IMG/VR virus record: IMGVR_UViG_3300044974_000700
Span: 1-64,000 of that record
Origin: a virus
Direction: 5' to 3' (one strand)
DNA: 64,000 nucleotides
Below the pieces are notes generated by a model. The model searched no databases, was not told the DNA's origin, and saw only the letters and a list, made by a program, of their open reading frames with translations. Made by a program: the position numbers and the translations under genes. This document shows positions 1 through 64,000 of the stretch, one piece after another; the first letter of the stretch is position 1; every line of letters begins with the position of its first letter.

Positions 1-2108
1 AGCTTAGCGTCTAACTGAGTTTGAATTGCTGAAGTGACACCGTCAAGGTATCCAATTTCTGTTGAGGAAACATTGCCTACGCTTGTAGTGCTTGGTAATA
101 CAACTGTTCCAGTGAAAGTTGGGCCTGAAAGAGGGGCCTTTAGGTCTAAAGCTGATTGTGTTGCTGTAGAAACTGGCTTGTTGGTATCTGAAGTATTGTC
201 TACGTTGCCAAGGCCTACCATGCTCTTTGTGACACCAGATACTGTGCCAGTAAATGTTGGTGAAGCAATTGGAGCATAGGTTGAAGCAGCAGTTGCAGAC
301 TCAAGTCTATCATTTAGCTGTGTCTGAATTGAAGATGTTACTCCATCAAGTGTTTCAATTTCAGAAGCAGAGACATTTCCAATGCTGGTTGTGCTTGGAA
401 GAACTACTGTACCAGTGAACGTTGGAGAAGCCGAAGGAGATTTGCTGTCAATTTGAGTTTGAATATTTGAATTAATTCCATTAAGGGTTTCAATTTCAGA
501 AGCAGAGACATTTCCAATGCTGGTTGTGCTTGGAAGAACTACTGTACCAGTGAACGTTGGAGAAGCTAAATTTGACTTTAGGTCTAACGCTGACTGAGTT
601 GCTGTAGAAACTGGCTTGTCTAAATCAGATGTATTGTCTGCACTTCCAAGTCCTACATCGGATTTAGAAATTCCAGTTGGGGAACTTATTACTGGAGAAG
701 ACAATGTTTTATTTGTTAGTGTTTCAGCGCCAGTTAGTGTTGCAAAATCTCCATCAGAAATTGCGGTATTAAATTCTGCAACTGTGCCTGATAATATATT
801 GTCTGATAAATTAATTGTTTTATTTGTTAATGTTTGTGAGTCAGAATTTCCAACTACTGTTCCTGAAGGAAGCGACTTTCCTAAAACTTGTGAAGAAGAT
901 AAAACTGTATCTCCATTAATTTTATAGGTTTTTCCTTCTGCTAAATCAACATTTTCTGAAGATGTCCAAGAATCTGTTGCATCTAACCAATTTATTGTTT
1001 TATCAGTTGAGCCTTTTAATGATATACCTCCACCATTTGCAGAGGCATCTGAAGGAGATGTTGTGTCTCCAAGGGTAATATTTTTATCTTCAACATTTAA
1101 ATCAACAGTATTTATATTGGTAGATGTTCCATTTACTGTTAAGTTTCCTGATAATGTTAAATCTGTACCTAAAACAGCTCCTGTAAATGTAGCTCCAGAA
1201 AGTGCTGCATAAGAATTTAAATTAGAAACTAGTGCTACTGTACCAGAATTATCTGGCAAATATATTGCTCTGTCTGCTGTAGGATCTGTAGCTAATAATG
1301 TTGTTTCATAATCATTATGTGTTGCACCTTCAAATGATACACCGCCGTTTATTTCTATTCCGTCTTGTACTACTGCAGAAGTTAACACTTTATTTGTTAA
1401 TGTTTGACTTCCTGTTGTTGTTACAAGAATATTTGTATCTGCAATTCCATGTACATTTGAGGTATCTGCTTCGTGTGAAGATAATGCATCTGTAGCAAGA
1501 CCTAATTGTGACAATGGCACCTGACCATTTCCATCTAATGTAGCAACACCTGTTGCAGTTCCTTTTTGTGATAAAGGAATATAATCTTCAATTGTGTTAT
1601 TTAAATTTGAATTTAAATTAGCAATTTCGTCATCTGTATAGGTATTAGCATTTGCCTCTGCTTGATCTGCATAAGCTCTTGTTGCTATAACATCTGTATC
1701 AACTGATACTGTTAGGGTATTTGCAGCATCATTGTAGTTCTTTGTTATACCTGTTCCCGCCGTCAAAGCTTGATCGATAGAATCCTGGGCAACTTCAGCT
1801 AATTCTGCCTTAGTAGCAATTACGGAAGTATCAACAGAAACTGTTATTGTATTTGCACCGTCATTATATGACTTAACAATACCCGTTCCAGCAACAAGGG
1901 CTGCGTCAATAGCATCTTGCGCTATTTCGCTAATTTCTGGATTGTCTGCTGCTATATAATTTAATGAAGTCCAGCCAGTGGTACCGTCACCAATTTTAAC
2001 TTTTCGTGTGTCTGTTTCAACACCCATTTCGCCAGCTGCTAGAATTGGGTTTGCGCTGGTCCATTGAGAGGCTGTACCTCTTCTAATTTGTAATCTTACT
2101 GTTGCCAT
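1..2108 (-). CDS. Tail fibre / receptor-binding protein with Mtd-N-like N-terminal domain (partial, runs off window start; absent from ORF track)
   Basis: ATG at 2108 translates [51 protein letters not shown]; repeated SPTFTGTV fibre motifs downstream. Confidence 0.8.
352..566. repeat. Perfect 80-bp direct repeat (352-431 and 487-566), period 135 bp, inside tail fibre
   Basis: GTTTCAATTTCAGAAGCAGAG...GTTGGAGAAGC occurs twice. Confidence 0.9.
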
Positions 2109-2154
2109 TTTATTTTATACCCCTATATTAGAATTATACCATTTGCTAATTTTA

Positions 2155-2475
2155 TCAGGCTACTGTTCCTGAATCAAATGTTAAAGCAAATGATGAAGTG
2201 CTTGGGGAACCGCCATCAGCCATTTTATTTGCCTCAGTGATAACCCCATCCCCACCAACAGAATATATTGGTGCGCCATTATAATCAATAGCTAGATCTA
2301 TGTCATTGAATCCCATATCATTTGAATCTGATATATCAATCCATTGACCATTGACCTGAATTCTTAATTTATTATTATCTGTATTAAATGCGAGGGGCAC
2401 TGAGCCTAATGTAACCTGTCCAGACTGGACTACAAGGTTATTCTTTACTTTAAAATCTCTATTTGTTGTTGACAC
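2155..2475 (-). CDS. Small virion/tail protein
   Basis: In tail module; N-terminus (NRDFKVKNNLVV) resembles that of the adjacent fibre gene; DGG motif. Confidence 0.6.
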   Translation of the reverse strand: MSTTNRDFKVKNNLVVQSGQVTLGSVPLAFNTDNNKLRIQVNGQWIDISDSNDMGFNDIDLAIDYNGAPIYSVGGDGVITEANKMADGGSPSTSSFALTFDSGTVA

Positions 2476-2499
2476 GAGTTCAATATCCCCCGAATTTTA

Positions 2500-2524
2500 G
2501 GTGGGGGATTTTATTCCCCCACCA
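2500..2524 (-). terminator. Intrinsic terminator hairpin
   Basis: GGTGGGGGA-ttttat-TCCCCCACC between tail genes. Confidence 0.6.
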
Positions 2525-2540
2525 ATTAATTATTTAATTT

Positions 2541-4115
2541 TTATGAACCGATTAAGGTTCCAGCAACCAGTACGGTGCTGTTGTTGTTTAGAGTTGTTAC
2601 TCTAATTCTTATTTTGTTTGTATCAAAATCTGCTGAAATTGTCGATAATGATCCATTTGTTCCAACCATACCGTACTCAGTAAAGTGTACGTTATTGCTT
2701 GTATCAGTTGTTACAAGAATTTCAGACAATTCTGTGTGTGTTCCAGCTGCAACCTTTACAGTAAATTTACCGCTTGTAAATCCGTTATGATTCCACTCGT
2801 AGGCTGTTACTGTTGTCATTGTTGGAACAGTTACTTTAGCTGCAACATTCTTTGCAAGACCATTAAAGTCAATTGCTGCATATACTGGCTCTGCTACTGC
2901 ATTACCTGCAAGGATTGCTCCATCTGTATAAGAATTTGCAGAAGCAACAGCATCAGTTTCTGCTTGATCTACATATTGCTTTGTAGCTGCTTCAAGTGCA
3001 TTTGTTGGATCTGCATGAAGAGTCAAGGCTCCAGTCATTGTATCGCCAGACTTTGCCACCTTCTCGCCAATTTGGCCTGTTACTGTTGTAACGAAGTTTT
3101 CATCGTCTCCGATTGCTGCTGCTAGCTCATTCAATGTATCAAGTAGAGCTGGCGCTGAATCAACAAGTGCTGCTACTTCTTGATCAACATATGCTTTTGT
3201 TGAAATTACATTTGTATCAACAGAAATTGCTCCTGTTGTATCGTTATAAGAAAGTCCATTTCCTACGGCATTTCCTACCGCATCCTGTGCTCTTTCATCT
3301 GTAAAATATAGATTTGAACCCTCTTCAATATCTGTTGTTGTTAATGCATTAATTGCATTATCTGTATATGTGTTTGCATTTCCTTCTGCTGTAGAAGCTG
3401 CGCCATACGCATCGTATGTATTTGCAGCTACATTTATAATGCCGTCTGCTGAATTGTATGTTATTCCAGTTCCACCAGAAACTGCATTTCTTGCACGACC
3501 ATTTGTAAAATATAGGTTAGATAAACCCTCTTCAATATCGTCTGTATCTAGTCCGTTTACTAAATTGTCTGCATAATTCTGTGCGTTGGTTTGTGCTGTA
3601 GAAGCTGCACCTGCTGCATCATAATTTGACGCTAAGCTGTCTGCATAATTCTGTGCGTTGGTTTGTGCTGTAGAAGCTGCACCTGCTGCATCATAATTTG
3701 ACGCTAAGCTGTCTGCATAATTCTGTGCGTTGGTTTGTGCTGTAGAAGCTGCACCTGCTGCATCATATGCAGCTGCTGTAGCATCAAGCGCTCTTTGATT
3801 TGTAAAATATAAATTTGAACCTTCTGCAAGGTCGTCTGTGTCATGATTTGATAAACTTGAAACTGTACCAGTTACATCACCAGTTACGTTACCAGATAGA
3901 TTTGCTGTTATTGTACCAGCTGAGAAGTTGCCTGAACCATCACGCTTTACTACAGCATTTGGAGTATTTGCGGAGGTTGCTTGACCACCAATAAGGTTGA
4001 CGATATAACTATCTGATCCACCCTCTGTTAATATATTTTGACCATTTACTGTAGCTACTGATCCTTCAACTACAAGGCCATTTTTGATTCTAAAGTTTTT
4101 GTTAACTGTTGCCAC
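2541..4115 (-). CDS. Tail fibre-like protein
   Basis: DFRIKNGL-type start, EGSNLYFT repeats, APALLDTLNELAAAIGDD and ATKQYVD fibre motifs. Confidence 0.8.
   Translation of the reverse strand: MATVNKNFRIKNGLVVEGSVATVNGQNILTEGGSDSYIVNLIGGQATSANTPNAVVKRDGSGNFSAGTITANLSGNVTGDVTGTVSSLSNHDTDDLAEGSNLYFTNQRALDATAAAYDAAGAASTAQTNAQNYADSLASNYDAAGAASTAQTNAQNYADSLASNYDAAGAASTAQTNAQNYADNLVNGLDTDDIEEGLSNLYFTNGRARNAVSGGTGITYNSADGIINVAANTYDAYGAASTAEGNANTYTDNAINALTTTDIEEGSNLYFTDERAQDAVGNAVGNGLSYNDTTGAISVDTNVISTKAYVDQEVAALVDSAPALLDTLNELAAAIGDDENFVTTVTGQIGEKVAKSGDTMTGALTLHADPTNALEAATKQYVDQAETDAVASANSYTDGAILAGNAVAEPVYAAIDFNGLAKNVAAKVTVPTMTTVTAYEWNHNGFTSGKFTVKVAAGTHTELSEILVTTDTSNNVHFTEYGMVGTNGSLSTISADFDTNKIRIRVTTLNNNSTVLVAGTLIGS
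3566..3767. repeat. 72-bp tandem repeat x2.8 (YDAAGAASTAQTNAQNYADSLASN)
   Basis: Identical units start at 3566, 3638 and 3710. Confidence 0.95.
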
Positions 4116-4131
4116 TCTGACAACCCCCTAT

Positions 4132-4683
4132 TTAAGCTTTAAGCGCAGTTCTTACAAATCTTGCTGTAACAGCAGAAGTTGTAGGAGTTACGCATAAACT
4201 AATTATACCTGCATTTGATTCAAAAGTGACGGAAGCAAGATTATTTGAGGTATTTGAGATAATGTTGCTTTCTGATACGTTAATATCAGTTCCATCATTT
4301 AATAGCAAAAAGTCTGATGCATGATATTCAGAGCCTCTTGTTATTTGAAGATTATATTTAATTGTTCTATATGTTGATACCGCCCATGTATCTATGGCTG
4401 TTTTATTTTCTATACCTGTTATAGTGAGGTCATTATTGCCTTCTAGCCCAAGTAATTCTAATGTTGAATCTGATTGACTATCTAAATCAAATAATTGTGA
4501 TTCTATCTGAGCTACTTTATAATCAATAGAAGAAGAATCAGAAGATCCGTCAATACCAATTTTTGCTTGAATTGCTTCAATAGCATCATTTACGTTTCCG
4601 TGTAATGCTGCATGACCTGCCATGCTATCTGTAGAATTAGGATTATTTAAATTATCTAAACTTGCTGGGAAATTAGTTGCCAA
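4132..4683 (-). CDS. Virion structural protein
   Basis: MATNFPASLD start typical of actinophage minor tail proteins; C-terminal domain similar to that of 2541-4115. Confidence 0.6.
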   Translation of the reverse strand: MATNFPASLDNLNNPNSTDSMAGHAALHGNVNDAIEAIQAKIGIDGSSDSSSIDYKVAQIESQLFDLDSQSDSTLELLGLEGNNDLTITGIENKTAIDTWAVSTYRTIKYNLQITRGSEYHASDFLLLNDGTDINVSESNIISNTSNNLASVTFESNAGIISLCVTPTTSAVTARFVRTALKA

Positions 4684-5047
4684 TTTCGCCTCCGTCTAAC
4701 AATGTTAACTGTACGTAAGAAGCATTGTTATATGTTGAGTCTGGTTCACCACCATCAAATCCTATTATAACAGGAATTTCTTCTTCAACATTAGCTTCAT
4801 TGTTAATATCTGTATTAAAGTTAATCGTTTCTTGTATGTCAATTGTATGAACATCTCCATCATATGAGTGTGTATGCATGTAGAATGGAGCGGGATCAGT
4901 AGAACCTGGAGTTAAATCAACCCAAATTGCACCATTATAAATTTTTATGTTTTTAGAAACTGTATTAAAATAAACATCTCCAGTAGAGCCAGCGATAGGA
5001 TCTTCTTCTAATGTTACTAAGTTTAATAATGATTTAAGCTTTGGCAT
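4673..5047 (-). CDS. Virion structural protein
   Basis: GDVYFNT...YNGAIW fibre motif; tail module context. Confidence 0.55.
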   Translation of the reverse strand: MPKLKSLLNLVTLEEDPIAGSTGDVYFNTVSKNIKIYNGAIWVDLTPGSTDPAPFYMHTHSYDGDVHTIDIQETINFNTDINNEANVEEEIPVIIGFDGGEPDSTYNNASYVQLTLLDGGEIGN

Positions 5048-5058
5048 TATTAAACCCC

Positions 5059-6600
5059 TTATCCGATAACGACTACTCTGTAAGCTCCAGCTGAAGGCGC
5101 CACCGCAAATTTAATAGTAATTGCAGATGTTGATGTGTGCTCTACATCTGCCTCTATTTGTGCAAATGGAGAACCTACTTCATAAATTTGTACAGTAACA
5201 TCTTTTGTTCCAAGATTATGAGTTACAGTATATGTTGTTGCTGATGTGCTTAATGTAGCACTATACTTTCTTGTTATCTCATGATAATTTATGCCATCGT
5301 TAGTTAATTGCCATTGATCAGAAGATTCACTCCACTTTATATCAACATCATTCTCTAAACCACGATGTACTTTTATACCTGCATCTACAGAAGGAGAATT
5401 CTCCTCTGGCATATCGCTATTTAAGTTAATATAATTATCTGAAATATTAACTTGTGTAGTATTTACAGCATTTATGTTACCAGTAACATTTAAGTTACCG
5501 CCAACATTCAAGTTGTTAGTAATTGTTACATCATCTGGCAATCCAATTGTTACTGCTGCTGTTTCTGATCCAGAGCCAGAAACTGTAATTTCATTAGCTG
5601 TTCCTTGGATTGTAGCAACGTATGCGCCTGTAGTATCATCGCCAAGGGCTACTGAATTAGGCTGTACGGTTGTGGATATTGTTACATTTTGGCTGCCATC
5701 AAATGATACAGAACCAGCAACATCTCCAGATAGAGAAATTGTTCTTGCTGTTTCTAATTGTGATGCAGTATCTGCATTACCAGTCAGATCTCCAGTAACA
5801 TTTCCAGTAATTGTTCCAACTACTGTTAGATTTTGATTTGCCTGTATGTTTCCATCAAATGTTGCTGTAGATGCTACGTCTAATGTAGAATTTATATCTA
5901 CTCCGCCTGCAACTGTTAAGAAACTACCATTTGCAATAATTACATCTTCGTTAAATGTGGCTTCACCATTTACTACGGTTACTCCATCTACAGTTAAAGA
6001 TGAATTTATGTCTACTGGATCATTAAATGTAGATGAACCTGTAACAGTTAAAGATGTTCCTAATGTTACCGCACCGTCTACGTTTAATGTATTATCAAGA
6101 TCTACTGCACCAGTAACATTTAGGGAGTCGTTTACTGTAGTAGATCCTTGTATTGTTGCAATTCCAGAAACTTCTAAATTGCCGCCAACAGTTACGTGGG
6201 CAGATGTATCTAATGTGGCTGCATTTACATCTGTAACATCTAAAGTTGTTGGAATCGAAAGGGTTACGTCTCCATTGCCAGCTTTAGCTACTGTTATTTG
6301 ATTTGTTGTTCCTAGAATGTCTGCTACGTCGTGCTTATGATCTGCACGTGCAACATAAGGCGAAGTTCCATGACTTACTGCTTCACCAAATTTTAATCTT
6401 GTTGTATAATTTCCAACACCAAAGTCACCTGATGCTGTTAACCACTCTGTGCCATTCCAAAAATAGAGTAAGTTATCGTTTGAATCGTAATAAATTTGAC
6501 CAGTTACTGGGCTGCTTGGTGCAACTCCAAGATTCTGGATTCTGGCATTGAGTAATTCGTTTTTATTTAGGTCAATGCTAACCAAAAATTTTCTTGCCAT
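5059..6600 (-). CDS. Tail fibre/spike protein with beta-helix-like repeats
   Basis: [15 protein letters not shown], repeated L(N/T)V(T/D)[19 protein letters not shown] motif, C-terminal HNLGT. Confidence 0.75.
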
Positions 6601-6612
6601 TATTCACTCCCT

Positions 6613-7050
6613 TTAAGACAGATGCGCTGTCCCTGAAAACGGCTGTGCCATCGTCAGTGTAATTATATTAAGACTATTATAGACTATTCCCGTTTCTAAT
6701 ATGTCGCCGCTACTGGACTTAACTGTTACGTTTGGATGAAAGCCTAAATTATGGACTATTTCTACTGAATATACTCCATCGGCTGGTCCAGTAACTTGAG
6801 CAAGCTCCCAAGAATGAGTTAGGGCTATTTGCTTATCTAATATAAAACTATTATTTATATTCCATGTATTGGTATTTGAATCTTTAGGTCCCCAAAATCT
6901 AGTTGTTAGCTTATCAAAATAAAAATCTCCAGGGACTCCTAAATTATTTGATGGGTCGCCTTCACCGCTAATAATAGTTCTTCCTGGTGCGCCAGAAGCT
7001 CTGACTACAACCAGTGGATTATTTTCAGTTACAATTAATCTTGTTCCCAT
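6613..7050 (-). CDS. Tail-associated protein
   Basis: G.G.P...G..GDFY.D motif; HNLG motif. Confidence 0.6.
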   Translation of the reverse strand: MGTRLIVTENNPLVVVRASGAPGRTIISGEGDPSNNLGVPGDFYFDKLTTRFWGPKDSNTNTWNINNSFILDKQIALTHSWELAQVTGPADGVYSVEIVHNLGFHPNVTVKSSSGDILETGIVYNSLNIITLTMAQPFSGTAHLS

Positions 7051-7394
7051 TAAATTGTCACGGCCCTATTAAGAGTCATATACCCTTCTAAAAGTCTTGT
7101 CTTATTTACACTTGGATCTATTAATACCAAATCATATGCAGATTTTGGATAAAACATTTTATTTGTTCTATCTGCTGCAATAGATATTGATAATTTGCCT
7201 TCAGTTGGACTTATTGTAATTCCGTCTTGTTCTGTTAATGTAAAAGCTATTTTTTTCCCACCTTGTGTATCTCTTACCTGCATTTTGGCAGTATGAAAAT
7301 GAAGTTGTATTGGGCTCTCATCCTCGTCTAGATATTGAACCTCAAATGTAAAAGTTGAGTTTTGATCAACTTCAAAATTCTTTTGTGCAGCCAT
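7050..7394 (-). CDS. Baseplate/tail adaptor-like protein
   Basis: DQ..TF...Y, AKMQVR, YDL, RLLEG pattern common in phage tail modules. Confidence 0.55.
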   Translation of the reverse strand: MAAQKNFEVDQNSTFTFEVQYLDEDESPIQLHFHTAKMQVRDTQGGKKIAFTLTEQDGITISPTEGKLSISIAADRTNKMFYPKSAYDLVLIDPSVNKTRLLEGYMTLNRAVTI

Positions 7395-7465
7395 TAAATA
7401 CCCCTAAAATAGGAAAACTCCTATGCTTTATTTTAGCATAAGAGTTGTCCTAACTTGCTATTGAA

Positions 7466-7693
7466 TTATGCCTTCTTGGTAAATCCAAAACTTGGCTCGT
7501 TTGGATTAAGTGCCTTTAAAATAACAGGCAAACATGCTGCAATTCCACCCTTAATTAAATCTCCTGGGTCTGTATTGCCAGTCATATATAGAGCAATAGC
7601 GGCACCTAAAAAGTGACGACCATAGCTTGCTAACGCTGCTAGAATTTTTTCTTGCATTGTTACCTTTCCATCATTATTAAGATCTTCTTTCAT
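7466..7693 (-). CDS. Putative holin / small membrane protein
   Basis: Two hydrophobic segments, basic C-terminus. Confidence 0.45.
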   Translation of the reverse strand: MKEDLNNDGKVTMQEKILAALASYGRHFLGAAIALYMTGNTDPGDLIKGGIAACLPVILKALNPNEPSFGFTKKA

Positions 7694-7758
7694 AAAGACC
7701 TCCTTATTCTGGGCCCTGTGCCCAGGAATTTAGGGTTTCCCCTAATTACATTATACTA

Positions 7759-9690
7759 CTAAGCTGAAATATCTACAATCTCACAATTTCCATCAGAAGT
7801 ACAAGCTAAAGTTTGAGTTCCACTTGTTCCATCTTCTGTTTCATAAAAAGATAAATCTTCCCAACGAATATTCTTTGGCATTTTTTCTAGAAGATCTAGA
7901 TATTCTGATTCTGTTACTTCTTGATATGGAGCTTGCTTATATGAATGATCTGAATGCGGTAGAAATGAAATACCTGACACTTCATCAAAATGCTTATATA
8001 CCCAAGCACCGACTTCCATCCACTCATCTTCTTTTACAGAAACTGTAATTGAAGGCTTATGCTCACACCATGCACGTTGATAAACTAACCAAGTATTCAG
8101 GTGTTCGATTGCTGTTAAATCATTTCTTACAATTGCACCTTCTGGTGCCTTTACTGGAAATGAGAATACATATGTATCGTTTGGCTTCATGAAGTCATCT
8201 TCGCATGGAATGCCAACTTCCTTTAAGAATGTAGAAAGTGGATCCTTTTTGTCTCCACGAACTGTGCGGATGTAATATTCAGAATGCCATGGATGCATTC
8301 CAGAAGATACTCCAACAAGTTGTGAAACTGTTCCAGATGGCTTGACACATGTAATTGCAGCAGATTCATTAATACCAATCTTTGTTGCCTCATCCTTATT
8401 TGTCTTTCTAGCAGAATCTCTTAGCTCTCCGAGATAATTTTCTAGCTGGTCCAATCCCTTTTTGCCAGACATGAAGGTATGTCCAAACTGACCAGTTAAC
8501 GAGACTCCTAATAGACGCTCTTCTTCTGTATTGTCTTTCCAAATTTTACGAAGATACTTGAAATCAGTAAGTGTTGATTGCCATGTCCCAAGAATAGTTG
8601 CTAGTCTTACCTTCTCTGCGATTGTCTCTCGTGTATCGTTTTCACGAATTACAACTTCGGATAGATTACAAAACTGATAAGGGCGAAGGATAATTTCTGA
8701 GCATGGGTTAGTTCCATAGTGTATTTCTGGATCTCTTCTACCCCATTTTGCTGCTTGCTTTTGAGCAGCGGCAACATTGTATATGCCACGTTCACCTGAT
8801 TTTGAGTCATATAAATTCTTCCATTCAGCAATAAACTGCTCCATTTCTGGCTTGCGAGAATATGCTACTGAGTTATTTGATAATGCACGTTGAGAATTAT
8901 TTTCCCACCAGTTACCTGACTTGGCTGCTGCCATCTCAATGTCATTAATGTTTGAAAGAGAAATCATTGCAGAACGACGAACTCCGCCAACCACAACAAT
9001 TTCACCAATCTTACACATTATATCGTGAGCTTCGATAGGCTTCAACTGGCGACCTGCTGCACCTTTAAATTTTGCGATTGTAAAATCAAAAAGATTTACA
9101 AGTGGCTGAGGGCCTGAAGATCTTCCGCCCATTGTTTTAAGTCTTGCTCCAGCTGGGCGAAGCTTTGATACATCAATTGCTGGAACCTGTCCTGCCCAAA
9201 GCATTGCAAGAAGTTCACGATATGCCTTTGCCCATCCCTGCTTTGAATCTTCTACAACGATAACTGTTGATGACTTTTCAAATGATTCTGGGACGGCAGG
9301 AAGTTTGTTAACATACTTATACTCAACAGAGAATCCAACACCAGTTCCACACATTAAAATATACATAGTTTCATCAAATGATCGTGGATTATCTACTGGG
9401 ACAAATGAGCAGTTATATCCTGCAACATGGTCTCTATCAAGAGCAGCGCCTGCAGTCATTACTGCTCTCATTGAAGGCATTACACTTCTGCTATAAACTG
9501 CTTCTTTTAGATCTTCAACAAGTTTTAAATCTGGAACATAACTAAATGTTTTTAAATGATCTAACATGAAAGCAAAATATCTATCTACTGTTTCTCCCCA
9601 AGTCTCACGGCGATTCTCATCCGATATCCATCTAGCATATCTAGATAATGCAATAAAATTTTCATATGGGGTTTCAATAACTTTTGACAT
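7759..9690 (-). CDS. nrdJ: Class II (adenosylcobalamin-dependent) ribonucleotide reductase, monomeric type
   Basis: YNC, GTGVGF, GGVRRSA, TNPCSE, CNLSE, VKPSGTVS and C-terminal CTSDGNC redox pair. Confidence 0.93.
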   Translation of the reverse strand: MSKVIETPYENFIALSRYARWISDENRRETWGETVDRYFAFMLDHLKTFSYVPDLKLVEDLKEAVYSRSVMPSMRAVMTAGAALDRDHVAGYNCSFVPVDNPRSFDETMYILMCGTGVGFSVEYKYVNKLPAVPESFEKSSTVIVVEDSKQGWAKAYRELLAMLWAGQVPAIDVSKLRPAGARLKTMGGRSSGPQPLVNLFDFTIAKFKGAAGRQLKPIEAHDIMCKIGEIVVVGGVRRSAMISLSNINDIEMAAAKSGNWWENNSQRALSNNSVAYSRKPEMEQFIAEWKNLYDSKSGERGIYNVAAAQKQAAKWGRRDPEIHYGTNPCSEIILRPYQFCNLSEVVIRENDTRETIAEKVRLATILGTWQSTLTDFKYLRKIWKDNTEEERLLGVSLTGQFGHTFMSGKKGLDQLENYLGELRDSARKTNKDEATKIGINESAAITCVKPSGTVSQLVGVSSGMHPWHSEYYIRTVRGDKKDPLSTFLKEVGIPCEDDFMKPNDTYVFSFPVKAPEGAIVRNDLTAIEHLNTWLVYQRAWCEHKPSITVSVKEDEWMEVGAWVYKHFDEVSGISFLPHSDHSYKQAPYQEVTESEYLDLLEKMPKNIRWEDLSFYETEDGTSGTQTLACTSDGNCEIVDISA

Positions 9691-9904
9691 ATACACACCT
9701 TTTCCGCCTTTTGGCTACTAATTTTTATTAAGAAGTTAATTCTACCAAAAAGAATTCTCTATGTGAAGAGTTTTATATTTTTTATATTAAAAATAAATAT
9801 AATTATTAGTTAACTATAAATATATTTTTTAGTCAACTAACTTGACATGCTTTATAAAACAATGTTATTATTATAGTCCGTTATCTCTAATGGAGGAAAT
9901 GCCA

Positions 9905-10462
9905 ATGGAGAATATAAAAGAAAAACTTAGTGATGTTTTACATCATTACGTTGCAATAGCAGTTGGTTTAATGTTTTTATACTCTGGTACGCCAGTTATA
10001 AGTTCTATGCCAGCTGAGGCTTTGGTTGTAAAACCAGAGACAAAAAATGAAGCACAACTGAAAAGAGAAACGCTGGAAAAATTCAGCAATACTGTATATA
10101 AGCCTTCAGAGATGCTTACAGACGAAGAACTTAAAAAGCTTCTTAAGAATGTAGGATTTGAAGGAAACGCCCTTAAAATGGCGTGGGCCATTGCTAAAGC
10201 GGAGTCCAATGGGCGCCCTATGGCATATAATGGCAACAGGAATACTGGAGACAGTTCCTACGGAATTTTTCAGATCAATATGCTGGGAACTCTTGGCACA
10301 GATCGTAAAGAGAAATTCGAATTGAGATCAAACGTACTTTTGTTTGATCCAGTCATAAACGCAGAGATAACGTATTACATGACTCAAGGCGGAAAGAATT
10401 GGTCATCTTGGCCTAATTCTATTAGCAAAGCAAAGAAGTTGGTAACTCAATTTCCAAAGTAG
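9905..10462 (+). CDS. Membrane-anchored lytic transglycosylase (SLT/lysozyme-like)
   Basis: AIAKAES catalytic Glu, SYGIFQIN, WSSW; N-terminal hydrophobic helix; GGAGG RBS. Confidence 0.8.
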   Translation: MENIKEKLSDVLHHYVAIAVGLMFLYSGTPVISSMPAEALVVKPETKNEAQLKRETLEKFSNTVYKPSEMLTDEELKKLLKNVGFEGNALKMAWAIAKAESNGRPMAYNGNRNTGDSSYGIFQINMLGTLGTDRKEKFELRSNVLLFDPVINAEITYYMTQGGKNWSSWPNSISKAKKLVTQFPK

Positions 10463-10474
10463 TAAGGAGATAAA

Positions 10475-11248
10475 TTGAAGATACAGGTAGTATCTAAATA
10501 TTTAACTCTTGCAAGAGAGGGCCTTGTTCCTAATATAGAATGTCCATTAGATCAAGGCCTTCTTTTTGCTAATACAGATATGGAAGACAATATATTCATA
10601 TATTGCATATCCTGTGAGTACAAAAAATATATAGGAATGCATCTTTACAAAAACATGGAAGGCTTAATAAATGGAAAAAAGTAAATATAATAAAGATTTA
10701 ATTTTAGATTTATCAATGGTTATACCGTGTGCACATATACCACGTGAATTTATTGCTGATAGAGTAACCAAATATTTTATTACATATTTAGAAAAAAATT
10801 TAGAAAATGGTAAAAGTATTAAAGAAATTCTTTTAGATATAACTGGTGATGAAAAATATAATGGATGAGGCTCAAGATTTAGAAGAAAATTTACCTTTAG
10901 TAAATTATATTATGAGTCATAGAATATATGACATGCTTACATTGATAGCAAATATATTAGCAAAAGATGAAAATGATAGACATCAAATAAATAAAATGGT
11001 AGAATATCATAAAGAGGGATTTTTGCTGGGACCCTCCCCAGCATTTAGAGGCAAGGAAAATAATGAGTAAAGAAGAAGTAATTGCAATTATGGTTGCCAC
11101 ATTTAATGAAATTAATAAAAATATGGCAGTTATGAGCGGAATGGCAGAAGAAGAGGCAGATAAGTTTATAGAACAAAGTAGGCCTTCTATTGAACACACT
11201 TTAACTTCTGTTTATGACGTTTTAGTAGAAAAACAAATCATAAAATAA
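10475..11248 (+). CDS. Four small overlapping hypothetical genes (10475-10684 Cys-pair protein, 10671-10868, 10861-11070, 11063-11248)
   Basis: Coupled ORFs with RBS; first has CPLD...CISC. Confidence 0.6.
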
Positions 11249-11251
11249 TAT

Positions 11252-11337
11252 TGCATGGAGCGGGCATTTTTGTCCCCGTGCAGTGCGCCTTATAGGCGCA
11301 GAAACCCCCACAGGATCCGCCTCTTGTTGGGGGTTTC
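11252..11337 (+). ncRNA. Candidate structured RNA / terminator (three tandem hairpins)
   Basis: TGCATGG/CCGTGCA with inner GGGCA/TGTCC; TGCGCCT/AGGCGCA; GAAACCCCCA/TGGGGGTTTC followed by a T-rich tail. Confidence 0.4.
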
Positions 11338-11356
11338 GTTTTGCTATAATATATAT

Positions 11357-12049
11357 ATGACAACTTATCTTCAAAAAGAAATGGAAGAGGCGGGATATAA
11401 AACGTCTTCGCCTATAGATGGTATTTTATTAGTACATGATTTTGTAACAGATGAAGAAATTAATCAGTATTTTGAAATGATAAATTCTGCAACAGAAGAA
11501 GATTGGCAGGGGTGGTATACAAATAATTTAAAAAATTTTTGTTTAGAAAAATTTGGTAGAGATGACGTAGAAAATCTAGTAGCTGAAGGAAAGTTTGAAA
11601 TTACAAGTAACTGGCATGACAAAAATTTAGAGTTTATAGACAATAAATTAAATCATATTGTGACTAAAAGATTGCAAGATGTAATAAAAACTGGTCCTGA
11701 AAAGTTAATATGTTCTGGATTTTATTTTTTTCAAAGAATGTATGAAGGGGTAGAATTAGTAGCACATACTGACCAATATACTGACCCTTCAATAAAATAT
11801 GCTGCAATTATATATATACATGATGATTACAATGCTGGAGAAATTTTTTGGCCCAATGTTAATTTTGAAATGAAGCCAAAGCCAAAAGACTTATTAATAT
11901 TTCCAGGTAATGATGAATTTAATCATGGAGTAAGACATGTTGCTGCTGGTCCTACAAGATATGTAGTTCCAGCATTTTTAAAATCTCCAAATTTTTATGA
12001 AGATAAAGTGTTTACAAATCAAAAAGAGTATTTACCTAAAGAATATTAA
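11357..12049 (+). CDS. 2OG-Fe(II) oxygenase (prolyl-hydroxylase-like)
   Basis: HTD, Y.GGE-like, HGV...R motifs; ATG 6 nt after TGCTATAAT. Confidence 0.85.
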   Translation: MTTYLQKEMEEAGYKTSSPIDGILLVHDFVTDEEINQYFEMINSATEEDWQGWYTNNLKNFCLEKFGRDDVENLVAEGKFEITSNWHDKNLEFIDNKLNHIVTKRLQDVIKTGPEKLICSGFYFFQRMYEGVELVAHTDQYTDPSIKYAAIIYIHDDYNAGEIFWPNVNFEMKPKPKDLLIFPGNDEFNHGVRHVAAGPTRYVVPAFLKSPNFYEDKVFTNQKEYLPKEY

Positions 12050-12630
12050 AGTAATTCTTTTACTAATTTAAATTTTGAATCTGTATCGCAAAAAAACATT
12101 GTAAAGTTATATCTTTCGCCAGATGTTACTGGATAAACAGTGTGATAAACATTTTCAGTCATCAATATCAAAGTTCCTGGTTTAGGCCTAAACTTTAGAT
12201 CTCCTTCATGAACTACCCCAGCTACTCTATCTACAAAATCTGGATTTTCTAAATTAAGCTCTCCATTTTCATAATCATCATTTAGGTATAAAAGACTTGT
12301 GTAAATAACATCGCCTTCTTTTTCTTCTGGATAAAAATGTCTTTTGTCTTGGTGTCTTGTATATTCAGCATTATTTGCTAGCCTAGCGCCAAAGCAGGTG
12401 ATTATCCTTAAATCATTTTTTGTATTATATTTTTCTTTAAAAAAGTATTCTGAAAATCCAAATACTTTTCTAAGCACTTCTCTTACAGACCTGTCGCTTT
12501 CAAAAATATCATATCCTCCCAAAAACTTATCAGAATCTGGATTTTTTTTATAAATATCTTTACAGGATTTTAATAATATAGAAGTTTCTTCAGAAGATAA
12601 AAAATCTTCTATTATTGTCCACCCTAGCAT
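12046..12630 (-). CDS. 2OG-Fe(II) oxygenase
   Basis: HQD, YLNDDYENGE, HTV.PV.SGERY. Confidence 0.85.
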   Translation of the reverse strand: MLGWTIIEDFLSSEETSILLKSCKDIYKKNPDSDKFLGGYDIFESDRSVREVLRKVFGFSEYFFKEKYNTKNDLRIITCFGARLANNAEYTRHQDKRHFYPEEKEGDVIYTSLLYLNDDYENGELNLENPDFVDRVAGVVHEGDLKFRPKPGTLILMTENVYHTVYPVTSGERYNFTMFFCDTDSKFKLVKELL

Positions 12631-12636
12631 TATATA

Positions 12637-13335
12637 CTACTGCCAATAACCTTCTTGAATATCTGTCATAGTTAAATCTAAAAAGTTTTTTACAGTATCT
12701 GGAGTTGTATCTCCTACTGGCGTATTTATGTCTGATACTGGATCAAAACTTGAAACAGAGTAAGATTTTGATACAGAAGAGCTAAACCAGATAACGTCTC
12801 CAGAGTTAATCTTTTCAGAAACACTTCCTACATTAATATCTCCGCCTTCTTCAAAAGTGTCTGTTGAAAGACCAACAATGACACACCATGCAGGATCGGC
12901 TGAAGATTCTTGGCCTGGCGTCCAACCATCTGAAGTAGGCAAAACAAATTTTTTAACCACTATGCCGTTCTTGTCTTCAGAATCTTTTGAAGAATACGAA
13001 CTAGATGAAGCCCCTGTACCAATTGAAGAAGAGCTAATTTTTATATCTTGAACAATATTTAAATACAAACTGTCTATGTTGTATACAGATTTCATTTCAT
13101 TTTTTATTTTTGTAAAAATTTCTTTTACTTGATTTTTATATTGATAGCTCTCTGCGGCATTCTGAATAAATTTAGAAGAGATAAATCCAACTTCATACTT
13201 ATCTGACTCTGATTTATACAAAGAAGAATAATTAGATAAAACTGCAACTTCCTCTGGTGTTAAAAAACTTTTTCTGTAATATACACCTAAATGATCATAT
13301 TTTTTTGCAGGTGACGTTGAATTTAAAATTGACAT
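12637..13335 (-). CDS. Degenerate 2OG-oxygenase-fold protein
   Basis: FL(T/S)PEE, EGGD, GDVIWF framework but no HxD/H ligands visible. Confidence 0.4.
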   Translation of the reverse strand: MSILNSTSPAKKYDHLGVYYRKSFLTPEEVAVLSNYSSLYKSESDKYEVGFISSKFIQNAAESYQYKNQVKEIFTKIKNEMKSVYNIDSLYLNIVQDIKISSSSIGTGASSSSYSSKDSEDKNGIVVKKFVLPTSDGWTPGQESSADPAWCVIVGLSTDTFEEGGDINVGSVSEKINSGDVIWFSSSVSKSYSVSSFDPVSDINTPVGDTTPDTVKNFLDLTMTDIQEGYWQ

Positions 13336-13592
13336 TATGCCCTCTCAATTAACCATTCGTTATAAGATTTCTTTTCTGCTTCTGTTCCATATTTTTTAAC
13401 TAGGTAGTCGACTACTTCATCTGAAGTTTTACCATCGAACCATGCGGCTGTTAAAGAAGACCCAATCTCTTGACATTGTTCTTCTGTTAATTCATTAAAA
13501 TCGTGACCCGCCTCTTTTGAAAGGTCATTAGCTAGCTTTGATGTAAACTCTACTAAAAGATCTTCGCTTTTAGTGTACTCTATCCAATTCAT
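13335..13592 (-). CDS. Hypothetical protein
   Basis: GGAGG RBS; coupled to the downstream gene. Confidence 0.6.
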   Translation of the reverse strand: MNWIEYTKSEDLLVEFTSKLANDLSKEAGHDFNELTEEQCQEIGSSLTAAWFDGKTSDEVVDYLVKKYGTEAEKKSYNEWLIERA

Positions 13593-13646
13593 TTTGTGCC
13601 TCCTATTGGCTTATCTTTGCCCTAAACATATTATACATCAAAAAAT

Positions 13647-14393
13647 TCAATGGGTAATGTACTGCTTAGAGGCTTTATAATCTTTAACAAAATCTATTAT
13701 ATATGATAGTTGACCAAAATTCATGGGGTTGTGAAAAAATATACCCTCAACTCCCTTTTTTTCAAGTTTTTCTATTATTTCCTTTAAATCACTACGACTA
13801 ACTACCATGTCATCTTTATCTATTTTATTTGGGTCTCCTTGTATGACTGGAGACATTGAAATATAAAATGGTTTAGACACTGGAATATATCCATAGTCAG
13901 AATTATAAACACGATAATTCATTATTAAAGAATCTGAATACTCAGAATACTCTACAATATCACAGTGATGCCCAGATACGTAAATTTTATTTTCTGTTTT
14001 TCTACATTGAGAATATTCCTTTATCCATTCACCTAAAAAGTTACGGCGATCTTCTTGCGAAGAAGAATCGTTTACTTCACCAATAATTCCGCCATATATT
14101 TTCTCTGAATCTATAACCGCTCCTGGGACTATATTTAAAGAAAGTCTTCCTGGAGCAAAGGACTCAAAAGATTCAACAATTTCAGAAACATATTGTGGTG
14201 AAATTAAATATGGTCTTACTGCAACTATATATTCCATTTTGCTGGAGGGCATAATGTTATGTGCAAGAACAGAAAATGGATCTCCCATTTGTGCGTAAGC
14301 TAAAAGTACTCCGTCAAATCCTGCGCTTTCTAATTTAACAAATAAATTTTTAATATCAAAATAGTTGTGTCTACAAAACCAATAAAATTTCAT
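13647..14393 (-). CDS. Luciferase-like (LLM, SsuD-type) flavin monooxygenase
   Basis: E.AGFDGVL, AVRPYLISPQY, GRLSLNIVPG. Confidence 0.75.
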   Translation of the reverse strand: MKFYWFCRHNYFDIKNLFVKLESAGFDGVLLAYAQMGDPFSVLAHNIMPSSKMEYIVAVRPYLISPQYVSEIVESFESFAPGRLSLNIVPGAVIDSEKIYGGIIGEVNDSSSQEDRRNFLGEWIKEYSQCRKTENKIYVSGHHCDIVEYSEYSDSLIMNYRVYNSDYGYIPVSKPFYISMSPVIQGDPNKIDKDDMVVSRSDLKEIIEKLEKKGVEGIFFHNPMNFGQLSYIIDFVKDYKASKQYITH

Positions 14394-14586
14394 AATTTGA
14401 CCTTAATAAGTGAAAAAAGTGCGAAAAAAGTGCGGCGGCAAAATAAGAACATCAATATTAAATATCCCAATCCCATCCAATTGGAGGCATAAAGCCTAAA
14501 TTCGGATAATCTTCTTGTTTAGGTGCAAATATATGTTCTTTAGGAGTCCATGACCCCATATCAATAACTAACATATATATCATCAA

Positions 14587-14602
14587 TGTTTCACATGAAA
14601 CA
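14587..14602. promoter_or_regulatory. parS-like palindrome
   Basis: TGTTTCACATGAAACA, 15/16 match to TGTTTCACGTGAAACA. Confidence 0.55.
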
Positions 14603-14621
14603 ATATAGGTCATAAATACTC

Positions 14622-15437
14622 CTAAATATTAGCTACTCTTCTTGGTGTTAAATCAGAAGGTATATTTTTAAAATAAAACTTTTCTCTTATATGTTGAGCT
14701 TTTTTGGAAAGAATATCTAGCCATTCTTCTTCACCATATTTCTCCAGACCCTCCAAATATTCCGCACTTGCTTCTTTATTATATACAGCAAAGTATCTAG
14801 CAAAATACTTAGGATTGTCTTTTACTATATGAGATGCATGTAAATAGCGATTATTTGGATCTATATCTGGAGAGCCAGATGGAAATACTATTACATCCCC
14901 CGCCTTTGGTTTATATTGAACAACTTCTTCTCCAGTGTAAAAATCAATTTCTCCGCCATCAAAATCATCATTAAAATATACAGTTATAGTAAAACCAGAT
15001 TTTATACCTGGTTGCCCATCAAATTCATTTTGATAGTCAGTATGATATGTTAATGCATGATCTGGGTCCTCATGTGTGCCTTTATCTGTTGGTTCATATT
15101 TACACACACTAGGACCAGAAATTTGCCATTCATACTGGTCGACTATTTTTTTATAATTATATTTTTCTACATGATGCTTAAATGTAATGTCGACAATTTT
15201 AAGTAGCTCTTGATATATAGATAATTCTTCTTTATTTTTTTCATTTACTGCATTTATATCCTCTAGCGAACAAGTTCTTAATATTTTACCAAACACATAC
15301 CAATCTTCCCAGCTTCCGAGCATGCTACTATTTTTAACTTCAGTATCTTTTATAAATTCAAATGTTTCATCAAGATTTTTAAATAGGTTTCTGTATACGT
15401 TTATGCTTTTGCCTATTTCATAGTTTTCTATTGTCAT
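14622..15437 (-). CDS. 2OG-Fe(II) oxygenase
   Basis: YHTD, YFNDDFDGGE, KPKAGD, H..H...K. Confidence 0.85.
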   Translation of the reverse strand: MTIENYEIGKSINVYRNLFKNLDETFEFIKDTEVKNSSMLGSWEDWYVFGKILRTCSLEDINAVNEKNKEELSIYQELLKIVDITFKHHVEKYNYKKIVDQYEWQISGPSVCKYEPTDKGTHEDPDHALTYHTDYQNEFDGQPGIKSGFTITVYFNDDFDGGEIDFYTGEEVVQYKPKAGDVIVFPSGSPDIDPNNRYLHASHIVKDNPKYFARYFAVYNKEASAEYLEGLEKYGEEEWLDILSKKAQHIREKFYFKNIPSDLTPRRVANI

Positions 15438-15470
15438 ATACTAACTATATCATATCTGTATATCTATAAG

Positions 15471-15545
15471 TAGGCCTAATCGGATTTGAACCGATACTCG
15501 ATTGTATATAAGACAATTGCTTTCACCAGATTAAGCTATAGGCCC
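15471..15545 (-). tRNA. tRNA-Ile(UAU)
   Basis: Cloverleaf GGGCCTA/TAGGCCT, anticodon arm ATTGT-CTTATAT-ACAAT, T-loop TTCAAAT. Confidence 0.88.
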
Positions 15546-15804
15546 GTATATTTGTATTAATAAACCGCATATACAGGTTATTATGGCTATTGCTGTTATG
15601 GTGATAATTAGTCTCATTTTTAGTTTCCCGCCTTTTCTTGTATATATATAATATATATTATATAGTGATATCTGGGAATATTAGATTTTAGGAAAGCCCC
15701 CCTACCCCCCAAAAAGAAAAAATCTTTTAAGAGATAGAGAAGCTACATCTGGTGTATATTGAGTTCCAGTGTAAGCCCCCACAAACCGAACATAAGTGTA
15801 ACAT

Positions 15805-16716
15805 TTATGCTTTATCAAAGTCAATAGGTAGGGTACGATAATATACATCGAACGTGCCTTCCCAATTATTTTTAGTTGCCCACCATCCACGAAATTTTCT
15901 TTTCCTAGAATCAAAACCACCAGTTATTGAATGAGCCATTTTAAAAAGATCTGGTATTAGCAAATCACCTTCTTGCCATTCATGAATAAGACATATATCA
16001 TCTGTTTCGCTAGCAAGAGATTTTGCAACCTTCATCTTAGTTTGCATTGTTTGTTTTGCATACATTGCAATTTGTTCTTTAGTTGGCTTTTCTCCATTTA
16101 TGTTATCTAAACAATTTATTTTTCCAAGATGATTAGGCTGAACACCTAGATTTGCAATCCTATAAGTTTTTTTACCAGTTAAAAAATGGTCAACTGCTAT
16201 TGGTCTATTTGCAATCCATTCATCTCCGATTTTCCAATGTTTGTGTGGATCTGCAAATTCATTTAATCCATGTCCTTCTTTTGGTTCATGATAAACTTTT
16301 ATATATGCAGATAGTGCAAACTCTTTGTCTTCATCCGATAAGTTTTCAAAATATTTATCCATTGGATAAAATAAAGTTCTTCCGTTTTTAGAATCTTCTT
16401 CTTTAAATGTGTGCATATTCCAGCTAGCTGCACATATAGGATTTTCCCAATACGAATGCTCAACATGCCAGTTTAATATACAATGATCATTAGTTTGTTT
16501 TTCTAAAGTGTTATGATCTTCATTATATGCATTAGCAACCTTCCAACCAATTTTTTCTCCCAGCCCCACCATTAATCTTTTTTGTTCTTCAAAACTTACA
16601 AATGCATTTCTAAAAGCTATGAGACCTTGATTAATAAATATATCTCTGTATTTTTCCCAATCGTTTAGGATATTATCTACTCCAGGAAATTCTATTGGTT
16701 TAATAAGTGTTGGCAT
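15805..16716 (-). CDS. TauD/TfdA-family dioxygenase
   Basis: GLIAFRN, WHVE, HEWQEGDLLI.D...H motifs. Confidence 0.75.
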   Translation of the reverse strand: MPTLIKPIEFPGVDNILNDWEKYRDIFINQGLIAFRNAFVSFEEQKRLMVGLGEKIGWKVANAYNEDHNTLEKQTNDHCILNWHVEHSYWENPICAASWNMHTFKEEDSKNGRTLFYPMDKYFENLSDEDKEFALSAYIKVYHEPKEGHGLNEFADPHKHWKIGDEWIANRPIAVDHFLTGKKTYRIANLGVQPNHLGKINCLDNINGEKPTKEQIAMYAKQTMQTKMKVAKSLASETDDICLIHEWQEGDLLIPDLFKMAHSITGGFDSRKRKFRGWWATKNNWEGTFDVYYRTLPIDFDKA

Positions 16717-16977
16717 GTATTTATTATACTATTTTATAATTCTAGTTGACTACTTTTTAGATTTCTAAAAATGTTAATATATTTTTATGATGTATGATGC
16801 ATATCTAATACAAAACGGACATTTCGGATAGTGCGCCCATAATTGTGGCGTATCTCACATGAATTTTGTGTGATGTCAATCACAATGTCCGAATTGTTTG
16901 CATTTTCAACTTGCAATTTGTCAGACCCCCATGATAGTATTTTATTATTAGATAGAAAAAAGAAAGGAAGTTTTATA

Positions 16978-18545
16978 ATGACTTCACTAACACTAGAGCA
17001 AAAGATTATCAAGGCTGCTCACCTTATCGCTGACGGAAAGCCAGTATCTTTCCGAGGTGCTTCATTTGATACATACATGAAAGTAGAACGCCTTGCTAAT
17101 CGTATCAAGCAAGAGCGTGAGTTTCCTCAATGCCCATGCGGTGAGTGTGATTAACCTCACACAATAGACACAGCGTGTCGGCTTGATAAAATTGAATAAA
17201 TCTGAAATAATACTAACTAACTAAAAGAAAGAAGGTAGCATAATGAGTGCTAATCTATACAATGTCGAAAGCCTACTAGTAGGGAAGACCTATCGTAGCC
17301 GCTCCGTAGAGGGCGAAATAGTAGAGGCTGAAAAGCACCCTAAAGCGGTATGGTATGCGGACGCTGAGGCGTATCGTGTGCGTATTCGCAAGAGTAGCGG
17401 AGGTTATACCTACCGCAGCGTAGCGGTGAGTGTGGCATAAGTCACACCACGCCTACGGCGTGTCGCCTTGATAATGTCGGTCATGTGTGATAGTCTAACG
17501 ACATAACAAAATAAGAACTAACGAAAAGGAATAAAAGAAAATGGATAGATACTTACTAATAGAATTAGGCTCAGACGGAATTGCCTTTGAAACCGCTCAA
17601 TTTGATTTCTACGCTTCATGGCTAGGAATTGGAATTGCTATCGTGTCAGTGGTAGCGTATAAGATTTATAAGAACAGAAAGTAAAGGAATAAAAATAATG
17701 TACTCATTTGATAACACTAATACAGAATACAAGTATGAAAGTATTCAACACGGATACGCCATAGAATACTATGATGAAGAAGAACCGCTAGAAATCTCAC
17801 TAGAGGAAATGCTAGAATTAGAAGATGAAGAAATGGAATTGGAAGAAATGGGTGAGATTTATGCCTAAGAATAAATGCTCTATGTGTTATGGTAGGGGCG
17901 TTATCTATGTAGGTAATCGCTATGAATACACAATAGAACCTTGTGAGTGTAAAGCATGAATAGATTACTCACTAGCCTTGTTCAATTAGCCCTTGTCGTA
18001 CCCGCCCTAATTCTAGGGCGCATGGCTTGGGAAATGCTAAAAGAAGATGTGAGAGAACTCACAAAATAATACGGCGTGTCGCCTTGACAAAAGCTGATCC
18101 GCCCGCAGTCTTTTGCGGGCGTTATCCACAGGTTTATGCACAGCTGTGGAAATCCCCGAAATTTTGAGCGTAAGTTATCCACATGACCTAAATCACAAAA
18201 ATAGTTTTGCGACACGCCCGAGATTTGGGCAAAAATGTCAGACCCCTATGCTAGACTAAAGTCATCAAAATAAAGAAAGGAAAACTTAAATGAATAAAAT
18301 TTGTTGCTTCTGCGAAATAGAATTATCTGATGAAATTAAATTTTGCCCTAATTGCCTAGAATACAAAGGCGTAATGACTATTAAAGATTTTGAAACTTAC
18401 TATGGAGAAAGGATTTACTAAAATGGGATTTATTGAATTTGCTAGAATTGACGAAAATGGCGTTGAGTGGGTTAATCTTGAAAACGCTACTAATGACGAA
18501 TTACTAGATTTTGAAATTGCCCTCTTTCAAGAGGGGGCTTTGTGA
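16978..18545 (+). CDS. Cluster of very small early-type ORFs (16978-17154, 17243-17440, 17541-17684, 17698-17868, 17861-17959, 17956-18069, 18290-18421, 18423-18545)
   Basis: Most have an AAAGGA-type RBS or overlap the previous stop; several are below the ORF-track size cut-off. Confidence 0.65.
18122..18183. promoter_or_regulatory. DnaA-box cluster
   Basis: TTATCCACA 18122 and 18175, TTATGCACA 18134, inverted TGTGGAAAT 18145. Confidence 0.65.
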
Positions 18546-18617
18546 TTTAATTCACACCGCTTAATCGGCGTGTCGATTTGATAATCCCGCCAAAATTTGC
18601 TAAAATCGCTCCCATAA

Positions 18618-21600
18618 ATGAAAGGAAAACTAATGAGAACTTACTCTATTGAGGATTTACTAGTAGGACAATTCTATCGCCCTACTTCTTATGCCCGCCG
18701 ATTTTTCGGTGGAGAAATAAATTTCGCTGAAAAGCGAGATGATGTCTGGGTAGGCACGGATTATCAAGCCTATTCAATTCGCTATCGTGTCGGTCAGTCA
18801 GTAAAAAATGAATGGGCTACCATAGCGGTAAAAGTCGCCGACTTATAAATGTCGGTGGCTTCCACTATAATCCAATTACTAACGAAAGGAAAACTAAAAT
18901 GGATTTGATCGAATTTCGCAATTATGTAAAGGCTGAGCGTGAAGCAACACGCCAGCAAAACCTCACCGCAATTTTGTCGGTGGCTTCTGCTACAATTACA
19001 GACAACAACGAACGAAAGGAAAACTAAAATGAAAGTAATTCACACTCTATCTTTTGACTGTGACACCTGCTATGGAAAAGGCTGGTTATTCTATGGCGGA
19101 AATGAGGATTATAATGTTGAACCTTGTGACTGTAATCCTAATTCTGATTTTGATGGCTCACTATTCACGAACGGAGAAAACGAATAATGTATAAAATAAC
19201 TGTTGCCTATGATGAAAACGCTCCCCACTATAATCAACAATTTTCAGATGAACTAGAGGCTCACAAAAGTTTTGCTAGTTATGTGGATTGGGGATTTGCT
19301 AACGAATACTCAACTGTAAATCTTTTTACACCTAACGGAAAATGCTATACAAAAATTTTCTATCGTGAAGGTAGAAGGGTGGTTGAAAAATAATGATGAC
19401 ACGCAAAGACTATGTTGCTACCGCAGAAATTCTGCGGTATGTATCAGATAAAACTCACCCTGCTGTATTTTCTAAAATGGTTGTAGATTTTGCGGAGATG
19501 TTCGCAAAAGATAATCCAAAATTTGACGCAACAAAATTTTATTCCGCAAGTAATTATAAAATTCCAAGTTTTAGGAGTTGAAATGAAATTACCAAATAAA
19601 GAAAGAATAAAAAAAGTTTTGGAAATTCGCCGCAGTAATGCGGCGCAGCCAATTCCTAGTAAAAAAGTTTATTCACGAAAACGAAAACATAAAAAAACCG
19701 CAGTCGGAAAATCTATGAATTGGGATTAGTTGAAATTTCAACTAAGCGCCCGCAAAAGACTGTGGGGGCCAAAAGCTCGTTACGTCAAGTCAGAAATATG
19801 CTGGAAATTTGTGAGGTTTATCACAAAAAATAATTTCCGACACGCCGATACTCAAATAGAAATTGTCAGTAATCTAATGTATAATTCCAACCATAACAAC
19901 AACGAAAGGAAAAAAATGACAGACACAACTAACTGGGCTAAATACCCATTCACCGTAGATGGTGTGGAATTCGTATCACTACTAGACCCTAATGGCTCTA
20001 TGTATCAACAGGTATCTCGCATTCCTGCTTCTCTATTTACTACTATGAACGAGGGCGCTATCCGTGAAATCGTCGGTAAAGTTTCTCTAATGTCTAAGTC
20101 TGAAATTCAAGCAGAACTAGACCGTGTAAATGACGGATACTCTCAGGCTTATTTAGCCTTAGCCTAAAATGTCGGTGGGCTAGTGTATAATCTAGCCCAC
20201 TAACAACAAACGAAAGGGAATTATGTTATCAACTGCTTCTGCTCTACTTGAGGCTACTCAAGAGGGAATAATTGGCGATGAACAAATGGAACTTGCTTCT
20301 TTTATTGTAAATGCTCGCCACGAACTAGACCAAGAACAATTTGCTAAAGCGATGTTTATGTATGCTACTGCTATTGCTTCATGCGTAACTGATAAAGTTA
20401 CTAAAGTGTTACTAACTGAAACACAATTTAGAGAACTAATTGAAACTATTGACGAAATGGAAACAATGTCTAACGAGGTGTTAAATGGGAAGTAATTTTG
20501 CTACTGATTTAGCTGACTATGATTTAGGATTAGATTTATCTACTGCCTTAGAGATACACTTAACTTCTAATCATTACCCGCCCATTCCTAAAACTATGGT
20601 GCTTCCTTGTATTGAGGCGCTTGAGGCTTATTGGGAGGATGAAACTGATCGTGAGATACCTATGCCCGAAGGCGTATCCTACAAAGGTGGGAATACCGCA
20701 CCAGCATGGGCTATTATTGAACAACACCACCTAGAGGCGTGGCTATAAAAAATGTCGGTGGGGTGGTGTATAATCACCCTGTCAAACTAACGAAAGGAAA
20801 CAAATGCTAGAAATCGGACAAACCTATACAACCACTACGAGTGGAATTGTTGGAATTATCAAGGCGATTGATAATCACCCAAGTGGAGTAAATCGTATTC
20901 TCCTTGATGTAAATGGCGCAGAACGCTGGACAAGCGCACCTGCTAACTAACAACTAAATAGGCAGGGCTCACCTAAAATGTCGGTGGGCTCTGCTATAAT
21001 AAAGAACTAAAACCATAACGAAAGGAAATCAAATGGCTAGAAATGGAAAAGCGATAAATGTAAAAATCGCTACAACTAAAGTAATCAAGGCACTAGAGGG
21101 TGCGTTGGCTAAGTTAGAAAAAGAGTTTGCTTCACAAGAGGCAAATGAGGCTAAGCACGACAAGGCAGTAAAGGCATGGAATAAAGAGGTTGCTAAACTT
21201 GCTATGTCTGCTATCAACAAGGCAGAGGATTTGTCTGCTCATACAAGATACAATGGCGAAATCCAAGTATCTTTCTCACTACCTAAAAACTCTATTGAAA
21301 TACCTGCTGAACCTAAGAAAGACTATGTGTCTATCCATGAGTGGCAGTATCGTGAGAATAAAGAGGAAATTGAGAACGCAATTCGTATTCTCAAGATGAC
21401 AGATGAGGAAGTCGTAAGCACTTCTACTTACAACGCTATCGCTCGTTATCTCTAATAAAATGGGGGCTAGACAAAATCTAGCCCCCTATGTTAGAATACT
21501 CTAACGCAAAAGAACCCTGACCTGAGTAAGTCAAGTGATAAACTGCTCAACCAATTATCCCTACTAACAGAAAGTAAAAAAAATGCGTAATAGATTTAGA

Positions 21601-21840
21601 ATTGAAATCTATGATGAAAATAAGTTAAACGATTTAACTCTTTACTCAGAACAAGGCGTAGATAAAGAATACTTAACTGAAATGGTGTTTTCTAATTTAT
21701 CTCAATTTTCTGGTAAAGTAAAAGCATATGTCTATGATGAATTAAAAAAGAAAAAGACAGTTGCTTTATTAATACCTGAAGAAACTGTAACTAAATATAA
21801 ACCAAAACAATTAACTAGAATTGAGTTAGGTTTAATTTAA
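18618..21840 (+). CDS. Small early-type hypothetical ORFs (18618-18848, 18899-19027, 19029-19187, 19187-19393, 19393-19581, 19583-19729, 19916-20167, 20223-20495, 20485-20748, 20804-20950, 21033-21455, 21583-21840)
   Basis: Strong RBS (often AACGAAAGGAA) and individual promoters; no function recognised. Confidence 0.7.
21518..21549 (+). ncRNA. H-type pseudoknot RNA element, copy 1
   Basis: TGAC-CTGAGTAA-GTCA...AAACTGCTCA; homologous to 50475-50504. Confidence 0.55.
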
Positions 21841-22014
21841 AATAATTGGGGCGGGTTTGAACTGTGTAATCATCTAGATCCCCGCCCCAATCAAATTTTG
21901 CCCGCAAAGACTGTGGGGGCACAAAGCTCTTTACGTCAAATTATAAAAATCCCTTAAATTAATTGTAAATGTCAGTGGCACCTGTTATAATAATGGCCTA
22001 GCGAAAGGAAAAGT

Positions 22015-22731
22015 ATGTTAAAACGCTCGAAAGATAGAAAGGTCGCTAATGCCGTCTCCCCTAATGGAAAAACCCCAACAATTGCCAACACTTTTGGATT
22101 GCCTGCTGGAAAGAATTTCTCGTGTCCTGGTGCCACAAGTATTTGTGAAAGCGTATGCTACGCAGGAAAACTTGAAAAAGTCTACAAGGGAGTAAAAGCC
22201 GTACTCTTACACAATTGGGAATTGCTACGCAATGCAGACCATGACACTATGGTATCCCTAATTGATAGCATGATTGTGGAATTCAAGGCGGAATGCGATA
22301 AGCGTTCTGCAGATAAACTATTCCGCATTCACTGGGATGGCGATTTCTTTAATGATACTTATGCATATGCGTGGAAGACAGTAATCGAAAGCCATAAGGA
22401 TGTTCAATTTTGGGTATATACTCGTGTCTCTTCTGCCGCCGTCATTCTAAAAGATATTTCTAACCTATCTCTTTATTATTCTACCGATGATGAGAATAAA
22501 GATATTGCTGCAGGCCTACGCAATGAACACGGTACACGTCTTGCATATTTAGGAAAAACTTTTGCAGTCACCGAAACTACTATGAAAGAATTAACGGGTA
22601 AAGTGGGTGCAAAGTGTCCTGAAAATAATAAATCAATTCCGCTAATATCTACTAATGGTAGCGCATGTGTATCATGCGGATTGTGTGTATTTAATAAAGC
22701 AGATATTCGATTTTCTGCAAGCAAAAAATAA
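22015..22731 (+). CDS. Gp88-like protein (radical-SAM-like Cys motif)
   Basis: CPGATSICESVCYA, FRIHWDGDF, FWVYTR, C-terminal CP...CVSCGLC. Confidence 0.75.
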   Translation: MLKRSKDRKVANAVSPNGKTPTIANTFGLPAGKNFSCPGATSICESVCYAGKLEKVYKGVKAVLLHNWELLRNADHDTMVSLIDSMIVEFKAECDKRSADKLFRIHWDGDFFNDTYAYAWKTVIESHKDVQFWVYTRVSSAAVILKDISNLSLYYSTDDENKDIAAGLRNEHGTRLAYLGKTFAVTETTMKELTGKVGAKCPENNKSIPLISTNGSACVSCGLCVFNKADIRFSASKK

Positions 22732-22924
22732 GATCGGCAGCGAAAGCTGCCCGCAAGAACTGTGGGGGCGCCGAGCTCTTTACGTCAAGTCCAAAACACC
22801 CCTGGATTTTGTGATAATGCTCACAGATGTCCAATTTGCCCCATCTTACATCTAATCTATTGCCAAATGTCGGTGGGGTAGTGTATAATTCAGATTCAAT
22901 CTAACAATGAAAGGAAATAAATTC

Positions 22925-23935
22925 ATGGCTCACAACCTAGAAATGAATGGCAACGATGTTGCTTTTGCCCTACGTGGCACACCTGCTTGGCATAATCTTG
23001 CCAATCGTATCTTCTCACAAGATGAAGACGTATCAACTCAACTAATGCTAGATGAGGCTAAACTTTCCAATTGGGATGTTCGCTTATCTCCATTATCCGA
23101 TTTTGTTCCTGCTGATTGGAATGAAACTTCAGATTCACAATTAGTTATTAGAACTAATCCATTTACAAATGGAACTGATGTTTTATCTACTGTAGGCTCA
23201 CGATATAAAGTGGTTCAGAATGAAGAACTATTTTCATTCGCTGATAATATCCTAGATGGCGATTCTCGCTGTGCTTGGGAATCTGCTGGTTCATTAAAGA
23301 ATGGTAAAGTCGTTTTCGGCTCCCTTACTGTTCCCCGTGAAATGGTATTAGACCCACAAGGTGCTAACGATACAACAAAATTGTATCTAATCGTTTGGAC
23401 ATCTCACGATGGTTCTGTCGCTGTTCAAGCAGCAATCACGCCTGTGCGTGTTGTATGCCAAAACACTTTGAATCTCGCAATGCGCTCTGCTAAGCAATCT
23501 TTCAAGATTCGCCATACTCAGACCGCTGAGGGTAAGATTCAAATCGCTCGTGAAACTCTTGGTCTAACTCTTGGATACTTTGATGCGTTCGAGAAAGAGG
23601 CTCAGGAATTGTTCAAGTCAGAAATTACTGATAAGCAATTTTCTGAACTTATCAAGACTATTTATCCTAAGCCTGCGGAAGATGCTTCCAAATTGGCTTT
23701 AACTAAGTGGGAGAATAAAGTTGTCTTGCTTGATGACCTTTATCATAATTCTCCAACGAATGCTAATATCAAGGGAACTAAGTGGGGCGCATTCAACGCT
23801 CTAACTGAACGCCTTGATTATTTCCGACCAACTCGGAAAAATAATTCAGAATCTAAGTGGGCTTCTGCTTCAGGTTTTGACCCGATTATTACTGCTGAGA
23901 AAAATAAAATTCTTCAAGTTGTAAAATCATTCTAA
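22925..23935 (+). CDS. DUF932-family phage/plasmid protein
   Basis: PAWH, YKVVQNEELF, ESAGSL, SHDGS, PVRVVCQNT, IRHT, GTKWGAFNALTE. Confidence 0.85.
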   Translation: MAHNLEMNGNDVAFALRGTPAWHNLANRIFSQDEDVSTQLMLDEAKLSNWDVRLSPLSDFVPADWNETSDSQLVIRTNPFTNGTDVLSTVGSRYKVVQNEELFSFADNILDGDSRCAWESAGSLKNGKVVFGSLTVPREMVLDPQGANDTTKLYLIVWTSHDGSVAVQAAITPVRVVCQNTLNLAMRSAKQSFKIRHTQTAEGKIQIARETLGLTLGYFDAFEKEAQELFKSEITDKQFSELIKTIYPKPAEDASKLALTKWENKVVLLDDLYHNSPTNANIKGTKWGAFNALTERLDYFRPTRKNNSESKWASASGFDPIITAEKNKILQVVKSF

Positions 23936-23940
23936 AGAAT

Positions 23941-23960
23941 GGGGCCCCGCAAGGGGCCCC
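23941..23960 (+). terminator. Intrinsic terminator
   Basis: GGGGCCCC-GCAA-GGGGCCCC followed by a pyrimidine tail. Confidence 0.65.
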
Positions 23961-24114
23961 TCCTCTTTGATCTAATTTGACAAAGCTGCAAAACGCCCGC
24001 AGAAGCTAAAGGCAGAAAATGTGTTTTACGTCACATTTTAAAAATCCTCTAAAACCCTGGACTTTTGTCAGTGAGGTCCGCTATAATACTCCACATAACA
24101 ACGAAAGGAATAAA

Positions 24115-25571
24115 ATGGAAACAGTAACAAATGATATGTATAACCCACATTCATTGGTAACTCTTAAGAAGATTATCAATACAGAAAGCGGAGATGTACA
24201 GTTTGAACTATATAAGGTTACAGAACTAGAATCAGTTCTAGATGAAATGACTCGTCGCAATAATCTTATTTCACAACGTATCGAAGCACAAGAAAAACAA
24301 ATTGGTCAGATTATAGATAACTTAACTGCACAGGGTTGGTATAACCCTAATTATGAGAAGTCAGAAGTTTTGTCAGACCTATGTGATATTCTTGGCCATG
24401 AACCAAAGCAAGAAATTCGTATTACTGCAACCGTGCAGGTTGAAGTTGTATATGACTGCCCACTTGATGAGGTTGAAGACTTTGACGCAAGATATTTCTT
24501 GCAAGATGTACTTACAGTTGATGCATATAATGGAGATGTCATTGTTGAGTCATTCGATGTTGAAGATGCGGACGTGAACTGGTAATGTATTATCAATTAC
24601 AGGCACCCACTAGCGCAGCCTGCAAGGCTGCCTATTGGGAGGCAGAGTTTTCAGGGCTTGACCCATATTGGCTTGAATCTAATGTATTTGAATTAGGAAC
24701 AGGAAGCATTGAAAAAGTTTCTGCCTTGATTTCCAAATATAATCTTGATATACTAGTTGAATCAGATTATCAACCAACTGGTTACACAAGGAGGTAGTAT
24801 GGATTACAAAGACGGTTTTGAAGACGGAGTTAAGTTTACTCGTGAAGTCATCATTGCTAATATTCGTAAATGGGCTGAGGATTCTATTCTTGGAGAAGAA
24901 GGAGCAATTATGGATAGCATTGCAGATAAAATCGAATTTGGGACATTAGACAATGACCTCTGAGGATCTTACAATAGAATGGATTAAATGTGATTCTTGC
25001 TCTGCCCGTGCAGCTTGGGTTGCACGTGGTACTAGTGGTGAGCTTACATTTTGTGGACACCATTTAAATAAGAATAAGCAGGCCCTTGACAGTTGGGCCT
25101 ATGAAATTATAGAATTGGGTAAAGAAGAACTACCTAAAAAACAAACTAGACGAAAGGCGGTACAAAATGGGTGACAGAGCAAACTTTGTATTTGTTCAAC
25201 CAAGCGGAGAAACCATTGTTTTATACGGACACTGGGCAGGACATGGCATGTTAGAAAAATTAGGTGAGGCTGTAGCAAAAGCACAGCCACGCTGGACGGA
25301 CCCTTCATATGCTACACGAATTGCTATCAGTCAAATGATTGGCGACGGATGGGGCATGGAAACTGGATGGGGCCTGCAGGTCAATGAGATATCTGATAAT
25401 GAGCACAAGATTCCTGTGATTAATTGGATAGACCAAACAATGTCTCTGCATGAAGAGGATTCATTCTATAACGAATCTAATAAGGTCCGTGGAATGAAGA
25501 ACGACGCTATATTTACCATGGACTTGAGAACGTTTGTAGAGAAATACACAGACGCCAAGATTTTGGTATAA
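24115..25571 (+). CDS. Hypothetical early ORFs (24115-24585, 24585-24797, 24799-24963, 24953-25174 with CDSC/CGHH zinc motif, 25167-25571)
   Basis: Translationally coupled ORFs with RBS. Confidence 0.7.
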
Positions 25572-25578
25572 TATTAAT

Positions 25579-25701
25579 AATGAGGTGCCGCTACTAGCGA
25601 TTCCGCAAGTGGTTAACTAAAGCAGCGTTTACTTAAATTCCTTTCGTTTGGCTAGCAGCCTCATGTTAATAGGGCCCCTGGAATCCAGGGGCCCTTCCTT
25701 T
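25579..25701 (+). ncRNA. Candidate trans-acting sRNA containing the antisense of the early-gene leader
   Basis: Own TGGTATAAT at 25564-25572; closing stem ATGAGG/CCTCAT plus GCTACTAGC/GCTAGCAGC; TTCCTTTCGTT at 25638-25648; terminator GGGCCCCTGG/CCAGGGGCCC at 25672-25694. Confidence 0.55.
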
Positions 25702-25866
25702 TGCCCGTAGTTTGTGAGGGTAGCAAAAGCTTGTTACGTTGTCAAGCCAAAATCCCCTAAAATTGTGAGGTTTTGATCACAAACCTTACACTACATGTGA
25801 GGTTTATCATATAGACATTTGTCAGTGGGTGGATGTATAATAATGCCAATAACGAAAGGAAATAAT

Positions 25867-26616
25867 ATGCCAAACTGGGTATATAACGGATTAACTATAG
25901 AGGGAAATCCACAATTAGTCAATACATTGGTAGCACAATTAAATAAGCCATTTGTTCAAGTTCATGATTCATGGAACATGGAAAATGGTCAAATGGAAAA
26001 AAAGCAAACTACATATCCTAATCCTGTATTTGCATTTCATAATATCTATAATCATTTACAAGCAAGTATTACTGAATATGAATATCTTCAGCAACCCGAC
26101 CATAAATTACCAATTGCAGAACAAATGAAATTTGCAACAAATGATTGGTATTCATTTAATGTTCGTGAATGGGGAACAAAATGGGATGTTGCTGTATCTT
26201 CAGATAATGAATATCCTGATACATATATTGAAGGACCTACTCCTAATGGAGAGAATCTAGTTGTATATTATAATTTTAATACTGCTTGGTCTCCACCGTT
26301 CCCTGCCCTTGCAAAATTATCTGCACAATATCCAGCATTACTACTTACACTTAGTTATGAAGAAGAAACAGGTTGGGGTGGTGAATGTGAATTCCTACGT
26401 GGTGAAATGATATCTAATTCAGAATATGAAAGCATGTGTCGTGATTGTGAAGCAACAGATACATTAGATTATTGTGAGAATGACTGTGGCCAAATCTGTT
26501 CTAAATGTAATTGGCTTGGGGAGGCAGACCTAGAATGTGTCAAAGAATGTCAGACCCATAAGATATACTTGGATTCCGAGCATGTCCCTGATTATAGAAT
26601 GGAGCAAATCAAATGA
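25867..26616 (+). CDS. DUF1281/YubB-like ferredoxin-fold protein
   Basis: MPNW, WY..N...WGTKWD, FNTAWSPP; Cys-rich tail. Confidence 0.75.
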   Translation: MPNWVYNGLTIEGNPQLVNTLVAQLNKPFVQVHDSWNMENGQMEKKQTTYPNPVFAFHNIYNHLQASITEYEYLQQPDHKLPIAEQMKFATNDWYSFNVREWGTKWDVAVSSDNEYPDTYIEGPTPNGENLVVYYNFNTAWSPPFPALAKLSAQYPALLLTLSYEEETGWGGECEFLRGEMISNSEYESMCRDCEATDTLDYCENDCGQICSKCNWLGEADLECVKECQTHKIYLDSEHVPDYRMEQIK

Positions 26617-27809
26617 GTTTCCTAGAAGAAGCCAACATTAACCAAATGGTTATTGATTATGAGATACAAGTAATATCAGAACATCTATTTGATGAATGGA
26701 TGAATTCTAATTTAGATGAAGGTTCATTTTATGCAGATTATCAATTTGCAGTAATGTGTGATTCTAAAGAGATTAAACAAGCATTTAATCAATTCTATAA
26801 TTTAAAGGAGGATGATGAACATTATGTTGGGTTATAAATTAAAAGATGTAGAAGAAATGGTTGAAGGTTTATTGAATGTACATGAATCTTTACCTGATTC
26901 TAGGAATAAAGAAGAAGTTTGGTTAGCCGCCGACTTTTTAATTGGATTAATGGAAGAGGGGCATGTTCAATAATGGAATCAGAATACATTCGTAGAACTG
27001 GTCAACTGAAAGAATATATAAAGCTCCATATAATTAGTTTGGAACAAGACTTAGAGGGAATTGCTGAACAAATGGAAATGCTTGACCCTGAATCTAAGGA
27101 ATGTAAAGAACTAGATTTTGAATATAATCATTGGAGTGGGCAATTGCTTTCTGCCCGCCACATTTTGTCAGTGGCAGAGGATATACTAGGATGATGTACA
27201 CAACTGAACTACCAGACAATCTACAGAAACTTGTCGACATGAACATCCCTGGAACCGATATCTTGCACGGTGAACTTAAGTGGCTAATGAAAGAGGCCGA
27301 AGAGCAACTGGAGTTGGCACAGGAGGCAGAGAACAAGACTGGCGAAGCCATGGATTCCATGGACCGCAAATATTGGGAGGGACAGTTAGACGCTCTCTCA
27401 CATGTATATGCATTAACATACCAATTAGCATTTGCAATAGACGAAAGGACAAAAGCACGTGGCTGAATTAGATCTAAATAAACTATATAACGATATGGTT
27501 GATATCAATGACAGGATTACCAAACTTCCTGTATTCCCGTCCCTTGGCTGGGTATGGACCTTTGACATCTTAAAAGATATCTTTGATAACAATCATGAAG
27601 ACGGTATGGCTGAAGGTGACATCATTGATGAGGTCGTTCCTACTGCAGTTACCTTACAACAAATCTTTAATAAGTTCTACGAAGACATCGACAAGTTGGA
27701 CCTTAACATGGACCAAGGTGGCGAAATGTTGGAGGAGACAATCAGAGACTGGATGAGAGACAACGACTTCCTCGTTGCTCTAGACGAAGACGGGTGGTTA
27801 GATGACTAG
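26613..27809 (+). CDS. Acidic hypothetical ORFs (26613-26837, 26973-27194, 27191-27466, 27459-27809)
   Basis: Coupled ORFs; 26973 and 27191 products share a (Y/H)W.GQL motif. Confidence 0.65.
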
Positions 27810-28122
27810 AAAAGACTATAAGGTATTTGGGGACAAGTTGTCCAAGTACTATGTAACAATCAATGCCGAGTCCCCTGACATTGCGTGGGAGGCGGCGGCA
27901 GGCATGGATACACATCAATGGGAACAGGTCCCAACTGATTATATAATCGAACCATATGCAGTAGAAGAAATATAATAGATCTATGAGCTTTGTCTTGAAA
28001 TCGGACATTTCGGACAAAAGCTATGGGCAAAGGGCCCAAAAAATGCTTTACGCAGGTATTTACAAATTCGTGGAAATCTGCTAAAATATACATTAATAAC
28101 TGATCATGAAAGGATCAAACAA

Positions 28123-28272
28123 ATGACTACACCAACAACTACACGTGAATATCTAAAGGCCCAGGGAATTACCGTGGGCAAGCGTGGTCGCTTCTCAGCT
28201 GCAGCAAAGAATGCAATCTCAGAGGCTTCTAAGAAGGGCGTTGTCTTCTCAGACAAGAAGAACGTCAAGTAA
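28123..28272 (+). CDS. Stand-alone Lsr2-type DNA-binding domain (49 aa)
   Basis: MTTPTTTREYLKAQGITVGKRGRFSAAAKNAI..., matches Lsr2 C-domain RE....G..V..RGR; GAAAGGA RBS. Confidence 0.7.
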   Translation: MTTPTTTREYLKAQGITVGKRGRFSAAAKNAISEASKKGVVFSDKKNVK

Positions 28273-28370
28273 CAATAGATGTGGTCCCCTGCAGCCTCTG
28301 GTGGGAAAACTGGGAGGGTTGCGGGGGATTCACCTTTTTGATATAATGCTAACAAAGAAAGGCGGACACA

Positions 28371-28700
28371 ATGGCAAAATCATCAGAAGAAAAACTAGCA
28401 GAGAAAATCACAGACGAACTGTCTAATCATTATTTTAATGTATCAGTTCTAGCAAATGTCCTAACTACTTATTATCCTATTTATACACAAGATAGGTTAA
28501 TGGAATTAGTTAAATATATCATCAAGTATAACTCTATTCGGATGAAATCCGAATGGGAAGCCAATGAAGTCACCAGCGACGGATTATTGTTGGCGGATGC
28601 TCTAAATGATTTAATAGAAACCCTAAGACCTGAACCTCCACTAGTAATAAATCAAAGAATAAGAGATTCCAAATATCTAATGGATTTGGATAGCTTCTAA
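28371..28700 (+). CDS. Hypothetical protein
   Basis: AAAGGCGG RBS; TGATATAAT upstream. Confidence 0.65.
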   Translation: MAKSSEEKLAEKITDELSNHYFNVSVLANVLTTYYPIYTQDRLMELVKYIIKYNSIRMKSEWEANEVTSDGLLLADALNDLIETLRPEPPLVINQRIRDSKYLMDLDSF

Positions 28701-28726
28701 TTAAATAAATATATCTAGCCCAATTA

Positions 28727-29110
28727 GCACATATAACTTTAAATAGTTATATGTGCTTTTTGTTGTGCAAAATTATGGGCCAAATATTCTTTTTACGACA
28801 ATTGATCAAAATCGTGGAAATTTCATATCATATCGATCAAAATCTGTCAATAATATAACAGAATGTTATATAAATGTGACAAAATTGATCAAAATCATGT
28901 GGGCCAATTTGATCATTTACGAACAATTTTCAAAAATCGTGGAAATTTTATATGAAATCTATTGACAAATATTGATCAATATGCCACATTTGACATTACG
29001 GCGTATGAAATGATATGCTCAATTACTCATATATCTTTTTGTTATAAATATGATAGTAATTGCTAGATAATTAATAGCATAATTCTCCACTTTGCTCCAC
29101 AATTCTCCAT
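28727..29110. repeat. AT-rich non-coding region with short iterated motifs (TTGATCAAAATC, AATCGTGGAAATTT, CTCCAC)
   Basis: Repeats at about 28802, 28833, 28885, 28933, 28972; hairpin GCACATATAACT/AGTTATATGTGC at 28727-28756. Confidence 0.65.
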
Positions 29111-29180
29111 TTTAAAATAGCCAGAATGGCCTATAACAGGAGATAAATTGGAGGGGGATGATAGGAGGTCTACTTTGGAT

Positions 29181-29459
29181 TTATTTGCCTAGAATCTGCT
29201 TTATAAGCTCTATTGGCGTAGTTGGATCTTCATCTGGTAGTGAACCATATTTATGTAATAATTTAAGTAATATGCCAGCTATGAATACATCATCTGAATA
29301 TGCCATCCATGGGAATAATATATCAAATAAGTCTATAGGTACTAATATGTATCCTACACACGCCACCGCCACAATTTTGACCCATATTGGAGATCTATTA
29401 AATTGATCTTTATAGGGTCTAATTATTTGGCGAAATGGGGTTCTATTTTTGCGTTTCAC
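29181..29459 (-). CDS. YkvA/DUF1232 membrane protein
   Basis: YILVPIDL.D..FP...YSDD. Confidence 0.7.
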   Translation of the reverse strand: MKRKNRTPFRQIIRPYKDQFNRSPIWVKIVAVACVGYILVPIDLFDILFPWMAYSDDVFIAGILLKLLHKYGSLPDEDPTTPIELIKQILGK

Positions 29460-29613
29460 TTAATCCCATAAATTATATGCATATTCAGGACTATTTAAAC
29501 TAATCATTCTAGACTTGTTACATGGACATGGTGGAGCTTTATGTATCTTATCTTCTGGTAATTCAGTCTCTATTGTTAATAATGTCTTACATTCCTTACA
29601 TTTAAACATATAT

Positions 29614-30213
29614 TTAGTCATTGTTATGTCCTTTGTTAAATAATCTATCTCTAAATTGGTTGACTGATTTAAAGATTTTATCCTCTACTACATAATCTAA
29701 ATGCGAGTAATCAGATGGCTTTTTCTTATTATTCATTCTAAAAAATATCATTTTTACATATTCCCCGTCTTTAAAATTTTTAATTGGTCTCCAATGTATA
29801 TTTTCATTGGCATTAAATACTATGGCTGAGTTATCCTCTAGTGGGTATACTTCTGTTCCCACCCCTAAATCCCAAGAAGTATTTGCTTCCCATTGATAAT
29901 CAAAAACTAGATCCTTATCGTCATGATCAAAGTGTGCTGGTAAATTTGGTTGACCAAATTTATTGTTATATTCTACATATGTAGCATTAGCAAAATCTAA
30001 ATTTTTATTAAATAAATTTACTGAAAGCATGGATATTTTATTTTCTATACTTGGTGGCAAGTTATTTAATTCTATTTTTAATCGACCAAGATTTGGGTCT
30101 TCCCCTGCTTGATCTGAATCTATAATACATTGACGAATAATTTCAATATCTTCTAAATTAAATAGATTTTGAATTTTTTCAATCTGTGTCATCTTTTTTA
30201 TTAAGCCATCCAC
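29614..30213 (-). CDS. 2OG-Fe(II) oxygenase-like protein
   Basis: PNLPAHFD, W.L, IHWR. Confidence 0.7.
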   Translation of the reverse strand: MDGLIKKMTQIEKIQNLFNLEDIEIIRQCIIDSDQAGEDPNLGRLKIELNNLPPSIENKISMLSVNLFNKNLDFANATYVEYNNKFGQPNLPAHFDHDDKDLVFDYQWEANTSWDLGVGTEVYPLEDNSAIVFNANENIHWRPIKNFKDGEYVKMIFFRMNNKKKPSDYSHLDYVVEDKIFKSVNQFRDRLFNKGHNND

Positions 30214-30679
30214 CTATATTGGGATCTTTTAAACCTGGTTCTATTCCATTAGGGTATTTACTATAGAATACTCCATCAGCTTCCCGCCCCGCTTGTTCTA
30301 CAACAAATCCATTTTCACGATCAAACATAACATAATCTAGTTCTTGTACATCAAAGTATTGCTTGAATATTCTTAGTGCCTTATGAAGGTCAAGTGTTCC
30401 GCATGTATAAAGATCAAATTGAACCAGTCCTGGGTCTATTTCATCCCAGATATGAAATGCAATATGGCTTGTTTCAATCATAACGACTGCGGTTAAGCCT
30501 TTATTGCCATCTGCATCTACGTAAGAAGCAAATGGGCCCTTAATTATTTTCATATCAATCTGATTGACTAGGAATTTAAGAAATTCAATACCCTGTTCTT
30601 CGGTATTCATTGGGTTCTTTACTTTAGCGTTAACGAGTAAATGCTTATGGTATATCATTAAGATGTTCCTTACATACAA
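30179..30679 (-). CDS. speD: S-adenosylmethionine decarboxylase proenzyme
   Basis: HLLV, GLTAVVMIETSHIAFHIW, FDLYTCG. Confidence 0.8.
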   Translation of the reverse strand: MYVRNILMIYHKHLLVNAKVKNPMNTEEQGIEFLKFLVNQIDMKIIKGPFASYVDADGNKGLTAVVMIETSHIAFHIWDEIDPGLVQFDLYTCGTLDLHKALRIFKQYFDVQELDYVMFDRENGFVVEQAGREADGVFYSKYPNGIEPGLKDPNIGGWLNKKDDTD

Positions 30680-30901
30680 ATATTATTCGATACCCGTCCG
30701 AATTGATCCCAACGGATGCCTTCTTGCAAAAATTGCAGACAGATGCTATTCTAACATTTCTGTTTCTCAAATGCTGCACATATGCAGCTTGGAATGGATC
30801 TTTTGGAATCGGATATCCGCTCATGTTCTACCCTGTAACCATGCCATATAATTTAAAATGGCGAATATCGCCAGCATGAGAAAAATTGCATATTTCATGT
30901 T

Positions 30902-31360
30902 CTACTTTTGCGCTTCACTTTCGTCGATTTTAAATAATACTAATTCATCAGTATTTTGTGTTCTATCTATTATATATCTAACTTCATCTATTATTTTATG
31001 ACAAAGGGCAGTATGTATCATTTGATCAGAGTAGCTGCCAGTTAGTGGCTTTGCTGAAAAATAAACTACATAATATATATCTGGATACATGGCTTTTATT
31101 AAAGCTCCATTTGCGATAGCTTTCTTTACATTATCTGTTCTTTGGGCTCCAGGTCGCTTCTTGTCGTCATCCCGCCCTCCTTTTGCCTCTACATGCTCTA
31201 GCGGCCACTGATTGCCATATGCAACAAAATCTACTTCACATCCAGTCCCAGGCATGTAAACATTTTTCTTAATTAAAAAGAATCCACGTTCTTTAAGATC
31301 ATTTAAAACCTTGTCTTCAAATTCATCTCCTGAACGTTTTGAATCAGATTGAAAATTCAT
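30902..31360 (-). CDS. PD-(D/E)XK endonuclease
   Basis: GDEFE...L, EVDFVA, VEAKGG, RTDNVKKAI. Confidence 0.7.
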   Translation of the reverse strand: MNFQSDSKRSGDEFEDKVLNDLKERGFFLIKKNVYMPGTGCEVDFVAYGNQWPLEHVEAKGGRDDDKKRPGAQRTDNVKKAIANGALIKAMYPDIYYVVYFSAKPLTGSYSDQMIHTALCHKIIDEVRYIIDRTQNTDELVLFKIDESEAQK

Positions 31361-31362
31361 TT

Positions 31363-32118
31363 CTACTTTTCCGCTTCACTTTTTTGAACTTTGTATTCTT
31401 TAATACATTGAGATATTGTGCTATATTCTGAATCTGGTATAGACTCTTGTAATAAAATTCCTTCTACATTATTTTCATTACAGTCATCAAGAAATTTAAA
31501 AAAATCATTTTTTGTAAAAGCAGCAGCGTCTTGATTATCTGGTATTACTTTTAATTCATCAGATATAATTGGCGCAACTGAAACTATATATTTTTGATTA
31601 GTCGTATTAAACTTATTTGTTTTATAGTATGAGTATGGTATTATCATTGGGAAAGAGTTGGCTTTAGATAAATCAAATATAGTTTCATTAGTAGTAGATA
31701 TATAAAATTCATTTTTAGATATCTTTTTAAATTCTTTTGCATATTCAATCATATAGTTTGAACGATCTATATTAGTAGAATTATCATTGACTTCAGACAA
31801 TATCCCGCCAAAAAATTTTTCATTATCATATATCCAACCAGTTAAGAAATTAATTGCAACTCTTCCGTGTGATATTTGATTCAATGAAGAACATATCATA
31901 TGCAGATATTGTGGAGAAATTACATATGGCCTAATTGCAACTATATATTTAAACTTACTAGATTTATCTATATTGCGAGCTATTCTTGTAAAATAGTCAT
32001 TAATAAAAATGCCATAAGGGTACATGGTAGCAGTAAATCCGTTTTTTTCTAACTCTACAGACCTGCTCGATATACCGCCTGGTACTGGAAAATTACGCTC
32101 AAACCAAATTATTTGCAT
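31363..32118 (-). CDS. Luciferase-like (LLM) monooxygenase, paralog of 13647-14393
   Basis: KYIVAIRPYVISPQYL, GRVAINFLTG, shared GGI..EVND.S...DR motif. Confidence 0.75.
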   Translation of the reverse strand: MQIIWFERNFPVPGGISSRSVELEKNGFTATMYPYGIFINDYFTRIARNIDKSSKFKYIVAIRPYVISPQYLHMICSSLNQISHGRVAINFLTGWIYDNEKFFGGILSEVNDNSTNIDRSNYMIEYAKEFKKISKNEFYISTTNETIFDLSKANSFPMIIPYSYYKTNKFNTTNQKYIVSVAPIISDELKVIPDNQDAAAFTKNDFFKFLDDCNENNVEGILLQESIPDSEYSTISQCIKEYKVQKSEAEK

Positions 32119-32956
32119 CTATCAGCTTATTTAGTTCTTGATATGGTTCCCCAAGTGCGGTAACAATATTTCTTTCTGTATGCATAAATAAAAATATATA
32201 AGTTTTTGTTCCAGACAAAACTGGCTTTACGCTATGTACAAGTAAACATGGAAGTATAACTACGCTTCCTGCTTTGGGCTGAATACAATATCCATAATCA
32301 TTTACAACCAATTCTCCGCCCGTATAGTCATCATTTAAATAAATTAAAGCAGTCCAATCCATTGTGTTTAATGGGTTCTCTATGTTTCTGTCAATATGTA
32401 CGCCAAGATCCCCACCAGTTCTGTACTGTCTTATGCAATAGTTTCTTGTTACCCAAATAGGTTTTTGGCTACCAGTTTTTTCTTGCCATATTTCAAGAAC
32501 TTTATTTAAATCTGGCTCAATTAAATTATAAATAGGATCGGCAAGTTTATGTGCATTAGAATATTCAGAAGTAACTTCTTTGCGTGGCCACATACTGTTT
32601 CGATTATTTATTGTCTCATCCCAGTCTAGGTTTTTACATAAGCCTCTGTGGGCATGCTCATTATCTGGAAAAACATGATCCCATTTAGTGTCATCATTTG
32701 GATCAAGCCTAACTGGGTATCCGTCTACCCATTTTAGCCATGGGGGTATTACTGAATGCAGTTCTTTATTGTTATTTTCTTTTTCAATTGTATCTAAAAA
32801 TTTCTCAGCATTTGGAAATGCGTTTTCTATGTATAGAACACCGCCTGGCAATTCGTAGACCTTTAGATCATTTGAATAATTTGGAGCAACCCAATTTTCT
32901 CCACGATTTATTTTTAATAATCTTTCCCATTCTTTATTTTCCACTATTACCTCCAA
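32099..32956 (-). CDS. 2OG-Fe(II) oxygenase
   Basis: HID, YLNDDYTGGE, HSVKPV.SG.K. Confidence 0.85.
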   Translation of the reverse strand: MEVIVENKEWERLLKINRGENWVAPNYSNDLKVYELPGGVLYIENAFPNAEKFLDTIEKENNNKELHSVIPPWLKWVDGYPVRLDPNDDTKWDHVFPDNEHAHRGLCKNLDWDETINNRNSMWPRKEVTSEYSNAHKLADPIYNLIEPDLNKVLEIWQEKTGSQKPIWVTRNYCIRQYRTGGDLGVHIDRNIENPLNTMDWTALIYLNDDYTGGELVVNDYGYCIQPKAGSVVILPCLLVHSVKPVLSGTKTYIFLFMHTERNIVTALGEPYQELNKLIDANNLV

Positions 32957-33130
32957 TATGCCAAATAATTATATCATTTCTTTGAATTTATTATTTCCAA
33001 TAATAAAATTTTAAATCCTAATGCATTTACTTGTGACGGGCCGTCTACATCAATGGATTCTATTGCTTCTAAAATTCTCTTTTGTTCTTGCTTTACAGCT
33101 TTTTTACAGCCACTACATGGGCATACCCAA

Positions 33131-33493
33131 TCAGACACGCTTAATCATCCTAAATGCATCCCCGTTATCATCTTCGTAGTCCCATGTGCTTCTATGCTCA
33201 CAATAATCTGGATCTACGCATCCAGTTTTTTCCCAATACGGCACACCTTCCTCATCATAATCATTCCACCCATCTCCATTCATATCAAAACTAAATTCAT
33301 ACATTGTGCCAAATCTATAATATACTGGCCAAGTAATTTTCCAAATAAATGAATGTAATTTATATCTCCATCCAAAATCTTCTAACTCGTCTTGATAGGA
33401 AATATGCATAATTGCCCATCCTGCAATTGATCCACACATATTAGCAAACCAACGTAAGGGAAGAACTTTGGTTTTATTTATCTTAATACTCAT
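33131..33493 (-). CDS. Hypothetical protein
   Basis: GGAGGA RBS; Trp-rich. Confidence 0.6.
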   Translation of the reverse strand: MSIKINKTKVLPLRWFANMCGSIAGWAIMHISYQDELEDFGWRYKLHSFIWKITWPVYYRFGTMYEFSFDMNGDGWNDYDEEGVPYWEKTGCVDPDYCEHRSTWDYEDDNGDAFRMIKRV

Positions 33494-33656
33494 TATCTAC
33501 ATCCTCCTCCCAATCCATTTCCCACGACTCCATTGATTTAGATAAATCATTAAATGCTCTGTATGCAGTAAAAGCCGCAGCAAAAGCAGCAAATGCTAAT
33601 AGGCTAATTTTTTTCATATATATATTATATAATTTTATGCAAATTTCGTCAATAGT

Positions 33657-34316
33657 TTATTTATGAACAAAATCAGAGTCAAAACCTTTAAATTTATTTT
33701 CTTCTTCTGCCACTATCCAAAATATAACGGCATACCTATTGCCTGAAGTTATTTTCTCGCCGCCGTGTAATTGGTCAGCCTTAAACAATACAGCTCCTCC
33801 AGATTTAGGAGTTACCTTTAATGAATCCATCCATTCTTTAGGTAATGGGAAGTGCTGCATCTCTTGATCACGAACTAAATCTATTTCATTATCGACAAAA
33901 ACCATTTCTCCGCCTTCATAATCGTCATTTAGTACTGCAACACAGCTATATGTTAAATTAGAATAAGTGTTATGTATATCTTTATGTATTCTAAGCTGTA
34001 TACCCTCAGTTAATTTTGTAATAGAAACACCATAGAAAAAGGGATTTTCTATTTCGTAATTTTCTTTTACTAATTTTTTAAATTTTTCAGAATATTTATT
34101 TGTCCAAATTTCTAAATCTTTAAAAAGCGTTGCTGGTTTTTCGTCTGGGAAAACAGCTCTGTATGCAGCTCCTTCTCCATGTGCGACGCCAATTCTTTTT
34201 CTAAACAAATTTTCATTTTCAAAATTATTATCTATCCATTTTATTAAAAAATCACAATCATCTTTTTCAATAAAATCATATTCTTCTGTAAATAGCTTTA
34301 TCTGATCATTATTCAT
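33657..34316 (-). CDS. 2OG-Fe(II) oxygenase
   Basis: HKD, LNDDYEGGE, HG...ITSGNRY. Confidence 0.85.
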   Translation of the reverse strand: MNNDQIKLFTEEYDFIEKDDCDFLIKWIDNNFENENLFRKRIGVAHGEGAAYRAVFPDEKPATLFKDLEIWTNKYSEKFKKLVKENYEIENPFFYGVSITKLTEGIQLRIHKDIHNTYSNLTYSCVAVLNDDYEGGEMVFVDNEIDLVRDQEMQHFPLPKEWMDSLKVTPKSGGAVLFKADQLHGGEKITSGNRYAVIFWIVAEEENKFKGFDSDFVHK

Positions 34317-35554
34317 TTTTTATTCTCCTTTATTGCAAAATGCCAATCCTTATTAGATTTAACAGGATGATTATCATTATCAAATAAATTATATTTTGCA
34401 CCCTTTGATGCCCACATGGGCAAGGCGTACCTTGCCCCCCTTTTTATATTAGTGACTCTATGCTCAATTGTTGATTCAAACATTATTAAACTAAATTTTT
34501 TAGGTTTAAGAGTTAAATTATTATTTATAAATTCTAAATAGCCACCATCGAAATCGTCACTTAAATACAAAACTGCACTTTTATATAGATGTTCAGCTTC
34601 TATATGGTTATCCCTATGTGCGTTTATTTTAGTATCTTTGCCTAATAAAACCATCCAGAATGCAGAAATATACAGATCATCTTCTTTAAAAAAATTTTTA
34701 AACTCTGTCAAAGTTTTATCAGAGTACTTTTTAATTAAATCTAAAATTTCAGAATGTTCTGACAATGAAACACTTTCTGGTATATTTGCCTGAATGCTAA
34801 GTCTTCCAAACTCAAACTCACCTCTGGTTAAAGGAAATTTTTCTTTATTATTTTGATTTAGATTTATGTATTCAATAAATTTATTTGCATCTTCATTTGA
34901 TATAAAATCTTCTATTATTTTTATTTTAATAGGGTTTTCAGTATTAGACATAATAGAATCTAGGGTTTCAAAGTAACATTTTGGCATTATATCTATTAAT
35001 AAATGTATTCTATCTTCTAAGCCACCATTTACAACAGAGTGTGGTTTAAAATTATTTATTTCCCAGCATTCTCCCTCTTTCATATGTATTTTTTCTTCAT
35101 TTACAATGTAAAAAACTTCATCATTTGTTATTAAAGGTATATGATATCTTCTTACAGTAGACAAATAATCTCCGCCGTCGGTATGCGTAGAAACATCACT
35201 TTTTGCATTTAATTTAATTAATAAAATTCTAGCTGCACGTCCAACAACTTCTTCTTCCAGTGGCCTTATTATAGATTCTTCTATAATTTTATATATTTTT
35301 TCATCTTTGAGAATAGGATTTGCCATGGAGCCAAATTTCCAGAATAGGTCGTGATCTTGAACTATATAGGTATTTGTAAAAAGATGTGGATTTCTTCGAT
35401 CTTCATAAACCTGACTTTGTCTTGAAGTGTCTATATTCCACTCATCGTTAAATTTTTTAACAACATTTATTAAAGAATTAACATCAAATTTTTTAAAAAA
35501 ATTAAAATTAAAAGTTTCTAATTCCTTTTTAGGAGTATTTTCACCTCTAAGCAT
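34313..35554 (-). CDS. Fusion: aspartyl/asparaginyl beta-hydroxylase-like domain + 2OG-Fe(II) oxygenase
   Basis: HTD..R.HIPL.TN, GECWEINN..HSV.N.G..DRIHL; then HRD, YLSDDFDGG, HRV...G.RY. Confidence 0.8.
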   Translation of the reverse strand: MLRGENTPKKELETFNFNFFKKFDVNSLINVVKKFNDEWNIDTSRQSQVYEDRRNPHLFTNTYIVQDHDLFWKFGSMANPILKDEKIYKIIEESIIRPLEEEVVGRAARILLIKLNAKSDVSTHTDGGDYLSTVRRYHIPLITNDEVFYIVNEEKIHMKEGECWEINNFKPHSVVNGGLEDRIHLLIDIMPKCYFETLDSIMSNTENPIKIKIIEDFISNEDANKFIEYINLNQNNKEKFPLTRGEFEFGRLSIQANIPESVSLSEHSEILDLIKKYSDKTLTEFKNFFKEDDLYISAFWMVLLGKDTKINAHRDNHIEAEHLYKSAVLYLSDDFDGGYLEFINNNLTLKPKKFSLIMFESTIEHRVTNIKRGARYALPMWASKGAKYNLFDNDNHPVKSNKDWHFAIKENKK

Positions 35555-36347
35555 TTTCTATATCCTTAATTAATTTATAAAGATTATAATCTATTTGGTT
35601 ATTTTCTATAATTTGAGCAATATCATCATTTGATAACAAACTCATTAAATCCTGAGTTTTATATAGCTTGCCGTCTCCATAGTCACATACACTTTCATTT
35701 GTTTTAATATTTTTTTCAAAGTTTATTTCTATTTTATAATTTTCCATAAACCATTTGTTAATATTATTTTCAAATTTTTCAAAACTATCTAACGTGTTTT
35801 TAATTTTAAATTTAGTAATTTGCTGAACTGCAAATGAATATGAAGTTTTTTCATTTTCAACAAACCAAGTAAATGCTTTACCTTCATTAAACTCTTTTAA
35901 CATTTCAAATCCATGTTCTTTATAAAATTGAGGAACGTCAAAAGATCTTTCATCAGCAGGATTACAAATAAATCTTGCTTGGTAGTTATTGTGTAAAGAA
36001 TAATTCTTATCTTCAAATAGATAATAACTTAACTTATCTTTAACATTTTTTATTGATGAATATTCTTCTCTATCAACCAAATACATGTTATATATAAAAT
36101 TAAAATAACTTAATCGTGCCTCAACTGGATTTCTTATTATAGTTGCTACATCCATATTTGGATTCTTTAAGATTGGATATGTCCCAGCATGTATAGAAAC
36201 ATAAACCTTGTCTTCAAAATTATTATAGTTTGGGAAATGTGTACTTATATAATATTTTAAATTATTTTCATCTAAAGATTTTTTAATACATTTACTGACA
36301 TGTTTACCTGCAGTTTTAGGTATATGTAAAAAATATAACTGTTTCAT
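35547..36347 (-). CDS. Sulfotransferase family protein
   Basis: FLHIPKTAG (PAPS 5'-PSB), RNPVEARLS.F, N..D..LY. Confidence 0.8.
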   Translation of the reverse strand: MKQLYFLHIPKTAGKHVSKCIKKSLDENNLKYYISTHFPNYNNFEDKVYVSIHAGTYPILKNPNMDVATIIRNPVEARLSYFNFIYNMYLVDREEYSSIKNVKDKLSYYLFEDKNYSLHNNYQARFICNPADERSFDVPQFYKEHGFEMLKEFNEGKAFTWFVENEKTSYSFAVQQITKFKIKNTLDSFEKFENNINKWFMENYKIEINFEKNIKTNESVCDYGDGKLYKTQDLMSLLSNDDIAQIIENNQIDYNLYKLIKDIENA

Positions 36348-36476
36348 TAAGAACTTGCTTCTAAAAATCCTTTGAAATGATATTTACACACTTCAACAAC
36401 CTGATATTCGTTATTTTTTTCTACAAGTTCTCCAGTGTATTCTGCTGGACATTCACAAAAAAAGCATGGTGGCAAA

Positions 36477-37319
36477 TTATTTTCCATATACCCCTCCATT
36501 TAATTCTGAATCTGAATTATTAATTAATTGTCCTCTTTCAAATCCAACCCTTTTTCTTTTTTCTTTAAGATATAATTCCCACTCATCTTCTTTTTCATAT
36601 TTTGCTTTTTCTTCCCAGTAAGATGGTGCTCCTTCGTCTTCATATCTCCAATATAATCTTAAAATATATTTTTTAGCATCTTCACACTTTCTTGTGGCAT
36701 GGTATATGGGATGTTTAGCTGGGAATATAACTATGTCACCTGCAGATGGCTTATAGCTACCTCTCCAAACTACTTCTTGTAAATCATCTGATAACTCTTT
36801 AAATATTATTTCTCCGCCAGAATACTCGTCATTTAAATAAAACAAACATGTAAAACCAAATTTAACCCCTGGCTCATCATGTCTTTCATGTTGAAAATCG
36901 GTATGGTATGGCATACCGTGATCTATGCCAGCACCAGCTCCTGGCGTGTAAGAAGCTATATCAAAAGCCTCCCACTTCCAGTTTGGCAAATTTATATTTT
37001 GATCTTCTGCATATATTTTTGTAGAATAATAATATAAATCTAAAACTTCTTTAATCAAAAAGTTTTTATGTGCTTCATTTTCTATTCCATCAAAAACTTT
37101 ATCAAAAGATTCTTTAGAAGGAAAAGATTCCCACGTCGGCCCTGGGGTAAATATCCTTCTATGATCTCCAAAAGCATACCACCCTTCCCAGTTTTCGGCT
37201 TCATTCTCAAATGGTGGCAATGACTCATAATAATTGATTAACTCTTTACCATATTTATAAGCTTTTTTGAAAACCCATATGGAATCATGAATTTTTTCAA
37301 CTTCAAAATTAACTGTCAT
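36477..37319 (-). CDS. 2OG-Fe(II) oxygenase, paralog of 14622-15437
   Basis: YHTDFQ...PG.K, YLNDEYSGGE, KPSAGD, YHA. Confidence 0.85.
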   Translation of the reverse strand: MTVNFEVEKIHDSIWVFKKAYKYGKELINYYESLPPFENEAENWEGWYAFGDHRRIFTPGPTWESFPSKESFDKVFDGIENEAHKNFLIKEVLDLYYYSTKIYAEDQNINLPNWKWEAFDIASYTPGAGAGIDHGMPYHTDFQHERHDEPGVKFGFTCLFYLNDEYSGGEIIFKELSDDLQEVVWRGSYKPSAGDIVIFPAKHPIYHATRKCEDAKKYILRLYWRYEDEGAPSYWEEKAKYEKEDEWELYLKEKRKRVGFERGQLINNSDSELNGGVYGK

Positions 37320-38033
37320 TTTTTAGCTTCCCCTTTATTTTGATCCATGTACCTATTTTACCAGAATGGACTTTTCCCCTCAATATCTCAGAAAAGGTTG
37401 GATGTGGATTCTCATTTCCAATATACTCTTGGCCAGTTTCCATATCTATAATTTTCCATTTTGCAGGAGCTTTAGTATGTATGACTAAATCAACGGGATG
37501 ATCAAAATCTTCTACCGTTGATCCATCTAAAAGTTTTCTAAGTTTAATGCTAAATACCTAAATCTTCTACAAAATCTATTTGATCATCAATAGAATTAAT
37601 TATATCTAGCTCAAGATCTGATGAGCTATTTTTTGTTTGACACATCTTTCTTAGGATGGTTAGGCTTATAATCATCAATAACAGCTTTTACTGTTCCGTC
37701 TTTTCTAAGCCTAACTATCTTTCCATCTTTAATTTGTGTTTTATTAAAAGGAAAACTTCCTCTTCGTTGACCAGAAGACATTATACTTTCTTCCTGCCAA
37801 CTTTTTTAGGCTGCAATACAGTTTCTCTTCTTATGCCGTGCTTGTTTCTATCTATTTTAATAGCAGGCTTAAATTTACCCTGATGTGGGTGTTTCCTTGT
37901 AGCGCTACCTGTTGTTACTGTATTATTTTCTGACATTATCTTCCTTTTACGGAGTCAGAAGTAACTACATTGCGATCAGAAGCGGATTCGTATTGAATAT
38001 CTTCTGTATTTTCGCAACCACATTCTTTACACA

Positions 38034-38225
38034 TTAGTCTGGGTCCTCTATACCTTCTCGCATTTCATGAACAGGATCTTCTTCAATAAATTCTTCTCTC
38101 TGTTCACGTGTTGCTGTCATGCCAAGTGTCAATCCTGCATTGCCTTGACTTGTCATATCTTTTAAAGATACTGGAGTTACGCCTACTGGGCTGCCAACAT
38201 TATTGCAACCGCACTCAACGCACAT
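38034..38225 (-). CDS. Small MCxECGC-motif protein
   Basis: MCVECGC start; the downstream coupled ORF starts MCKECGC. Confidence 0.55.
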   Translation of the reverse strand: MCVECGCNNVGSPVGVTPVSLKDMTSQGNAGLTLGMTATREQREEFIEEDPVHEMREGIEDPD

Positions 38226-38568
38226 TATTACTTACCACCTTGTCCAAGTCCAGATCCGTCTTGTGTAGACTTATCTGATGCTGCTGGCATAGATCCAGTT
38301 GCTGGAGACTGCGATGCAGCATTCCATGGTGTTGTTCCTGCTGGCTTAGTGTTATTAAAGCCATCTAAATTTAATCCGTCTGACATTTTATTACTCCTAT
38401 AGGTTTATTTAAGCGGGTCTAGAAGTCCGCTTATTCTTCAATTATATCATTTTTTGTATTTTTTACTGTAACAGTCCCTACATACCTGAATTATCTTAGT
38501 TTCTGTAGATGTTATTCGTTCTGCTGGACTAGTACATCCGTCTATCTCACAAATATCTAATATATCCA

Positions 38569-38787
38569 TTAATTTATTTTATTGCCAAACTTGGCCCAAA
38601 CTCTTTCATGTAGATAATAGCCTAAAGCTTCCCATGCTATATAGCCGAGGGCTCCAAGAGTTGCATATTCATATTCAATCTTTCCAGTTAGCATCCAGCT
38701 AACAACAGCAATAATTCCAGCTACGCCTACAAGGTGAAAAGTTTCCCAGCTTAGAGTTTTTAATAAGCTTTTTTTATTTGATTCCAT
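38569..38787 (-). CDS. DUF2061 membrane protein
   Basis: SLLKTLSW...YYLHERVW. Confidence 0.75.
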   Translation of the reverse strand: MESNKKSLLKTLSWETFHLVGVAGIIAVVSWMLTGKIEYEYATLGALGYIAWEALGYYLHERVWAKFGNKIN

Positions 38788-39026
38788 TACGCAACCTGAT
38801 TTGTTTTTCCGCCACCGACTACCTTTTTGGCTGGTGCCTTCTTGGCTGGTGCCTTCTTGGCTGGTGCCTTCTTGGCTGGTGCCTTCTTGGCTGGTGCCTT
38901 CTTGGCTGGTGCCTTCTTTTCTGTCATTTCTAACTCCTTAATTTTTTCTTTTATTATTTTTTCAACTTCTTTTTGGTATTCTGTTGCCAATGGGAAGCCA
39001 AACCATTTTTTTAGATTTCTTAACAT
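38787..39026 (-). CDS. Histone H1-like protein with (KKAPA)6 repeat
   Basis: 15-bp tandem TTGGCTGGTGCCTTC x6 at 38827-38916. Confidence 0.7.
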   Translation of the reverse strand: MLRNLKKWFGFPLATEYQKEVEKIIKEKIKELEMTEKKAPAKKAPAKKAPAKKAPAKKAPAKKAPAKKVVGGGKTNQVA

Positions 39027-39192
39027 GCTTTTTCCTTATCTTCTAACTTTCTGATTATAAGTCTGAAAACGTCTTTTGGTTTCCAGTCTGGAGGGTACTC
39101 AAGCCCCTCTAATTCTATTATTAATTCACGTAAAACTTTTTTCTTTATTGTATTAAAATGATCCCATTCCATATTATCTAATTTTATCATAA

Positions 39193-39825
39193 TTAATAAG
39201 AATAATCAACATCTTTTTCTGAAGATGAATACAAAAGAAGTCCCATTCTTGGTCCATCAGACCAAACTTCGTGGCTAGTTTCTTTAGGGAATAATAAAAT
39301 GTCCCCTTCTTCAAGTTTATACTCTACAGAATCATATCCAGTTATTTTCCAATAAGAATTGCCTTTTATTTGAAAATAACATGCGTCCCAGGGATCGCTG
39401 TGGGTTCCTACAAATTTATTAGATAAAGAAATTTTAATTCCTTCTGAGTGCCAAATAGAATTGCAATCACAACTTCTGGTATCCCAATGTTTATAAGAGT
39501 TACAATTTTTAAAATTTTCTGAATTTTCAAAATCTGAATTTAATTTTTCTAAAAATAATTTTATTTCTGGAAAATTATTTTCATCCCAAACCATTCCAGT
39601 TTGAGGAGCCATCCATAATGGCCTTTGTAACAACACATTTCCAAAAACATCTACTCCGCTTGCCAAATCTCTATCTTTTTCAATTAATTTTATATTATCA
39701 ATTAAAGATTGATTGTATAAAAACCATAATATTCTTTCCCAATTTATTTCTGTTGGAAAATATTTTTTTAAAAAAATAGCTCTTTTTTCTTTTTTTGCTA
39801 TTTTAAAATCTTCAACTAAACTCAT
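39193..39825 (-). CDS. JmjC/cupin-like oxygenase
   Basis: HSD, Q.KG.S.W, LEEGDILLFP...HEV. Confidence 0.75.
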   Translation of the reverse strand: MSLVEDFKIAKKEKRAIFLKKYFPTEINWERILWFLYNQSLIDNIKLIEKDRDLASGVDVFGNVLLQRPLWMAPQTGMVWDENNFPEIKLFLEKLNSDFENSENFKNCNSYKHWDTRSCDCNSIWHSEGIKISLSNKFVGTHSDPWDACYFQIKGNSYWKITGYDSVEYKLEEGDILLFPKETSHEVWSDGPRMGLLLYSSSEKDVDYSY

Positions 39826-39845
39826 ATTTTTATTCTATCATATTT

Positions 39846-39884
39846 ATTAAAATAGGGCGGTATTTCTACCGCCCTATTTTTAAT
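39846..39884. terminator. Bidirectional terminator
   Basis: AAAATAGGGCGGTA/TACCGCCCTATTTT. Confidence 0.75.
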
Positions 39885-39888
39885 AAAA

Positions 39889-41037
39889 TTACTTTACTAA
39901 AGTAACTTTAGCCTTTGGATTCTTTGCATTCCATTGGCGAGCCAATTTATTAAAAGCATCCTTTAGGGATTTAATTGCTGCTGCATTATCTGCAGTTAGC
40001 TTAGCAATTTGTGCATCTTTAGCGGCGATGGTATCTGCAGCGACCTTAGCGGCAGCAGCGGCTTTATCAACCTCTGCCTTTACAGCAGCAGCCTTATCAG
40101 CATCTGCGGCGGCCTTAGCGGCAGCAGCATCTGCGGCGGCCTTAGCGGCAGCAGTAGCAGCATCTGATACTGCCTTAGAAAGGGCTGCATCTACGGCAGC
40201 CTTAGCGGCAACTGCAGCGTCCTTGGCAGCCTTTTCAGCAGCGAGTTCGCCAAGCAAATCACGCACTGTAATTGTCTTTACTACGCTTGAAGTTACAGTA
40301 TTGAAACCTGTTACAACAGTTGCAACATCAGATGAATTTGTAACAGATACAACAAGAGTCGAAGAACCAGTTGCTGGAAGAGTTACCTTGAAATCTGCCT
40401 GACCAAAATTAGTTAGAGTAGATCCTGTAGTTGCAGTTGTTGTATCAAGAGTTCCTCCAACAACAAGTGCTGTTAGTCCTTTGCTTGAAACCTTATTTCC
40501 AAATACGTCGGTTGCGGTTACTGTTGCAGTAACAACACTTGATGTTGTTCCAGCATCAGCAGCAGAGAGGGAAAGAGTATTAATCTTACCTGCTACGCCC
40601 TGTACATAATATGTTAATGTTGTTCCTTGGTTAGTAATTACTACTGAACCAATTGCTGTCGTTTTAGTATATACATAAAACGTTGCTGTTGTTCCTGTAC
40701 CTGTAGCAATTGTCAAAGATGAAGATCCTGACGATGCTGATACTGGAGCAGCAGATGTATGTAGTGCAGAAACAATTGTTGCGTTGGTTGCTACAATAGA
40801 AACTGATGTTCCCGTATCAACTGTTGCGACAAATTTTAATGCATCTGTTGCATCTACTGTGTTATCAGCAGGCACTGGCAATGCAGCGGGTGTAGCAATA
40901 GCGGATGCTGTTGTATTAGCGGTTCCGTTAAGGTCTACAGCGACTGTCATTACAGCAGCACTTGCAGGTGTTGCTACGATTGTTGCGGTAGTCATGGCTG
41001 CAACCATGGCTAGAGCGATTTTCTTAAATGATTTCAT
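39889..41037 (-). CDS. Secreted Thr/Ala-rich surface protein with coiled-coil C-terminus
   Basis: Signal peptide ending PASA; Ig-like TVTATDVFGN; KAAADAAAAK repeats. Confidence 0.65.
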   Translation of the reverse strand: MKSFKKIALAMVAAMTTATIVATPASAAVMTVAVDLNGTANTTASAIATPAALPVPADNTVDATDALKFVATVDTGTSVSIVATNATIVSALHTSAAPVSASSGSSSLTIATGTGTTATFYVYTKTTAIGSVVITNQGTTLTYYVQGVAGKINTLSLSAADAGTTSSVVTATVTATDVFGNKVSSKGLTALVVGGTLDTTTATTGSTLTNFGQADFKVTLPATGSSTLVVSVTNSSDVATVVTGFNTVTSSVVKTITVRDLLGELAAEKAAKDAAVAAKAAVDAALSKAVSDAATAAAKAAADAAAAKAAADADKAAAVKAEVDKAAAAAKVAADTIAAKDAQIAKLTADNAAAIKSLKDAFNKLARQWNAKNPKAKVTLVK

Positions 41038-41087
41038 TTAATTTATTTCTCCTTATATACTCTGATTCTAAATTGTGAATCAGAATT

Positions 41088-41258
41088 CTATTCTAATTCC
41101 CATATTCTTACGTGAAAAGAACATGGGTCTCCGCCTTGATCCCATTCTTGGGACTCTTGATCTGTTAATGGTGGTCCATCATGAGTATTACAAAATACAT
41201 CTGATATCCATCCATTATCATAACCAAACTTTATCCAGTTATCGAAATCTAAATCCAT
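41088..41258 (-). CDS. Hypothetical protein (56 aa)
   Basis: MDLDFDNWIKFGYDNGWISDVFCNTHDG...GGDPC; overlaps thioredoxin stop. Confidence 0.6.
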   Translation of the reverse strand: MDLDFDNWIKFGYDNGWISDVFCNTHDGPPLTDQESQEWDQGGDPCSFHVRIWELE

Positions 41259-41551
41259 TCTTTGACTTCTTCCATCATTATATGTTTTGGTTTTGCCCCG
41301 ACAATTCTTTTAACGGGATTACCGTCTTTAAAAAGTATAGTAGTTGGAATACTTGTTACTTCATATTCCACAGGTTTTACTATTTCATTGTCAACATTTA
41401 TTTTGCCTAACCATATACCAGTTTCTTGTGAAACTTCTTCTATGATTGGACTAAACATTTTACATGGCCTACACCACTCCGCCCAAAAGTCTATCATTAT
41501 GAGCTTATGAGCTTTGACAACTTCTTCAAAATTATCATCAGTTACTATCAT
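41249..41551 (-). CDS. trxA: Thioredoxin
   Basis: DFWAEWCRPC, SIPT. Confidence 0.9.
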   Translation of the reverse strand: MIVTDDNFEEVVKAHKLIMIDFWAEWCRPCKMFSPIIEEVSQETGIWLGKINVDNEIVKPVEYEVTSIPTTILFKDGNPVKRIVGAKPKHIMMEEVKEWI

Positions 41552-42021
41552 ACAGACTCCACGTGGGTTGGCCAGTAATAATTGCAAGAACCGCAGCAAG
41601 TATACCCTAGCTGCTTATAGTCTGCAAACTCTGAATAAAAATAATACCTATCAGGGTCTTTTTCATATAGCCGACCTTTATGTGAATAATGTAGGCTTTC
41701 ATTGCCTAGCCACCAGGGTGTGTCTGATTCTAATCCCATAAAATTATTTTGATATATTTCATCAAACTGTACGTGGGTAGTATTTTTATAACCACGCAAT
41801 AGTATCTCTTTTACTATAGATTCGTTATAAAGAAAAAGGAAGTCTTCGTGGCCTTTCCACATTTTAACTGCTGGATGATTACGCCAAGCACCAGTTTCTC
41901 CATATAATCCCGCCAGAGATTTAAGTATTTGTAAGTTTTCTACACTTTGCTTTATCAAACGCTTTCGATCAAGATGCTTAGCTGTTTTTGCAAAGTCACG
42001 ATGTGGTAAAAAAGTTTGCAT
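41548..42021 (-). CDS. Pyrimidine-dimer DNA glycosylase-like (MSMEG_6728 family)
   Basis: MQTFLP, LDRKRL.KQ.VE..QIL, NHPAVKMW.G, PWWLG, SH. Confidence 0.8.
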   Translation of the reverse strand: MQTFLPHRDFAKTAKHLDRKRLIKQSVENLQILKSLAGLYGETGAWRNHPAVKMWKGHEDFLFLYNESIVKEILLRGYKNTTHVQFDEIYQNNFMGLESDTPWWLGNESLHYSHKGRLYEKDPDRYYFYSEFADYKQLGYTCCGSCNYYWPTHVESV

Positions 42022-42073
42022 GTGTCTATTCTACTAAATAGCAGGGGGTTGGTCAACCCCCTGCTTTAATTAA

Positions 42074-43048
42074 CTAGTTAGTTATTGCTTTATCCGAATT
42101 CAAAAGAATGCCATTTATCTTTAAAATTGGGTTAGTTATTGGAGTTGATGTTTTCTTAATTAAATCAAGTAGTTGAGATTGAGTTAATCCTGTTTTATAA
42201 CTTGAAATTGCAAGCCACTTAGCTGCTGCAATTTGTGTAGAAATAGAAGTTCCAAATCCATTACCTTCAGATCCGCCAGGAAAGTTGATTCTTGAAGAAA
42301 TAGGAGCCCAAAAATCTATTAGATTCTTGTCGTAGTTACTTGTTGAAGAAACATAAAATCCTGATGATCCAAAATCTTCTGCACCGCCAACTGCAATTGA
42401 TGAAGGTATACATGCAGGCCAATCGATTCTACTGTAATCTCTTCCGTTTCCTGCTGGGAAAAATACAGCAATATTTGATTTAACAAGCCAATCAACCCAA
42501 TAATCTGTTTGTGTTACTGGACAATAGTTTGTTGAATTTAACAAATTATGATGTCCCTGTGACATTGAAACTGCTTTAATGTTGTATTTTGCTTGGTTGT
42601 CATAAATCCATTTTAAAGCATTTGGTACAGTATTTATAGTTGTGCTTTGTCTTGTTCCATTAGGATTGTGCCCAATAATTCGAATAAATAAAATATTCAT
42701 GTTTGGATTATTTCTTATTGCAGCAGAAACCATTTGAGTACCGTGACTAAAATCACGATTACTAAGTATTGTCATTGGCAAAACTGAAGCGCCTGGCCCC
42801 TCCATAAATAAAGAACTATTTGGACAAGAAGGCTTTTCTCCACGACGAATTTGAGATTGAGATAAGTCTAAAATGCAAACTTCTCCAATCAACTTTTCTT
42901 TAATTGATGGGATTGATGTATCTAGAGCTGTATCTAGTACCGCCAGCGTAGGCAGTGTTAATGTTTTATTTTTTAGACCTGCTGAATTTGCAGGTGATAT
43001 TGTGATTAGTAGTAGTGTGGCCACTATAGCCGTTATTAGTTTTTTCAT
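42074..43048 (-). CDS. Secreted S8 (subtilisin-like) serine peptidase
   Basis: Signal peptide; VLDT, SHGT, AGN, GTS. Confidence 0.8.
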   Translation of the reverse strand: MKKLITAIVATLLLITISPANSAGLKNKTLTLPTLAVLDTALDTSIPSIKEKLIGEVCILDLSQSQIRRGEKPSCPNSSLFMEGPGASVLPMTILSNRDFSHGTQMVSAAIRNNPNMNILFIRIIGHNPNGTRQSTTINTVPNALKWIYDNQAKYNIKAVSMSQGHHNLLNSTNYCPVTQTDYWVDWLVKSNIAVFFPAGNGRDYSRIDWPACIPSSIAVGGAEDFGSSGFYVSSTSNYDKNLIDFWAPISSRINFPGGSEGNGFGTSISTQIAAAKWLAISSYKTGLTQSQLLDLIKKTSTPITNPILKINGILLNSDKAITN

Positions 43049-43250
43049 ATGTGTATTCTACTAAATTAGTACGGCAATGTCAATAGTTATTGTTGTGGTG
43101 GCAATCTTCTTGGGTACCATTTACCAGAATCCATGTTTTGCTGGGACTTGTTTTCCGATAAAATACCACTTAAAATTTCATGGATTAAATCTAATTCAAT
43201 TCTAAGCTTGTATAATTCTAATTCAAGCATATTAATTTTTTGCGACTTTC

Positions 43251-43475
43251 TCATTCCGATCCATCTCTATCTAAAGGCGTTGGAGCCGTTGCTAGTGTGC
43301 CACAATTGGCACACTCCATATCTAAAAAATAACTTGCAATTTCAAAGTTATAAAAAATTACTTTTAAGTTAAAAATGTCACATCCACAAGGACAAACATG
43401 AGTTGGTACACCACGAAGATCCATAGCCTTTGTATAATCAGGCCTTAAATCGTTTATATCACGTGGCTCTTCCAT
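43251..43475 (-). CDS. Zinc-binding hypothetical protein
   Basis: CPCG and CANCG. Confidence 0.6.
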   Translation of the reverse strand: MEEPRDINDLRPDYTKAMDLRGVPTHVCPCGCDIFNLKVIFYNFEIASYFLDMECANCGTLATAPTPLDRDGSE

Positions 43476-43489
43476 TAATTAATTATATC

Positions 43490-44056
43490 CTATACCTCTA
43501 TAATTGTAAAGGGGCCTCTTACACTCATTATAAACTTAGATGCCGCTTCTAGAGCCATTCTAACACGTTTGCGAGGAGTTTTAATTGTAGTTGTAGAGGC
43601 CAGAGATCCAAGCGCTACCTGCTGCCCACTTCCTTCTGCATAATAATCTGTATTTAATTCAGAAACATGGTAATCGACATCCATAGTAAATATTCTTCCA
43701 GTATTCTGTACTGCTATTATTATGATACCGCCTTCATCACCATCTTCTGTATTGTTTCCAAATCTTCCAAACCCATGTTCTTGATACACTTCTTTAATAG
43801 ACTCTACAAACTTAGTACGCATAAACTTATCTAAGTTTTTAAAGCCTGCAGTTGGCTTATATATTGGCGGAGTCCAGTTGTATTGTAGTATCTGACCCAT
43901 TCTAAAACTTTCTACAAACCCTATCCCAAACTGACCAACTTTAAAAACTTTTGGATCAGTTGTTTGAAGTATTAATCCACTTTTTTCTTCCGATGCTGCG
44001 GAGTCTCCTCCAAGCACTACTTTATTCCCAACAGATAGGGCAACTATACAGGTCAT
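43490..44056 (-). CDS. HslV/proteasome-beta-like Ntn peptidase
   Basis: MTCIVAL (Thr nucleophile), GGDS, KVF, GSG...ALG. Confidence 0.75.
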   Translation of the reverse strand: MTCIVALSVGNKVVLGGDSAASEEKSGLILQTTDPKVFKVGQFGIGFVESFRMGQILQYNWTPPIYKPTAGFKNLDKFMRTKFVESIKEVYQEHGFGRFGNNTEDGDEGGIIIIAVQNTGRIFTMDVDYHVSELNTDYYAEGSGQQVALGSLASTTTIKTPRKRVRMALEAASKFIMSVRGPFTIIEV

Positions 44057-44069
44057 ATAACCTATTGTA

Positions 44070-45119
44070 CTATTTATAAAATTCGGAGTCCATGTCCTCA
44101 TGCATTTCAATATGGCTGAGCTGGCTTAAAGCATTTTCTAATTCGGCTTTAAGCCCAATTAATTCCTGAATGGCATTATAATATTTGTCTTTCCATTCGG
44201 TTAATTCCTTTTCTAATTTATATAGGTCTATTTTTAGGTCTTTTATCTCTAATTTAAGATGGTCTTTTTCCCGTTCTTCCCGCCTAATTTTTTCTTTTTT
44301 AGAGTCCCTGAAGCCAGCTACTATGGCTGTACCCATACCGCTAAGAATTGCTGCCAAAAGAGACAGTACCAATGTCACATAATTGATTTCCATTATATAG
44401 ACAATTATACAGCAAAATTACATTTAAACTAATAGTTCTGATGCGGTTATTTCTTGACCAATATATCTTTTCTTTTGAATTACTTCTTTTACGAATTCAT
44501 GACCGCTTGATCTGCCAGCCAAAATTATAACCCAGCGTGGTTCGTATTTTGAGTCTATGCAGGTCTGACACATAAATAAATTAATTGGCATTAAGGTTGA
44601 TTGCTTAACAGATAATTTATTTTTTGTTTTATTGCATGAATAGCAAAGTATTTTTTCCATTATTCCTCTTCTATGAAGGTGAGATCTTCATTTTCAATAT
44701 CTTCATATTGAATTTTACCATCTTTAAAATATCTAACTTTTGACATAAATAAACCTATGGAGATGGCTTCTCCATAAAGATTTTCAGAATGTATTAACAC
44801 TCTAACCGATTCCTTTTGCACTTGGTACCCCTTCAAGTTCGCATCTTACTCCGTAGGACTCTATCATCTTTTTTACTCTTGTAACATAATCTATAACTTG
44901 TTCTTTTTTACTTCCAGTAAACTGTATAAAGTTATCTTCATATAATCTTAAAGCTAGGAATTCTGGATATTTAACAACATCCATTTCCAAAAGAAGCGGC
45001 TTGTTCATTTCCCTAAGCCTTTTTCTCATCTCTTCGTTGTAAAACACTGGCTTGTTAGGTTCACCAGTCCAAAGATTAACGCCATGCTTAAAATGGTTTT
45101 TATCGTTATTAGATACCAT
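44070..45119 (-). CDS. Hypothetical ORFs (44070-44393 TM + coiled coil, 44424-44660 Zn finger, 44802-45119)
   Basis: ORF track, co-oriented operon. Confidence 0.6.
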
Positions 45120-45420
45120 TTTTTTTGTTAATCTGCTTCCAAATTTCTTTTGTTTTATGAGTATTTCTCATTTTATCTACTCCGCCTGCATTTAAATAAA
45201 TACCGCCCCATACTCCGTATTCATTGTTTTCTATTCCAGACTGATAACACATATCTATTACTGGGCAAGACAAACAACACTGATCTATATTGGCTGCTAT
45301 TTTGGGATCAAGTTCGTACTTATCAAAAAATAAATTTGTATCCATTCCTTGACATGCTGCTAGATGCCACCAATTGAGATTGTCTTCGTCTGTGTTTAAA
45401 TCATTTAAAATATTTGACAT
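45109..45420 (-). CDS. whiB: WhiB-family transcription factor
   Basis: W...AAC, CLSCPV...C, GVWGG. Confidence 0.9.
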   Translation of the reverse strand: MSNILNDLNTDEDNLNWWHLAACQGMDTNLFFDKYELDPKIAANIDQCCLSCPVIDMCYQSGIENNEYGVWGGIYLNAGGVDKMRNTHKTKEIWKQINKKNGI

Positions 45421-45634
45421 ATTTTGGCGGAAGTATCCAAGTTCCTTTAAAGCTAATGGGAATTTTGTTTGCTATTCCCCAGCTATTATTTCTAAATACA
45501 CCATTTGTATTTGAATACCCGCCTATATTTTTTTTCCATATAATAAATGTATAGTTGTCCCAATAGGTTTCTATATCTTTATTAGATATTTTTTTTCTGA
45601 GTATTTCTACTCCATGTTCATTTAAGTGTAACAT
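45401..45634 (-). CDS. Hypothetical protein
   Basis: Coupled to whiB. Confidence 0.55.
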   Translation of the reverse strand: MLHLNEHGVEILRKKISNKDIETYWDNYTFIIWKKNIGGYSNTNGVFRNNSWGIANKIPISFKGTWILPPKYVKYFK

Positions 45635-45693
45635 TAGTCCAATTTGTACTTTTTGAACCTATATAATATTATACAGGAAATTGACAGGTGTTG

Positions 45694-46323
45694 TCAACCA
45701 TTTGGAGGAAGAATCATTTGCCAGTGGTGGGTTATAAGCATTTTTCTGCCTTTTGTAACTTCCATAGATTGGTGAGTATATGGCAATGCAGAAGGGTACA
45801 TTATTATACTTCCAGCCTCTGGCTTTATTTTAATATCTAGGTCATTAAAATAAAGTTCTCCACCCTCATAATCATCATTTAAATAAACTACAATCGTATA
45901 TGCTAGGTAGTAATTGTCTTCGTTAAAATCTACATGTGCTCCCATAAATGCTTTTTCGTCATATTTATTTATGCCCATAGTTGTTCTTGGATCAGTCAAT
46001 AATGATACAGCATAATATAAAGCTTTTCTGTCTATATTAAATATGTCTGCATATTTAATCATACATTCAGACATTTTATTAGTTAAATTATTTATTGCAT
46101 ATGAAGTTTTAGCTCTATCTTCATCAGAATTTATATAAACAATTTTATCTCTTTTAACATGTTTTATTTCGCCATATCTAGAGCTGCTGCCATGTCCATT
46201 CCAAGGCTCCCAATCACTCATTGCATCATTAGATATAGATTCTATAATATCAATTATTTCTTGATAATTATTTATAGCACCCTTAAAATAAATTATTTTT
46301 TCTTCTGGTTGTTCAAAATACAA
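45694..46323 (-). CDS. 2OG-Fe(II) oxygenase
   Basis: MGAHVD, YLNDDYEGGE, PEAGS, H...V.KG.K. Confidence 0.85.
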   Translation of the reverse strand: MYFEQPEEKIIYFKGAINNYQEIIDIIESISNDAMSDWEPWNGHGSSSRYGEIKHVKRDKIVYINSDEDRAKTSYAINNLTNKMSECMIKYADIFNIDRKALYYAVSLLTDPRTTMGINKYDEKAFMGAHVDFNEDNYYLAYTIVVYLNDDYEGGELYFNDLDIKIKPEAGSIIMYPSALPYTHQSMEVTKGRKMLITHHWQMILPPNG

Positions 46324-46466
46324 TTATTTTTCCTTAACATTAATTATCTTGACTAATTTTATTTCTTCGTCAATACCAAATATATCTGATATATATTCTC
46401 TTGCATCCTCTTCATTAAATGCTTCAACTTCTGCACTTATTTCTAACTTGATGCTGTACTTATTCA

Positions 46467-47009
46467 TTATGCTTTAAATTTGGGACGACCAAATCCTACT
46501 ATAGAAATCATTACGCCTTTTTTATTCTTTTTAAAGGCACGAAGTTGCTTACATGCTTCTCCGCCATTTCTCTGGCTACCCTTTTTATTTGAAGAAGTAT
46601 TTCCCTCAATACACCATACAGTTCCGTCTTCATTGTCTTCAATAACAATCCCTACGTGAGAAATTCTATCAACGCCATCTGATGGGAAATCAAAATAAGC
46701 TATATCTCCTGGCTCTGGGTCTGCCAAATCTCCATCAATCCATGCGCCCTTCTTTTTAAATGCCGCAGCTCCTGCTGGAGTATAAACTGTATTTGGAACT
46801 TTTACTCCTGCTTCATTAGCGCACCACATTACAAAAGATCCACACCATGGCTGGAAATTAGATTTTGTAAAAGCACCATACTTTGTTTCATTATCTTTTG
46901 GACCTTCAATATAACCAACTTGAGATTTTGCTACCTGAATTAAACGTTTTGCGCTTCCTACAGGAGCCTTATCTGTTACTGGTGGAACTGAAAATTCGTT
47001 ATTAGACAT
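46467..47009 (-). CDS. CHAP-domain peptidoglycan hydrolase (endolysin candidate)
   Basis: PWCGSFV.W, PGD, HVGIV, IEGNT. Confidence 0.85.
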   Translation of the reverse strand: MSNNEFSVPPVTDKAPVGSAKRLIQVAKSQVGYIEGPKDNETKYGAFTKSNFQPWCGSFVMWCANEAGVKVPNTVYTPAGAAAFKKKGAWIDGDLADPEPGDIAYFDFPSDGVDRISHVGIVIEDNEDGTVWCIEGNTSSNKKGSQRNGGEACKQLRAFKKNKKGVMISIVGFGRPKFKA

Positions 47010-47011
47010 TG

Positions 47012-47272
47012 TTATCTCCCAAATACTCTAAATATTTTTTTGACTTTAGGAACACAATTAGGAACTTTTTTTCCACCTTTATTCTTCCAGCCAATTTGCT
47101 CATAGCCATCCCAACATGGGTTGGCTTTGTTAACTTCACTTGCGTATAAAGCTCTAAGTTGTGCTTTCGCTTTAGTTTCACTATCGTGGCATCCAACTAA
47201 CTCATTAGTGCCTTCTTTTACTACTGCATATCCTCTGCAGCCAGAAGCTCCCTGTTTAATTTGCCAAGGCAT
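47012..47272 (-). CDS. Hypothetical phage protein
   Basis: MPW..., GCH...KA.AQ..AL, PCWDGY...G.K...VPNCVP. Confidence 0.6.
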   Translation of the reverse strand: MPWQIKQGASGCRGYAVVKEGTNELVGCHDSETKAKAQLRALYASEVNKANPCWDGYEQIGWKNKGGKKVPNCVPKVKKIFRVFGR

Positions 47273-48144
47273 TAGTCTTTATCCCAATCTTCATCTACTG
47301 AATGTTCTGCTGGCACTTGTCCATCTGGCTTAGCTGCAAGACGAGCTCTTACTGCATCTAGTTCAGCATCAAGTTTATCTTCTGCCATTTTAATTTCAGA
47401 TTCAAGTTTTTTATCTGCCTGTGTATTTTTAGCATCTATCTCTTTGTTGTCCATCTGTGCCTTCATAATATCTTTAGCACCTGATTGTCCAATTAACAAA
47501 CCAGCAAGGGTTCCTGTAATAAATGTAGCTACGCTACCAAGAACGTTAAAAAACATTTTGTCATTTTCAGATTGTGCACCAATTGGCTGGGACACAAATA
47601 ATAATCCATAAAGGATTCCAACTGATGTGAGTAATAAAATTGTTCCAAGGGTTAGACCAAGAATAAATTTTAATCTTGCATCTAAGTCTGCTGGAGTTAG
47701 TCTTTCTCTTTTAGCCATTCTTTACCTTATTCTTTTCATATTCAGCCCAAATTTCTTCGCCAACTATGTCTTTTGAACATGTTCCTGTAGCGTCACAGAC
47801 TGGAGGATTGCACTCTGCATTTCCCCAATTTTCTGGATCTTGACAAGGATAACGGTAACTACCTTGATACCCACAAGAGGTAATAGTTACTGCCAGCATA
47901 ACGCTTGCCAATGAGGCTTTTAATTTTCTCATGCCTCAATTATAGCATTTTACTCTTCTTTTCTTAAAGGGATAGTGGCAAGCCAAATAACTGTAGCAAT
48001 TAATGTTGCAATTCCTACCACCTGTTGGGCCGTGCCAGTAAGGGTTAGCCAGGCAATAAAAAAGCCAAGAAGGGTGAATATTTGAGCTATGCTCTCTTTA
48101 ATAACTTCCCAGGCATAATTAAATATAGCTTTTATTATTTTCAT
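47272..48144 (-). CDS. Membrane module: 2-TM protein 47272-47718, lipoprotein 47711-47932, 2-TM protein 47950-48144
   Basis: Hydrophobic helices; lipobox-like ITSC; next to lysin. Confidence 0.6.
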
Positions 48145-50222
48145 TATATCCTCCTAATCATGGCTGCTGCCACGATATTACTTGCAATAATTACTGGCAC
48201 AATTACTTCTTGTGCCTTTTCTCTTTGGTCATCTGTCATATCTTTACCCCACTCTGAAGGGCTTAGAACTTTACTTAAATCTATATCTAATACTGCCCCT
48301 ATTGGATCCTCTAAAAATGCTTCTGTTTGAACCTCAGTTGTAGCATCAGCTAAAGTATAGGGCATTGTTGCATTTTCTGCTGCCGCCTCTCTATCTTTAA
48401 ATTCTACAAATGCTGTTGCTAATTCTGGATTAGATTTCATAGCCTCAGCAATTACCGCAACTTCTGATGCTTTAATTCCTAAACCTTGTGCTACTTCTAC
48501 TTTTGCTTCTTGAGTTAACGCAACAAGAGTTTGGCTGACTGCAGCAATTTGTTCTGTAGACAATACAACTAGTTTATTATCTTTGCTTGTTAAATTAGCT
48601 ATAACCCCAGAGAGATCTTCTGCAGTACCTGTCCCTTTTTCTGGAATTAATTCTTTTAATTCTTCATCAATTATGATATTATTATCTTGTGATTCTTCAA
48701 AAGGTTCAGTCGGAGTTGGCTTTGGTTCAGGAGTTGGCTCTGGATCTATATCCGTTGGCTGAGGTGAAGGCTCTAATGAGGGCTCAGGAGTGGGCTCAGG
48801 GTCAACAGTTGGTTCTGGCTTCGGTTCATCTGTGGTTTCAGGCGTTGGCTCAGGAGTGGGACCAACTGGTTCTGTTTGCTCAGGAGATGGCTCAGGACTA
48901 GGACTAGGTTCTGGTGATGGCTCTGGTTCTGGACTAGGTTCTGGTGATGGCTCTGGTTCTGGACTTGCAGCAGGTGTTGGTTGATTTGCTGCAGCGGCAG
49001 CAGCTTGTGCTAAGGCAATAGCAATTTCCCTAGCCATTTGCTCTTCATAATATAACCATGCATTATCTATTGCATCATTTAAATCAATAATTGATTGATC
49101 ATAGGCTTCAATATAATTATTTTTATCAATTAAAGCATTTGCTGTATTTGTTACAGCAGTATCATATGCAGTAATCTTATTTGTTAATGTTTGATTATAT
49201 GTAGTTAATGTAGAGTTTTCTGTATTGTATATGGAAAGCTTGTTATTATACTCTGTTTGTGCCGCCGATTGTGCGGTTACTGCTGCATTGTATGCATCAA
49301 TTTGTGACTGTGTTGCACCTACACCATAAGAAAATGTATTTAAATTACAACTAAATCCTACACCCCAGCCTCCAGTATAGTCACATCCTGCTCCAGTCCA
49401 CCCACCAGGGATTGCCCATCCAAGATGAAAGTAGCCTGGTCCTCCGCCGTTATACCACCAAATTTCTACATCTAATGTTTTGTCTTGGCTTACGTTATAA
49501 ACTGGAGAATATTCACTCCATGATGATCCTTTTTCTACCCATTCATCAATTGCAAGTTGTCCGTCTATATACATTCTAAATCCATCATCTGTATACCCAG
49601 CAAAGTAGGTGGTGGTCCAATGAGAAGGGACCGTAATCTTTCCAGTAAATTTAACTATAAAGTCTTCATATCTACCGCATACTGGTGGCTGCATTGAATT
49701 TGAATTCCAGACTCCAGTACATAGAACACCGCTTGGAATTGCAACTCCGCCAAACCCTCTTGTAAGATAATATACTGTATATTGTAACCCAGAATTACCA
49801 GCATTTTGAACTGTTAATTGAGTTGTTTGAACATTAAGATTTGCTATATCTAACGCATCTTGTGCGTCATTTTTATTTTCTAGTGCCGTAGCAACTGTAA
49901 CAGTATGTCCATCTACCGCTGATTGAGCTAAATTCTTTTCTTCTAATGCTGTTGCCTCTGCTGCTACCGCCACATCATATGCATCATAGGCATCATCTCT
50001 AGCCTCTTTTGCAGCTACTGCATCATCATATTTGTCTTCTGCAATATCTATTAATGATATAAATTCGTCCTTATAATTTAAATCAGATACGCTTTCGTTT
50101 AATTTTTGTATTTCTTGGGCGGCTAAACTTAATGGGTCATCACTATAAGCAGGTGTTAAGAACAGCCAACCAAAGCCTAAAATGGCGGCTAATGATAATC
50201 TCCATAATTTAGTCCTAGTCAA
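48144..50222 (-). CDS. Secreted PA14-domain protein with Pro-rich linker and C-terminal anchor
   Basis: Signal peptide; [18 protein letters not shown]; (SPEP)n linker; hydrophobic tail + RR. Confidence 0.75.
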
Positions 50223-50273
50223 CTAGATAACTCCTTGTTATAACTTTTATAACAAGTTAATTATACCATTGAG

Positions 50274-50456
50274 CTATTTACGATTATCTGTACTGTAGAA
50301 TCCTGAACCTTTTAGATTGATACCAAATGTTCCAAAAACTTTATTCATTCTGCTACCACACTTTTCACAAATCTCTAGCGAGTCAGCTTGATCAAATGTT
50401 TTTGTTACTTCTATATTGAAATCACATTCAATACATGCGTATTCATATCTTGGCAT
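50274..50456 (-). CDS. FmdB-family zinc ribbon protein
   Basis: MPRYEYACIEC...CEKCG...KGSGFYSTD. Confidence 0.85.
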   Translation of the reverse strand: MPRYEYACIECDFNIEVTKTFDQADSLEICEKCGSRMNKVFGTFGINLKGSGFYSTDNRK

Positions 50457-50474
50457 TTCTTCTCCTAATTTTAA

Positions 50475-50504
50475 TGAGCAGTTTACAAGGTCATGCTCAG
50501 GACC
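50475..50504 (-). ncRNA. H-type pseudoknot RNA element, copy 2
   Basis: GGTC-CTGAGCAT-GACC..AAACTGCTCA, 7 nt before the AGGAG RBS. Confidence 0.55.
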
Positions 50505-50518
50505 ATAAATCAAATTAT

Positions 50519-50935
50519 TTATTTGATCTTGATGGTTTTTGGCTTCTTCTCTTCGGGAATGTTGCGTTCCACAAAGATGTCAAGAATACCGTCTGCCATT
50601 TCAGCACGATCCACCTCCATATACTCTCCAAGAGCAAAGGTGCGTGTGAACTTTCTGGTTGCGATACCCTTATGAAGAATCTGATTTTCTGACTCTTCGG
50701 TTTTCTCACCCTTAACAATTAAACTTCCATTGTCTACAGAAACACTTACTTCGTCCTTGCTGAAACCAGCAATGGCAAGTGATAACTGATAGGTATCCTC
50801 GTCAATCTTTACCAAATTATATGGCGGATAAGATTGATGATTAGCCTCACGATAGACATTAGAAAGACGGGTTAGATTATCAAACCCGATAAAAAAAGGA
50901 TCTCTAAAAAGATCCATGGCAAATTGAGTTACCAT
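50519..50935 (-). CDS. Small heat shock protein (Hsp20/IbpA family)
   Basis: YPPYN, LAIAGF, HKGIA.R.F.R.F.L, DGIL, PEEKKP. Confidence 0.92.
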   Translation of the reverse strand: MVTQFAMDLFRDPFFIGFDNLTRLSNVYREANHQSYPPYNLVKIDEDTYQLSLAIAGFSKDEVSVSVDNGSLIVKGEKTEESENQILHKGIATRKFTRTFALGEYMEVDRAEMADGILDIFVERNIPEEKKPKTIKIK

Positions 50936-50982
50936 TATTCCTCCTTTAAGCGAATAAGTTATTAGAGCCCCATTTGGCGGCT

Positions 50983-52404
50983 CTAAGATATTATATCAAA
51001 TTTATATAAGTTTTGCCAGTCACTTATATCTTTTTTATCATTTAATAAAGGCTGTCCTTTTATATTTAAACTAGTATTTAATAATATTGGAACTCCAGTT
51101 AGGGAATTCCAATTGTTTAAAACTTCATATAGTCCTGGATGTTGTTTTTTATTAACAGTTTGTACTCTTGATGTTCCGTCTGCGTGAACAACAGAAGGAA
51201 TTTCGTTTGGCCTTAAGCATTTAACTGTATATTGCATATATGGAGAAGGAAAATCCATGTCAAACCATTTGGAGGCATGCTATTCCATAATTACTGGGGC
51301 AAATGGTCTAAATAATTCTCTTTGTTTAATTAAATTAACTTTGTCTTTTATATTTGGATCACGTGGATCTGCAAAAATACTTCTATTGCCCAAAGCCCTG
51401 GGACCGTACTCTGCTCTGCCAGTTGCTACTGCAACTATTTTATTACTTATTAGTCCTGTAACAATTTCTGAAACTGGATAAGTTCCTCCTAAATCATATC
51501 CAATGTATGGAGTTTCCCAATTTAAATGTTTACCATACAATGCAGCTGCTGCGCCTAAAGAACTTCCAGCGTCTCCAGGATTGGGCATTATCCAAATATT
51601 ATCAAAAATTTTCCATAGGTAGGTATTTGCTGATGAGTTTAGGGCACATCCACCCATAAAAACTAAATTGTTTTTACCTGTTATAGCTTTAGCGCTATGC
51701 ATAAACTCCATGAGGTTACTCTGATAAACTACTTGAACTGCTGCTGCAATATCAAATTTATCTTGTTCAGAAATCTTCATGCCCCAATCGTTAATCCCTG
51801 TATGAAAATTATATTTTTGTTTATTAGGAGATGGGAAATATTCAAGAACTTCTTTTAAATATCTATTTGGATCTCCATACGCTGCCATACCCATCATAAT
51901 ATATTCTTCTTGATTCGGCACCAATCCAATTAATTTAGTAAAAGCTGAGTAAAAAAGTCCAAAACTAACTGGGTAATTTTGCTTATATTTTAATTTAATT
52001 TTTTCGCCTTCACCAACCCATATAGTAGAAGTGTTATACTCTCCTATCGCATCTAATATTACAATCACAGCATCTGTAAAATTGCTTGTGTAATAGCCAG
52101 CTGCTGCATGCGAATAATGATGTTTAAAATAATGTACTGGTAAATCCAAAGGTATATTTGGTTTCCAATCGCCAGCCCCGCCTTTCAAAATTATTCTAGA
52201 CCTCTTAAGCTGCGGCTTTTCATAATAAGCTATGTGTGTAGGGTACCCATAGCTTAATGCATCTGCAAGAATTTCATCATTGTTATACCAATCGTTTTTT
52301 TGTTTGCTATACCTTTCGGAATGGGCAGCAAATAGTATTTCCCCATCTTTTATTAAAGACATGGATGCATCATGTGATGTTTCATTAATCCCTAGTATGA
52401 TCAT
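50983..52404 (-). CDS. NodU/CmcH-family carbamoyltransferase interrupted by one in-frame TAG (51280-51282)
   Basis: HDAS, HHYSHA, DAIGE, GGCALN, PGDAG, EYGPRALGNRS, FRPFAP; C-terminal half HADGTSRVQTV, LNTSLN is in the same frame. Confidence 0.85.
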
Positions 52405-52479
52405 CAGTATGTAAAATCTTTTTTATTTTTTTTATTTATTTTTAATATCTTAATTAATTTATAAAGATAATATTGTATT

Positions 52480-53433
52480 TTAATTTTCATTATATCCCGC
52501 TTCCTCTTTATATTTTTTATAAATAAAATCTGCCCAAAACGCATGTGGAGCAATTCCTAAATGACTTCCATCCCTTGAGATTTGCAAAAATTGTTTATTT
52601 TTGCCCTGATAATTTTTTATAAAATCTTCACAAAATTTTATAAGATTTTCTTTTTCCCAAACATGAAATGTTTTAAATTGTTTTATTTTTGAAAAATCAA
52701 AAAATAAAGATTTTTCATCAATCTCTTTTTTCATTGCTTGCCAAGTAAATGAATATATTTTTATATTGTTTGTTTTGCAATAAGAATATACTTGATAGTA
52801 TGCTATATAATTAGCTAATTCATTTAGGTCTATGTGGTAGGAGGGATGTTTCTTTTTTGTTACTTCTGTATACATTTCATTAATAGCTGAATCTATGTTT
52901 CCATTTCTTGAACTGCTTTTTGGCATTTGTATTAAATCATTTGATGCAAAATTTGAATAGCCTCGACTGGTTGGTGGCATCAACCAAAAAAGAATTTCTG
53001 GGTGTCCAAATTTTTCAAAATATTTTAAAATCATAAATGATTGTTCATGTATAGATGTATTAGGAAATCCTATATTAAAAAATCCTGAAATTTTTTCTTC
53101 TTCACAAATTTTTTTATAAACATTGTATGCCCATATTTCCTCTAGTGTCATACCAGAGCCGTGTGTATAAGAGCATCCTGCAAATAATATATGTTTAGAA
53201 TCATGTTGTTTTTTAAATGGATCAGATGTAAAACCATAGCTGTTTATACACGGGTTATTTATGCAACAACACTGATCTATATAATTGACAGCCTTTTTAG
53301 TTTTAGGATCTGGATTTTTAAGATTGCATCCATTTTTGTTTTCCTTGCATGCGCCTTGATGATAACATTTTTCAACAAATGTAATATTTTCTTTTTCATT
53401 AAATAACATTTCTAAAATAAATGGGTTTGTCAT
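52480..53433 (-). CDS. SGNH-like hydrolase/acyltransferase
   Basis: GCSYTHG, RDGSHLG. Confidence 0.55.
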   Translation of the reverse strand: MTNPFILEMLFNEKENITFVEKCYHQGACKENKNGCNLKNPDPKTKKAVNYIDQCCCINNPCINSYGFTSDPFKKQHDSKHILFAGCSYTHGSGMTLEEIWAYNVYKKICEEEKISGFFNIGFPNTSIHEQSFMILKYFEKFGHPEILFWLMPPTSRGYSNFASNDLIQMPKSSSRNGNIDSAINEMYTEVTKKKHPSYHIDLNELANYIAYYQVYSYCKTNNIKIYSFTWQAMKKEIDEKSLFFDFSKIKQFKTFHVWEKENLIKFCEDFIKNYQGKNKQFLQISRDGSHLGIAPHAFWADFIYKKYKEEAGYNEN

Positions 53434-53437
53434 TTTA

Positions 53438-54238
53438 CTATTCCTCTTTTATGTATTGCTCTATAGAATCTGATATATGTATATGGTCATGATAAGACCA
53501 ATGCCCTGGCCTGTCTTTATTTTCATAATCAGCAGCACAATTAAAATATTTTTTATCAGAAAATTCAATATGACAATTTTTTCTTACAATTTCTATAGGG
53601 AAATAACTTTTAGAATGTCTCATCATAATATCTTTTAAAGGATATTCATTATATTCTTTATGCCAAATATTATACAAAAATTTTATATTATTTGAAATAC
53701 AATACTGTTCTAAAATATTTATAAAAGTATGTGTATAAAACGTGGCCATTTCTTTTAACATTATGTCTTCTATTTTATACGGAGCTTTTGATATTTTTTC
53801 AAAATTTTCATTTACATCAATCATTGCAACTTTTGTTGTAGAAGTGTTTTCATCCCCGTGAGACCAAAACTTTTCTACTATTGGAAATTCAATTCTATAA
53901 GCTGGAAAAACACCTATTACAATTTTAGGATTTCCATATCTCTTAAAATATTCAAAAGCTTTTGTTACCTGACCCTGTGCACTATCTCCTGGCAATGATA
54001 TATTTGTTACAGAAATATTATTGTTTTTAGCAAAAATTTCTGGCCAAGTTTGATCTATGTTTACGCCCCATCCAAAAGTTTGCGAACATCCTAAAGCCAA
54101 AAGATCTTCGTTGTTTTTAAAATTTTTTGTTCTATATCCATCTTCATTTAAACTATAATCAATATTATGATTATTAGGTATTAGATTTTGATAAGACATT
54201 TGTTTTAATGTTCTTCTAAGAAACAAACTATTAATCAT
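53438..54238 (-). CDS. SGNH-like hydrolase/acyltransferase
   Basis: GCSQTFG, N.S.PG, PGHW...H. Confidence 0.55.
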   Translation of the reverse strand: MINSLFLRRTLKQMSYQNLIPNNHNIDYSLNEDGYRTKNFKNNEDLLALGCSQTFGWGVNIDQTWPEIFAKNNNISVTNISLPGDSAQGQVTKAFEYFKRYGNPKIVIGVFPAYRIEFPIVEKFWSHGDENTSTTKVAMIDVNENFEKISKAPYKIEDIMLKEMATFYTHTFINILEQYCISNNIKFLYNIWHKEYNEYPLKDIMMRHSKSYFPIEIVRKNCHIEFSDKKYFNCAADYENKDRPGHWSYHDHIHISDSIEQYIKEE

Positions 54239-54356
54239 AATAATCTTTCTAATAAATAAAATCTTTTTTATTATTTAAAGATTTATAAATTTTTTTATAT
54301 TTAATTTTAAAATATATTTTTTTTATTAATTTAATCATAATACATTATATCATTTG

Positions 54357-54429
54357 TGCCCCTGGTTGGATTCGAACCAACGCTTTTACGATTTTAAGTC
54401 GTATGCCTCTGCCACTGGGCTACAAGGGC
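54357..54429 (-). tRNA. tRNA-Leu(UAA)
   Basis: Anticodon arm TACGA-CTTAAAA-TCGTA; short variable loop. Confidence 0.85.
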
Positions 54430-54430
54430 G

Positions 54431-54503
54431 TGTCCCCAGTAGGTATCGAACCTACGACCCACAGATTAAAAGTCTGTTGCTCTACCAACTGAGCTATAGG
54501 GAC
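54431..54503 (-). tRNA. tRNA-Lys(UUU)
   Basis: ACAGA-CTTTTAA-TCTGT. Confidence 0.92.
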
Positions 54504-54508
54504 TTGTG

Positions 54509-54581
54509 AGCCCCCCAACAGAATCGAACTGTCAACCTACGCATTACAAGTGCGTTGCTCTACCTATTGAGCTAAGGAGGC
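54509..54581 (-). tRNA. tRNA-Thr(UGU)
   Basis: ACGCA-CTTGTAA-TGCGT. Confidence 0.92.
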
Positions 54582-54585
54582 TAAG

Positions 54586-54659
54586 CGATCCATAACGGAC
54601 TTGAACCGTCGACCTCTACCGTGACAGGGTAGCGCTCTAACCAACTGAGCTAATGGACC
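54586..54659 (-). tRNA. tRNA-Asp(GUC)
   Basis: CTACC-CTGTCAC-GGTAG. Confidence 0.92.
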
Positions 54660-54665
54660 ACTTGA

Positions 54666-55178
54666 CTAAGAATTTAAAATTTTAGCCAATGCGTTCACTG
54701 TAGCAGCAATTCTTCCAATGTCTCTTAATTGCTCTACTGTAAACCCTTCTTGCTTTAATGTCTCATAATGTGCTTTTACACAAAAATGACATTTACCAAT
54801 AATTGAGGATGCTAGTGAGTAAGCTTCAAAGTTGGCTTTTGTTGTTCCTCCGTGTGACGTTATGGCATTCATTCTTAACTGTGCAGGCAAACCCTTTAAA
54901 TTAGAATCGTCTGCCATTTCAATGTATGGATACCACACATTGTTTTGTGCCATGATAGCACCAGCTGTCATTGCGGCATTTTTTTCTACTTCATTTGTAG
55001 AGCTTGCAGCAATAAAAGCAATAAGTTTTCCATTGCCAGTAGCAAAGGAAGCTGCCAGAGCTAGGTGGGTTGCTAGCTCTGGGTCAACTGTACTGCGATT
55101 AATGACAGCATCAAGATTTAATTTTATATCTTTTGCATACTCTGGTAAAGATTCCTTTAGCTGCTCAACCCAAGACAT
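54666..55178 (-). CDS. ahpD: Alkyl hydroperoxide reductase D
   Basis: LPEYAKDIKLNL, MAQNNVWY, CHFCVKAH. Confidence 0.9.
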   Translation of the reverse strand: MSWVEQLKESLPEYAKDIKLNLDAVINRSTVDPELATHLALAASFATGNGKLIAFIAASSTNEVEKNAAMTAGAIMAQNNVWYPYIEMADDSNLKGLPAQLRMNAITSHGGTTKANFEAYSLASSIIGKCHFCVKAHYETLKQEGFTVEQLRDIGRIAATVNALAKILNS

Positions 55179-55714
55179 TATAGAGTTTCTCCTCCGAGAG
55201 GCCTATTGCATGCACAAAGTTCTCCCGTTTGAAGAGCATCAAGAACACGTAGTGCTTCATCTGCATTTCTACCGACATCTAAATTATTACATGTAACATG
55301 CTGAATAATATTATCTGGGTCAACAATAAATGTTGCACGGTAAGTAACACCAGAGGAATGATGTATGCCAAGATCACTTGCCAATTGATGTGCAGTATCT
55401 GCAAACGACCAAGAATTTGTTTTCTTAAGATCCTCATGAGCATTTCTCCATGCTATCTTACAGAATTCGTTATCTACAGACCCAGTCATTAGAACTGCAT
55501 CCCTATCATTAAAATCATTAACCAAAGCATCGTATGCGACAATTTCTGTCGGGCATACAAATGTAAAATCTTTTGGATAAAATGCAATAACTTTCCATTT
55601 ACCTGGAAAAGAATCTTGCGTAATTACTTCAAATGAGGAATCGTCATAAGACAAAGCCCCAGGCTTAACTCCAGTAACAGCAAAGTTACCAAGTTTTTCT
55701 CCTACAGTTTTCAT
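55178..55714 (-). CDS. ahpC: Peroxiredoxin AhpC
   Basis: FYPKDFTFVCPTEI, GRN..E.LR.LDALQ, LCACN. Confidence 0.93.
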   Translation of the reverse strand: MKTVGEKLGNFAVTGVKPGALSYDDSSFEVITQDSFPGKWKVIAFYPKDFTFVCPTEIVAYDALVNDFNDRDAVLMTGSVDNEFCKIAWRNAHEDLKKTNSWSFADTAHQLASDLGIHHSSGVTYRATFIVDPDNIIQHVTCNNLDVGRNADEALRVLDALQTGELCACNRPLGGETL

Positions 55715-55747
55715 ATTTCTCCTTATATATAAGTGGGTTTATTCCCG

Positions 55748-55820
55748 CTGGACCACCAGGGCTCGAACCTGGGACATCAGAGTTAACAGCTCTGCGCTCT
55801 GCCGACTGAGCTATGGTCCA
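55748..55820 (-). tRNA. tRNA-Asn(GUU)
   Basis: CAGAG-CTGTTAA-CTCTG. Confidence 0.92.
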
Positions 55821-55831
55821 AAATTACAATG

Positions 55832-55904
55832 CGCCCCTGAAAGGAATCGAACCTCTGACGCAGGCCTTAGAAGAGCCTCGCTCTATCCGCTGAGCTACAA
55901 GGGC
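55832..55904 (-). tRNA. tRNA-Arg(UCU)
   Basis: AGGCT-CTTCTAA-GGCCT. Confidence 0.88.
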
Positions 55905-56215
55905 TAAAATTCTTGGTCTTCTAAAGGTATTATTCCTTTTTCTACTGCTATATCGTATCCTTCTTTTGAAAAATGCATTGTTGCTTGAAGATTTTCATCA
56001 TACTCTACATTCATCAAACCATCTTCAAATAACTCTGCTAAATTACTGTCAACATATTCCATATGGGATTCCCATAATTCTGGAGCAAGTTCTTTTGTTA
56101 TATCTTCTCTTAATTCAAATACAGCTTCGCCCTCATCATTATAGCCAGCTAATCTTATTGCACCAATATCTATGTAGTATTGTATTTTTTTTAGAGCTTC
56201 TTCTTCTTCCACCAT
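55904..56215 (-). CDS. Acidic hypothetical protein
   Basis: AGGAG RBS; sits between tRNAs. Confidence 0.65.
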   Translation of the reverse strand: MVEEEEALKKIQYYIDIGAIRLAGYNDEGEAVFELREDITKELAPELWESHMEYVDSNLAELFEDGLMNVEYDENLQATMHFSKEGYDIAVEKGIIPLEDQEF

Positions 56216-56224
56216 ACTCCTTTG

Positions 56225-56298
56225 TGCACCAGGTAGGACTTGAACCTACGACTACCCGATTATGAGTCGGGGGCTCTAACCAACTAAGCTACTGGTGC
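56225..56298 (-). tRNA. tRNA with CAU anticodon (Ile2-like or elongator Met)
   Basis: CCCGA-CTCATAA-TCGGG; C4:G69 and C5:G68 pairs suggest a TilS substrate. Confidence 0.85.
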
Positions 56299-56310
56299 CT
56301 AGTTGATTAA

Positions 56311-56559
56311 TTATATATTTTCTATATCTTTTTTGTCAATAGACTGTTCAACTATTTGTTGAACGTAATCTGAAAAATGTTTTCTTATATTTCCTGGGGG
56401 CCTATAACCTATCTCATTCCATATTCTTTTATATTCTGATATATTATCAAATGTAGTGGGGCAAACTTTTATTCCATTAAATTCTTTTAATCTAACTGGA
56501 AGAGGTACGTGCTTTCCACAACATTTGCATTCTTTAGCTTTATCTTGATATATGCTCAT
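56311..56559 (-). CDS. Hypothetical Cys-containing protein
   Basis: Coupled to terminase stop. Confidence 0.6.
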   Translation of the reverse strand: MSIYQDKAKECKCCGKHVPLPVRLKEFNGIKVCPTTFDNISEYKRIWNEIGYRPPGNIRKHFSDYVQQIVEQSIDKKDIENI

Positions 56560-58346
56560 ATAATTTCCATTCCGTCTAAAACATCAGCCAACCTTTTTGG
56601 TATTGGGGCCCTGATAACATTTCTATCATCTTCAACAAGTGTTTCTTTAACCCTATCTCTAGAGCGTAAAGATGAGTATGTATGTACTTCTACATTTCCA
56701 AAATCAGGCCTTGTCAAACTAATTGCATTAAATATAGATCCGCATACCGCATCAGCTAAATCTTTAGATCCTTTTCTTGGGTGATCGACTTTATCTTTCA
56801 TGATCCTAAGCTCAAGCAACTCATCGATTAAAAGCTTTATGTGTGGCCCGCTTAATCTTTCTTCTAAAACAACCATTGCCATATCATCATAATGTTTTTT
56901 TGCTACAGATAGAGTTTCAGTATTAATACCATACTGCCTTAGCTGCTGCATCATGTCATGAGAGTTCCATCTATCGAATGTACAAATTCTAATATTAAAT
57001 CCACGTGATCTTAATGACAAAATATAATCTCTAACTTCTGTAAAGTCTACGGATTTATCAGAAGTTGGTGTCCAATATCTAACAGCATCGACTTCTACAA
57101 TCGGAGCTGGCTGAGAGTAATTATCTGTTACTTTAACATTAACCCATTTATTAATATGTGACATTGCAACAGCACAGTGGTCATGTTTTTGTGCTAAGTC
57201 TACATGTATAAAGTACTCTTTGTCTTGTTGTGGAACAAACCACTCTTCAAATCTGCCGAAATTATCTACCGCTAAAGACATATTATTGAATGCTTTCTCT
57301 ACCTTTTCTCTTGATTTAAAGAAAGCATCTATAGCTTCTGGTGGCATGCATGCAAATCTACCTAGAGCATCTATTGGGTCTCTATAAAATGGAACCTTAA
57401 AATCATCTATGCTTCTAGTGGGGTTAATCTCCCATGTAGGCCTTTTTATTGCATATATCTTTGGCAATTTATATGAAACTATATGATCTTCTTCCCAGGA
57501 AACTTCGAACTGATTGCCTGGAGTATTTTCTGGTAAATCTGGATCAATATCAAATGTATGAGTTCTAATTATAGTTTCTTTTTCTGCAACAACTTCTGCA
57601 TATCTTTGCTGAATGTAATCATTTTTAAATCTTGGAAATGAAAGTAAAATTACTTTACCGTAATCTGGAAAACGTGAATCAACAGATCCTCTATACATTT
57701 CATAAATGGCGCTGGCTGTTTTTGCCTGGTCATGTCCACTTGTACTTTCAAGAGCAAATCCAGATATCTCGTCAAGAACCGCTACTAGAACGTTATAACC
57801 TTCAAAAGCTTCTCTTTCTGAGTGTCCAGAATAAACCGTTACATTTTTATTAAATTTAATTTCAGAGGCCTTGGCTTCATATTTTCCAATAAACCACGGA
57901 CTTCTTTCAATTCTAGTCTTAAAACCTTTAAAGAAAACATTGTTAGCCTGCTGTGCGTTAATAGCAATATTAATGATGTCTATAGTATCACCAGGTGGTT
58001 TGCCATAATAAGTTGCTGGATCTTTAAGTGATAATAGCAAATAAACTATATAGGCTACAGATATGGTTGAGCAATAGTCTTTACCACTACCTTTACCTAA
58101 TTGTGCTATTACCTCATTACAAGTTTGTTTATATCTAGTTCTACCCTCTGATTCTCCAAAAAGTTTGACTAGGGTAGACTCTTTATAGATTTGGCTACTC
58201 TTCTCAATGAGTGTATACTGGTACTCCGAAAGCGGAGGTAAGCCGAGATAATCTGGGCTTGTAACAAATGTTCGTAAGTCGACTGGTCTTTCATCAAATT
58301 CCTCTCCGTCTAGGATATCAATGAGATCATTAAAATTAAGATCCAC
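56556..58346 (-). CDS. terL: Terminase large subunit
   Basis: Walker A GKGSGKD, Walker B VAVLDE, RNase H-like HVDLA, DHPRKGSKDLADA. Confidence 0.88.
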   Translation of the reverse strand: MDLNFNDLIDILDGEEFDERPVDLRTFVTSPDYLGLPPLSEYQYTLIEKSSQIYKESTLVKLFGESEGRTRYKQTCNEVIAQLGKGSGKDYCSTISVAYIVYLLLSLKDPATYYGKPPGDTIDIINIAINAQQANNVFFKGFKTRIERSPWFIGKYEAKASEIKFNKNVTVYSGHSEREAFEGYNVLVAVLDEISGFALESTSGHDQAKTASAIYEMYRGSVDSRFPDYGKVILLSFPRFKNDYIQQRYAEVVAEKETIIRTHTFDIDPDLPENTPGNQFEVSWEEDHIVSYKLPKIYAIKRPTWEINPTRSIDDFKVPFYRDPIDALGRFACMPPEAIDAFFKSREKVEKAFNNMSLAVDNFGRFEEWFVPQQDKEYFIHVDLAQKHDHCAVAMSHINKWVNVKVTDNYSQPAPIVEVDAVRYWTPTSDKSVDFTEVRDYILSLRSRGFNIRICTFDRWNSHDMMQQLRQYGINTETLSVAKKHYDDMAMVVLEERLSGPHIKLLIDELLELRIMKDKVDHPRKGSKDLADAVCGSIFNAISLTRPDFGNVEVHTYSSLRSRDRVKETLVEDDRNVIRAPIPKRLADVLDGMEII

Positions 58347-58872
58347 TTAACTCCTCGTTTATAACTACTGGCTCAACAATCCCAGTTATCTGAGAAAGTC
58401 TTTTTGCTACCTCTAATTTACATTTAGGACATGTAGCAGTAACTTCTTTTAAAATATTAACAAGTATTTCTTGTTTTCTTTCAGTGTCAGCAATTTGTGT
58501 AGCAAGTTCAGCATTATCTAAAAGGCCAACCTCTTGCAACATTCCAATTCTTTTACCCTCTATATCTGCAATTAATTTTAAAGAAGTTGCCTTTACATTT
58601 AGCTGCCCAGATTGATCTGCATCCTCTACGGTTTTCCATGCTTCTTTAATGAGCATAGCGTAATGTTGGTCAGCTCCAGAGATGGCCTCCTTTGCCCTTT
58701 CACGGGCCCCAGAATCGCTTCTGACGACCCCTTTCCACTCGTCTATATACTCTATAACCTCTGATCGCTTAAACCCTGTTAGGGTGGCAATCTGGGTAGG
58801 GTTATTTCCTTTTAATAATTCTTCTACAACCCTGTTCATACGATCAAAATGATCAGATAATTCAATTTCCAT
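58336..58872 (-). CDS. Putative terminase small subunit (N-terminal HTH)
   Basis: Directly upstream of terL; HTH-like N-terminus, helical body. Confidence 0.5.
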   Translation of the reverse strand: MEIELSDHFDRMNRVVEELLKGNNPTQIATLTGFKRSEVIEYIDEWKGVVRSDSGARERAKEAISGADQHYAMLIKEAWKTVEDADQSGQLNVKATSLKLIADIEGKRIGMLQEVGLLDNAELATQIADTERKQEILVNILKEVTATCPKCKLEVAKRLSQITGIVEPVVINEELSGS

Positions 58873-58901
58873 ATAAATTTATTATACCATATCCTGGTTG
58901 A

Positions 58902-59231
58902 CTAGGATTGAGATTTGGCTATTTTTAACAATACTAAATATCCAATCAGATCATCAATATCATTATCACCTGGATAATCTGTGCCCTTCATAAGCCTATT
59001 TAATTTATCATCAATTCTGACATGAAGTTGCTCTCTTGGTCCCGCCTTTGAAAATATACGCACAGGGTCTAAGGCTGAGTTGCCGTAGGCAATATTTTTC
59101 TTTACTAGCATATGTGCAATTTCGTGGCAGGTCTCTAATATCTCTTTTCCTGCCTCTGTTCCAACTGTTAGCAAATATAAATCATCACACTGAAATTGAC
59201 CTGAATCTGGAAATACTGGCTGAAGACTCAT
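58902..59231 (-). CDS. DUF1599/nucleotide-modification-associated domain protein
   Basis: KKN.AYG.S, RIDDKL.R, DLIGY. Confidence 0.75.
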   Translation of the reverse strand: MSLQPVFPDSGQFQCDDLYLLTVGTEAGKEILETCHEIAHMLVKKNIAYGNSALDPVRIFSKAGPREQLHVRIDDKLNRLMKGTDYPGDNDIDDLIGYLVLLKIAKSQS

Positions 59232-59368
59232 TTAATTAATCCATTCTCTTTTAATGCTCTATATATGGTCATAACAGTTACGCCACATTCTTTTGCTATA
59301 TCTTCCATAGTTTTCTTTTGAACTACATATCTACGATATAGCCAATCTTTACTTTTATATAATTTCAT
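59228..59368 (-). CDS. Small HTH protein (46 aa)
   Basis: MKLYKSKDWLYRRYVVQKKTMEDIAKECGVTVMTIYRAL. Confidence 0.65.
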   Translation of the reverse strand: MKLYKSKDWLYRRYVVQKKTMEDIAKECGVTVMTIYRALKENGLIK

Positions 59369-59577
59369 TTTCTACCCCACTGTATTTTATTCCATCCTCG
59401 CTCATGAAAATAATAAAGAACAGTTTTAGTAATAATCTCCATGCTGGCAATTGCTCCAGCAGTAACTGGCTCTTTAGTTATCAAAAATGATATTAAAAAT
59501 GTATCAAGTGTACCTATAACTCTCCATGTTACAGCTTTTATAGCAGATCTAGATTTACTTACATTCATGATGGCCAT
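59365..59577 (-). CDS. DUF2061 membrane protein
   Basis: RSAIKAVTWR.IGT.DT, YYFHER.W. Confidence 0.8.
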   Translation of the reverse strand: MAIMNVSKSRSAIKAVTWRVIGTLDTFLISFLITKEPVTAGAIASMEIITKTVLYYFHERGWNKIQWGRK

Positions 59578-59613
59578 TCCATATTGTTTGGCTTAGTAAT
59601 CCAATTCCAAACT

Positions 59614-60375
59614 TTAGATGCCCATTTCTTTACGCTTCTGCGTAGCCGATATAGCATGAATCTCTGCCCCCAAATCTACTTGTTCAATCTTGTACCCAAC
59701 ATCACGACCATATACAATATTAGTAATATTAGGCAATCTTAATACCATTGCTCTATCCATAAATTCATCTTTAGATATATACTCTTTTACTTGATCAAAT
59801 GTTAGAGGATCTTTTGGACTTGTATTATATGTATTTCTAACACCCAAAAGTACCTGATCTGTTCTTTTGCCCGCCTCAACATACAAAGCATGATGCCCCT
59901 CATGCCATGGTTGATATCTGCCAAGCATTAATGTTGTAGGTTCTGACCAATCATGCAGCTTAAAAATCTTACATATATCTTTTGCTCTTGAGCTTACGTC
60001 ATCTACAAAATCAATATATGAAATATTAAAATCTTCTGGATCTTGCCATAATTTATTTGTATCTTCAAATCTTCCCTCTGGTATAGTGTTCATCCAAATT
60101 AAAATGTCTGGCTTGCCAAAAGCTGATCTTGTTGCATTTGTTGGACATACAAAGTCAACAATAACTGGCGCAACATTTTGTTTAGCAATTAACCTTGCCA
60201 TTTCTCCCATACGACGTGCCTGTTCAACTCTATCATCAGGACTAAATCCTAAATCTGAATTAACAGTTGATCGAACCTCGTCTGCATTTAAATGGATTGC
60301 ATTAATTCTTTCCTTCAAAGCTTTTGCTAACTCTGTCTTTCCAGAGCCAGGAAGTCCTATAATCTGTATAATCAT
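59614..60375 (-). CDS. cysC: Adenylylsulfate kinase-like domain fused to HxGH nucleotidyltransferase-like domain
   Basis: GLPGSGKT, NADEVR...DLGFS..DR; GRYQPWHEGH. Confidence 0.75.
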   Translation of the reverse strand: MIIQIIGLPGSGKTELAKALKERINAIHLNADEVRSTVNSDLGFSPDDRVEQARRMGEMARLIAKQNVAPVIVDFVCPTNATRSAFGKPDILIWMNTIPEGRFEDTNKLWQDPEDFNISYIDFVDDVSSRAKDICKIFKLHDWSEPTTLMLGRYQPWHEGHHALYVEAGKRTDQVLLGVRNTYNTSPKDPLTFDQVKEYISKDEFMDRAMVLRLPNITNIVYGRDVGYKIEQVDLGAEIHAISATQKRKEMGI

Positions 60376-60938
60376 CTTTTAGTTAACACTTCATTAGCAT
60401 AGTAGGCAATTCCGAATGAATCTGCCACATCAAAATCTTCTAGGCTTAAATTATATTTTTTATTAAAATAATCTACTGTTCTTTGCTTTCTAATTTCCCG
60501 CATTTTATTCTTATACCAAGAATCTGCGTACCCAGGATTTTCTGATCTTAGTTTGTCTTTTTCCCACTTCGTTGGGTTTTTATTGCCGATATGTGCCTGC
60601 CAAGAACTAGGGGATACAGTAATAACGGAAGAGCCAGTAGACATAAGTTCAGCAATAACAACACCGTAGACATAAGATAATTTTATCACAGCATCAGCAG
60701 ATTTGACAAGTATTGCCCCTTCAATTGCAATATAGTCTGACTTTAATTCATCTATCATTGCAAACGTTTTGCATTTAGCATCATATATTTTTTCATATAT
60801 GTCATTTCCTGTTAAATTAATTTTACCCCATTTAATTGGCTTGTTATTTTCAAGCAGACAAAAAGCAATTGAATTTGTGGATGCATCAATTCCCAAAACT
60901 CTATTTGCTTTAGTTTTAATCAGGCTGGCTAATGTCAT
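60372..60938 (-). CDS. RuvC-like Holliday junction resolvase
   Basis: LGID, AIE, DVADS. Confidence 0.75.
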   Translation of the reverse strand: MTLASLIKTKANRVLGIDASTNSIAFCLLENNKPIKWGKINLTGNDIYEKIYDAKCKTFAMIDELKSDYIAIEGAILVKSADAVIKLSYVYGVVIAELMSTGSSVITVSPSSWQAHIGNKNPTKWEKDKLRSENPGYADSWYKNKMREIRKQRTVDYFNKKYNLSLEDFDVADSFGIAYYANEVLTKR

Positions 60939-61203
60939 TTAACATCCTTTTAATTTGATTTCTATGTTTTGATACGTTTCCCTTTTCGCATTTAGAACAA
61001 ATTAAAGACTGGTTGTACCTACTTAAACGAGATTTACAATACTTACATTCTCTTTTAACTCCAGACCTGATTGCTTTTTTTTCATAATATTTTTCCATTA
61101 TTTTTTTATTTGTTGCAATTCTGCAGCATTCATCACAACAATATTTTTGATTATGAGTTTTAGGATTGAAATCCTTAGCGCATTCTTTATTACCGCATAT
61201 CAT
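60916..61203 (-). CDS. Cys-rich zinc-binding protein
   Basis: Multiple CxxC motifs. Confidence 0.6.
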   Translation of the reverse strand: MICGNKECAKDFNPKTHNQKYCCDECCRIATNKKIMEKYYEKKAIRSGVKRECKYCKSRLSRYNQSLICSKCEKGNVSKHRNQIKRMLNDISQPD

Positions 61204-61976
61204 ATTTTAATTGGCTCATACGGAGCTATTTCTACTAGCCCCTCCTCTATAGACCAGCATTCTTTTTTTACTGGACAGTTTTTACATTGAGATGCAGATT
61301 TTTTAAATGGACGAATTGGAAGGTCTCCATCATTAAAGTTATCATAAACAGAGCAAAGCCATTCAAATAATTCTTCAATAATTTTTTTATTTCTATCATT
61401 CATTTGAATAGGAATAATCAAAACCTGCTGAGTATTTTTATTTTCATATAAAAAGAAACCCTCTTTGACATTTCTTAATTTCATATATGTCAATAATTGC
61501 AATAAATGATTTGGAGCAGGACTCATTTTACCCTGATACGTATCCCAGCTTTCTTGCTTTGCAGTCTTTATTTCTCCAATAACCTCTTCGTTATTCCAGT
61601 CCAGTATCACATCGATGAATCCCCTTATTGGTGGATATTCATTTATAATTTCGTACTCTTCATGTTTCATAACACCCATTTTTGTAATCATTTTTTGTAT
61701 TCTTTCATGAGCCTGGGTGCCTTGAGACATATTTGCAATAGCTACAGAATCATTTTCATCTATAAACATTGCACCAGAGAATGCTAAATACCAATATCTT
61801 GGACAATTACCGTGTCCATACCCTAAAGAACTTGGACTAAAACTAGTCTTTGTTGTTTTTTGATTAGGTTTTTTTGTTGACAAATAAGCATCATTTAACA
61901 TTTTAGAAAATGAAGATGGGTCAAAGTTACCTGTATTTTTTTTAAATTTTAAATTGTTTACTATTTCTCTAGCCAT
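61200..61976 (-). CDS. Cas4/RecB-like PD-(D/E)XK exonuclease
   Basis: CPR, G...H, G.ID, EIKT, Q...Y, C..CP....C. Confidence 0.8.
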   Translation of the reverse strand: MAREIVNNLKFKKNTGNFDPSSFSKMLNDAYLSTKKPNQKTTKTSFSPSSLGYGHGNCPRYWYLAFSGAMFIDENDSVAIANMSQGTQAHERIQKMITKMGVMKHEEYEIINEYPPIRGFIDVILDWNNEEVIGEIKTAKQESWDTYQGKMSPAPNHLLQLLTYMKLRNVKEGFFLYENKNTQQVLIIPIQMNDRNKKIIEELFEWLCSVYDNFNDGDLPIRPFKKSASQCKNCPVKKECWSIEEGLVEIAPYEPIKI

Positions 61977-62313
61977 TATATCTTACGACATACTTGAGGG
62001 CATCCACAAGTTTATCTATTGACTCCTTTGCTGAATAATATATGTTCTTCTTATTGTTATTTGCAGTGCCCGCTTTATCTTTTGCAATTGTAGAATACAC
62101 CGCAGCCATCATAGAGAATTTTGTAGACATAGCCTGCAACTCAATAATTAACTGCGGTGCTTTAGCAGCGGGAACATCTGGATTCATTAAAAGCTTAACA
62201 ACAATTGATAAAGCTTTATCTAACTGTTCGTCTTTCATATACTCATGAAGGTCATTAAATTCAGTTATTTTATTAATTAATTCCAAGGTGTTCACGTCTG
62301 ACATGCTATCCAA
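61969..62313 (-). CDS. Hypothetical protein
   Basis: Coupled within the replication operon. Confidence 0.6.
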   Translation of the reverse strand: MDSMSDVNTLELINKITEFNDLHEYMKDEQLDKALSIVVKLLMNPDVPAAKAPQLIIELQAMSTKFSMMAAVYSTIAKDKAGTANNNKKNIYYSAKESIDKLVDALKYVVRYNG

Positions 62314-62467
62314 CCATAATTCTTGTAACTAATGCATAGCCGATCCACAATCCAACTATTCCCATAAGTCCAGCAAAAACTGGAGGAGCTGGAATTGGCA
62401 ACTTAAATGCACTAAAAATTCCACCAACGACGGTACCGACTAATGTTGTTAAAAATATTTCTTTCAT
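62306..62467 (-). CDS. XapX/DUF1427-family small membrane protein
   Basis: LPIPAPP..AGL.GI.G.W.GY. Confidence 0.7.
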   Translation of the reverse strand: MKEIFLTTLVGTVVGGIFSAFKLPIPAPPVFAGLMGIVGLWIGYALVTRIMVG

Positions 62468-62868
62468 TAAAATGGTACCTCTACTTCATCAAAAAATTTA
62501 TCTGATGCACGATCTTTCTGAAGACTATAAGAAGTTACTGCTATGCAGTGTCCCTCCATCTGCTTATATACCTTAACCTCGTGCTCACTTCTGTTATTCC
62601 CAGATTTATCGGTCCAAGTAGATTCGTATATGGTGCCAGTGAGGGTTATCTCTTGACCCTTTTTAATAGTATGTCTTGCCTGTTCAGCAAATCTGCCCCA
62701 AAGTTTTACAGTCCACCATGAGGTTGCGGAATCTTCATACTTTCCTGTCTCTTCATTTTTTACTCTATCATGTGTAACCACACGCAGCCTAAGACCTGTA
62801 TCTCCAATTGGAGCTGGGTCTTGGCCAAGCCTACCTACTAATGTAATAGTTGGATTTGGCATCTTCAT
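62467..62868 (-). CDS. ssb: Single-stranded DNA-binding protein
   Basis: ITLVGRLGQDP, W..V..W, KKG, C-terminal EVPF. Confidence 0.85.
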   Translation of the reverse strand: MKMPNPTITLVGRLGQDPAPIGDTGLRLRVVTHDRVKNEETGKYEDSATSWWTVKLWGRFAEQARHTIKKGQEITLTGTIYESTWTDKSGNNRSEHEVKVYKQMEGHCIAVTSYSLQKDRASDKFFDEVEVPF

Positions 62869-63197
62869 TCTCCCTTTTCTGAAGCCTCTACTATTTTATC
62901 AAGTAAAGACCAAGCTTCTACTAGATCCTCTAGCATAGCCCATTCAATTACGGCAAGTCTTACTTTTTTCTTTTCGCCTATAATTAACTTTAATGCTGGA
63001 TACTTTTCTCTACTAACCTTAAAAGTATCCGTGCAGATCTTAGACCAAACATCTTGATTTAATGTAAAAGATGATTTTGATTCTTTATAATCTACAACAA
63101 ACTGATTCCACTGGGCGTCGCCTTTTTGGTATTGGCCACGTCCAGAATTTTTTTGCGCCTTTGCCCCATCTCTTTTAGCTTCGCCACGTTCTGTCAT
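62865..63197 (-). CDS. Small PD-(D/E)XK nuclease/resolvase-like protein
   Basis: NSGRG..KGD, VDYKE. Confidence 0.6.
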   Translation of the reverse strand: MTERGEAKRDGAKAQKNSGRGQYQKGDAQWNQFVVDYKESKSSFTLNQDVWSKICTDTFKVSREKYPALKLIIGEKKKVRLAVIEWAMLEDLVEAWSLLDKIVEASEKGE

Positions 63198-63391
63198 TGA
63201 TTAACCGATACATTATTTTCATGACCATTACTACATGTCCATGTCATAATAAACTTAATTGGGTCCCAATAATACTCTTTAACATCTAACTCACATTTAA
63301 AACAAGGTTTAGATCCAATTACTTTTTCTAAAGTACTGATATTTTCTTGTGTTGGTTTTGGTCCAATAAACTCATTAATATCTGGCATCAA
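63194..63391 (-). CDS. Small Zn-ribbon protein
   Basis: CFKC, CSNGH. Confidence 0.55.
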   Translation of the reverse strand: MMPDINEFIGPKPTQENISTLEKVIGSKPCFKCELDVKEYYWDPIKFIMTWTCSNGHENNVSVNQ

Positions 63392-64000
63392 TTTCTTCTT
63401 TCAAATTATCAACTACATCAGGATTATCTTTAAGATATTGAACTGCTTTTGCTCTTCCCTGTAATCTTTCTCCATTTACTGTATACCATGCTCCGCCTTT
63501 TTCCACGATACCGCACATTTCTGCAACATCTAAAGTTTCTCCAACTCCATCTACTCCTAAAGTTTCTCCTTGGAAGTAGAAATCATATTGTCCAGATAGA
63601 TTTGGGGGCCCAAGTTTGTTGTAATCAATAATCCAATTAACTGGTCTTCCGACTCTTTGTTCAATAATTTTATCGCCAACCTTAATGCCAGATTTGATAG
63701 CATTAGCCTCAGCCTCGGAAGACCAAAGCTTAATGACTGTGGAGGAAAAGAATTTGACTGCCATTCCTCCCGTAGGTATGTGGCTGGCATGCATAGAGCC
63801 AAATTGATTTCTTTGTTGGGAAATGAGAACAAGTAATGTATTTTTGTTTGCATAATTTAACATTTTGACCGCATGGGTCATATCCTTTGCTTCTGCGCCT
63901 ATTTGTTTTGTGTCCTCAAGTTTTTTGAGTTCATCTGAATCTTTTTCAAAATATATTGCAGGAAGAAGCGCAGATATAGAATCAACTACAATTATATCTA
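63375..64000 (-). CDS. recA: RecA/UvsX-like recombinase (partial, start beyond window)
   Basis: IVVDS, ISQ.R, PTGG.A.KF.SS, KGGAWY, QGR. Confidence 0.85.
   Translation of the reverse strand, partial: DIIVVDSISALLPAIYFEKDSDELKKLEDTKQIGAEAKDMTHAVKMLNYANKNTLLVLISQQRNQFGSMHASHIPTGGMAVKFFSSTVIKLWSSEAEANAIKSGIKVGDKIIEQRVGRPVNWIIDYNKLGPPNLSGQYDFYFQGETLGVDGVGETLDVAEMCGIVEKGGAWYTVNGERLQGRAKAVQYLKDNPDVVDNLKEEIDARY

What the first reader, a model, noticed from the sequence alone, without database searches (positions are those of the whole stretch)
16919..27187. Phage early island driven by at least 17 host DNA-damage (PafBC / RecA-NDp) promoters
Seen: TGTCRG followed exactly 10 nt later by TANNNT at 16919, 17475, 17644, 18236, 18850, 18975, 19864, 20170, 20753, 20979, 21970, 22868, 24066, 24371, 25820, 26548 and 27166. 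All are on the plus strand, 11 read TGTCRGTG-N8-TANNNT, and most sit just before an RBS. TGTCRG hexamers I checked outside the island lack the spaced -10. Established: tTGTCRgtg-N8-TANNNT is the actinobacterial RecA-NDp motif, whose -26 element is bound by the WYL-domain activator PafBC, switched on by single-stranded nucleic acid during DNA damage. Inference: the phage plugs its first-expressed genes into the host LexA-independent damage response, so infection-generated ssDNA or host UV stress would switch on or boost the programme. No WYL gene is in this window; a phage-encoded activator elsewhere is the alternative.
Basis: partly seen in the sequence, partly recalled or inferred. Interest (0 to 1): 0.93.

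Follow-up and report, generated by a model that had tools for sequence, protein, structure and literature searches.

The report
Lake phage promoters copying PafBC boxes
An uncultured freshwater phage of actinobacteria drives one block of about 30 small genes from 17 promoters built exactly like the host promoters that PafBC, the cell's single-stranded-DNA alarm protein, switches on, so it probably borrows that host switch, though nothing has been tested at the bench.

Summary
All 17 TGTCRG-N10-TANNNT sites exist, all on the + strand, against 0.83 expected by chance. The 85.5-kb contig has no others.

The motif is a conserved promoter class. 80 related lake-phage loci carry 1090 sites on the gene strand and 3 on the other. 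Spacing is fixed at 10. There is no -35, and 15 of 17 sites lie 23-44 nt before an RBS and ATG.

Sequence and geometry match the published PafBC motif tGTCgg(N10)tA(N3)T with its -26 element (PMC8635444).

The phage and five complete relatives encode WhiB, an actinobacterial marker. They encode no WYL, HTH_PafC or sigma-70 region 2.

An order of small, low-GC actinobacterial genomes has PafC in 41 of 41. Twelve of 12 recA loci examined carry the motif.

Not shown: PafBC dependence, transcription starts or timing. The rest of the phage uses near-consensus -35/-10 promoters on the other strand, so "first-expressed" is doubtful.

This scan already noted the same thing on other DNA: 83 notes in at least 69 genomes. 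My searches found no paper describing it.

The parts
16919..16940 (+). PafBC-type promoter, TGTCAGACC subclass. It is the first of the island, in the divergent gap. It drives the 58-aa ORF 16978-17154.
   Evidence: gap of 37 nt to RBS+ATG; repeat family D6
17475..17496 (+). PafBC-type promoter that also has TTGATA at -35 with a 17-nt spacer. It drives ORF 17541-17684.
   Evidence: gap 44
17644..17665 (+). PafBC-type promoter in the 3' end of the preceding ORF. It drives ORF 17698-17868.
   Evidence: gap 32
18236..18257 (+). PafBC-type promoter, TGTCAGACC subclass. It drives ORF 18290-18421.
   Evidence: gap 32; 30.5 bits
18850..18871 (+). PafBC-type promoter. It drives the 42-aa ORF 18899-19027.
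   Evidence: gap 27
18975..18996 (+). PafBC-type promoter inside the 42-aa ORF. It drives ORF 19029-19187.
   Evidence: gap 32
19864..19885 (+). PafBC-type promoter (TGTCAGTAA). It drives ORF 19916-20167.
   Evidence: gap 30
20170..20191 (+). PafBC-type promoter. It drives ORFs 20223-20495 and 20485-20748.
   Evidence: gap 31
20753..20774 (+). PafBC-type promoter. It drives ORF 20804-20950.
   Evidence: gap 29
20979..21000 (+). PafBC-type promoter with the best match to the family matrix. It drives ORF 21033-21455.
   Evidence: 35.2 bits; gap 32
21970..21991 (+). PafBC-type promoter. It drives the GP88-family gene 22015-22731.
   Evidence: PF17338, 181 bits; gap 23
22868..22889 (+). PafBC-type promoter. 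It drives the DUF932 gene (start 22925, end 23935).
   Evidence: PF06067, 191.6 bits; gap 35
24066..24087 (+). PafBC-type promoter. It drives ORF 24115-24585.
   Evidence: gap 27
24371..24392 (+). Motif match inside ORF 24115-24585 with no RBS or start nearby. Its function is doubtful.
   Evidence: nearest candidate start 89 nt away
25820..25841 (+). PafBC-type promoter. It drives the Api92-like (DUF1281_C) gene 25867-26616.
   Evidence: gap 25
26548..26569 (+). PafBC-type promoter, TGTCAGACC subclass, in the 3' end of the preceding gene. It drives ORF 26613-26837.
   Evidence: gap 43
27166..27187 (+). PafBC-type promoter followed by ATG ATG at 27191-27196. This suggests a leaderless or near-leaderless transcript for ORF 27191-27466.
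   Evidence: gap 3
21476..21497 (+). Degenerate relative of the TGTCAGACC subclass. ATCTAG stands in place of TGTCAG, and CCCCC, TATG and TTAGAAT are kept. It lies upstream of ORF 21583-21840 and would not be a PafBC site.
   Evidence: family D6. ATCTAG is the commonest non-TGTCRG hexamer at -28 to -23 in relatives (10 of 835).
16843..28965 (+). The island: about 30 small + strand ORFs, flanked on both sides by - strand genes.
45109..45420 (-). WhiB-family gene, the marker for an actinobacterial host. It lies outside the island and has no motif site in front of it in this contig.
   Evidence: PF02467, 47.1 bits against a cut-off of 23.6; present in 6 of 6 family genomes, and among 14 control genomes only Corynebacterium matched.

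Best explanation
The 17 sites are promoters of the PafBC (RecA-NDp) type. Each has a -10 element, mostly an extended TGnTAtAAT, and a TGTCRG '-26 element' at -28 to -23 in place of a -35.

In the infected actinobacterial cell, housekeeping RNA polymerase with sigma-A would bind the -10. The host heterodimer PafBC, activated by single-stranded DNA, would sit between sigma region 4 and the TGTCRG box ('sigma adaptation') and start transcription of one or two small genes per promoter. The island would then be a phage regulon gated or boosted by the host's ssDNA alarm. That ssDNA could come from infection, phage replication, nuclease action or outside DNA damage.

Shown here:
- The motif, its rigid geometry, its strand bias and its position before genes.
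- Its conservation in a large phage family.
- Its identity to the host promoter class.
- The lack of a recognisable phage-encoded reader.

Inferred:
- That ssDNA is the trigger.
- The timing of expression.
For: 1. Real and non-random. There are 17 sites against 0.83 expected. They are the only ones in the contig and the only matrix hits.

2. Conserved across relatives.
- 80 related loci hold 1090 sites on the + strand and 3 on the - strand in 1.06 Mb.
- Two complete relatives have 16 and 17 gene-strand sites in a single island.
- The spacer is fixed: N10 gives 1090, N9 gives 8, N11 gives 1.
- Without conditioning on the box, 617 of 835 strong -10 hexamers placed 18-48 nt before RBS+ATG carry TGTCRG exactly at -28 to -23. 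The opposite strand gives 0 of 32.

3. Match to the published motif. PMC8635444 gives tGTCgg(N10)tA(N3)T, a -26 element at -23 to -28, no -35, and a GTC triplet read by two PafB arginines (passages). The unconstrained positions of the phage logo add T at +6 (72%), G or C at +7 and +8, and no information at -35.

4. Host.
- WhiB is present in 6 of 6 family genomes.
- GP88 relatives come from Mycobacterium, Streptomyces or Fromanvirus phages in 386 of 390 records.

5. Host machinery.
- 200 of 201 sampled genomes of the class have WYL proteins.
Their sizes are 1.2-2.2 Mb, and 20-kb samples from 4 of them have 40-49% GC.
- G069's PafB matches solved PafBC structures: 6sj9 at 2.5e-41 and 7p5x at 1.3e-38. 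It keeps the RMFER arginines.
- PafC and tatC follow it on the chromosome.

6. Same box in use in such genomes.
- 12 of 12 recA loci have nGTCRG-N10-TAnnnT.
- In G069, sites also precede a RadA-like gene, a LysM gene and a DUF6504 gene, the last two with LexA boxes.

7. No phage reader found. WYL gives 0 of 6 family genomes, HTH_PafC 0 of 6 and Sigma70_r2 0 of 5. Five of the six for WYL and HTH_PafC, and four of the five for Sigma70_r2, are 100% complete by CheckV.

8. Separate promoter class. The rest of the genome uses near-consensus -35/-10 promoters on the - strand: 17 against 2.4 expected in G203 and 9 against 2.3 in G206.
Against: - There is no binding, transcription-start or induction data. 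The RNA-library contigs I laid cannot show starts.
- The exact host is unknown, and the tool does not name the genomes I used as host stand-ins.
- The phage -10 elements are much stronger than host ones. TATAAT is the commonest, and G at -14 occurs in 81%. Such promoters may fire with sigma-A alone, which would make PafBC a booster at most.
- 149 of 828 unique sites belong to a TGTCAGACC subclass. PafBC use of that subclass is not documented in anything I read.
- In G069 the bare pattern is no commoner than its reversed control (13 against 12). The pattern alone does not prove a PafBC site.
- Streptomyces phage LukeCage shares the DUF932 gene but has 0 sites in the 21.8 kb fetched around that gene (1-21793 of the record). 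The device is lineage-specific.
- An older paper assigned the motif to a ClpR-like regulator (cited in PMC3381160).
- Pfam-negative does not exclude a novel phage-encoded reader.
Confidence: 0.6

Rival explanations
1. The sites are self-sufficient extended -10 sigma-A promoters. The TGTCRG box is read by an unrecognised phage-encoded protein. That protein could be an activator made from the canonical promoters of the other strand, as MotA/AsiA act at T4 middle promoters, or a repressor that shuts the island off.
For: - A strong TGnTAtAAT is present at most sites.
- The other strand carries near-consensus sigma-70-type promoters that could express such a factor first.
- Most phage ORFs have no family assignment.
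- The box sits where T4's MotA box sits; the comparison is made in PMC8635444.
Against: - It needs a phage protein to have arrived at the very sequence, position and spacing of the host PafBC box.
- No WYL, HTH_PafC or sigma-70 region 2 was found in five complete relatives (four for sigma-70 region 2).
- A repressor site would not need the invariant N10 spacing seen across 1090 sites whose spacer sequences differ.
Confidence: 0.2
2. The box is read by another host factor, not PafBC. Candidates are the ClpR-like regulator once assigned to RecA-NDp, or a factor tied to the neighbouring GACAC/GTGTC and CRP-like elements.
For: - PMC3381160 (passages) cites ClpR as the regulator of RecA-NDp.
- The island is also rich in CRP-like GTGA-N6-TCAC palindromes, with 6 of the contig's 7.
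- It is rich in GGCGTGTCG elements too. GCGTGTC also lies near 7 of 12 host recA promoters.
Against: Later structural work places PafBC on this element inside the initiation complex, with base-specific contacts to GTC (and the abstract). The extra elements accompany only a minority of the 17 sites.
Confidence: 0.1
3. The repeats are mainly recombination or mosaic-junction cassettes that are copied together with genes. They would have no special regulatory reader.
For: Contigs from RNA libraries of relatives join different genes exactly at these motifs: 18871>20785, 21976>18879, 22889>22014 and 27174>25843 (tables 5 and 5c). Gene content between sites varies widely among relatives.
Against: Position-specific conservation with variable spacers, the fixed distance to RBS+ATG and the strict strand bias are promoter features. 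Shuffling at promoters is compatible with, and probably secondary to, promoter function.
Confidence: 0.05

Closest known systems
PafBC-dependent (RecA-NDp) promoters of Mycobacterium and other actinobacteria, read by 'sigma adaptation' (PMC8635444; PMC11804915)
   Same: The same box (tGTCgg), the same N10 spacing to tA(N3)T, the same position at -28 to -23 and no -35. The same box lies before recA in 12 of 12 small actinobacterial genomes examined here.
   Different: - The sites are on a lytic-looking phage, not a chromosome.
- There are 16-20 copies packed into about 10 kb.
- They lie before small genes of unknown function rather than repair genes.
- The -10 is near-consensus and extended.
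- An AAA run lies just upstream.
- There is a distinct TGTCAGACC subclass.
- No LexA boxes accompany them.
T4 middle promoters (MotA box at -30 plus -10, read with AsiA: 'sigma appropriation')
   Same: A phage gene class defined by a -10 plus a box that replaces the -35. It is read through sigma region 4. A second, canonical promoter class exists elsewhere in the genome.
   Different: T4 encodes its own reader. Here no phage reader is detectable, and the box is the host's own. T4's mechanism remodels sigma region 4, whereas PafBC does not.
SOS-coupled prophage switches (RecA-stimulated cleavage of LexA or CI-type repressors)
   Same: A phage programme tied to the host's DNA-damage signal, single-stranded DNA.
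   Different: Those switches work by removing a repressor, in temperate phages. Here an activator-type promoter is multiplied across a gene block. No tyrosine integrase was found in 6 of 6 family genomes; serine integrases were not searched.
REP13E12 family genes of M. tuberculosis, which carry RecA_NDp and are damage-inducible (PMC3381160, passages)
   Same: A repeated, non-repair gene family placed under the RecA-NDp promoter type.
   Different: Those are chromosomal repeats in a high-GC pathogen. That they are mobile-element related is my recollection, not something I read. They are not a phage gene block.

Membership tests
PafBC-dependent (RecA-NDp) promoter class | Upstream box tGTCgg with an invariant GTC triplet | tested here: met
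   17 of 17 sites. 617 of 835 unconditioned -10 candidates in relatives have TGTCRG, and 638 have NGTCNN. The motif is taken from PMC8635444.
PafBC-dependent (RecA-NDp) promoter class | Exactly 10 nt between the box and a tA(N3)T -10, which places the box at -28 to -23 | tested here: met
   Relatives: N10 gives 1090, N9 gives 8, N11 gives 1. This contig: N10 gives 17, and other spacings give 0-2.
PafBC-dependent (RecA-NDp) promoter class | No -35 consensus | tested here: met
   The logo of 828 unique sites shows less than 0.15 bits at positions -7 to -4, where a -35 hexamer would begin. Only an AAA run appears next to the box. A few single sites have a partial -35.
PafBC-dependent (RecA-NDp) promoter class | The organism that reads it has PafB and PafC | tested here: inconclusive
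   The host is not identified. It is an actinobacterium by WhiB. PafC occurs in 41 of 41 genomes of an order of small low-GC genomes. PafB there matches solved PafBC structures.
PafBC-dependent (RecA-NDp) promoter class | PafBC binding with RNA polymerase and sigma-A, with activation by ssDNA or DNA damage | not testable with these tools
   This needs in vitro transcription, ChIP or reporters.
Canonical sigma-70/sigma-A promoter (-35 TTGACA, 16-18 nt, -10 TATAAT) | A -35 hexamer at 16-18 nt from the -10 | tested here: not met
   No -35 signal in the logo. The promoter-like scan of the island is not above shuffles (56 against 43.5, sd 6.7). The - strand of the genome does carry such promoters.
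Phage-encoded reader systems (T4 MotA/AsiA type, phage sigma factors, phage WYL regulators) | The phage encodes the protein that reads the box | tested here: not met
   WYL 0 of 6, HTH_PafC 0 of 6, Sigma70_r2 0 of 5. A protein of an unknown family is not excluded.

The most novel reading that the evidence does not exclude
The island does more than borrow PafBC. It may be an alarm-gated module that also works as a PafBC sponge.

Genes read from canonical promoters start replication and nuclease action; a Cas4-like exonuclease lies on that strand. These make ssDNA, which activates host PafBC. The 16-20 near-optimal PafBC promoters on every phage genome copy then capture the activator.

That would switch on some 30 small takeover or counter-defence genes at the moment the cell raises its DNA alarm. 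It would also draw PafBC away from host repair and defence promoters. The host could not escape without giving up its own damage response.
Probability: 0.15. Interest if true: 0.85.

Novelty: new variant of a known kind. Interest (0 to 1): 0.72.

Why it matters
PafBC and 'sigma adaptation' are known only as a chromosomal DNA-damage switch. A large, abundant family of lake phages that builds a whole gene block on that promoter type, with no recognisable reader of its own, would be a different case.

- It would be the first example of a virus wiring genes to a host ssDNA-sensing WYL activator rather than to repressor cleavage.
- It offers about a thousand natural promoter variants for dissecting what PafBC needs in a promoter.
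- It may give a sequence-only clue to the hosts of uncultured actinophages.
- It suggests testable ideas about how phages time their genes, or blunt host alarms, in the most abundant freshwater bacteria.

The searches I ran found no paper describing it.

Tried and rejected
RNA evidence. One run search and one lay gave only Logan contigs, from four metatranscriptome studies (X15-X18). Short pieces 90-99% alike cover 23-29 of 30 bins of 16500-29500. The two flanking bins have almost no cover. Contigs cannot show starts, strand or level, and DNA carry-over was not controlled. I draw no conclusion on transcription or start sites.

Host naming. The ribonucleotide reductase search in genome contigs returned 15 loci in MAGs labelled from many phyla (Saccharibacteria, Bacteroidia, Brevundimonas, cyanobacteria, an archaeon, Aquiluna). 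I read these as phage contigs binned by mistake and use none as host evidence. I used the Aquiluna MAG only to get a handle into the class.

Habitat. Apart from the two possible source samples, 12 rows from 11 studies of lake or freshwater metagenomes hold 79-96% of the sampled words.

Independent phage lineages. Loci rich in sites but without protein matches to this contig (L246, L257, L274, L268) are fragments that CheckV rates 10-41% complete. Only the complete record among the six searched (G211, from locus L209) has WhiB. I cannot claim a second, unrelated lineage.

Cultured relatives. The 21.8 kb fetched around the DUF932 gene of Streptomyces phage LukeCage has 0 sites.

Pattern count in G069. 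There are 13 sites against 12 for the reversed control, so there is no overall excess. Only the identity of the downstream genes is informative.

Wrong spacing by my own slip. One search used one N too many (box-to-(-10) spacing of 11). It returned 72 stretches with one match each.

Flanking genes. I checked them for a regulator and found only oxygenase-type and metabolic families.

Not tried: serine integrases, structure prediction of island proteins, complex prediction.


Full report
WHAT IS THERE

The pattern TGTCRG-N10-TANNNT occurs 17 times in the window, at exactly the coordinates given and always on the + strand. Shuffles give 0.83 on average and never more than 4.

The window is the first 64 kb of an 85,553-bp IMG/VR virus record with 35.1% GC. 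CheckV rates it 71% complete. The whole record has no further site on either strand. A weight matrix built from relatives finds nothing else above 9 bits apart from one weak hit.

Other spacings give 0-2 matches. Eleven of the 17 sites read TGTCRGTG.

The sites lie in a + strand block of about 30 small ORFs (16843-28965). Genes on both sides of it are on the - strand. For 15 of 17 sites the -10 ends 23-44 nt before a Shine-Dalgarno plus ATG, often within the shared leader AACGAAAGGAA. Site 27166 is followed at once by ATG ATG, which looks leaderless. Site 24371 is internal to an ORF and doubtful.

IT IS A CONSERVED PROMOTER CLASS

The GP88-family protein of the island (PF17338) has at least 594 relatives in IMG/VR. 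I kept the best 80 loci, at 78-95% identity.
- These 1.06 Mb hold 1090 sites on the gene strand and 3 on the other.
- By spacer length the counts are: N10 1090, N9 8, N11 1, N8 15 and N12 111. I take the N12 count to be the same sites read two bases further along TATAAT; that is my inference.
- 1090 of 1391 gene-strand TGTCRG hexamers have the spaced -10, against 3 of 230 on the other strand.

The logo of 828 unique sites reads AAA-TGTCAG-T-[G/C][G/C]-n-n-t-c-T-G-n-TAtAAT. That is an extended -10 plus a box at -28 to -23, with no information where a -35 would lie.

I also tested the box without conditioning on it. Of 835 strong -10 hexamers lying 18-48 nt before RBS+ATG, 617 carry TGTCRG at -28 to -23. 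On the opposite strand the figure is 0 of 32.

Two complete relatives were checked in full (G203 and G206, each 100% by CheckV). They have 17 and 16 gene-strand sites, all within one island.

The same pattern with one extra base hit 72 stretches with a single match each.

There are sequence subclasses: TGG after the box in 319 of 828 sites, and ACC in 149 of 828. Their -10 elements and distances to starts are similar.

WHAT IT MATCHES

PMC8635444 (passages read) gives the in vivo PafBC motif as tGTCgg(N10)tA(N3)T. The 3' part is the sigma-A -10. The 5' part is a '-26 element' at -23 to -28. There is no -35. The GTC triplet is read by two arginines of PafB. PafBC sits between sigma-A region 4 and the DNA ('sigma adaptation').

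The abstract of PMC11804915 says ssDNA binding to the WYL domains activates PafBC.

The phage sites meet every sequence criterion of this class.

THE HOST SIDE

The contig and five complete relatives each encode a WhiB protein. Among 14 control genomes, only Corynebacterium matched at that threshold. PMC10202952 (text read) treats whiB as the indicator of actinophages.

GP88 relatives in the cultured-phage collection come from 283 Mycobacterium, 99 Streptomyces and 4 Fromanvirus records out of 390.

Twelve DNA rows from 11 lake or freshwater studies, leaving out the two possible source samples, hold 79-96% of the sampled words. The phage carries 8 tRNA genes, most reading A- or T-ending codons. 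Together with its 35% GC this suggests, but does not prove, a host somewhat richer in GC.

- 200 of 201 sampled genomes of one actinobacterial class have WYL proteins. That tally includes seven unpublished genomes.
- In the order that contains G069, all 41 sampled genomes have HTH_PafC above the cut-off. Thirty-nine of these genomes are 1.2-1.7 Mb.
- 20-kb samples from four of them have 40.3-48.6% GC.
- I infer that this order is the streamlined freshwater 'Ca. Nanopelagicales'.
- G069's first gene of the pair matches solved PafBC and PafB chains over its full length (6sj9 at 2.5e-41, 7p5x at 1.3e-38) and keeps the RMFER arginines. The second gene is PafC (105.6 bits), and tatC follows.

All 12 recA loci fetched have nGTCRG-N10-TAnnnT upstream together with a LexA box. 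Nine of the 12 are from that order. Ten have T as the first letter and two have C.

In G069 the other matches precede a RadA-like gene (leaderless spacing), a LysM gene and a DUF6504 gene; the last two have LexA boxes. This parallels the mycobacterial case of Rv2719c described in PMC3381160.

Phage site 21970 and the recA promoter of G140 are identical at 18 of 22 positions, including the first 15 (compared by eye).

NO PHAGE READER FOUND

WYL, HTH_PafC and Sigma70_r2 gave no match at E up to 1 in this contig or in the complete relatives. WYL and HTH_PafC were searched in five complete relatives, and Sigma70_r2 in four.

No tyrosine integrase was found in 6 of 6. Genes flanking the island are oxygenase-type and metabolic.

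The rest of the genome, on the - strand, has near-consensus -35/-10 promoters in its intergenic gaps.
- This contig has 14 hits with at most 1 mismatch of 12, against 5.2 in shuffles. Ten of them are on the - strand.
- G203 has 17 on the - strand against 2.4 expected, and G206 has 9 against 2.3. Their + strands are at chance.

So the phage has two promoter classes, separated by strand. Host polymerase should read the canonical class unaided. The island is therefore not obviously the first-expressed block. It may be delayed, or conditional on ssDNA.

A Cas4-like exonuclease (61200-61976) and the replication functions on the canonical strand could supply that ssDNA; this is inference.

The phage -10 elements are also much stronger than the host examples, so some PafBC-independent activity is likely.

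In G203 the single opposite-strand site lies just upstream of whiB.

PRIOR KNOWLEDGE

Searches for RecA-NDp with phage, PafBC with bacteriophage and promoter, PafBC with phage infection, PafBC with mycobacteriophage, and the literal 9-mers found no paper describing phage promoters of this type.

A 2025 paper on pafBC and mycobacteriophage resistance is cited in PMC12848934. I could not read it. Supplements were closed.

This scan's own notebook already holds 83 notes in at least 69 genomes with the same reading on related DNA. I reached my reading before seeing them and tested it independently here.

VERDICT

Interpretation: the promoter class and the actinobacterial link are well supported. 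'First-expressed' is not supported.

Novelty: a known promoter and activator type used in a new way by a virus.

Noticed in passing
window 16870, 17147, 18049, 18542, 19811, 22811 (and 42743): CRP-like palindromes GTGA-N6-TCAC. Six of the contig's seven lie in the island. Three head a repeated 52-nt module (17138, 17423, 18533) that continues into GGCGTGTCG and a TTGATAA -35-like element (families D4 and D9). This looks like a second, canonical-type promoter cassette.
   Followed up: partly
window 17173, 17458, 18074, 18568 (+); 18217, 19845 (-); host loci L100, L101, L104-L106, L330, L331: The phage element GCGTGTCG occurs 4 times forward and 2 times inverted. It resembles GCGTGTC found 15-26 nt upstream of the LexA box in 7 of 12 host recA loci. 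The other five recA loci have GCGACAC just upstream of the PafBC box. It may be a second cis-element shared by host and phage.
   Followed up: partly
window 19748-19803, 21899-21954, 22748-22803, 23994-24049: A 56-nt multi-part element (GCCCGCAAAGACTGTGGGGGC ... TTACGTCAA ... AAAATCCC) lies 10-60 nt upstream of four of the PafBC-type promoters (family D1).
   Followed up: no
window 18120-18190: Two TTATCCACA (DnaA-box-like) words and a GC hairpin lie between the promoter cassettes (sequence seen).
   Followed up: no
window 28063-28102, 28807-28846, 28932-28971: Iterated AAAATCGTGGAAAT-containing 40-nt repeats at the AT-rich end of the island (families D7 and D16). This may be an origin or a binding array.
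   Followed up: no
window - strand: 74922, 73521, 70052, 56339, 45697, 43083 and others; G203 and G206: Near-consensus TTGACA-16/18-TATAAT promoters are enriched on the strand opposite to the island: 17 against 2.4 expected in G203 and 9 against 2.3 in G206. This is a second promoter class, for the replication and structural genes.
   Followed up: yes
window 18871>20785, 21976>18879, 22889>22014, 27174>25843: Contigs of relatives in RNA libraries join different genes exactly at the promoter motifs (tables 5 and 5c). The promoters seem to serve as mosaic junctions for shuffling gene cassettes.
   Followed up: no
G203:C1:21573 (- strand): The only opposite-strand site in this complete relative lies just upstream of its whiB gene (21353-21526, - strand). 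A canonical promoter lies at 21851 as well. In this window's contig whiB has only the canonical promoter.
   Followed up: partly
G069:C1:477153-506363: Nine of the 13 pattern matches in this 1.5-Mb actinobacterial genome fall within 30 kb. Some lie before an HD-domain gene, a VWA gene and a C-5 DNA methylase, the last in a stretch of lower GC (41.6-43.1%).
   Followed up: partly
window 15470-15545, 54356-54659, 55747-55904, 56224-56298: Eight tRNA genes: Ile-TAT, Leu-TAA, Lys-TTT, Thr-TGT, Asp, Asn, Arg-TCT and Met. Most read A/T-ending codons, as expected for an AT-rich phage in a host of higher GC.
   Followed up: no
window 11255-16716, 34313-37319, 45694-46323: An unusual number of 2OG-Fe(II)/TauD/Asp-Arg-hydroxylase-type oxygenases. 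There are also a luciferase-like monooxygenase, an AdoMet decarboxylase and a carbamoyltransferase.
   Followed up: no
window 61200-61976 (-): A Cas4-domain/RecB-type exonuclease (phrog_1706, 1.8e-53) on the canonical-promoter strand. It is a possible source of ssDNA during infection.
   Followed up: no

Follow-up and report, generated by a model that had tools for sequence, protein, structure and literature searches.

A conserved three-stem RNA of freshwater actinobacterial phages with a loop complementary to the ribosome-binding leader of early genes

Little is known about the regulatory RNAs of lytic phages. The locus described here raises the question of whether a single small phage RNA could act on the ribosome-binding leaders of many early genes of the same phage. 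It lies in the 85.5-kb IMG/VR virus record IMGVR_UViG_3300044974_000700, the first 64,000 nucleotides of which form the window analysed here. The first-pass annotation of the window had proposed an intergenic candidate small RNA (sRNA) antisense to the leader shared by seven early genes. Consequently, we were interested in establishing whether such an RNA is conserved and folded, where in the fold the antisense sequence lies, and which explanations of the complementarity fit the relatives of this phage.

A folded RNA gene and its relatives

The + strand at 25580-25664 forms a three-stem RNA of ~85 nt, with TGGTATAAT upstream and a strong terminator downstream. Its parts and closest neighbours are the following.

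25167..25571, + strand: 134-aa ORF of unknown function (phrog_31860), directly upstream of the RNA
25564..25572, + strand: extended -10 promoter TGGTATAAT, without an upstream TGTCRGTG element
25580..25586, + strand: 5' strand of P1, AUGAGGU, partner 25658-25664; the innermost pair, U-G, is invariant
25587..25613, + strand: P2 hairpin, GCCGCU (25587-25592) with AGUGGU (25608-25613)
25597-25599 with 25604-25606, + strand: P2a, the variable distal portion of P2
25614..25621, + strand: J2/3 linker UAACUAAA, family consensus UAA-N-UAA-N, sequence-conserved, without a supported partner
25622..25656, + strand: P3 hairpin, GCAG(C) with (G)CU-A-GC, bulged A, 24-nt loop at 25627-25650
25638..25648, + strand: anti-leader motif UUCCUUUCGUU in the P3 loop, family-wide core CUUUCGUU at 25641-25648
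25658..25664, + strand: 3' strand of P1, GCCUCAU
25671..25704, + strand: intrinsic terminator, 11-pair G+C-rich hairpin, then UUCCUUUUG
25717..25745, - strand: leftward promoter-like TTGACA-N17 (with TG)-TACCCT, reading into the RNA gene

The promoter, closing stem and terminator that had been read from the sequence were all recovered: the extended -10 overlaps the TAA stop codon of the 134-aa ORF, ATGAGG (25580-25585) pairs with CCTCAT (25659-25664), and the terminator has its 11-pair hairpin at 25671-25695, followed by a T-rich tail. A second stem that had been proposed, GCTACTAGC/GCTAGCAGC, was not borne out, with 66.7% of cells paired in 58 relatives against 66.6% in shuffles and a covariation of 0.089 against 0.091, and the supported helices are P2 and P3.

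This small folded RNA is real, conserved and structured on the + strand. It was found in all 56 evaluable loci located through the neighbouring gene, two more gene-found loci that stop short of the spacer being left out of this number, and it is present in one copy in this record and in each of four relatives (92-100% complete). Among 58 distinct sequences, pairing was kept in 95.7% of cells compared with 78.5% in shuffles, both-sided changes numbered 192 cells compared with 67, and covariation reached 0.427 compared with 0.126, a value attained by none of 500 shuffles; slid controls gave 0.011-0.100. RNAalifold independently recovered P1, P2 and P3 from the alignment, and the fold energy of the unit (z = -4.06) was equalled by none of 200 shuffles. 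P1 has changes on both sides in four of its seven pairs among the 58 relatives. P2 has 99.7% of its cells paired and both-sided change in two pairs, one being GC in 27 sequences, CG in 19, AU in 11 and UA in one, and the other GU in 31, CG in 10, UG in nine, AU in five and UA in three. P3 (helix 4), formed by 25622-25625 with 25652-25656, with A25654 bulged and C25626-G25651 additionally paired in the window, is 100% paired and has both-sided change in two pairs. The G-U pairs, above all the innermost pair of P1, which is U-G in 58 of 58 sequences, show that it is the + strand that is structured. The helices tolerate free variation, whereas the junction segments GGUGC, UAA-N-UAA and AGCRGCC change little or not at all, and the first UAA of J2/3 is invariant in the family. 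If the reading of the RNA given below holds, this would also be a new RNA fold, compact and with strong co-variation, suited to structural work.

Several other readings of the unit were discarded. A pseudoknot between J2/3 and the loop (UAAGUAA with UUACUUA), judged by eye, is feasible in type A loops only, and it was rejected because J2/3 is unchanged in loops that have no UUACUU; no J2/3-loop co-variation was seen by eye over the loop types. Mimicry of 16S helix 45 by GGUGCGGCU was rejected because P2 co-varies freely. On inspection, a tag-like or other ORF across P2 is contradicted by reading frames that disagree among relatives, and a riboswitch or cis-acting leader by terminators that differ freely among relatives, 6-10 nt from P1, and by the downstream gene having its own promoter beyond the terminator.

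A perfect TATAAT stands 4-39 nt ahead of P1 in 42 of the 58 relatives, mostly preceded by TG, and at least five of the six positions match in 46; a terminator-like hairpin with a T-rich tail was found by a crude test in 41. The RNA thus usually appears to have its own -10 element and a terminator-like end. Its promoter does not carry the TGTCRGTG element, whereas all seven putative target promoters do, which argues for separate transcriptional control of the RNA. The leftward promoter-like element is part of a dispersed ~45-bp element, and a similar one is found within 200 nt downstream of the RNA in 49 of 57 relatives. Small shares of positions 22000-28000 are present in 16 metatranscriptome runs. 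In contigs of four such runs (at least 90% likeness) the neighbouring genes are covered and the bin 25618-25818 has a depth of 0 to 1.7, and one 170-nt RNA-library contig (X5) spans 25482-25651, contigs of this kind being silent on the presence, absence, strand, ends or level of a small RNA.

The RNA family is abundant in freshwater viromes, with dozens of IMG/VR contigs, and belongs to uncultured freshwater phages of Actinobacteria, whose hosts are probably uncultured; in genome collections the neighbouring gene is carried by four contigs, all of them short and placed in bins of unrelated phyla. No Rfam family was matched at the gathering score, and relaxing E to 10 for 25540-25870 gave chance matches on the terminator only. 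Neither blastn of 25100-26300 against GenBank phages nor an exact 32-nt scan of IMG/VR gave a match. The supplementary tables announced in one survey list 8,495 candidate structured RNAs from IMG/VR (PMC10690425), and this family may be among them.

The loop and two classes of ribosome-binding site

As had been noticed, TTCCTTTCGTT (25638-25648) matches the reverse complement of AACGAAAGGAA exactly. This 11-mer has seven copies on the + strand and one on the - strand, where 0.05 are expected, and none of 100 shuffles reached eight. All seven + copies end 4-8 nt before the ATG of an early gene and come after TGTC(A/G)GT(G/A)-N8-TA(T/C)AAT (promoter class TGTCRGTG-N8-TANNNT). The minus-strand copy has no ATG, GTG or TTG at ribosome-binding distance, and the earlier statement that it is not just the ribosome site of a leftward gene holds. 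The leaders, as putative targets of the RNA, are listed here.

18881..18891, + strand: leader AACGAAAGGAA, putative target 1, predicted duplex -14.6 kcal/mol
19011..19021, + strand: leader AACGAAAGGAA, putative target 2, predicted duplex -17.8 kcal/mol
19901..19911, + strand: leader AACGAAAGGAA, putative target 3, with 11-mer match, promoter and predicted duplex
20789..20799, + strand: leader AACGAAAGGAA, putative target 4, with 11-mer match, promoter and predicted duplex
21017..21027, + strand: leader AACGAAAGGAA, putative target 5, with 11-mer match, promoter and predicted duplex
24100..24110, + strand: leader AACGAAAGGAA, putative target 6, with 11-mer match, promoter and predicted duplex
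25851..25861, + strand: leader AACGAAAGGAA, putative target 7, of gene 25867-26616, the next downstream of the RNA

The motif sits in a hairpin loop and is kept in relatives: its core CUUUCGUU, complementary to AACGAAAG of the early leader, is present in 56 of the 56 gene-found loci. In the predicted ensemble 25638-25648 is largely accessible, with a mean unpaired probability of 0.66 and an opening cost of 1.6 kcal/mol. Eleven of the 13 best duplex sites on the + strand (-14.5 kcal/mol or lower) are ribosome sites of the early island; the number of strong predicted duplexes, 13, compares with 13.0 +/- 7.1 for shuffled loops, and 48 of 100 shuffles reach it.

The early leaders belong to one of two kinds of Shine-Dalgarno site. 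In the 85.5-kb record, GAAAGG followed by a start codon (ORFs of at least 40 aa) was found 19 times on the + strand, always at 16.9-28.4 kb, and three times on the - strand, where GGAG(G) with a start codon was found 38 times. In a complete relative (G001), 14 GAAAGG-type sites, all at 65.7-76.2 kb, stand against 4, and 51 GGAGG sites lie on the - strand. GAAAGG-type ribosome sites are almost restricted to the early island. The first-pass annotation had spoken of many leaderless genes elsewhere that would be immune to the RNA. Most other genes, however, have GGAG(G)-type sites, and the statement should be replaced by one of a separate Shine-Dalgarno class, that of the GGAGG-type genes.

In relatives, gene-strand copies of AACGAAAGG cluster close to the RNA gene, and an opposite-strand copy lies inside the RNA, being the single such copy in G001 and one of two in another relative (G003). 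The Actinomycetia phage DSL-LC01 has the leader AACGAAAGG four times, with none in controls, and the RNA model matches nothing there; the leader therefore does not need the RNA.

The motif had also been expected to co-vary with the leader. The core CUUUCGUU is invariant, and loop-leader co-variation was examined at its flanks. For the leader base 5' of AACG, pairing is possible in 28% of cases when the loop has U and in 75% when it has G, the figures with groups swapped being 25% and 72%, and leader position d3 is U, the predicted base, in 21% of type A leaders compared with 17% and 14% in the other types. Convincing co-variation was not seen at the -1 and d3 flanks, and there is one clade-level trend, in which 55% of leaders (46/83) read GGAA with UC-type loops and 23% (8/35) with UA-type loops. 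This trend is seen in a single clade only and may stem from common descent.

A proposed action and the explanations that compete with it

Since the invariant and open loop mirrors the ribosome-binding leader of early genes, the RNA probably tunes the translation of the phage's own early genes. In the mechanism that we propose, a non-coding RNA of ~120 nt including its terminator would be made in most family members from a housekeeping-type extended -10 promoter, and its three-way junction (P1, P2, P3) would present a loop of 16-24 nt on P3. The core CUUUCGUU (UUCCUUUCGUU in this phage) would pair with (A)ACGAAAGG(AA), that is, with the leader together with the first (5') half of the Shine-Dalgarno sequence, shortly upstream of the early starts, in mRNAs that would arise from the other promoter class, TGTCRGTG-N8-TANNNT. 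Pairing would hide the ribosome-binding site and lower the translation, and perhaps the stability, of the early set, and genes with GGAGG-type sites would escape. The analysis establishes the conservation, fold, strand, loop position and complementarity of the RNA and the two Shine-Dalgarno classes; transcription of the unit, pairing in vivo and the sign and timing of the effect are what we infer. Of the original proposal of an anti-leader sRNA, the conserved structured RNA, the open loop motif and the promoter of its own have stood, while convincing flank co-variation and an excess of duplexes over shuffles did not appear. Also counting against it are the leader copies in DSL-LC01, the A that type B loops have in place of the C facing the second Shine-Dalgarno G, and the seven of 58 relatives in which neither a -10 element nor a clear terminator was recognised by the criteria used. 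We put the chances that the RNA is a trans-acting anti-leader sRNA at about even. If true, it would be a one-to-many RNA switch over a whole early regulon.

The three-way junction and the conservation of J2/3 exceed the needs of a plain seed-bearing sRNA. The invariant GGUGC, UAA-N-UAA and AGCRGCC of the junction are not accounted for by base pairing alone, and they hint at a protein partner or at a particular tertiary fold. One more ambitious formulation, possible but rather doubtful, is that the phage divides its genes between two Shine-Dalgarno classes and that the RNA is a structured free copy of the tail with which the ribosome docks mRNA, a GUU extension giving it a preference for the early class (AAC)GAAAGGAA. 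Such a copy would compete with the 30S subunit for all early messages and switch translation from the early island, driven by DNA-damage promoters, to genes of the GGAGG class, the hosts belonging to a group without Hfq. The conserved convergent promoter shortly downstream may counter it.

The conserved junction would suit an RNA that works through its fold, by binding a phage or host protein or as a decoy of the 16S rRNA 3' tail that draws off, for instance, a nuclease or other factor reading the anti-Shine-Dalgarno sequence, the leader match then coming from the shared ribosomal tail. We hold this to be unlikely. It fits a junction that stays near-invariant while the helices vary, and a distal P2 that is dispensable (reduced to a bare hairpin in type C relatives), a pattern known from RNAs whose function resides in a compact core; the loop also contains CCUUUC, which we take to be part of the actinobacterial 16S 3' end, convincing loop-leader co-variation was not found at the flanks, and a ribosome-directed RNA, tmRNA, is found in the same slot of related Streptomyces phages. 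The invariant core, however, is CUUUCGUU and not CCUCC, and its GUU matches the AAC of the leaders, for which the 16S 3' end presumably offers no pairing partner. Furthermore, type B loops, in which the C opposite the second Shine-Dalgarno G is replaced by A, drop the anti-Shine-Dalgarno CC yet keep GUU(GG), and the adjacent 134-aa protein shows no recognisable RNA-binding family (no Pfam family; no solved relative, the best E being 0.34; Atlas neighbours unnamed) and has homologs in phages without the RNA. The position of the RNA could instead point to a cis element of the upstream mRNA (serving 3'-end stability, processing or feedback), or to a mere occupant of an inherited tmRNA slot, which we find quite improbable. 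The 134-aa gene is immediately 5' of the RNA in every case (56/56 gene-seeded and 34/34 model-positive RNA-seeded loci), seven of the 58 relatives have neither a -10 element by the set criterion nor a clear terminator by crude criteria, and contig X5 joins the end of the gene to the 5' two-thirds of the element. In addition, the Streptomyces phages Elmer and BoomerJR, whose terminase is ~63-66% identical to that of this phage, have in GenBank annotation a homolog of the 134-aa gene followed at once by tmRNA. The slot is the same, but those tmRNAs measure 280 nt, contain a reading frame for the tag, have an end resembling a tRNA and show no sequence or structure match: the RNA model (R1), with filters off, matches neither tmRNA locus, ARAGORN gives tRNAs only, here and in G001, and Rfam gives no tmRNA. 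A 3' UTR also needs no TATAAT, which in 42 of 58 relatives stands, mostly with TG, at a short fixed distance before P1 or an added 5' hairpin; an invariant 8-nt loop sequence is unnecessary for a 3' stabiliser, and the upstream gene's own leader, GACGAAAGGCGG, matches worse than the seven early leaders.

A base-pairing sRNA might also be aimed mainly at host mRNAs of the GAAAGGA type, for host shut-off, with the phage leaders as bystanders. The seed is accessible and anti-Shine-Dalgarno-like, and the leader motif occurs in a phage without the RNA as well, but the GUU extension fits the phage leaders specifically, and this explanation has a slim chance of being right. Hardly credible is the view that the inverted 11-mer arose by chance, or as a DNA operator read both ways, or that the unit codes for the pentapeptide MRCRY. 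A DNA-binding protein could read the same 11 bp in either orientation, and the ATG at 25580 does start a 5-codon ORF. Against chance stands the expectation of 0.05 matches, and the motif lies in a loop between co-varying helices with G-U pairs, so that selection acts on the + strand RNA. MRCRY, mentioned as an alternative in the first-pass annotation, is kept in two of 58 relatives only; any ATG within the first 12 nt is found in 18, and the peptides are unrelated.

Comparison with known systems

The 6C RNA of Actinobacteria (RF01066) and other sRNAs with C-rich loops pair pyrimidine-rich loops with purine-rich ribosome sites, and to our knowledge the bacteria with 6C-type RNAs lack Hfq. The present RNA is like 6C in principle, a pyrimidine-rich loop facing a purine-rich ribosome site, but it gives no match to that model at E up to 10, has one U/C-rich loop with a CGUU extension and not two C-run loops, and is phage-encoded. 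In T4, early messages are shut off via their ribosome-binding regions by proteins, the repressor RegA and the endoribonuclease RegB; the outcome proposed here is the same, and the proposed effector is an RNA.

According to the passages on c4 in a recent review, this antisense RNA of P1 and P7 pairs around a ribosome-binding site and blocks translation, its function requires secondary structure, and its complementary sequences are probably in loops (PMC12197685); the words 'Actinobacteria' and 'Streptomyces' are absent from those passages. The RNA described here is likewise a small, structured, phage-encoded RNA with a proposed pairing to ribosome sites. It differs in having a three-way junction and no match to the Rfam C4 family (gathering score; E up to 10). 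The c4 RNA acts on one downstream operon in the immunity region of temperate phages, whereas the putative targets here are at least seven dispersed early leaders in an apparently lytic-type island, in a phage with an actinobacterial host.

The Start-Associated Sequences (SAS/ESAS) of Cluster K mycobacteriophages, in the sections of Pope et al. 2011 devoted to them, are short asymmetric motifs found a few bases before the starts of many non-structural genes. The SAS is a 13-bp motif, GGGATAGGAGCCC, located 3-7 bp before start codons; it overlaps the Shine-Dalgarno sequence, is conserved beyond 16S rRNA pairing and has nearly all copies in one orientation, with a single complementary-strand copy in four phages, and the authors did not decide between an RNA and a protein as its binding partner (PMC3203893). 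The likeness to our leaders lies in placement and orientation bias only: GGGATAGGAGCCC is a different sequence from AACGAAAGGAA, and phage group and host are others. Those sections describe no partner RNA, whereas the single inverted copy here is part of a loop in an RNA that is both conserved and structured. An anti-leader role of this RNA, if true, would give the extended start-associated motifs of actinophages, long without an explanation, a concrete partner, and the more ambitious formulation above might also account for the lone inverted Start-Associated Sequence in Cluster K mycobacteriophages.

Locus and fold of the small RNA

The window covers the initial 64 kb of an 85.5-kb IMG/VR virus record, estimated to be 71% complete. 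Its terminase shares 63-66% identity with the terminases of Streptomyces phages of about 130 kb, and a pattern, TGTC(A/G)GT(G/A)-N8-TA(T/C)AAT, precedes each of seven copies of a leader motif, which lie 9-16 nt 3' of it (window 18850-25841, + strand). This pattern is probably that of the actinobacterial PafBC/RecA-NDp promoter of DNA-damage genes. Because of the phage kinship and of the promoter pattern at the seven leaders, the host is very probably an actinobacterium. PafBC is described as working through a motif named RecA-NDp (PMC6789036).

Features of the small-RNA locus
25564-25572, + strand: promoter -10 region TGGTATAAT; the stop end of ORF 25167-25571 falls within it
25580-25664, + strand: small-RNA stretch of 85 nt, 3' of TGGTATAAT
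25580-25586 with 25658-25664, + strand: helix P1 of the covarying fold
25587-25592 with 25608-25613, + strand: helix P2, its tip variable, a bare hairpin in some relatives
25614-25621, + strand: J2/3 linker of 8 nt, family consensus UAA-N-UAA-N
25622-25626 with 25651-25656, + strand: helix P3 with a bulged A, surrounding loop 25627-25650
25671-25704, + strand: G+C-rich 11-pair hairpin with T-rich tail, after the 85-nt stretch
25717-25745, - strand: leftward promoter-like element, -35 at 25745-25740, -10 at 25722-25717

The -10 element and terminator that the first-pass annotation ascribed to this unit are recognizable in the window as putative signals (TGGTATAAT and the 11-pair T-tailed hairpin); by crude criteria, 7 of 58 relatives are without both. 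The hairpin is followed by a 150-nt spacer and then by the promoter, leader and ATG (25867) of the next gene. Of 57 relatives, 49 have a promoter-like TTGAC(A/T)-N17-18-TACCCT on the opposite strand, no more than 200 nt past the RNA, mostly with TG in the spacer and aimed at the RNA gene; it could drive transcription antisense to the RNA and to the gene before it.

The 131-nt unit folds at -47.7 kcal/mol (z = -4.06), a value equalled by none of 200 shuffles. Using the upstream 134-aa protein, whose best GenBank match is from the freshwater 'Actinomycetia phage DSL-LC01' (43%), we gathered 58 IMG/VR loci; the element was found in all 56 in which the spacer is present, the remaining two stopping short of it. 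When 37 distinct sequences were first aligned on a structure derived by hand, 94.4% of cells were paired and covariation was 0.398 versus 0.121. The covariance model built from this alignment detects the RNA once in this record, once in every one of four relatives (92-100% complete), and not at all in DSL-LC01. A second IMG/VR scan, seeded with two RNA motifs and no protein, gave 34 model matches among the 80 loci listed, and the 134-aa gene lies directly upstream in all 34. With 58 distinct sequences, pairing is kept in 95.7% of cells versus 78.5% when shuffled, both-side changes number 192 cells versus 67 in shuffles, and covariation is 0.427 versus 0.126, a value that none of 500 shuffles reaches; slid controls lie at 0.011-0.100. 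Furthermore, RNAalifold returns the same three helices unaided. P1 is closed by an invariant U-G and P2 is rich in G-U pairs, so that the + strand is the folded one.

The closing stem first proposed, ATGAGG/CCTCAT, is P1 itself. The second stem, GCTACTAGC/GCTAGCAGC, is not supported, being paired in 66.7% versus 66.6% in shuffles, nor is the alternative of a short MRCRY ORF, kept in only 2 of 58 relatives. No Rfam family matches the RNA, and our literature searches gave no description of it; the 8,495 unnamed IMG/VR candidates mentioned in PMC10690425 may include it. We have hardly any doubt that the RNA is real, a structured small RNA that freshwater actinophages conserve and that is uncatalogued.

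In many relatives (for example locus L029, 4420-4450; also L031, L034, L040 and L044) an additional G+C-rich 5' hairpin lies between the -10 element and P1, and may be a stem protecting the 5' end.

The loop motif and the early leaders

The P3 loop contains TTCCTTTCGTT (25638-25648), said in the first-pass annotation to be the exact complement of a leader shared by seven early genes. This is so: the complement AACGAAAGGAA has seven + strand copies (18881, 19011, 19901, 20789, 21017, 24100 and 25851), its sole - strand copy being the loop; the expectation is 0.05 copies, and none of 100 shuffles reaches 8. Folding, proposed as a check of accessibility, leaves the motif mostly open, its 11 bases having a mean unpaired probability of 0.66 in the window ensemble and a cost of 1.6 kcal/mol for opening them all. 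There are four loop types, UUUACUUAA(A)UUCCUUUCGUUUG, UUUUACUUUCGUUGGU, UUUUUCCUUUCGUUGAGGU and UUUAUUUCUUUCGUUGGAAA, and CUUUCGUU is shared by all 56 loci found through the gene; in the RNA-seeded scan CUUUCGUU was a requirement for a hit, and that scan is uninformative on its conservation.

Leader copies are concentrated in the early island, on the strand of the RNA, here and in relatives, and the leader is conserved well past the bases expected to pair with 16S rRNA. Its AAC presumably has no partner in the 16S 3' tail. In this record the + strand has 19 GAAAGG sites with a start, always within 16.9-28.4 kb, whereas the - strand has 3 of them and 38 GGAG(G) sites with a start; in the complete relative G001 the counts are 14 (all within 65.7-76.2 kb) versus 4 for GAAAGG, and 51 for GGAG(G). 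The genome thus has two Shine-Dalgarno classes: GAAAGG is nearly limited to the early island of the + strand, and genes of the - strand use GGAG(G). Given these GGAG(G) sites, genes outside the island are not, as had been supposed, leaderless, but use another Shine-Dalgarno class with a poorer match to the loop. The terminase GTG start (58346-58365, - strand) lies behind AAACGAGGAG, and its predicted loop duplex of -16.0 kcal/mol is among the stronger - strand ones.

Possible roles of the RNA

The first proposal was an sRNA occluding many early leaders at once. A conserved structured RNA with an open, complementary loop agrees with it, as do the conservation of the leader past the rRNA-pairing bases, the clustering of its copies, the two Shine-Dalgarno classes and a promoter of the RNA of another class than those of its putative targets. 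The leader flanks, the number of duplexes and phage DSL-LC01 lend it no support. Of the 13 strongest predicted duplexes on the + strand, 11 fall on ribosome sites of early genes; the number of strong duplexes is not above that of shuffled loops (13 versus 13.0 +/- 7.1), so that the signal is in the location of the sites, not in their number. Because the core is invariant, loop and leaders were compared at the flanks. The leader base 5' of AACG is distributed alike whatever the loop base (pairable in 28% and 75% observed, 25% and 72% swapped), and the third base after GG is U in 21% where the loop predicts U, versus 17% and 14%. A single trend was seen, GGAA following the motif in 55% of leaders with UC loops versus 23% with UA loops, a comparison of one clade with the rest. 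DSL-LC01 has the leader four times with no RNA detectable by the model; leaders of this style are found also where the small RNA is missing.

Fold-based, cis or host-directed roles are possible alternatives, and the strongly conserved junction suggests a tertiary fold or a partner beyond the needs of simple pairing. The likeliest single role, to which we would give about an even chance, is still the regulation of the early genes in trans, by pairing with their leaders. Such an RNA would act like c4 of P1/P7 and the actinobacterial C-rich-loop sRNAs, although by Rfam it belongs to neither. In placement, orientation bias and conservation past the rRNA-pairing bases, the leader is like the Start-Associated Sequences described in Cluster K mycobacteriophages; these have one complementary-strand copy in four Cluster K phages, and their authors leave the binding partner open (PMC3203893).

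The position after the 134-aa gene

We found no tmRNA in this record or in G001, and no RNA after the 134-aa homolog in Gordonia phage Yvonnetastic or in DSL-LC01. In the latter (locus L067, 3400-3510) the homologous gene is followed only by a terminator, a promoter and leader CAACGACGAAAGGACA. The Streptomyces phages Elmer (locus L198, 1501-2197) and BoomerJR (L200, 901-1594), in which a DnaQ-like gene and tRNAs precede the homolog, have an annotated tmRNA of about 280 nt directly after it, which the covariance model does not match. In two lineages that are related, the position after this gene is thus occupied by an RNA gene, possibly by descent, replacement or chance.
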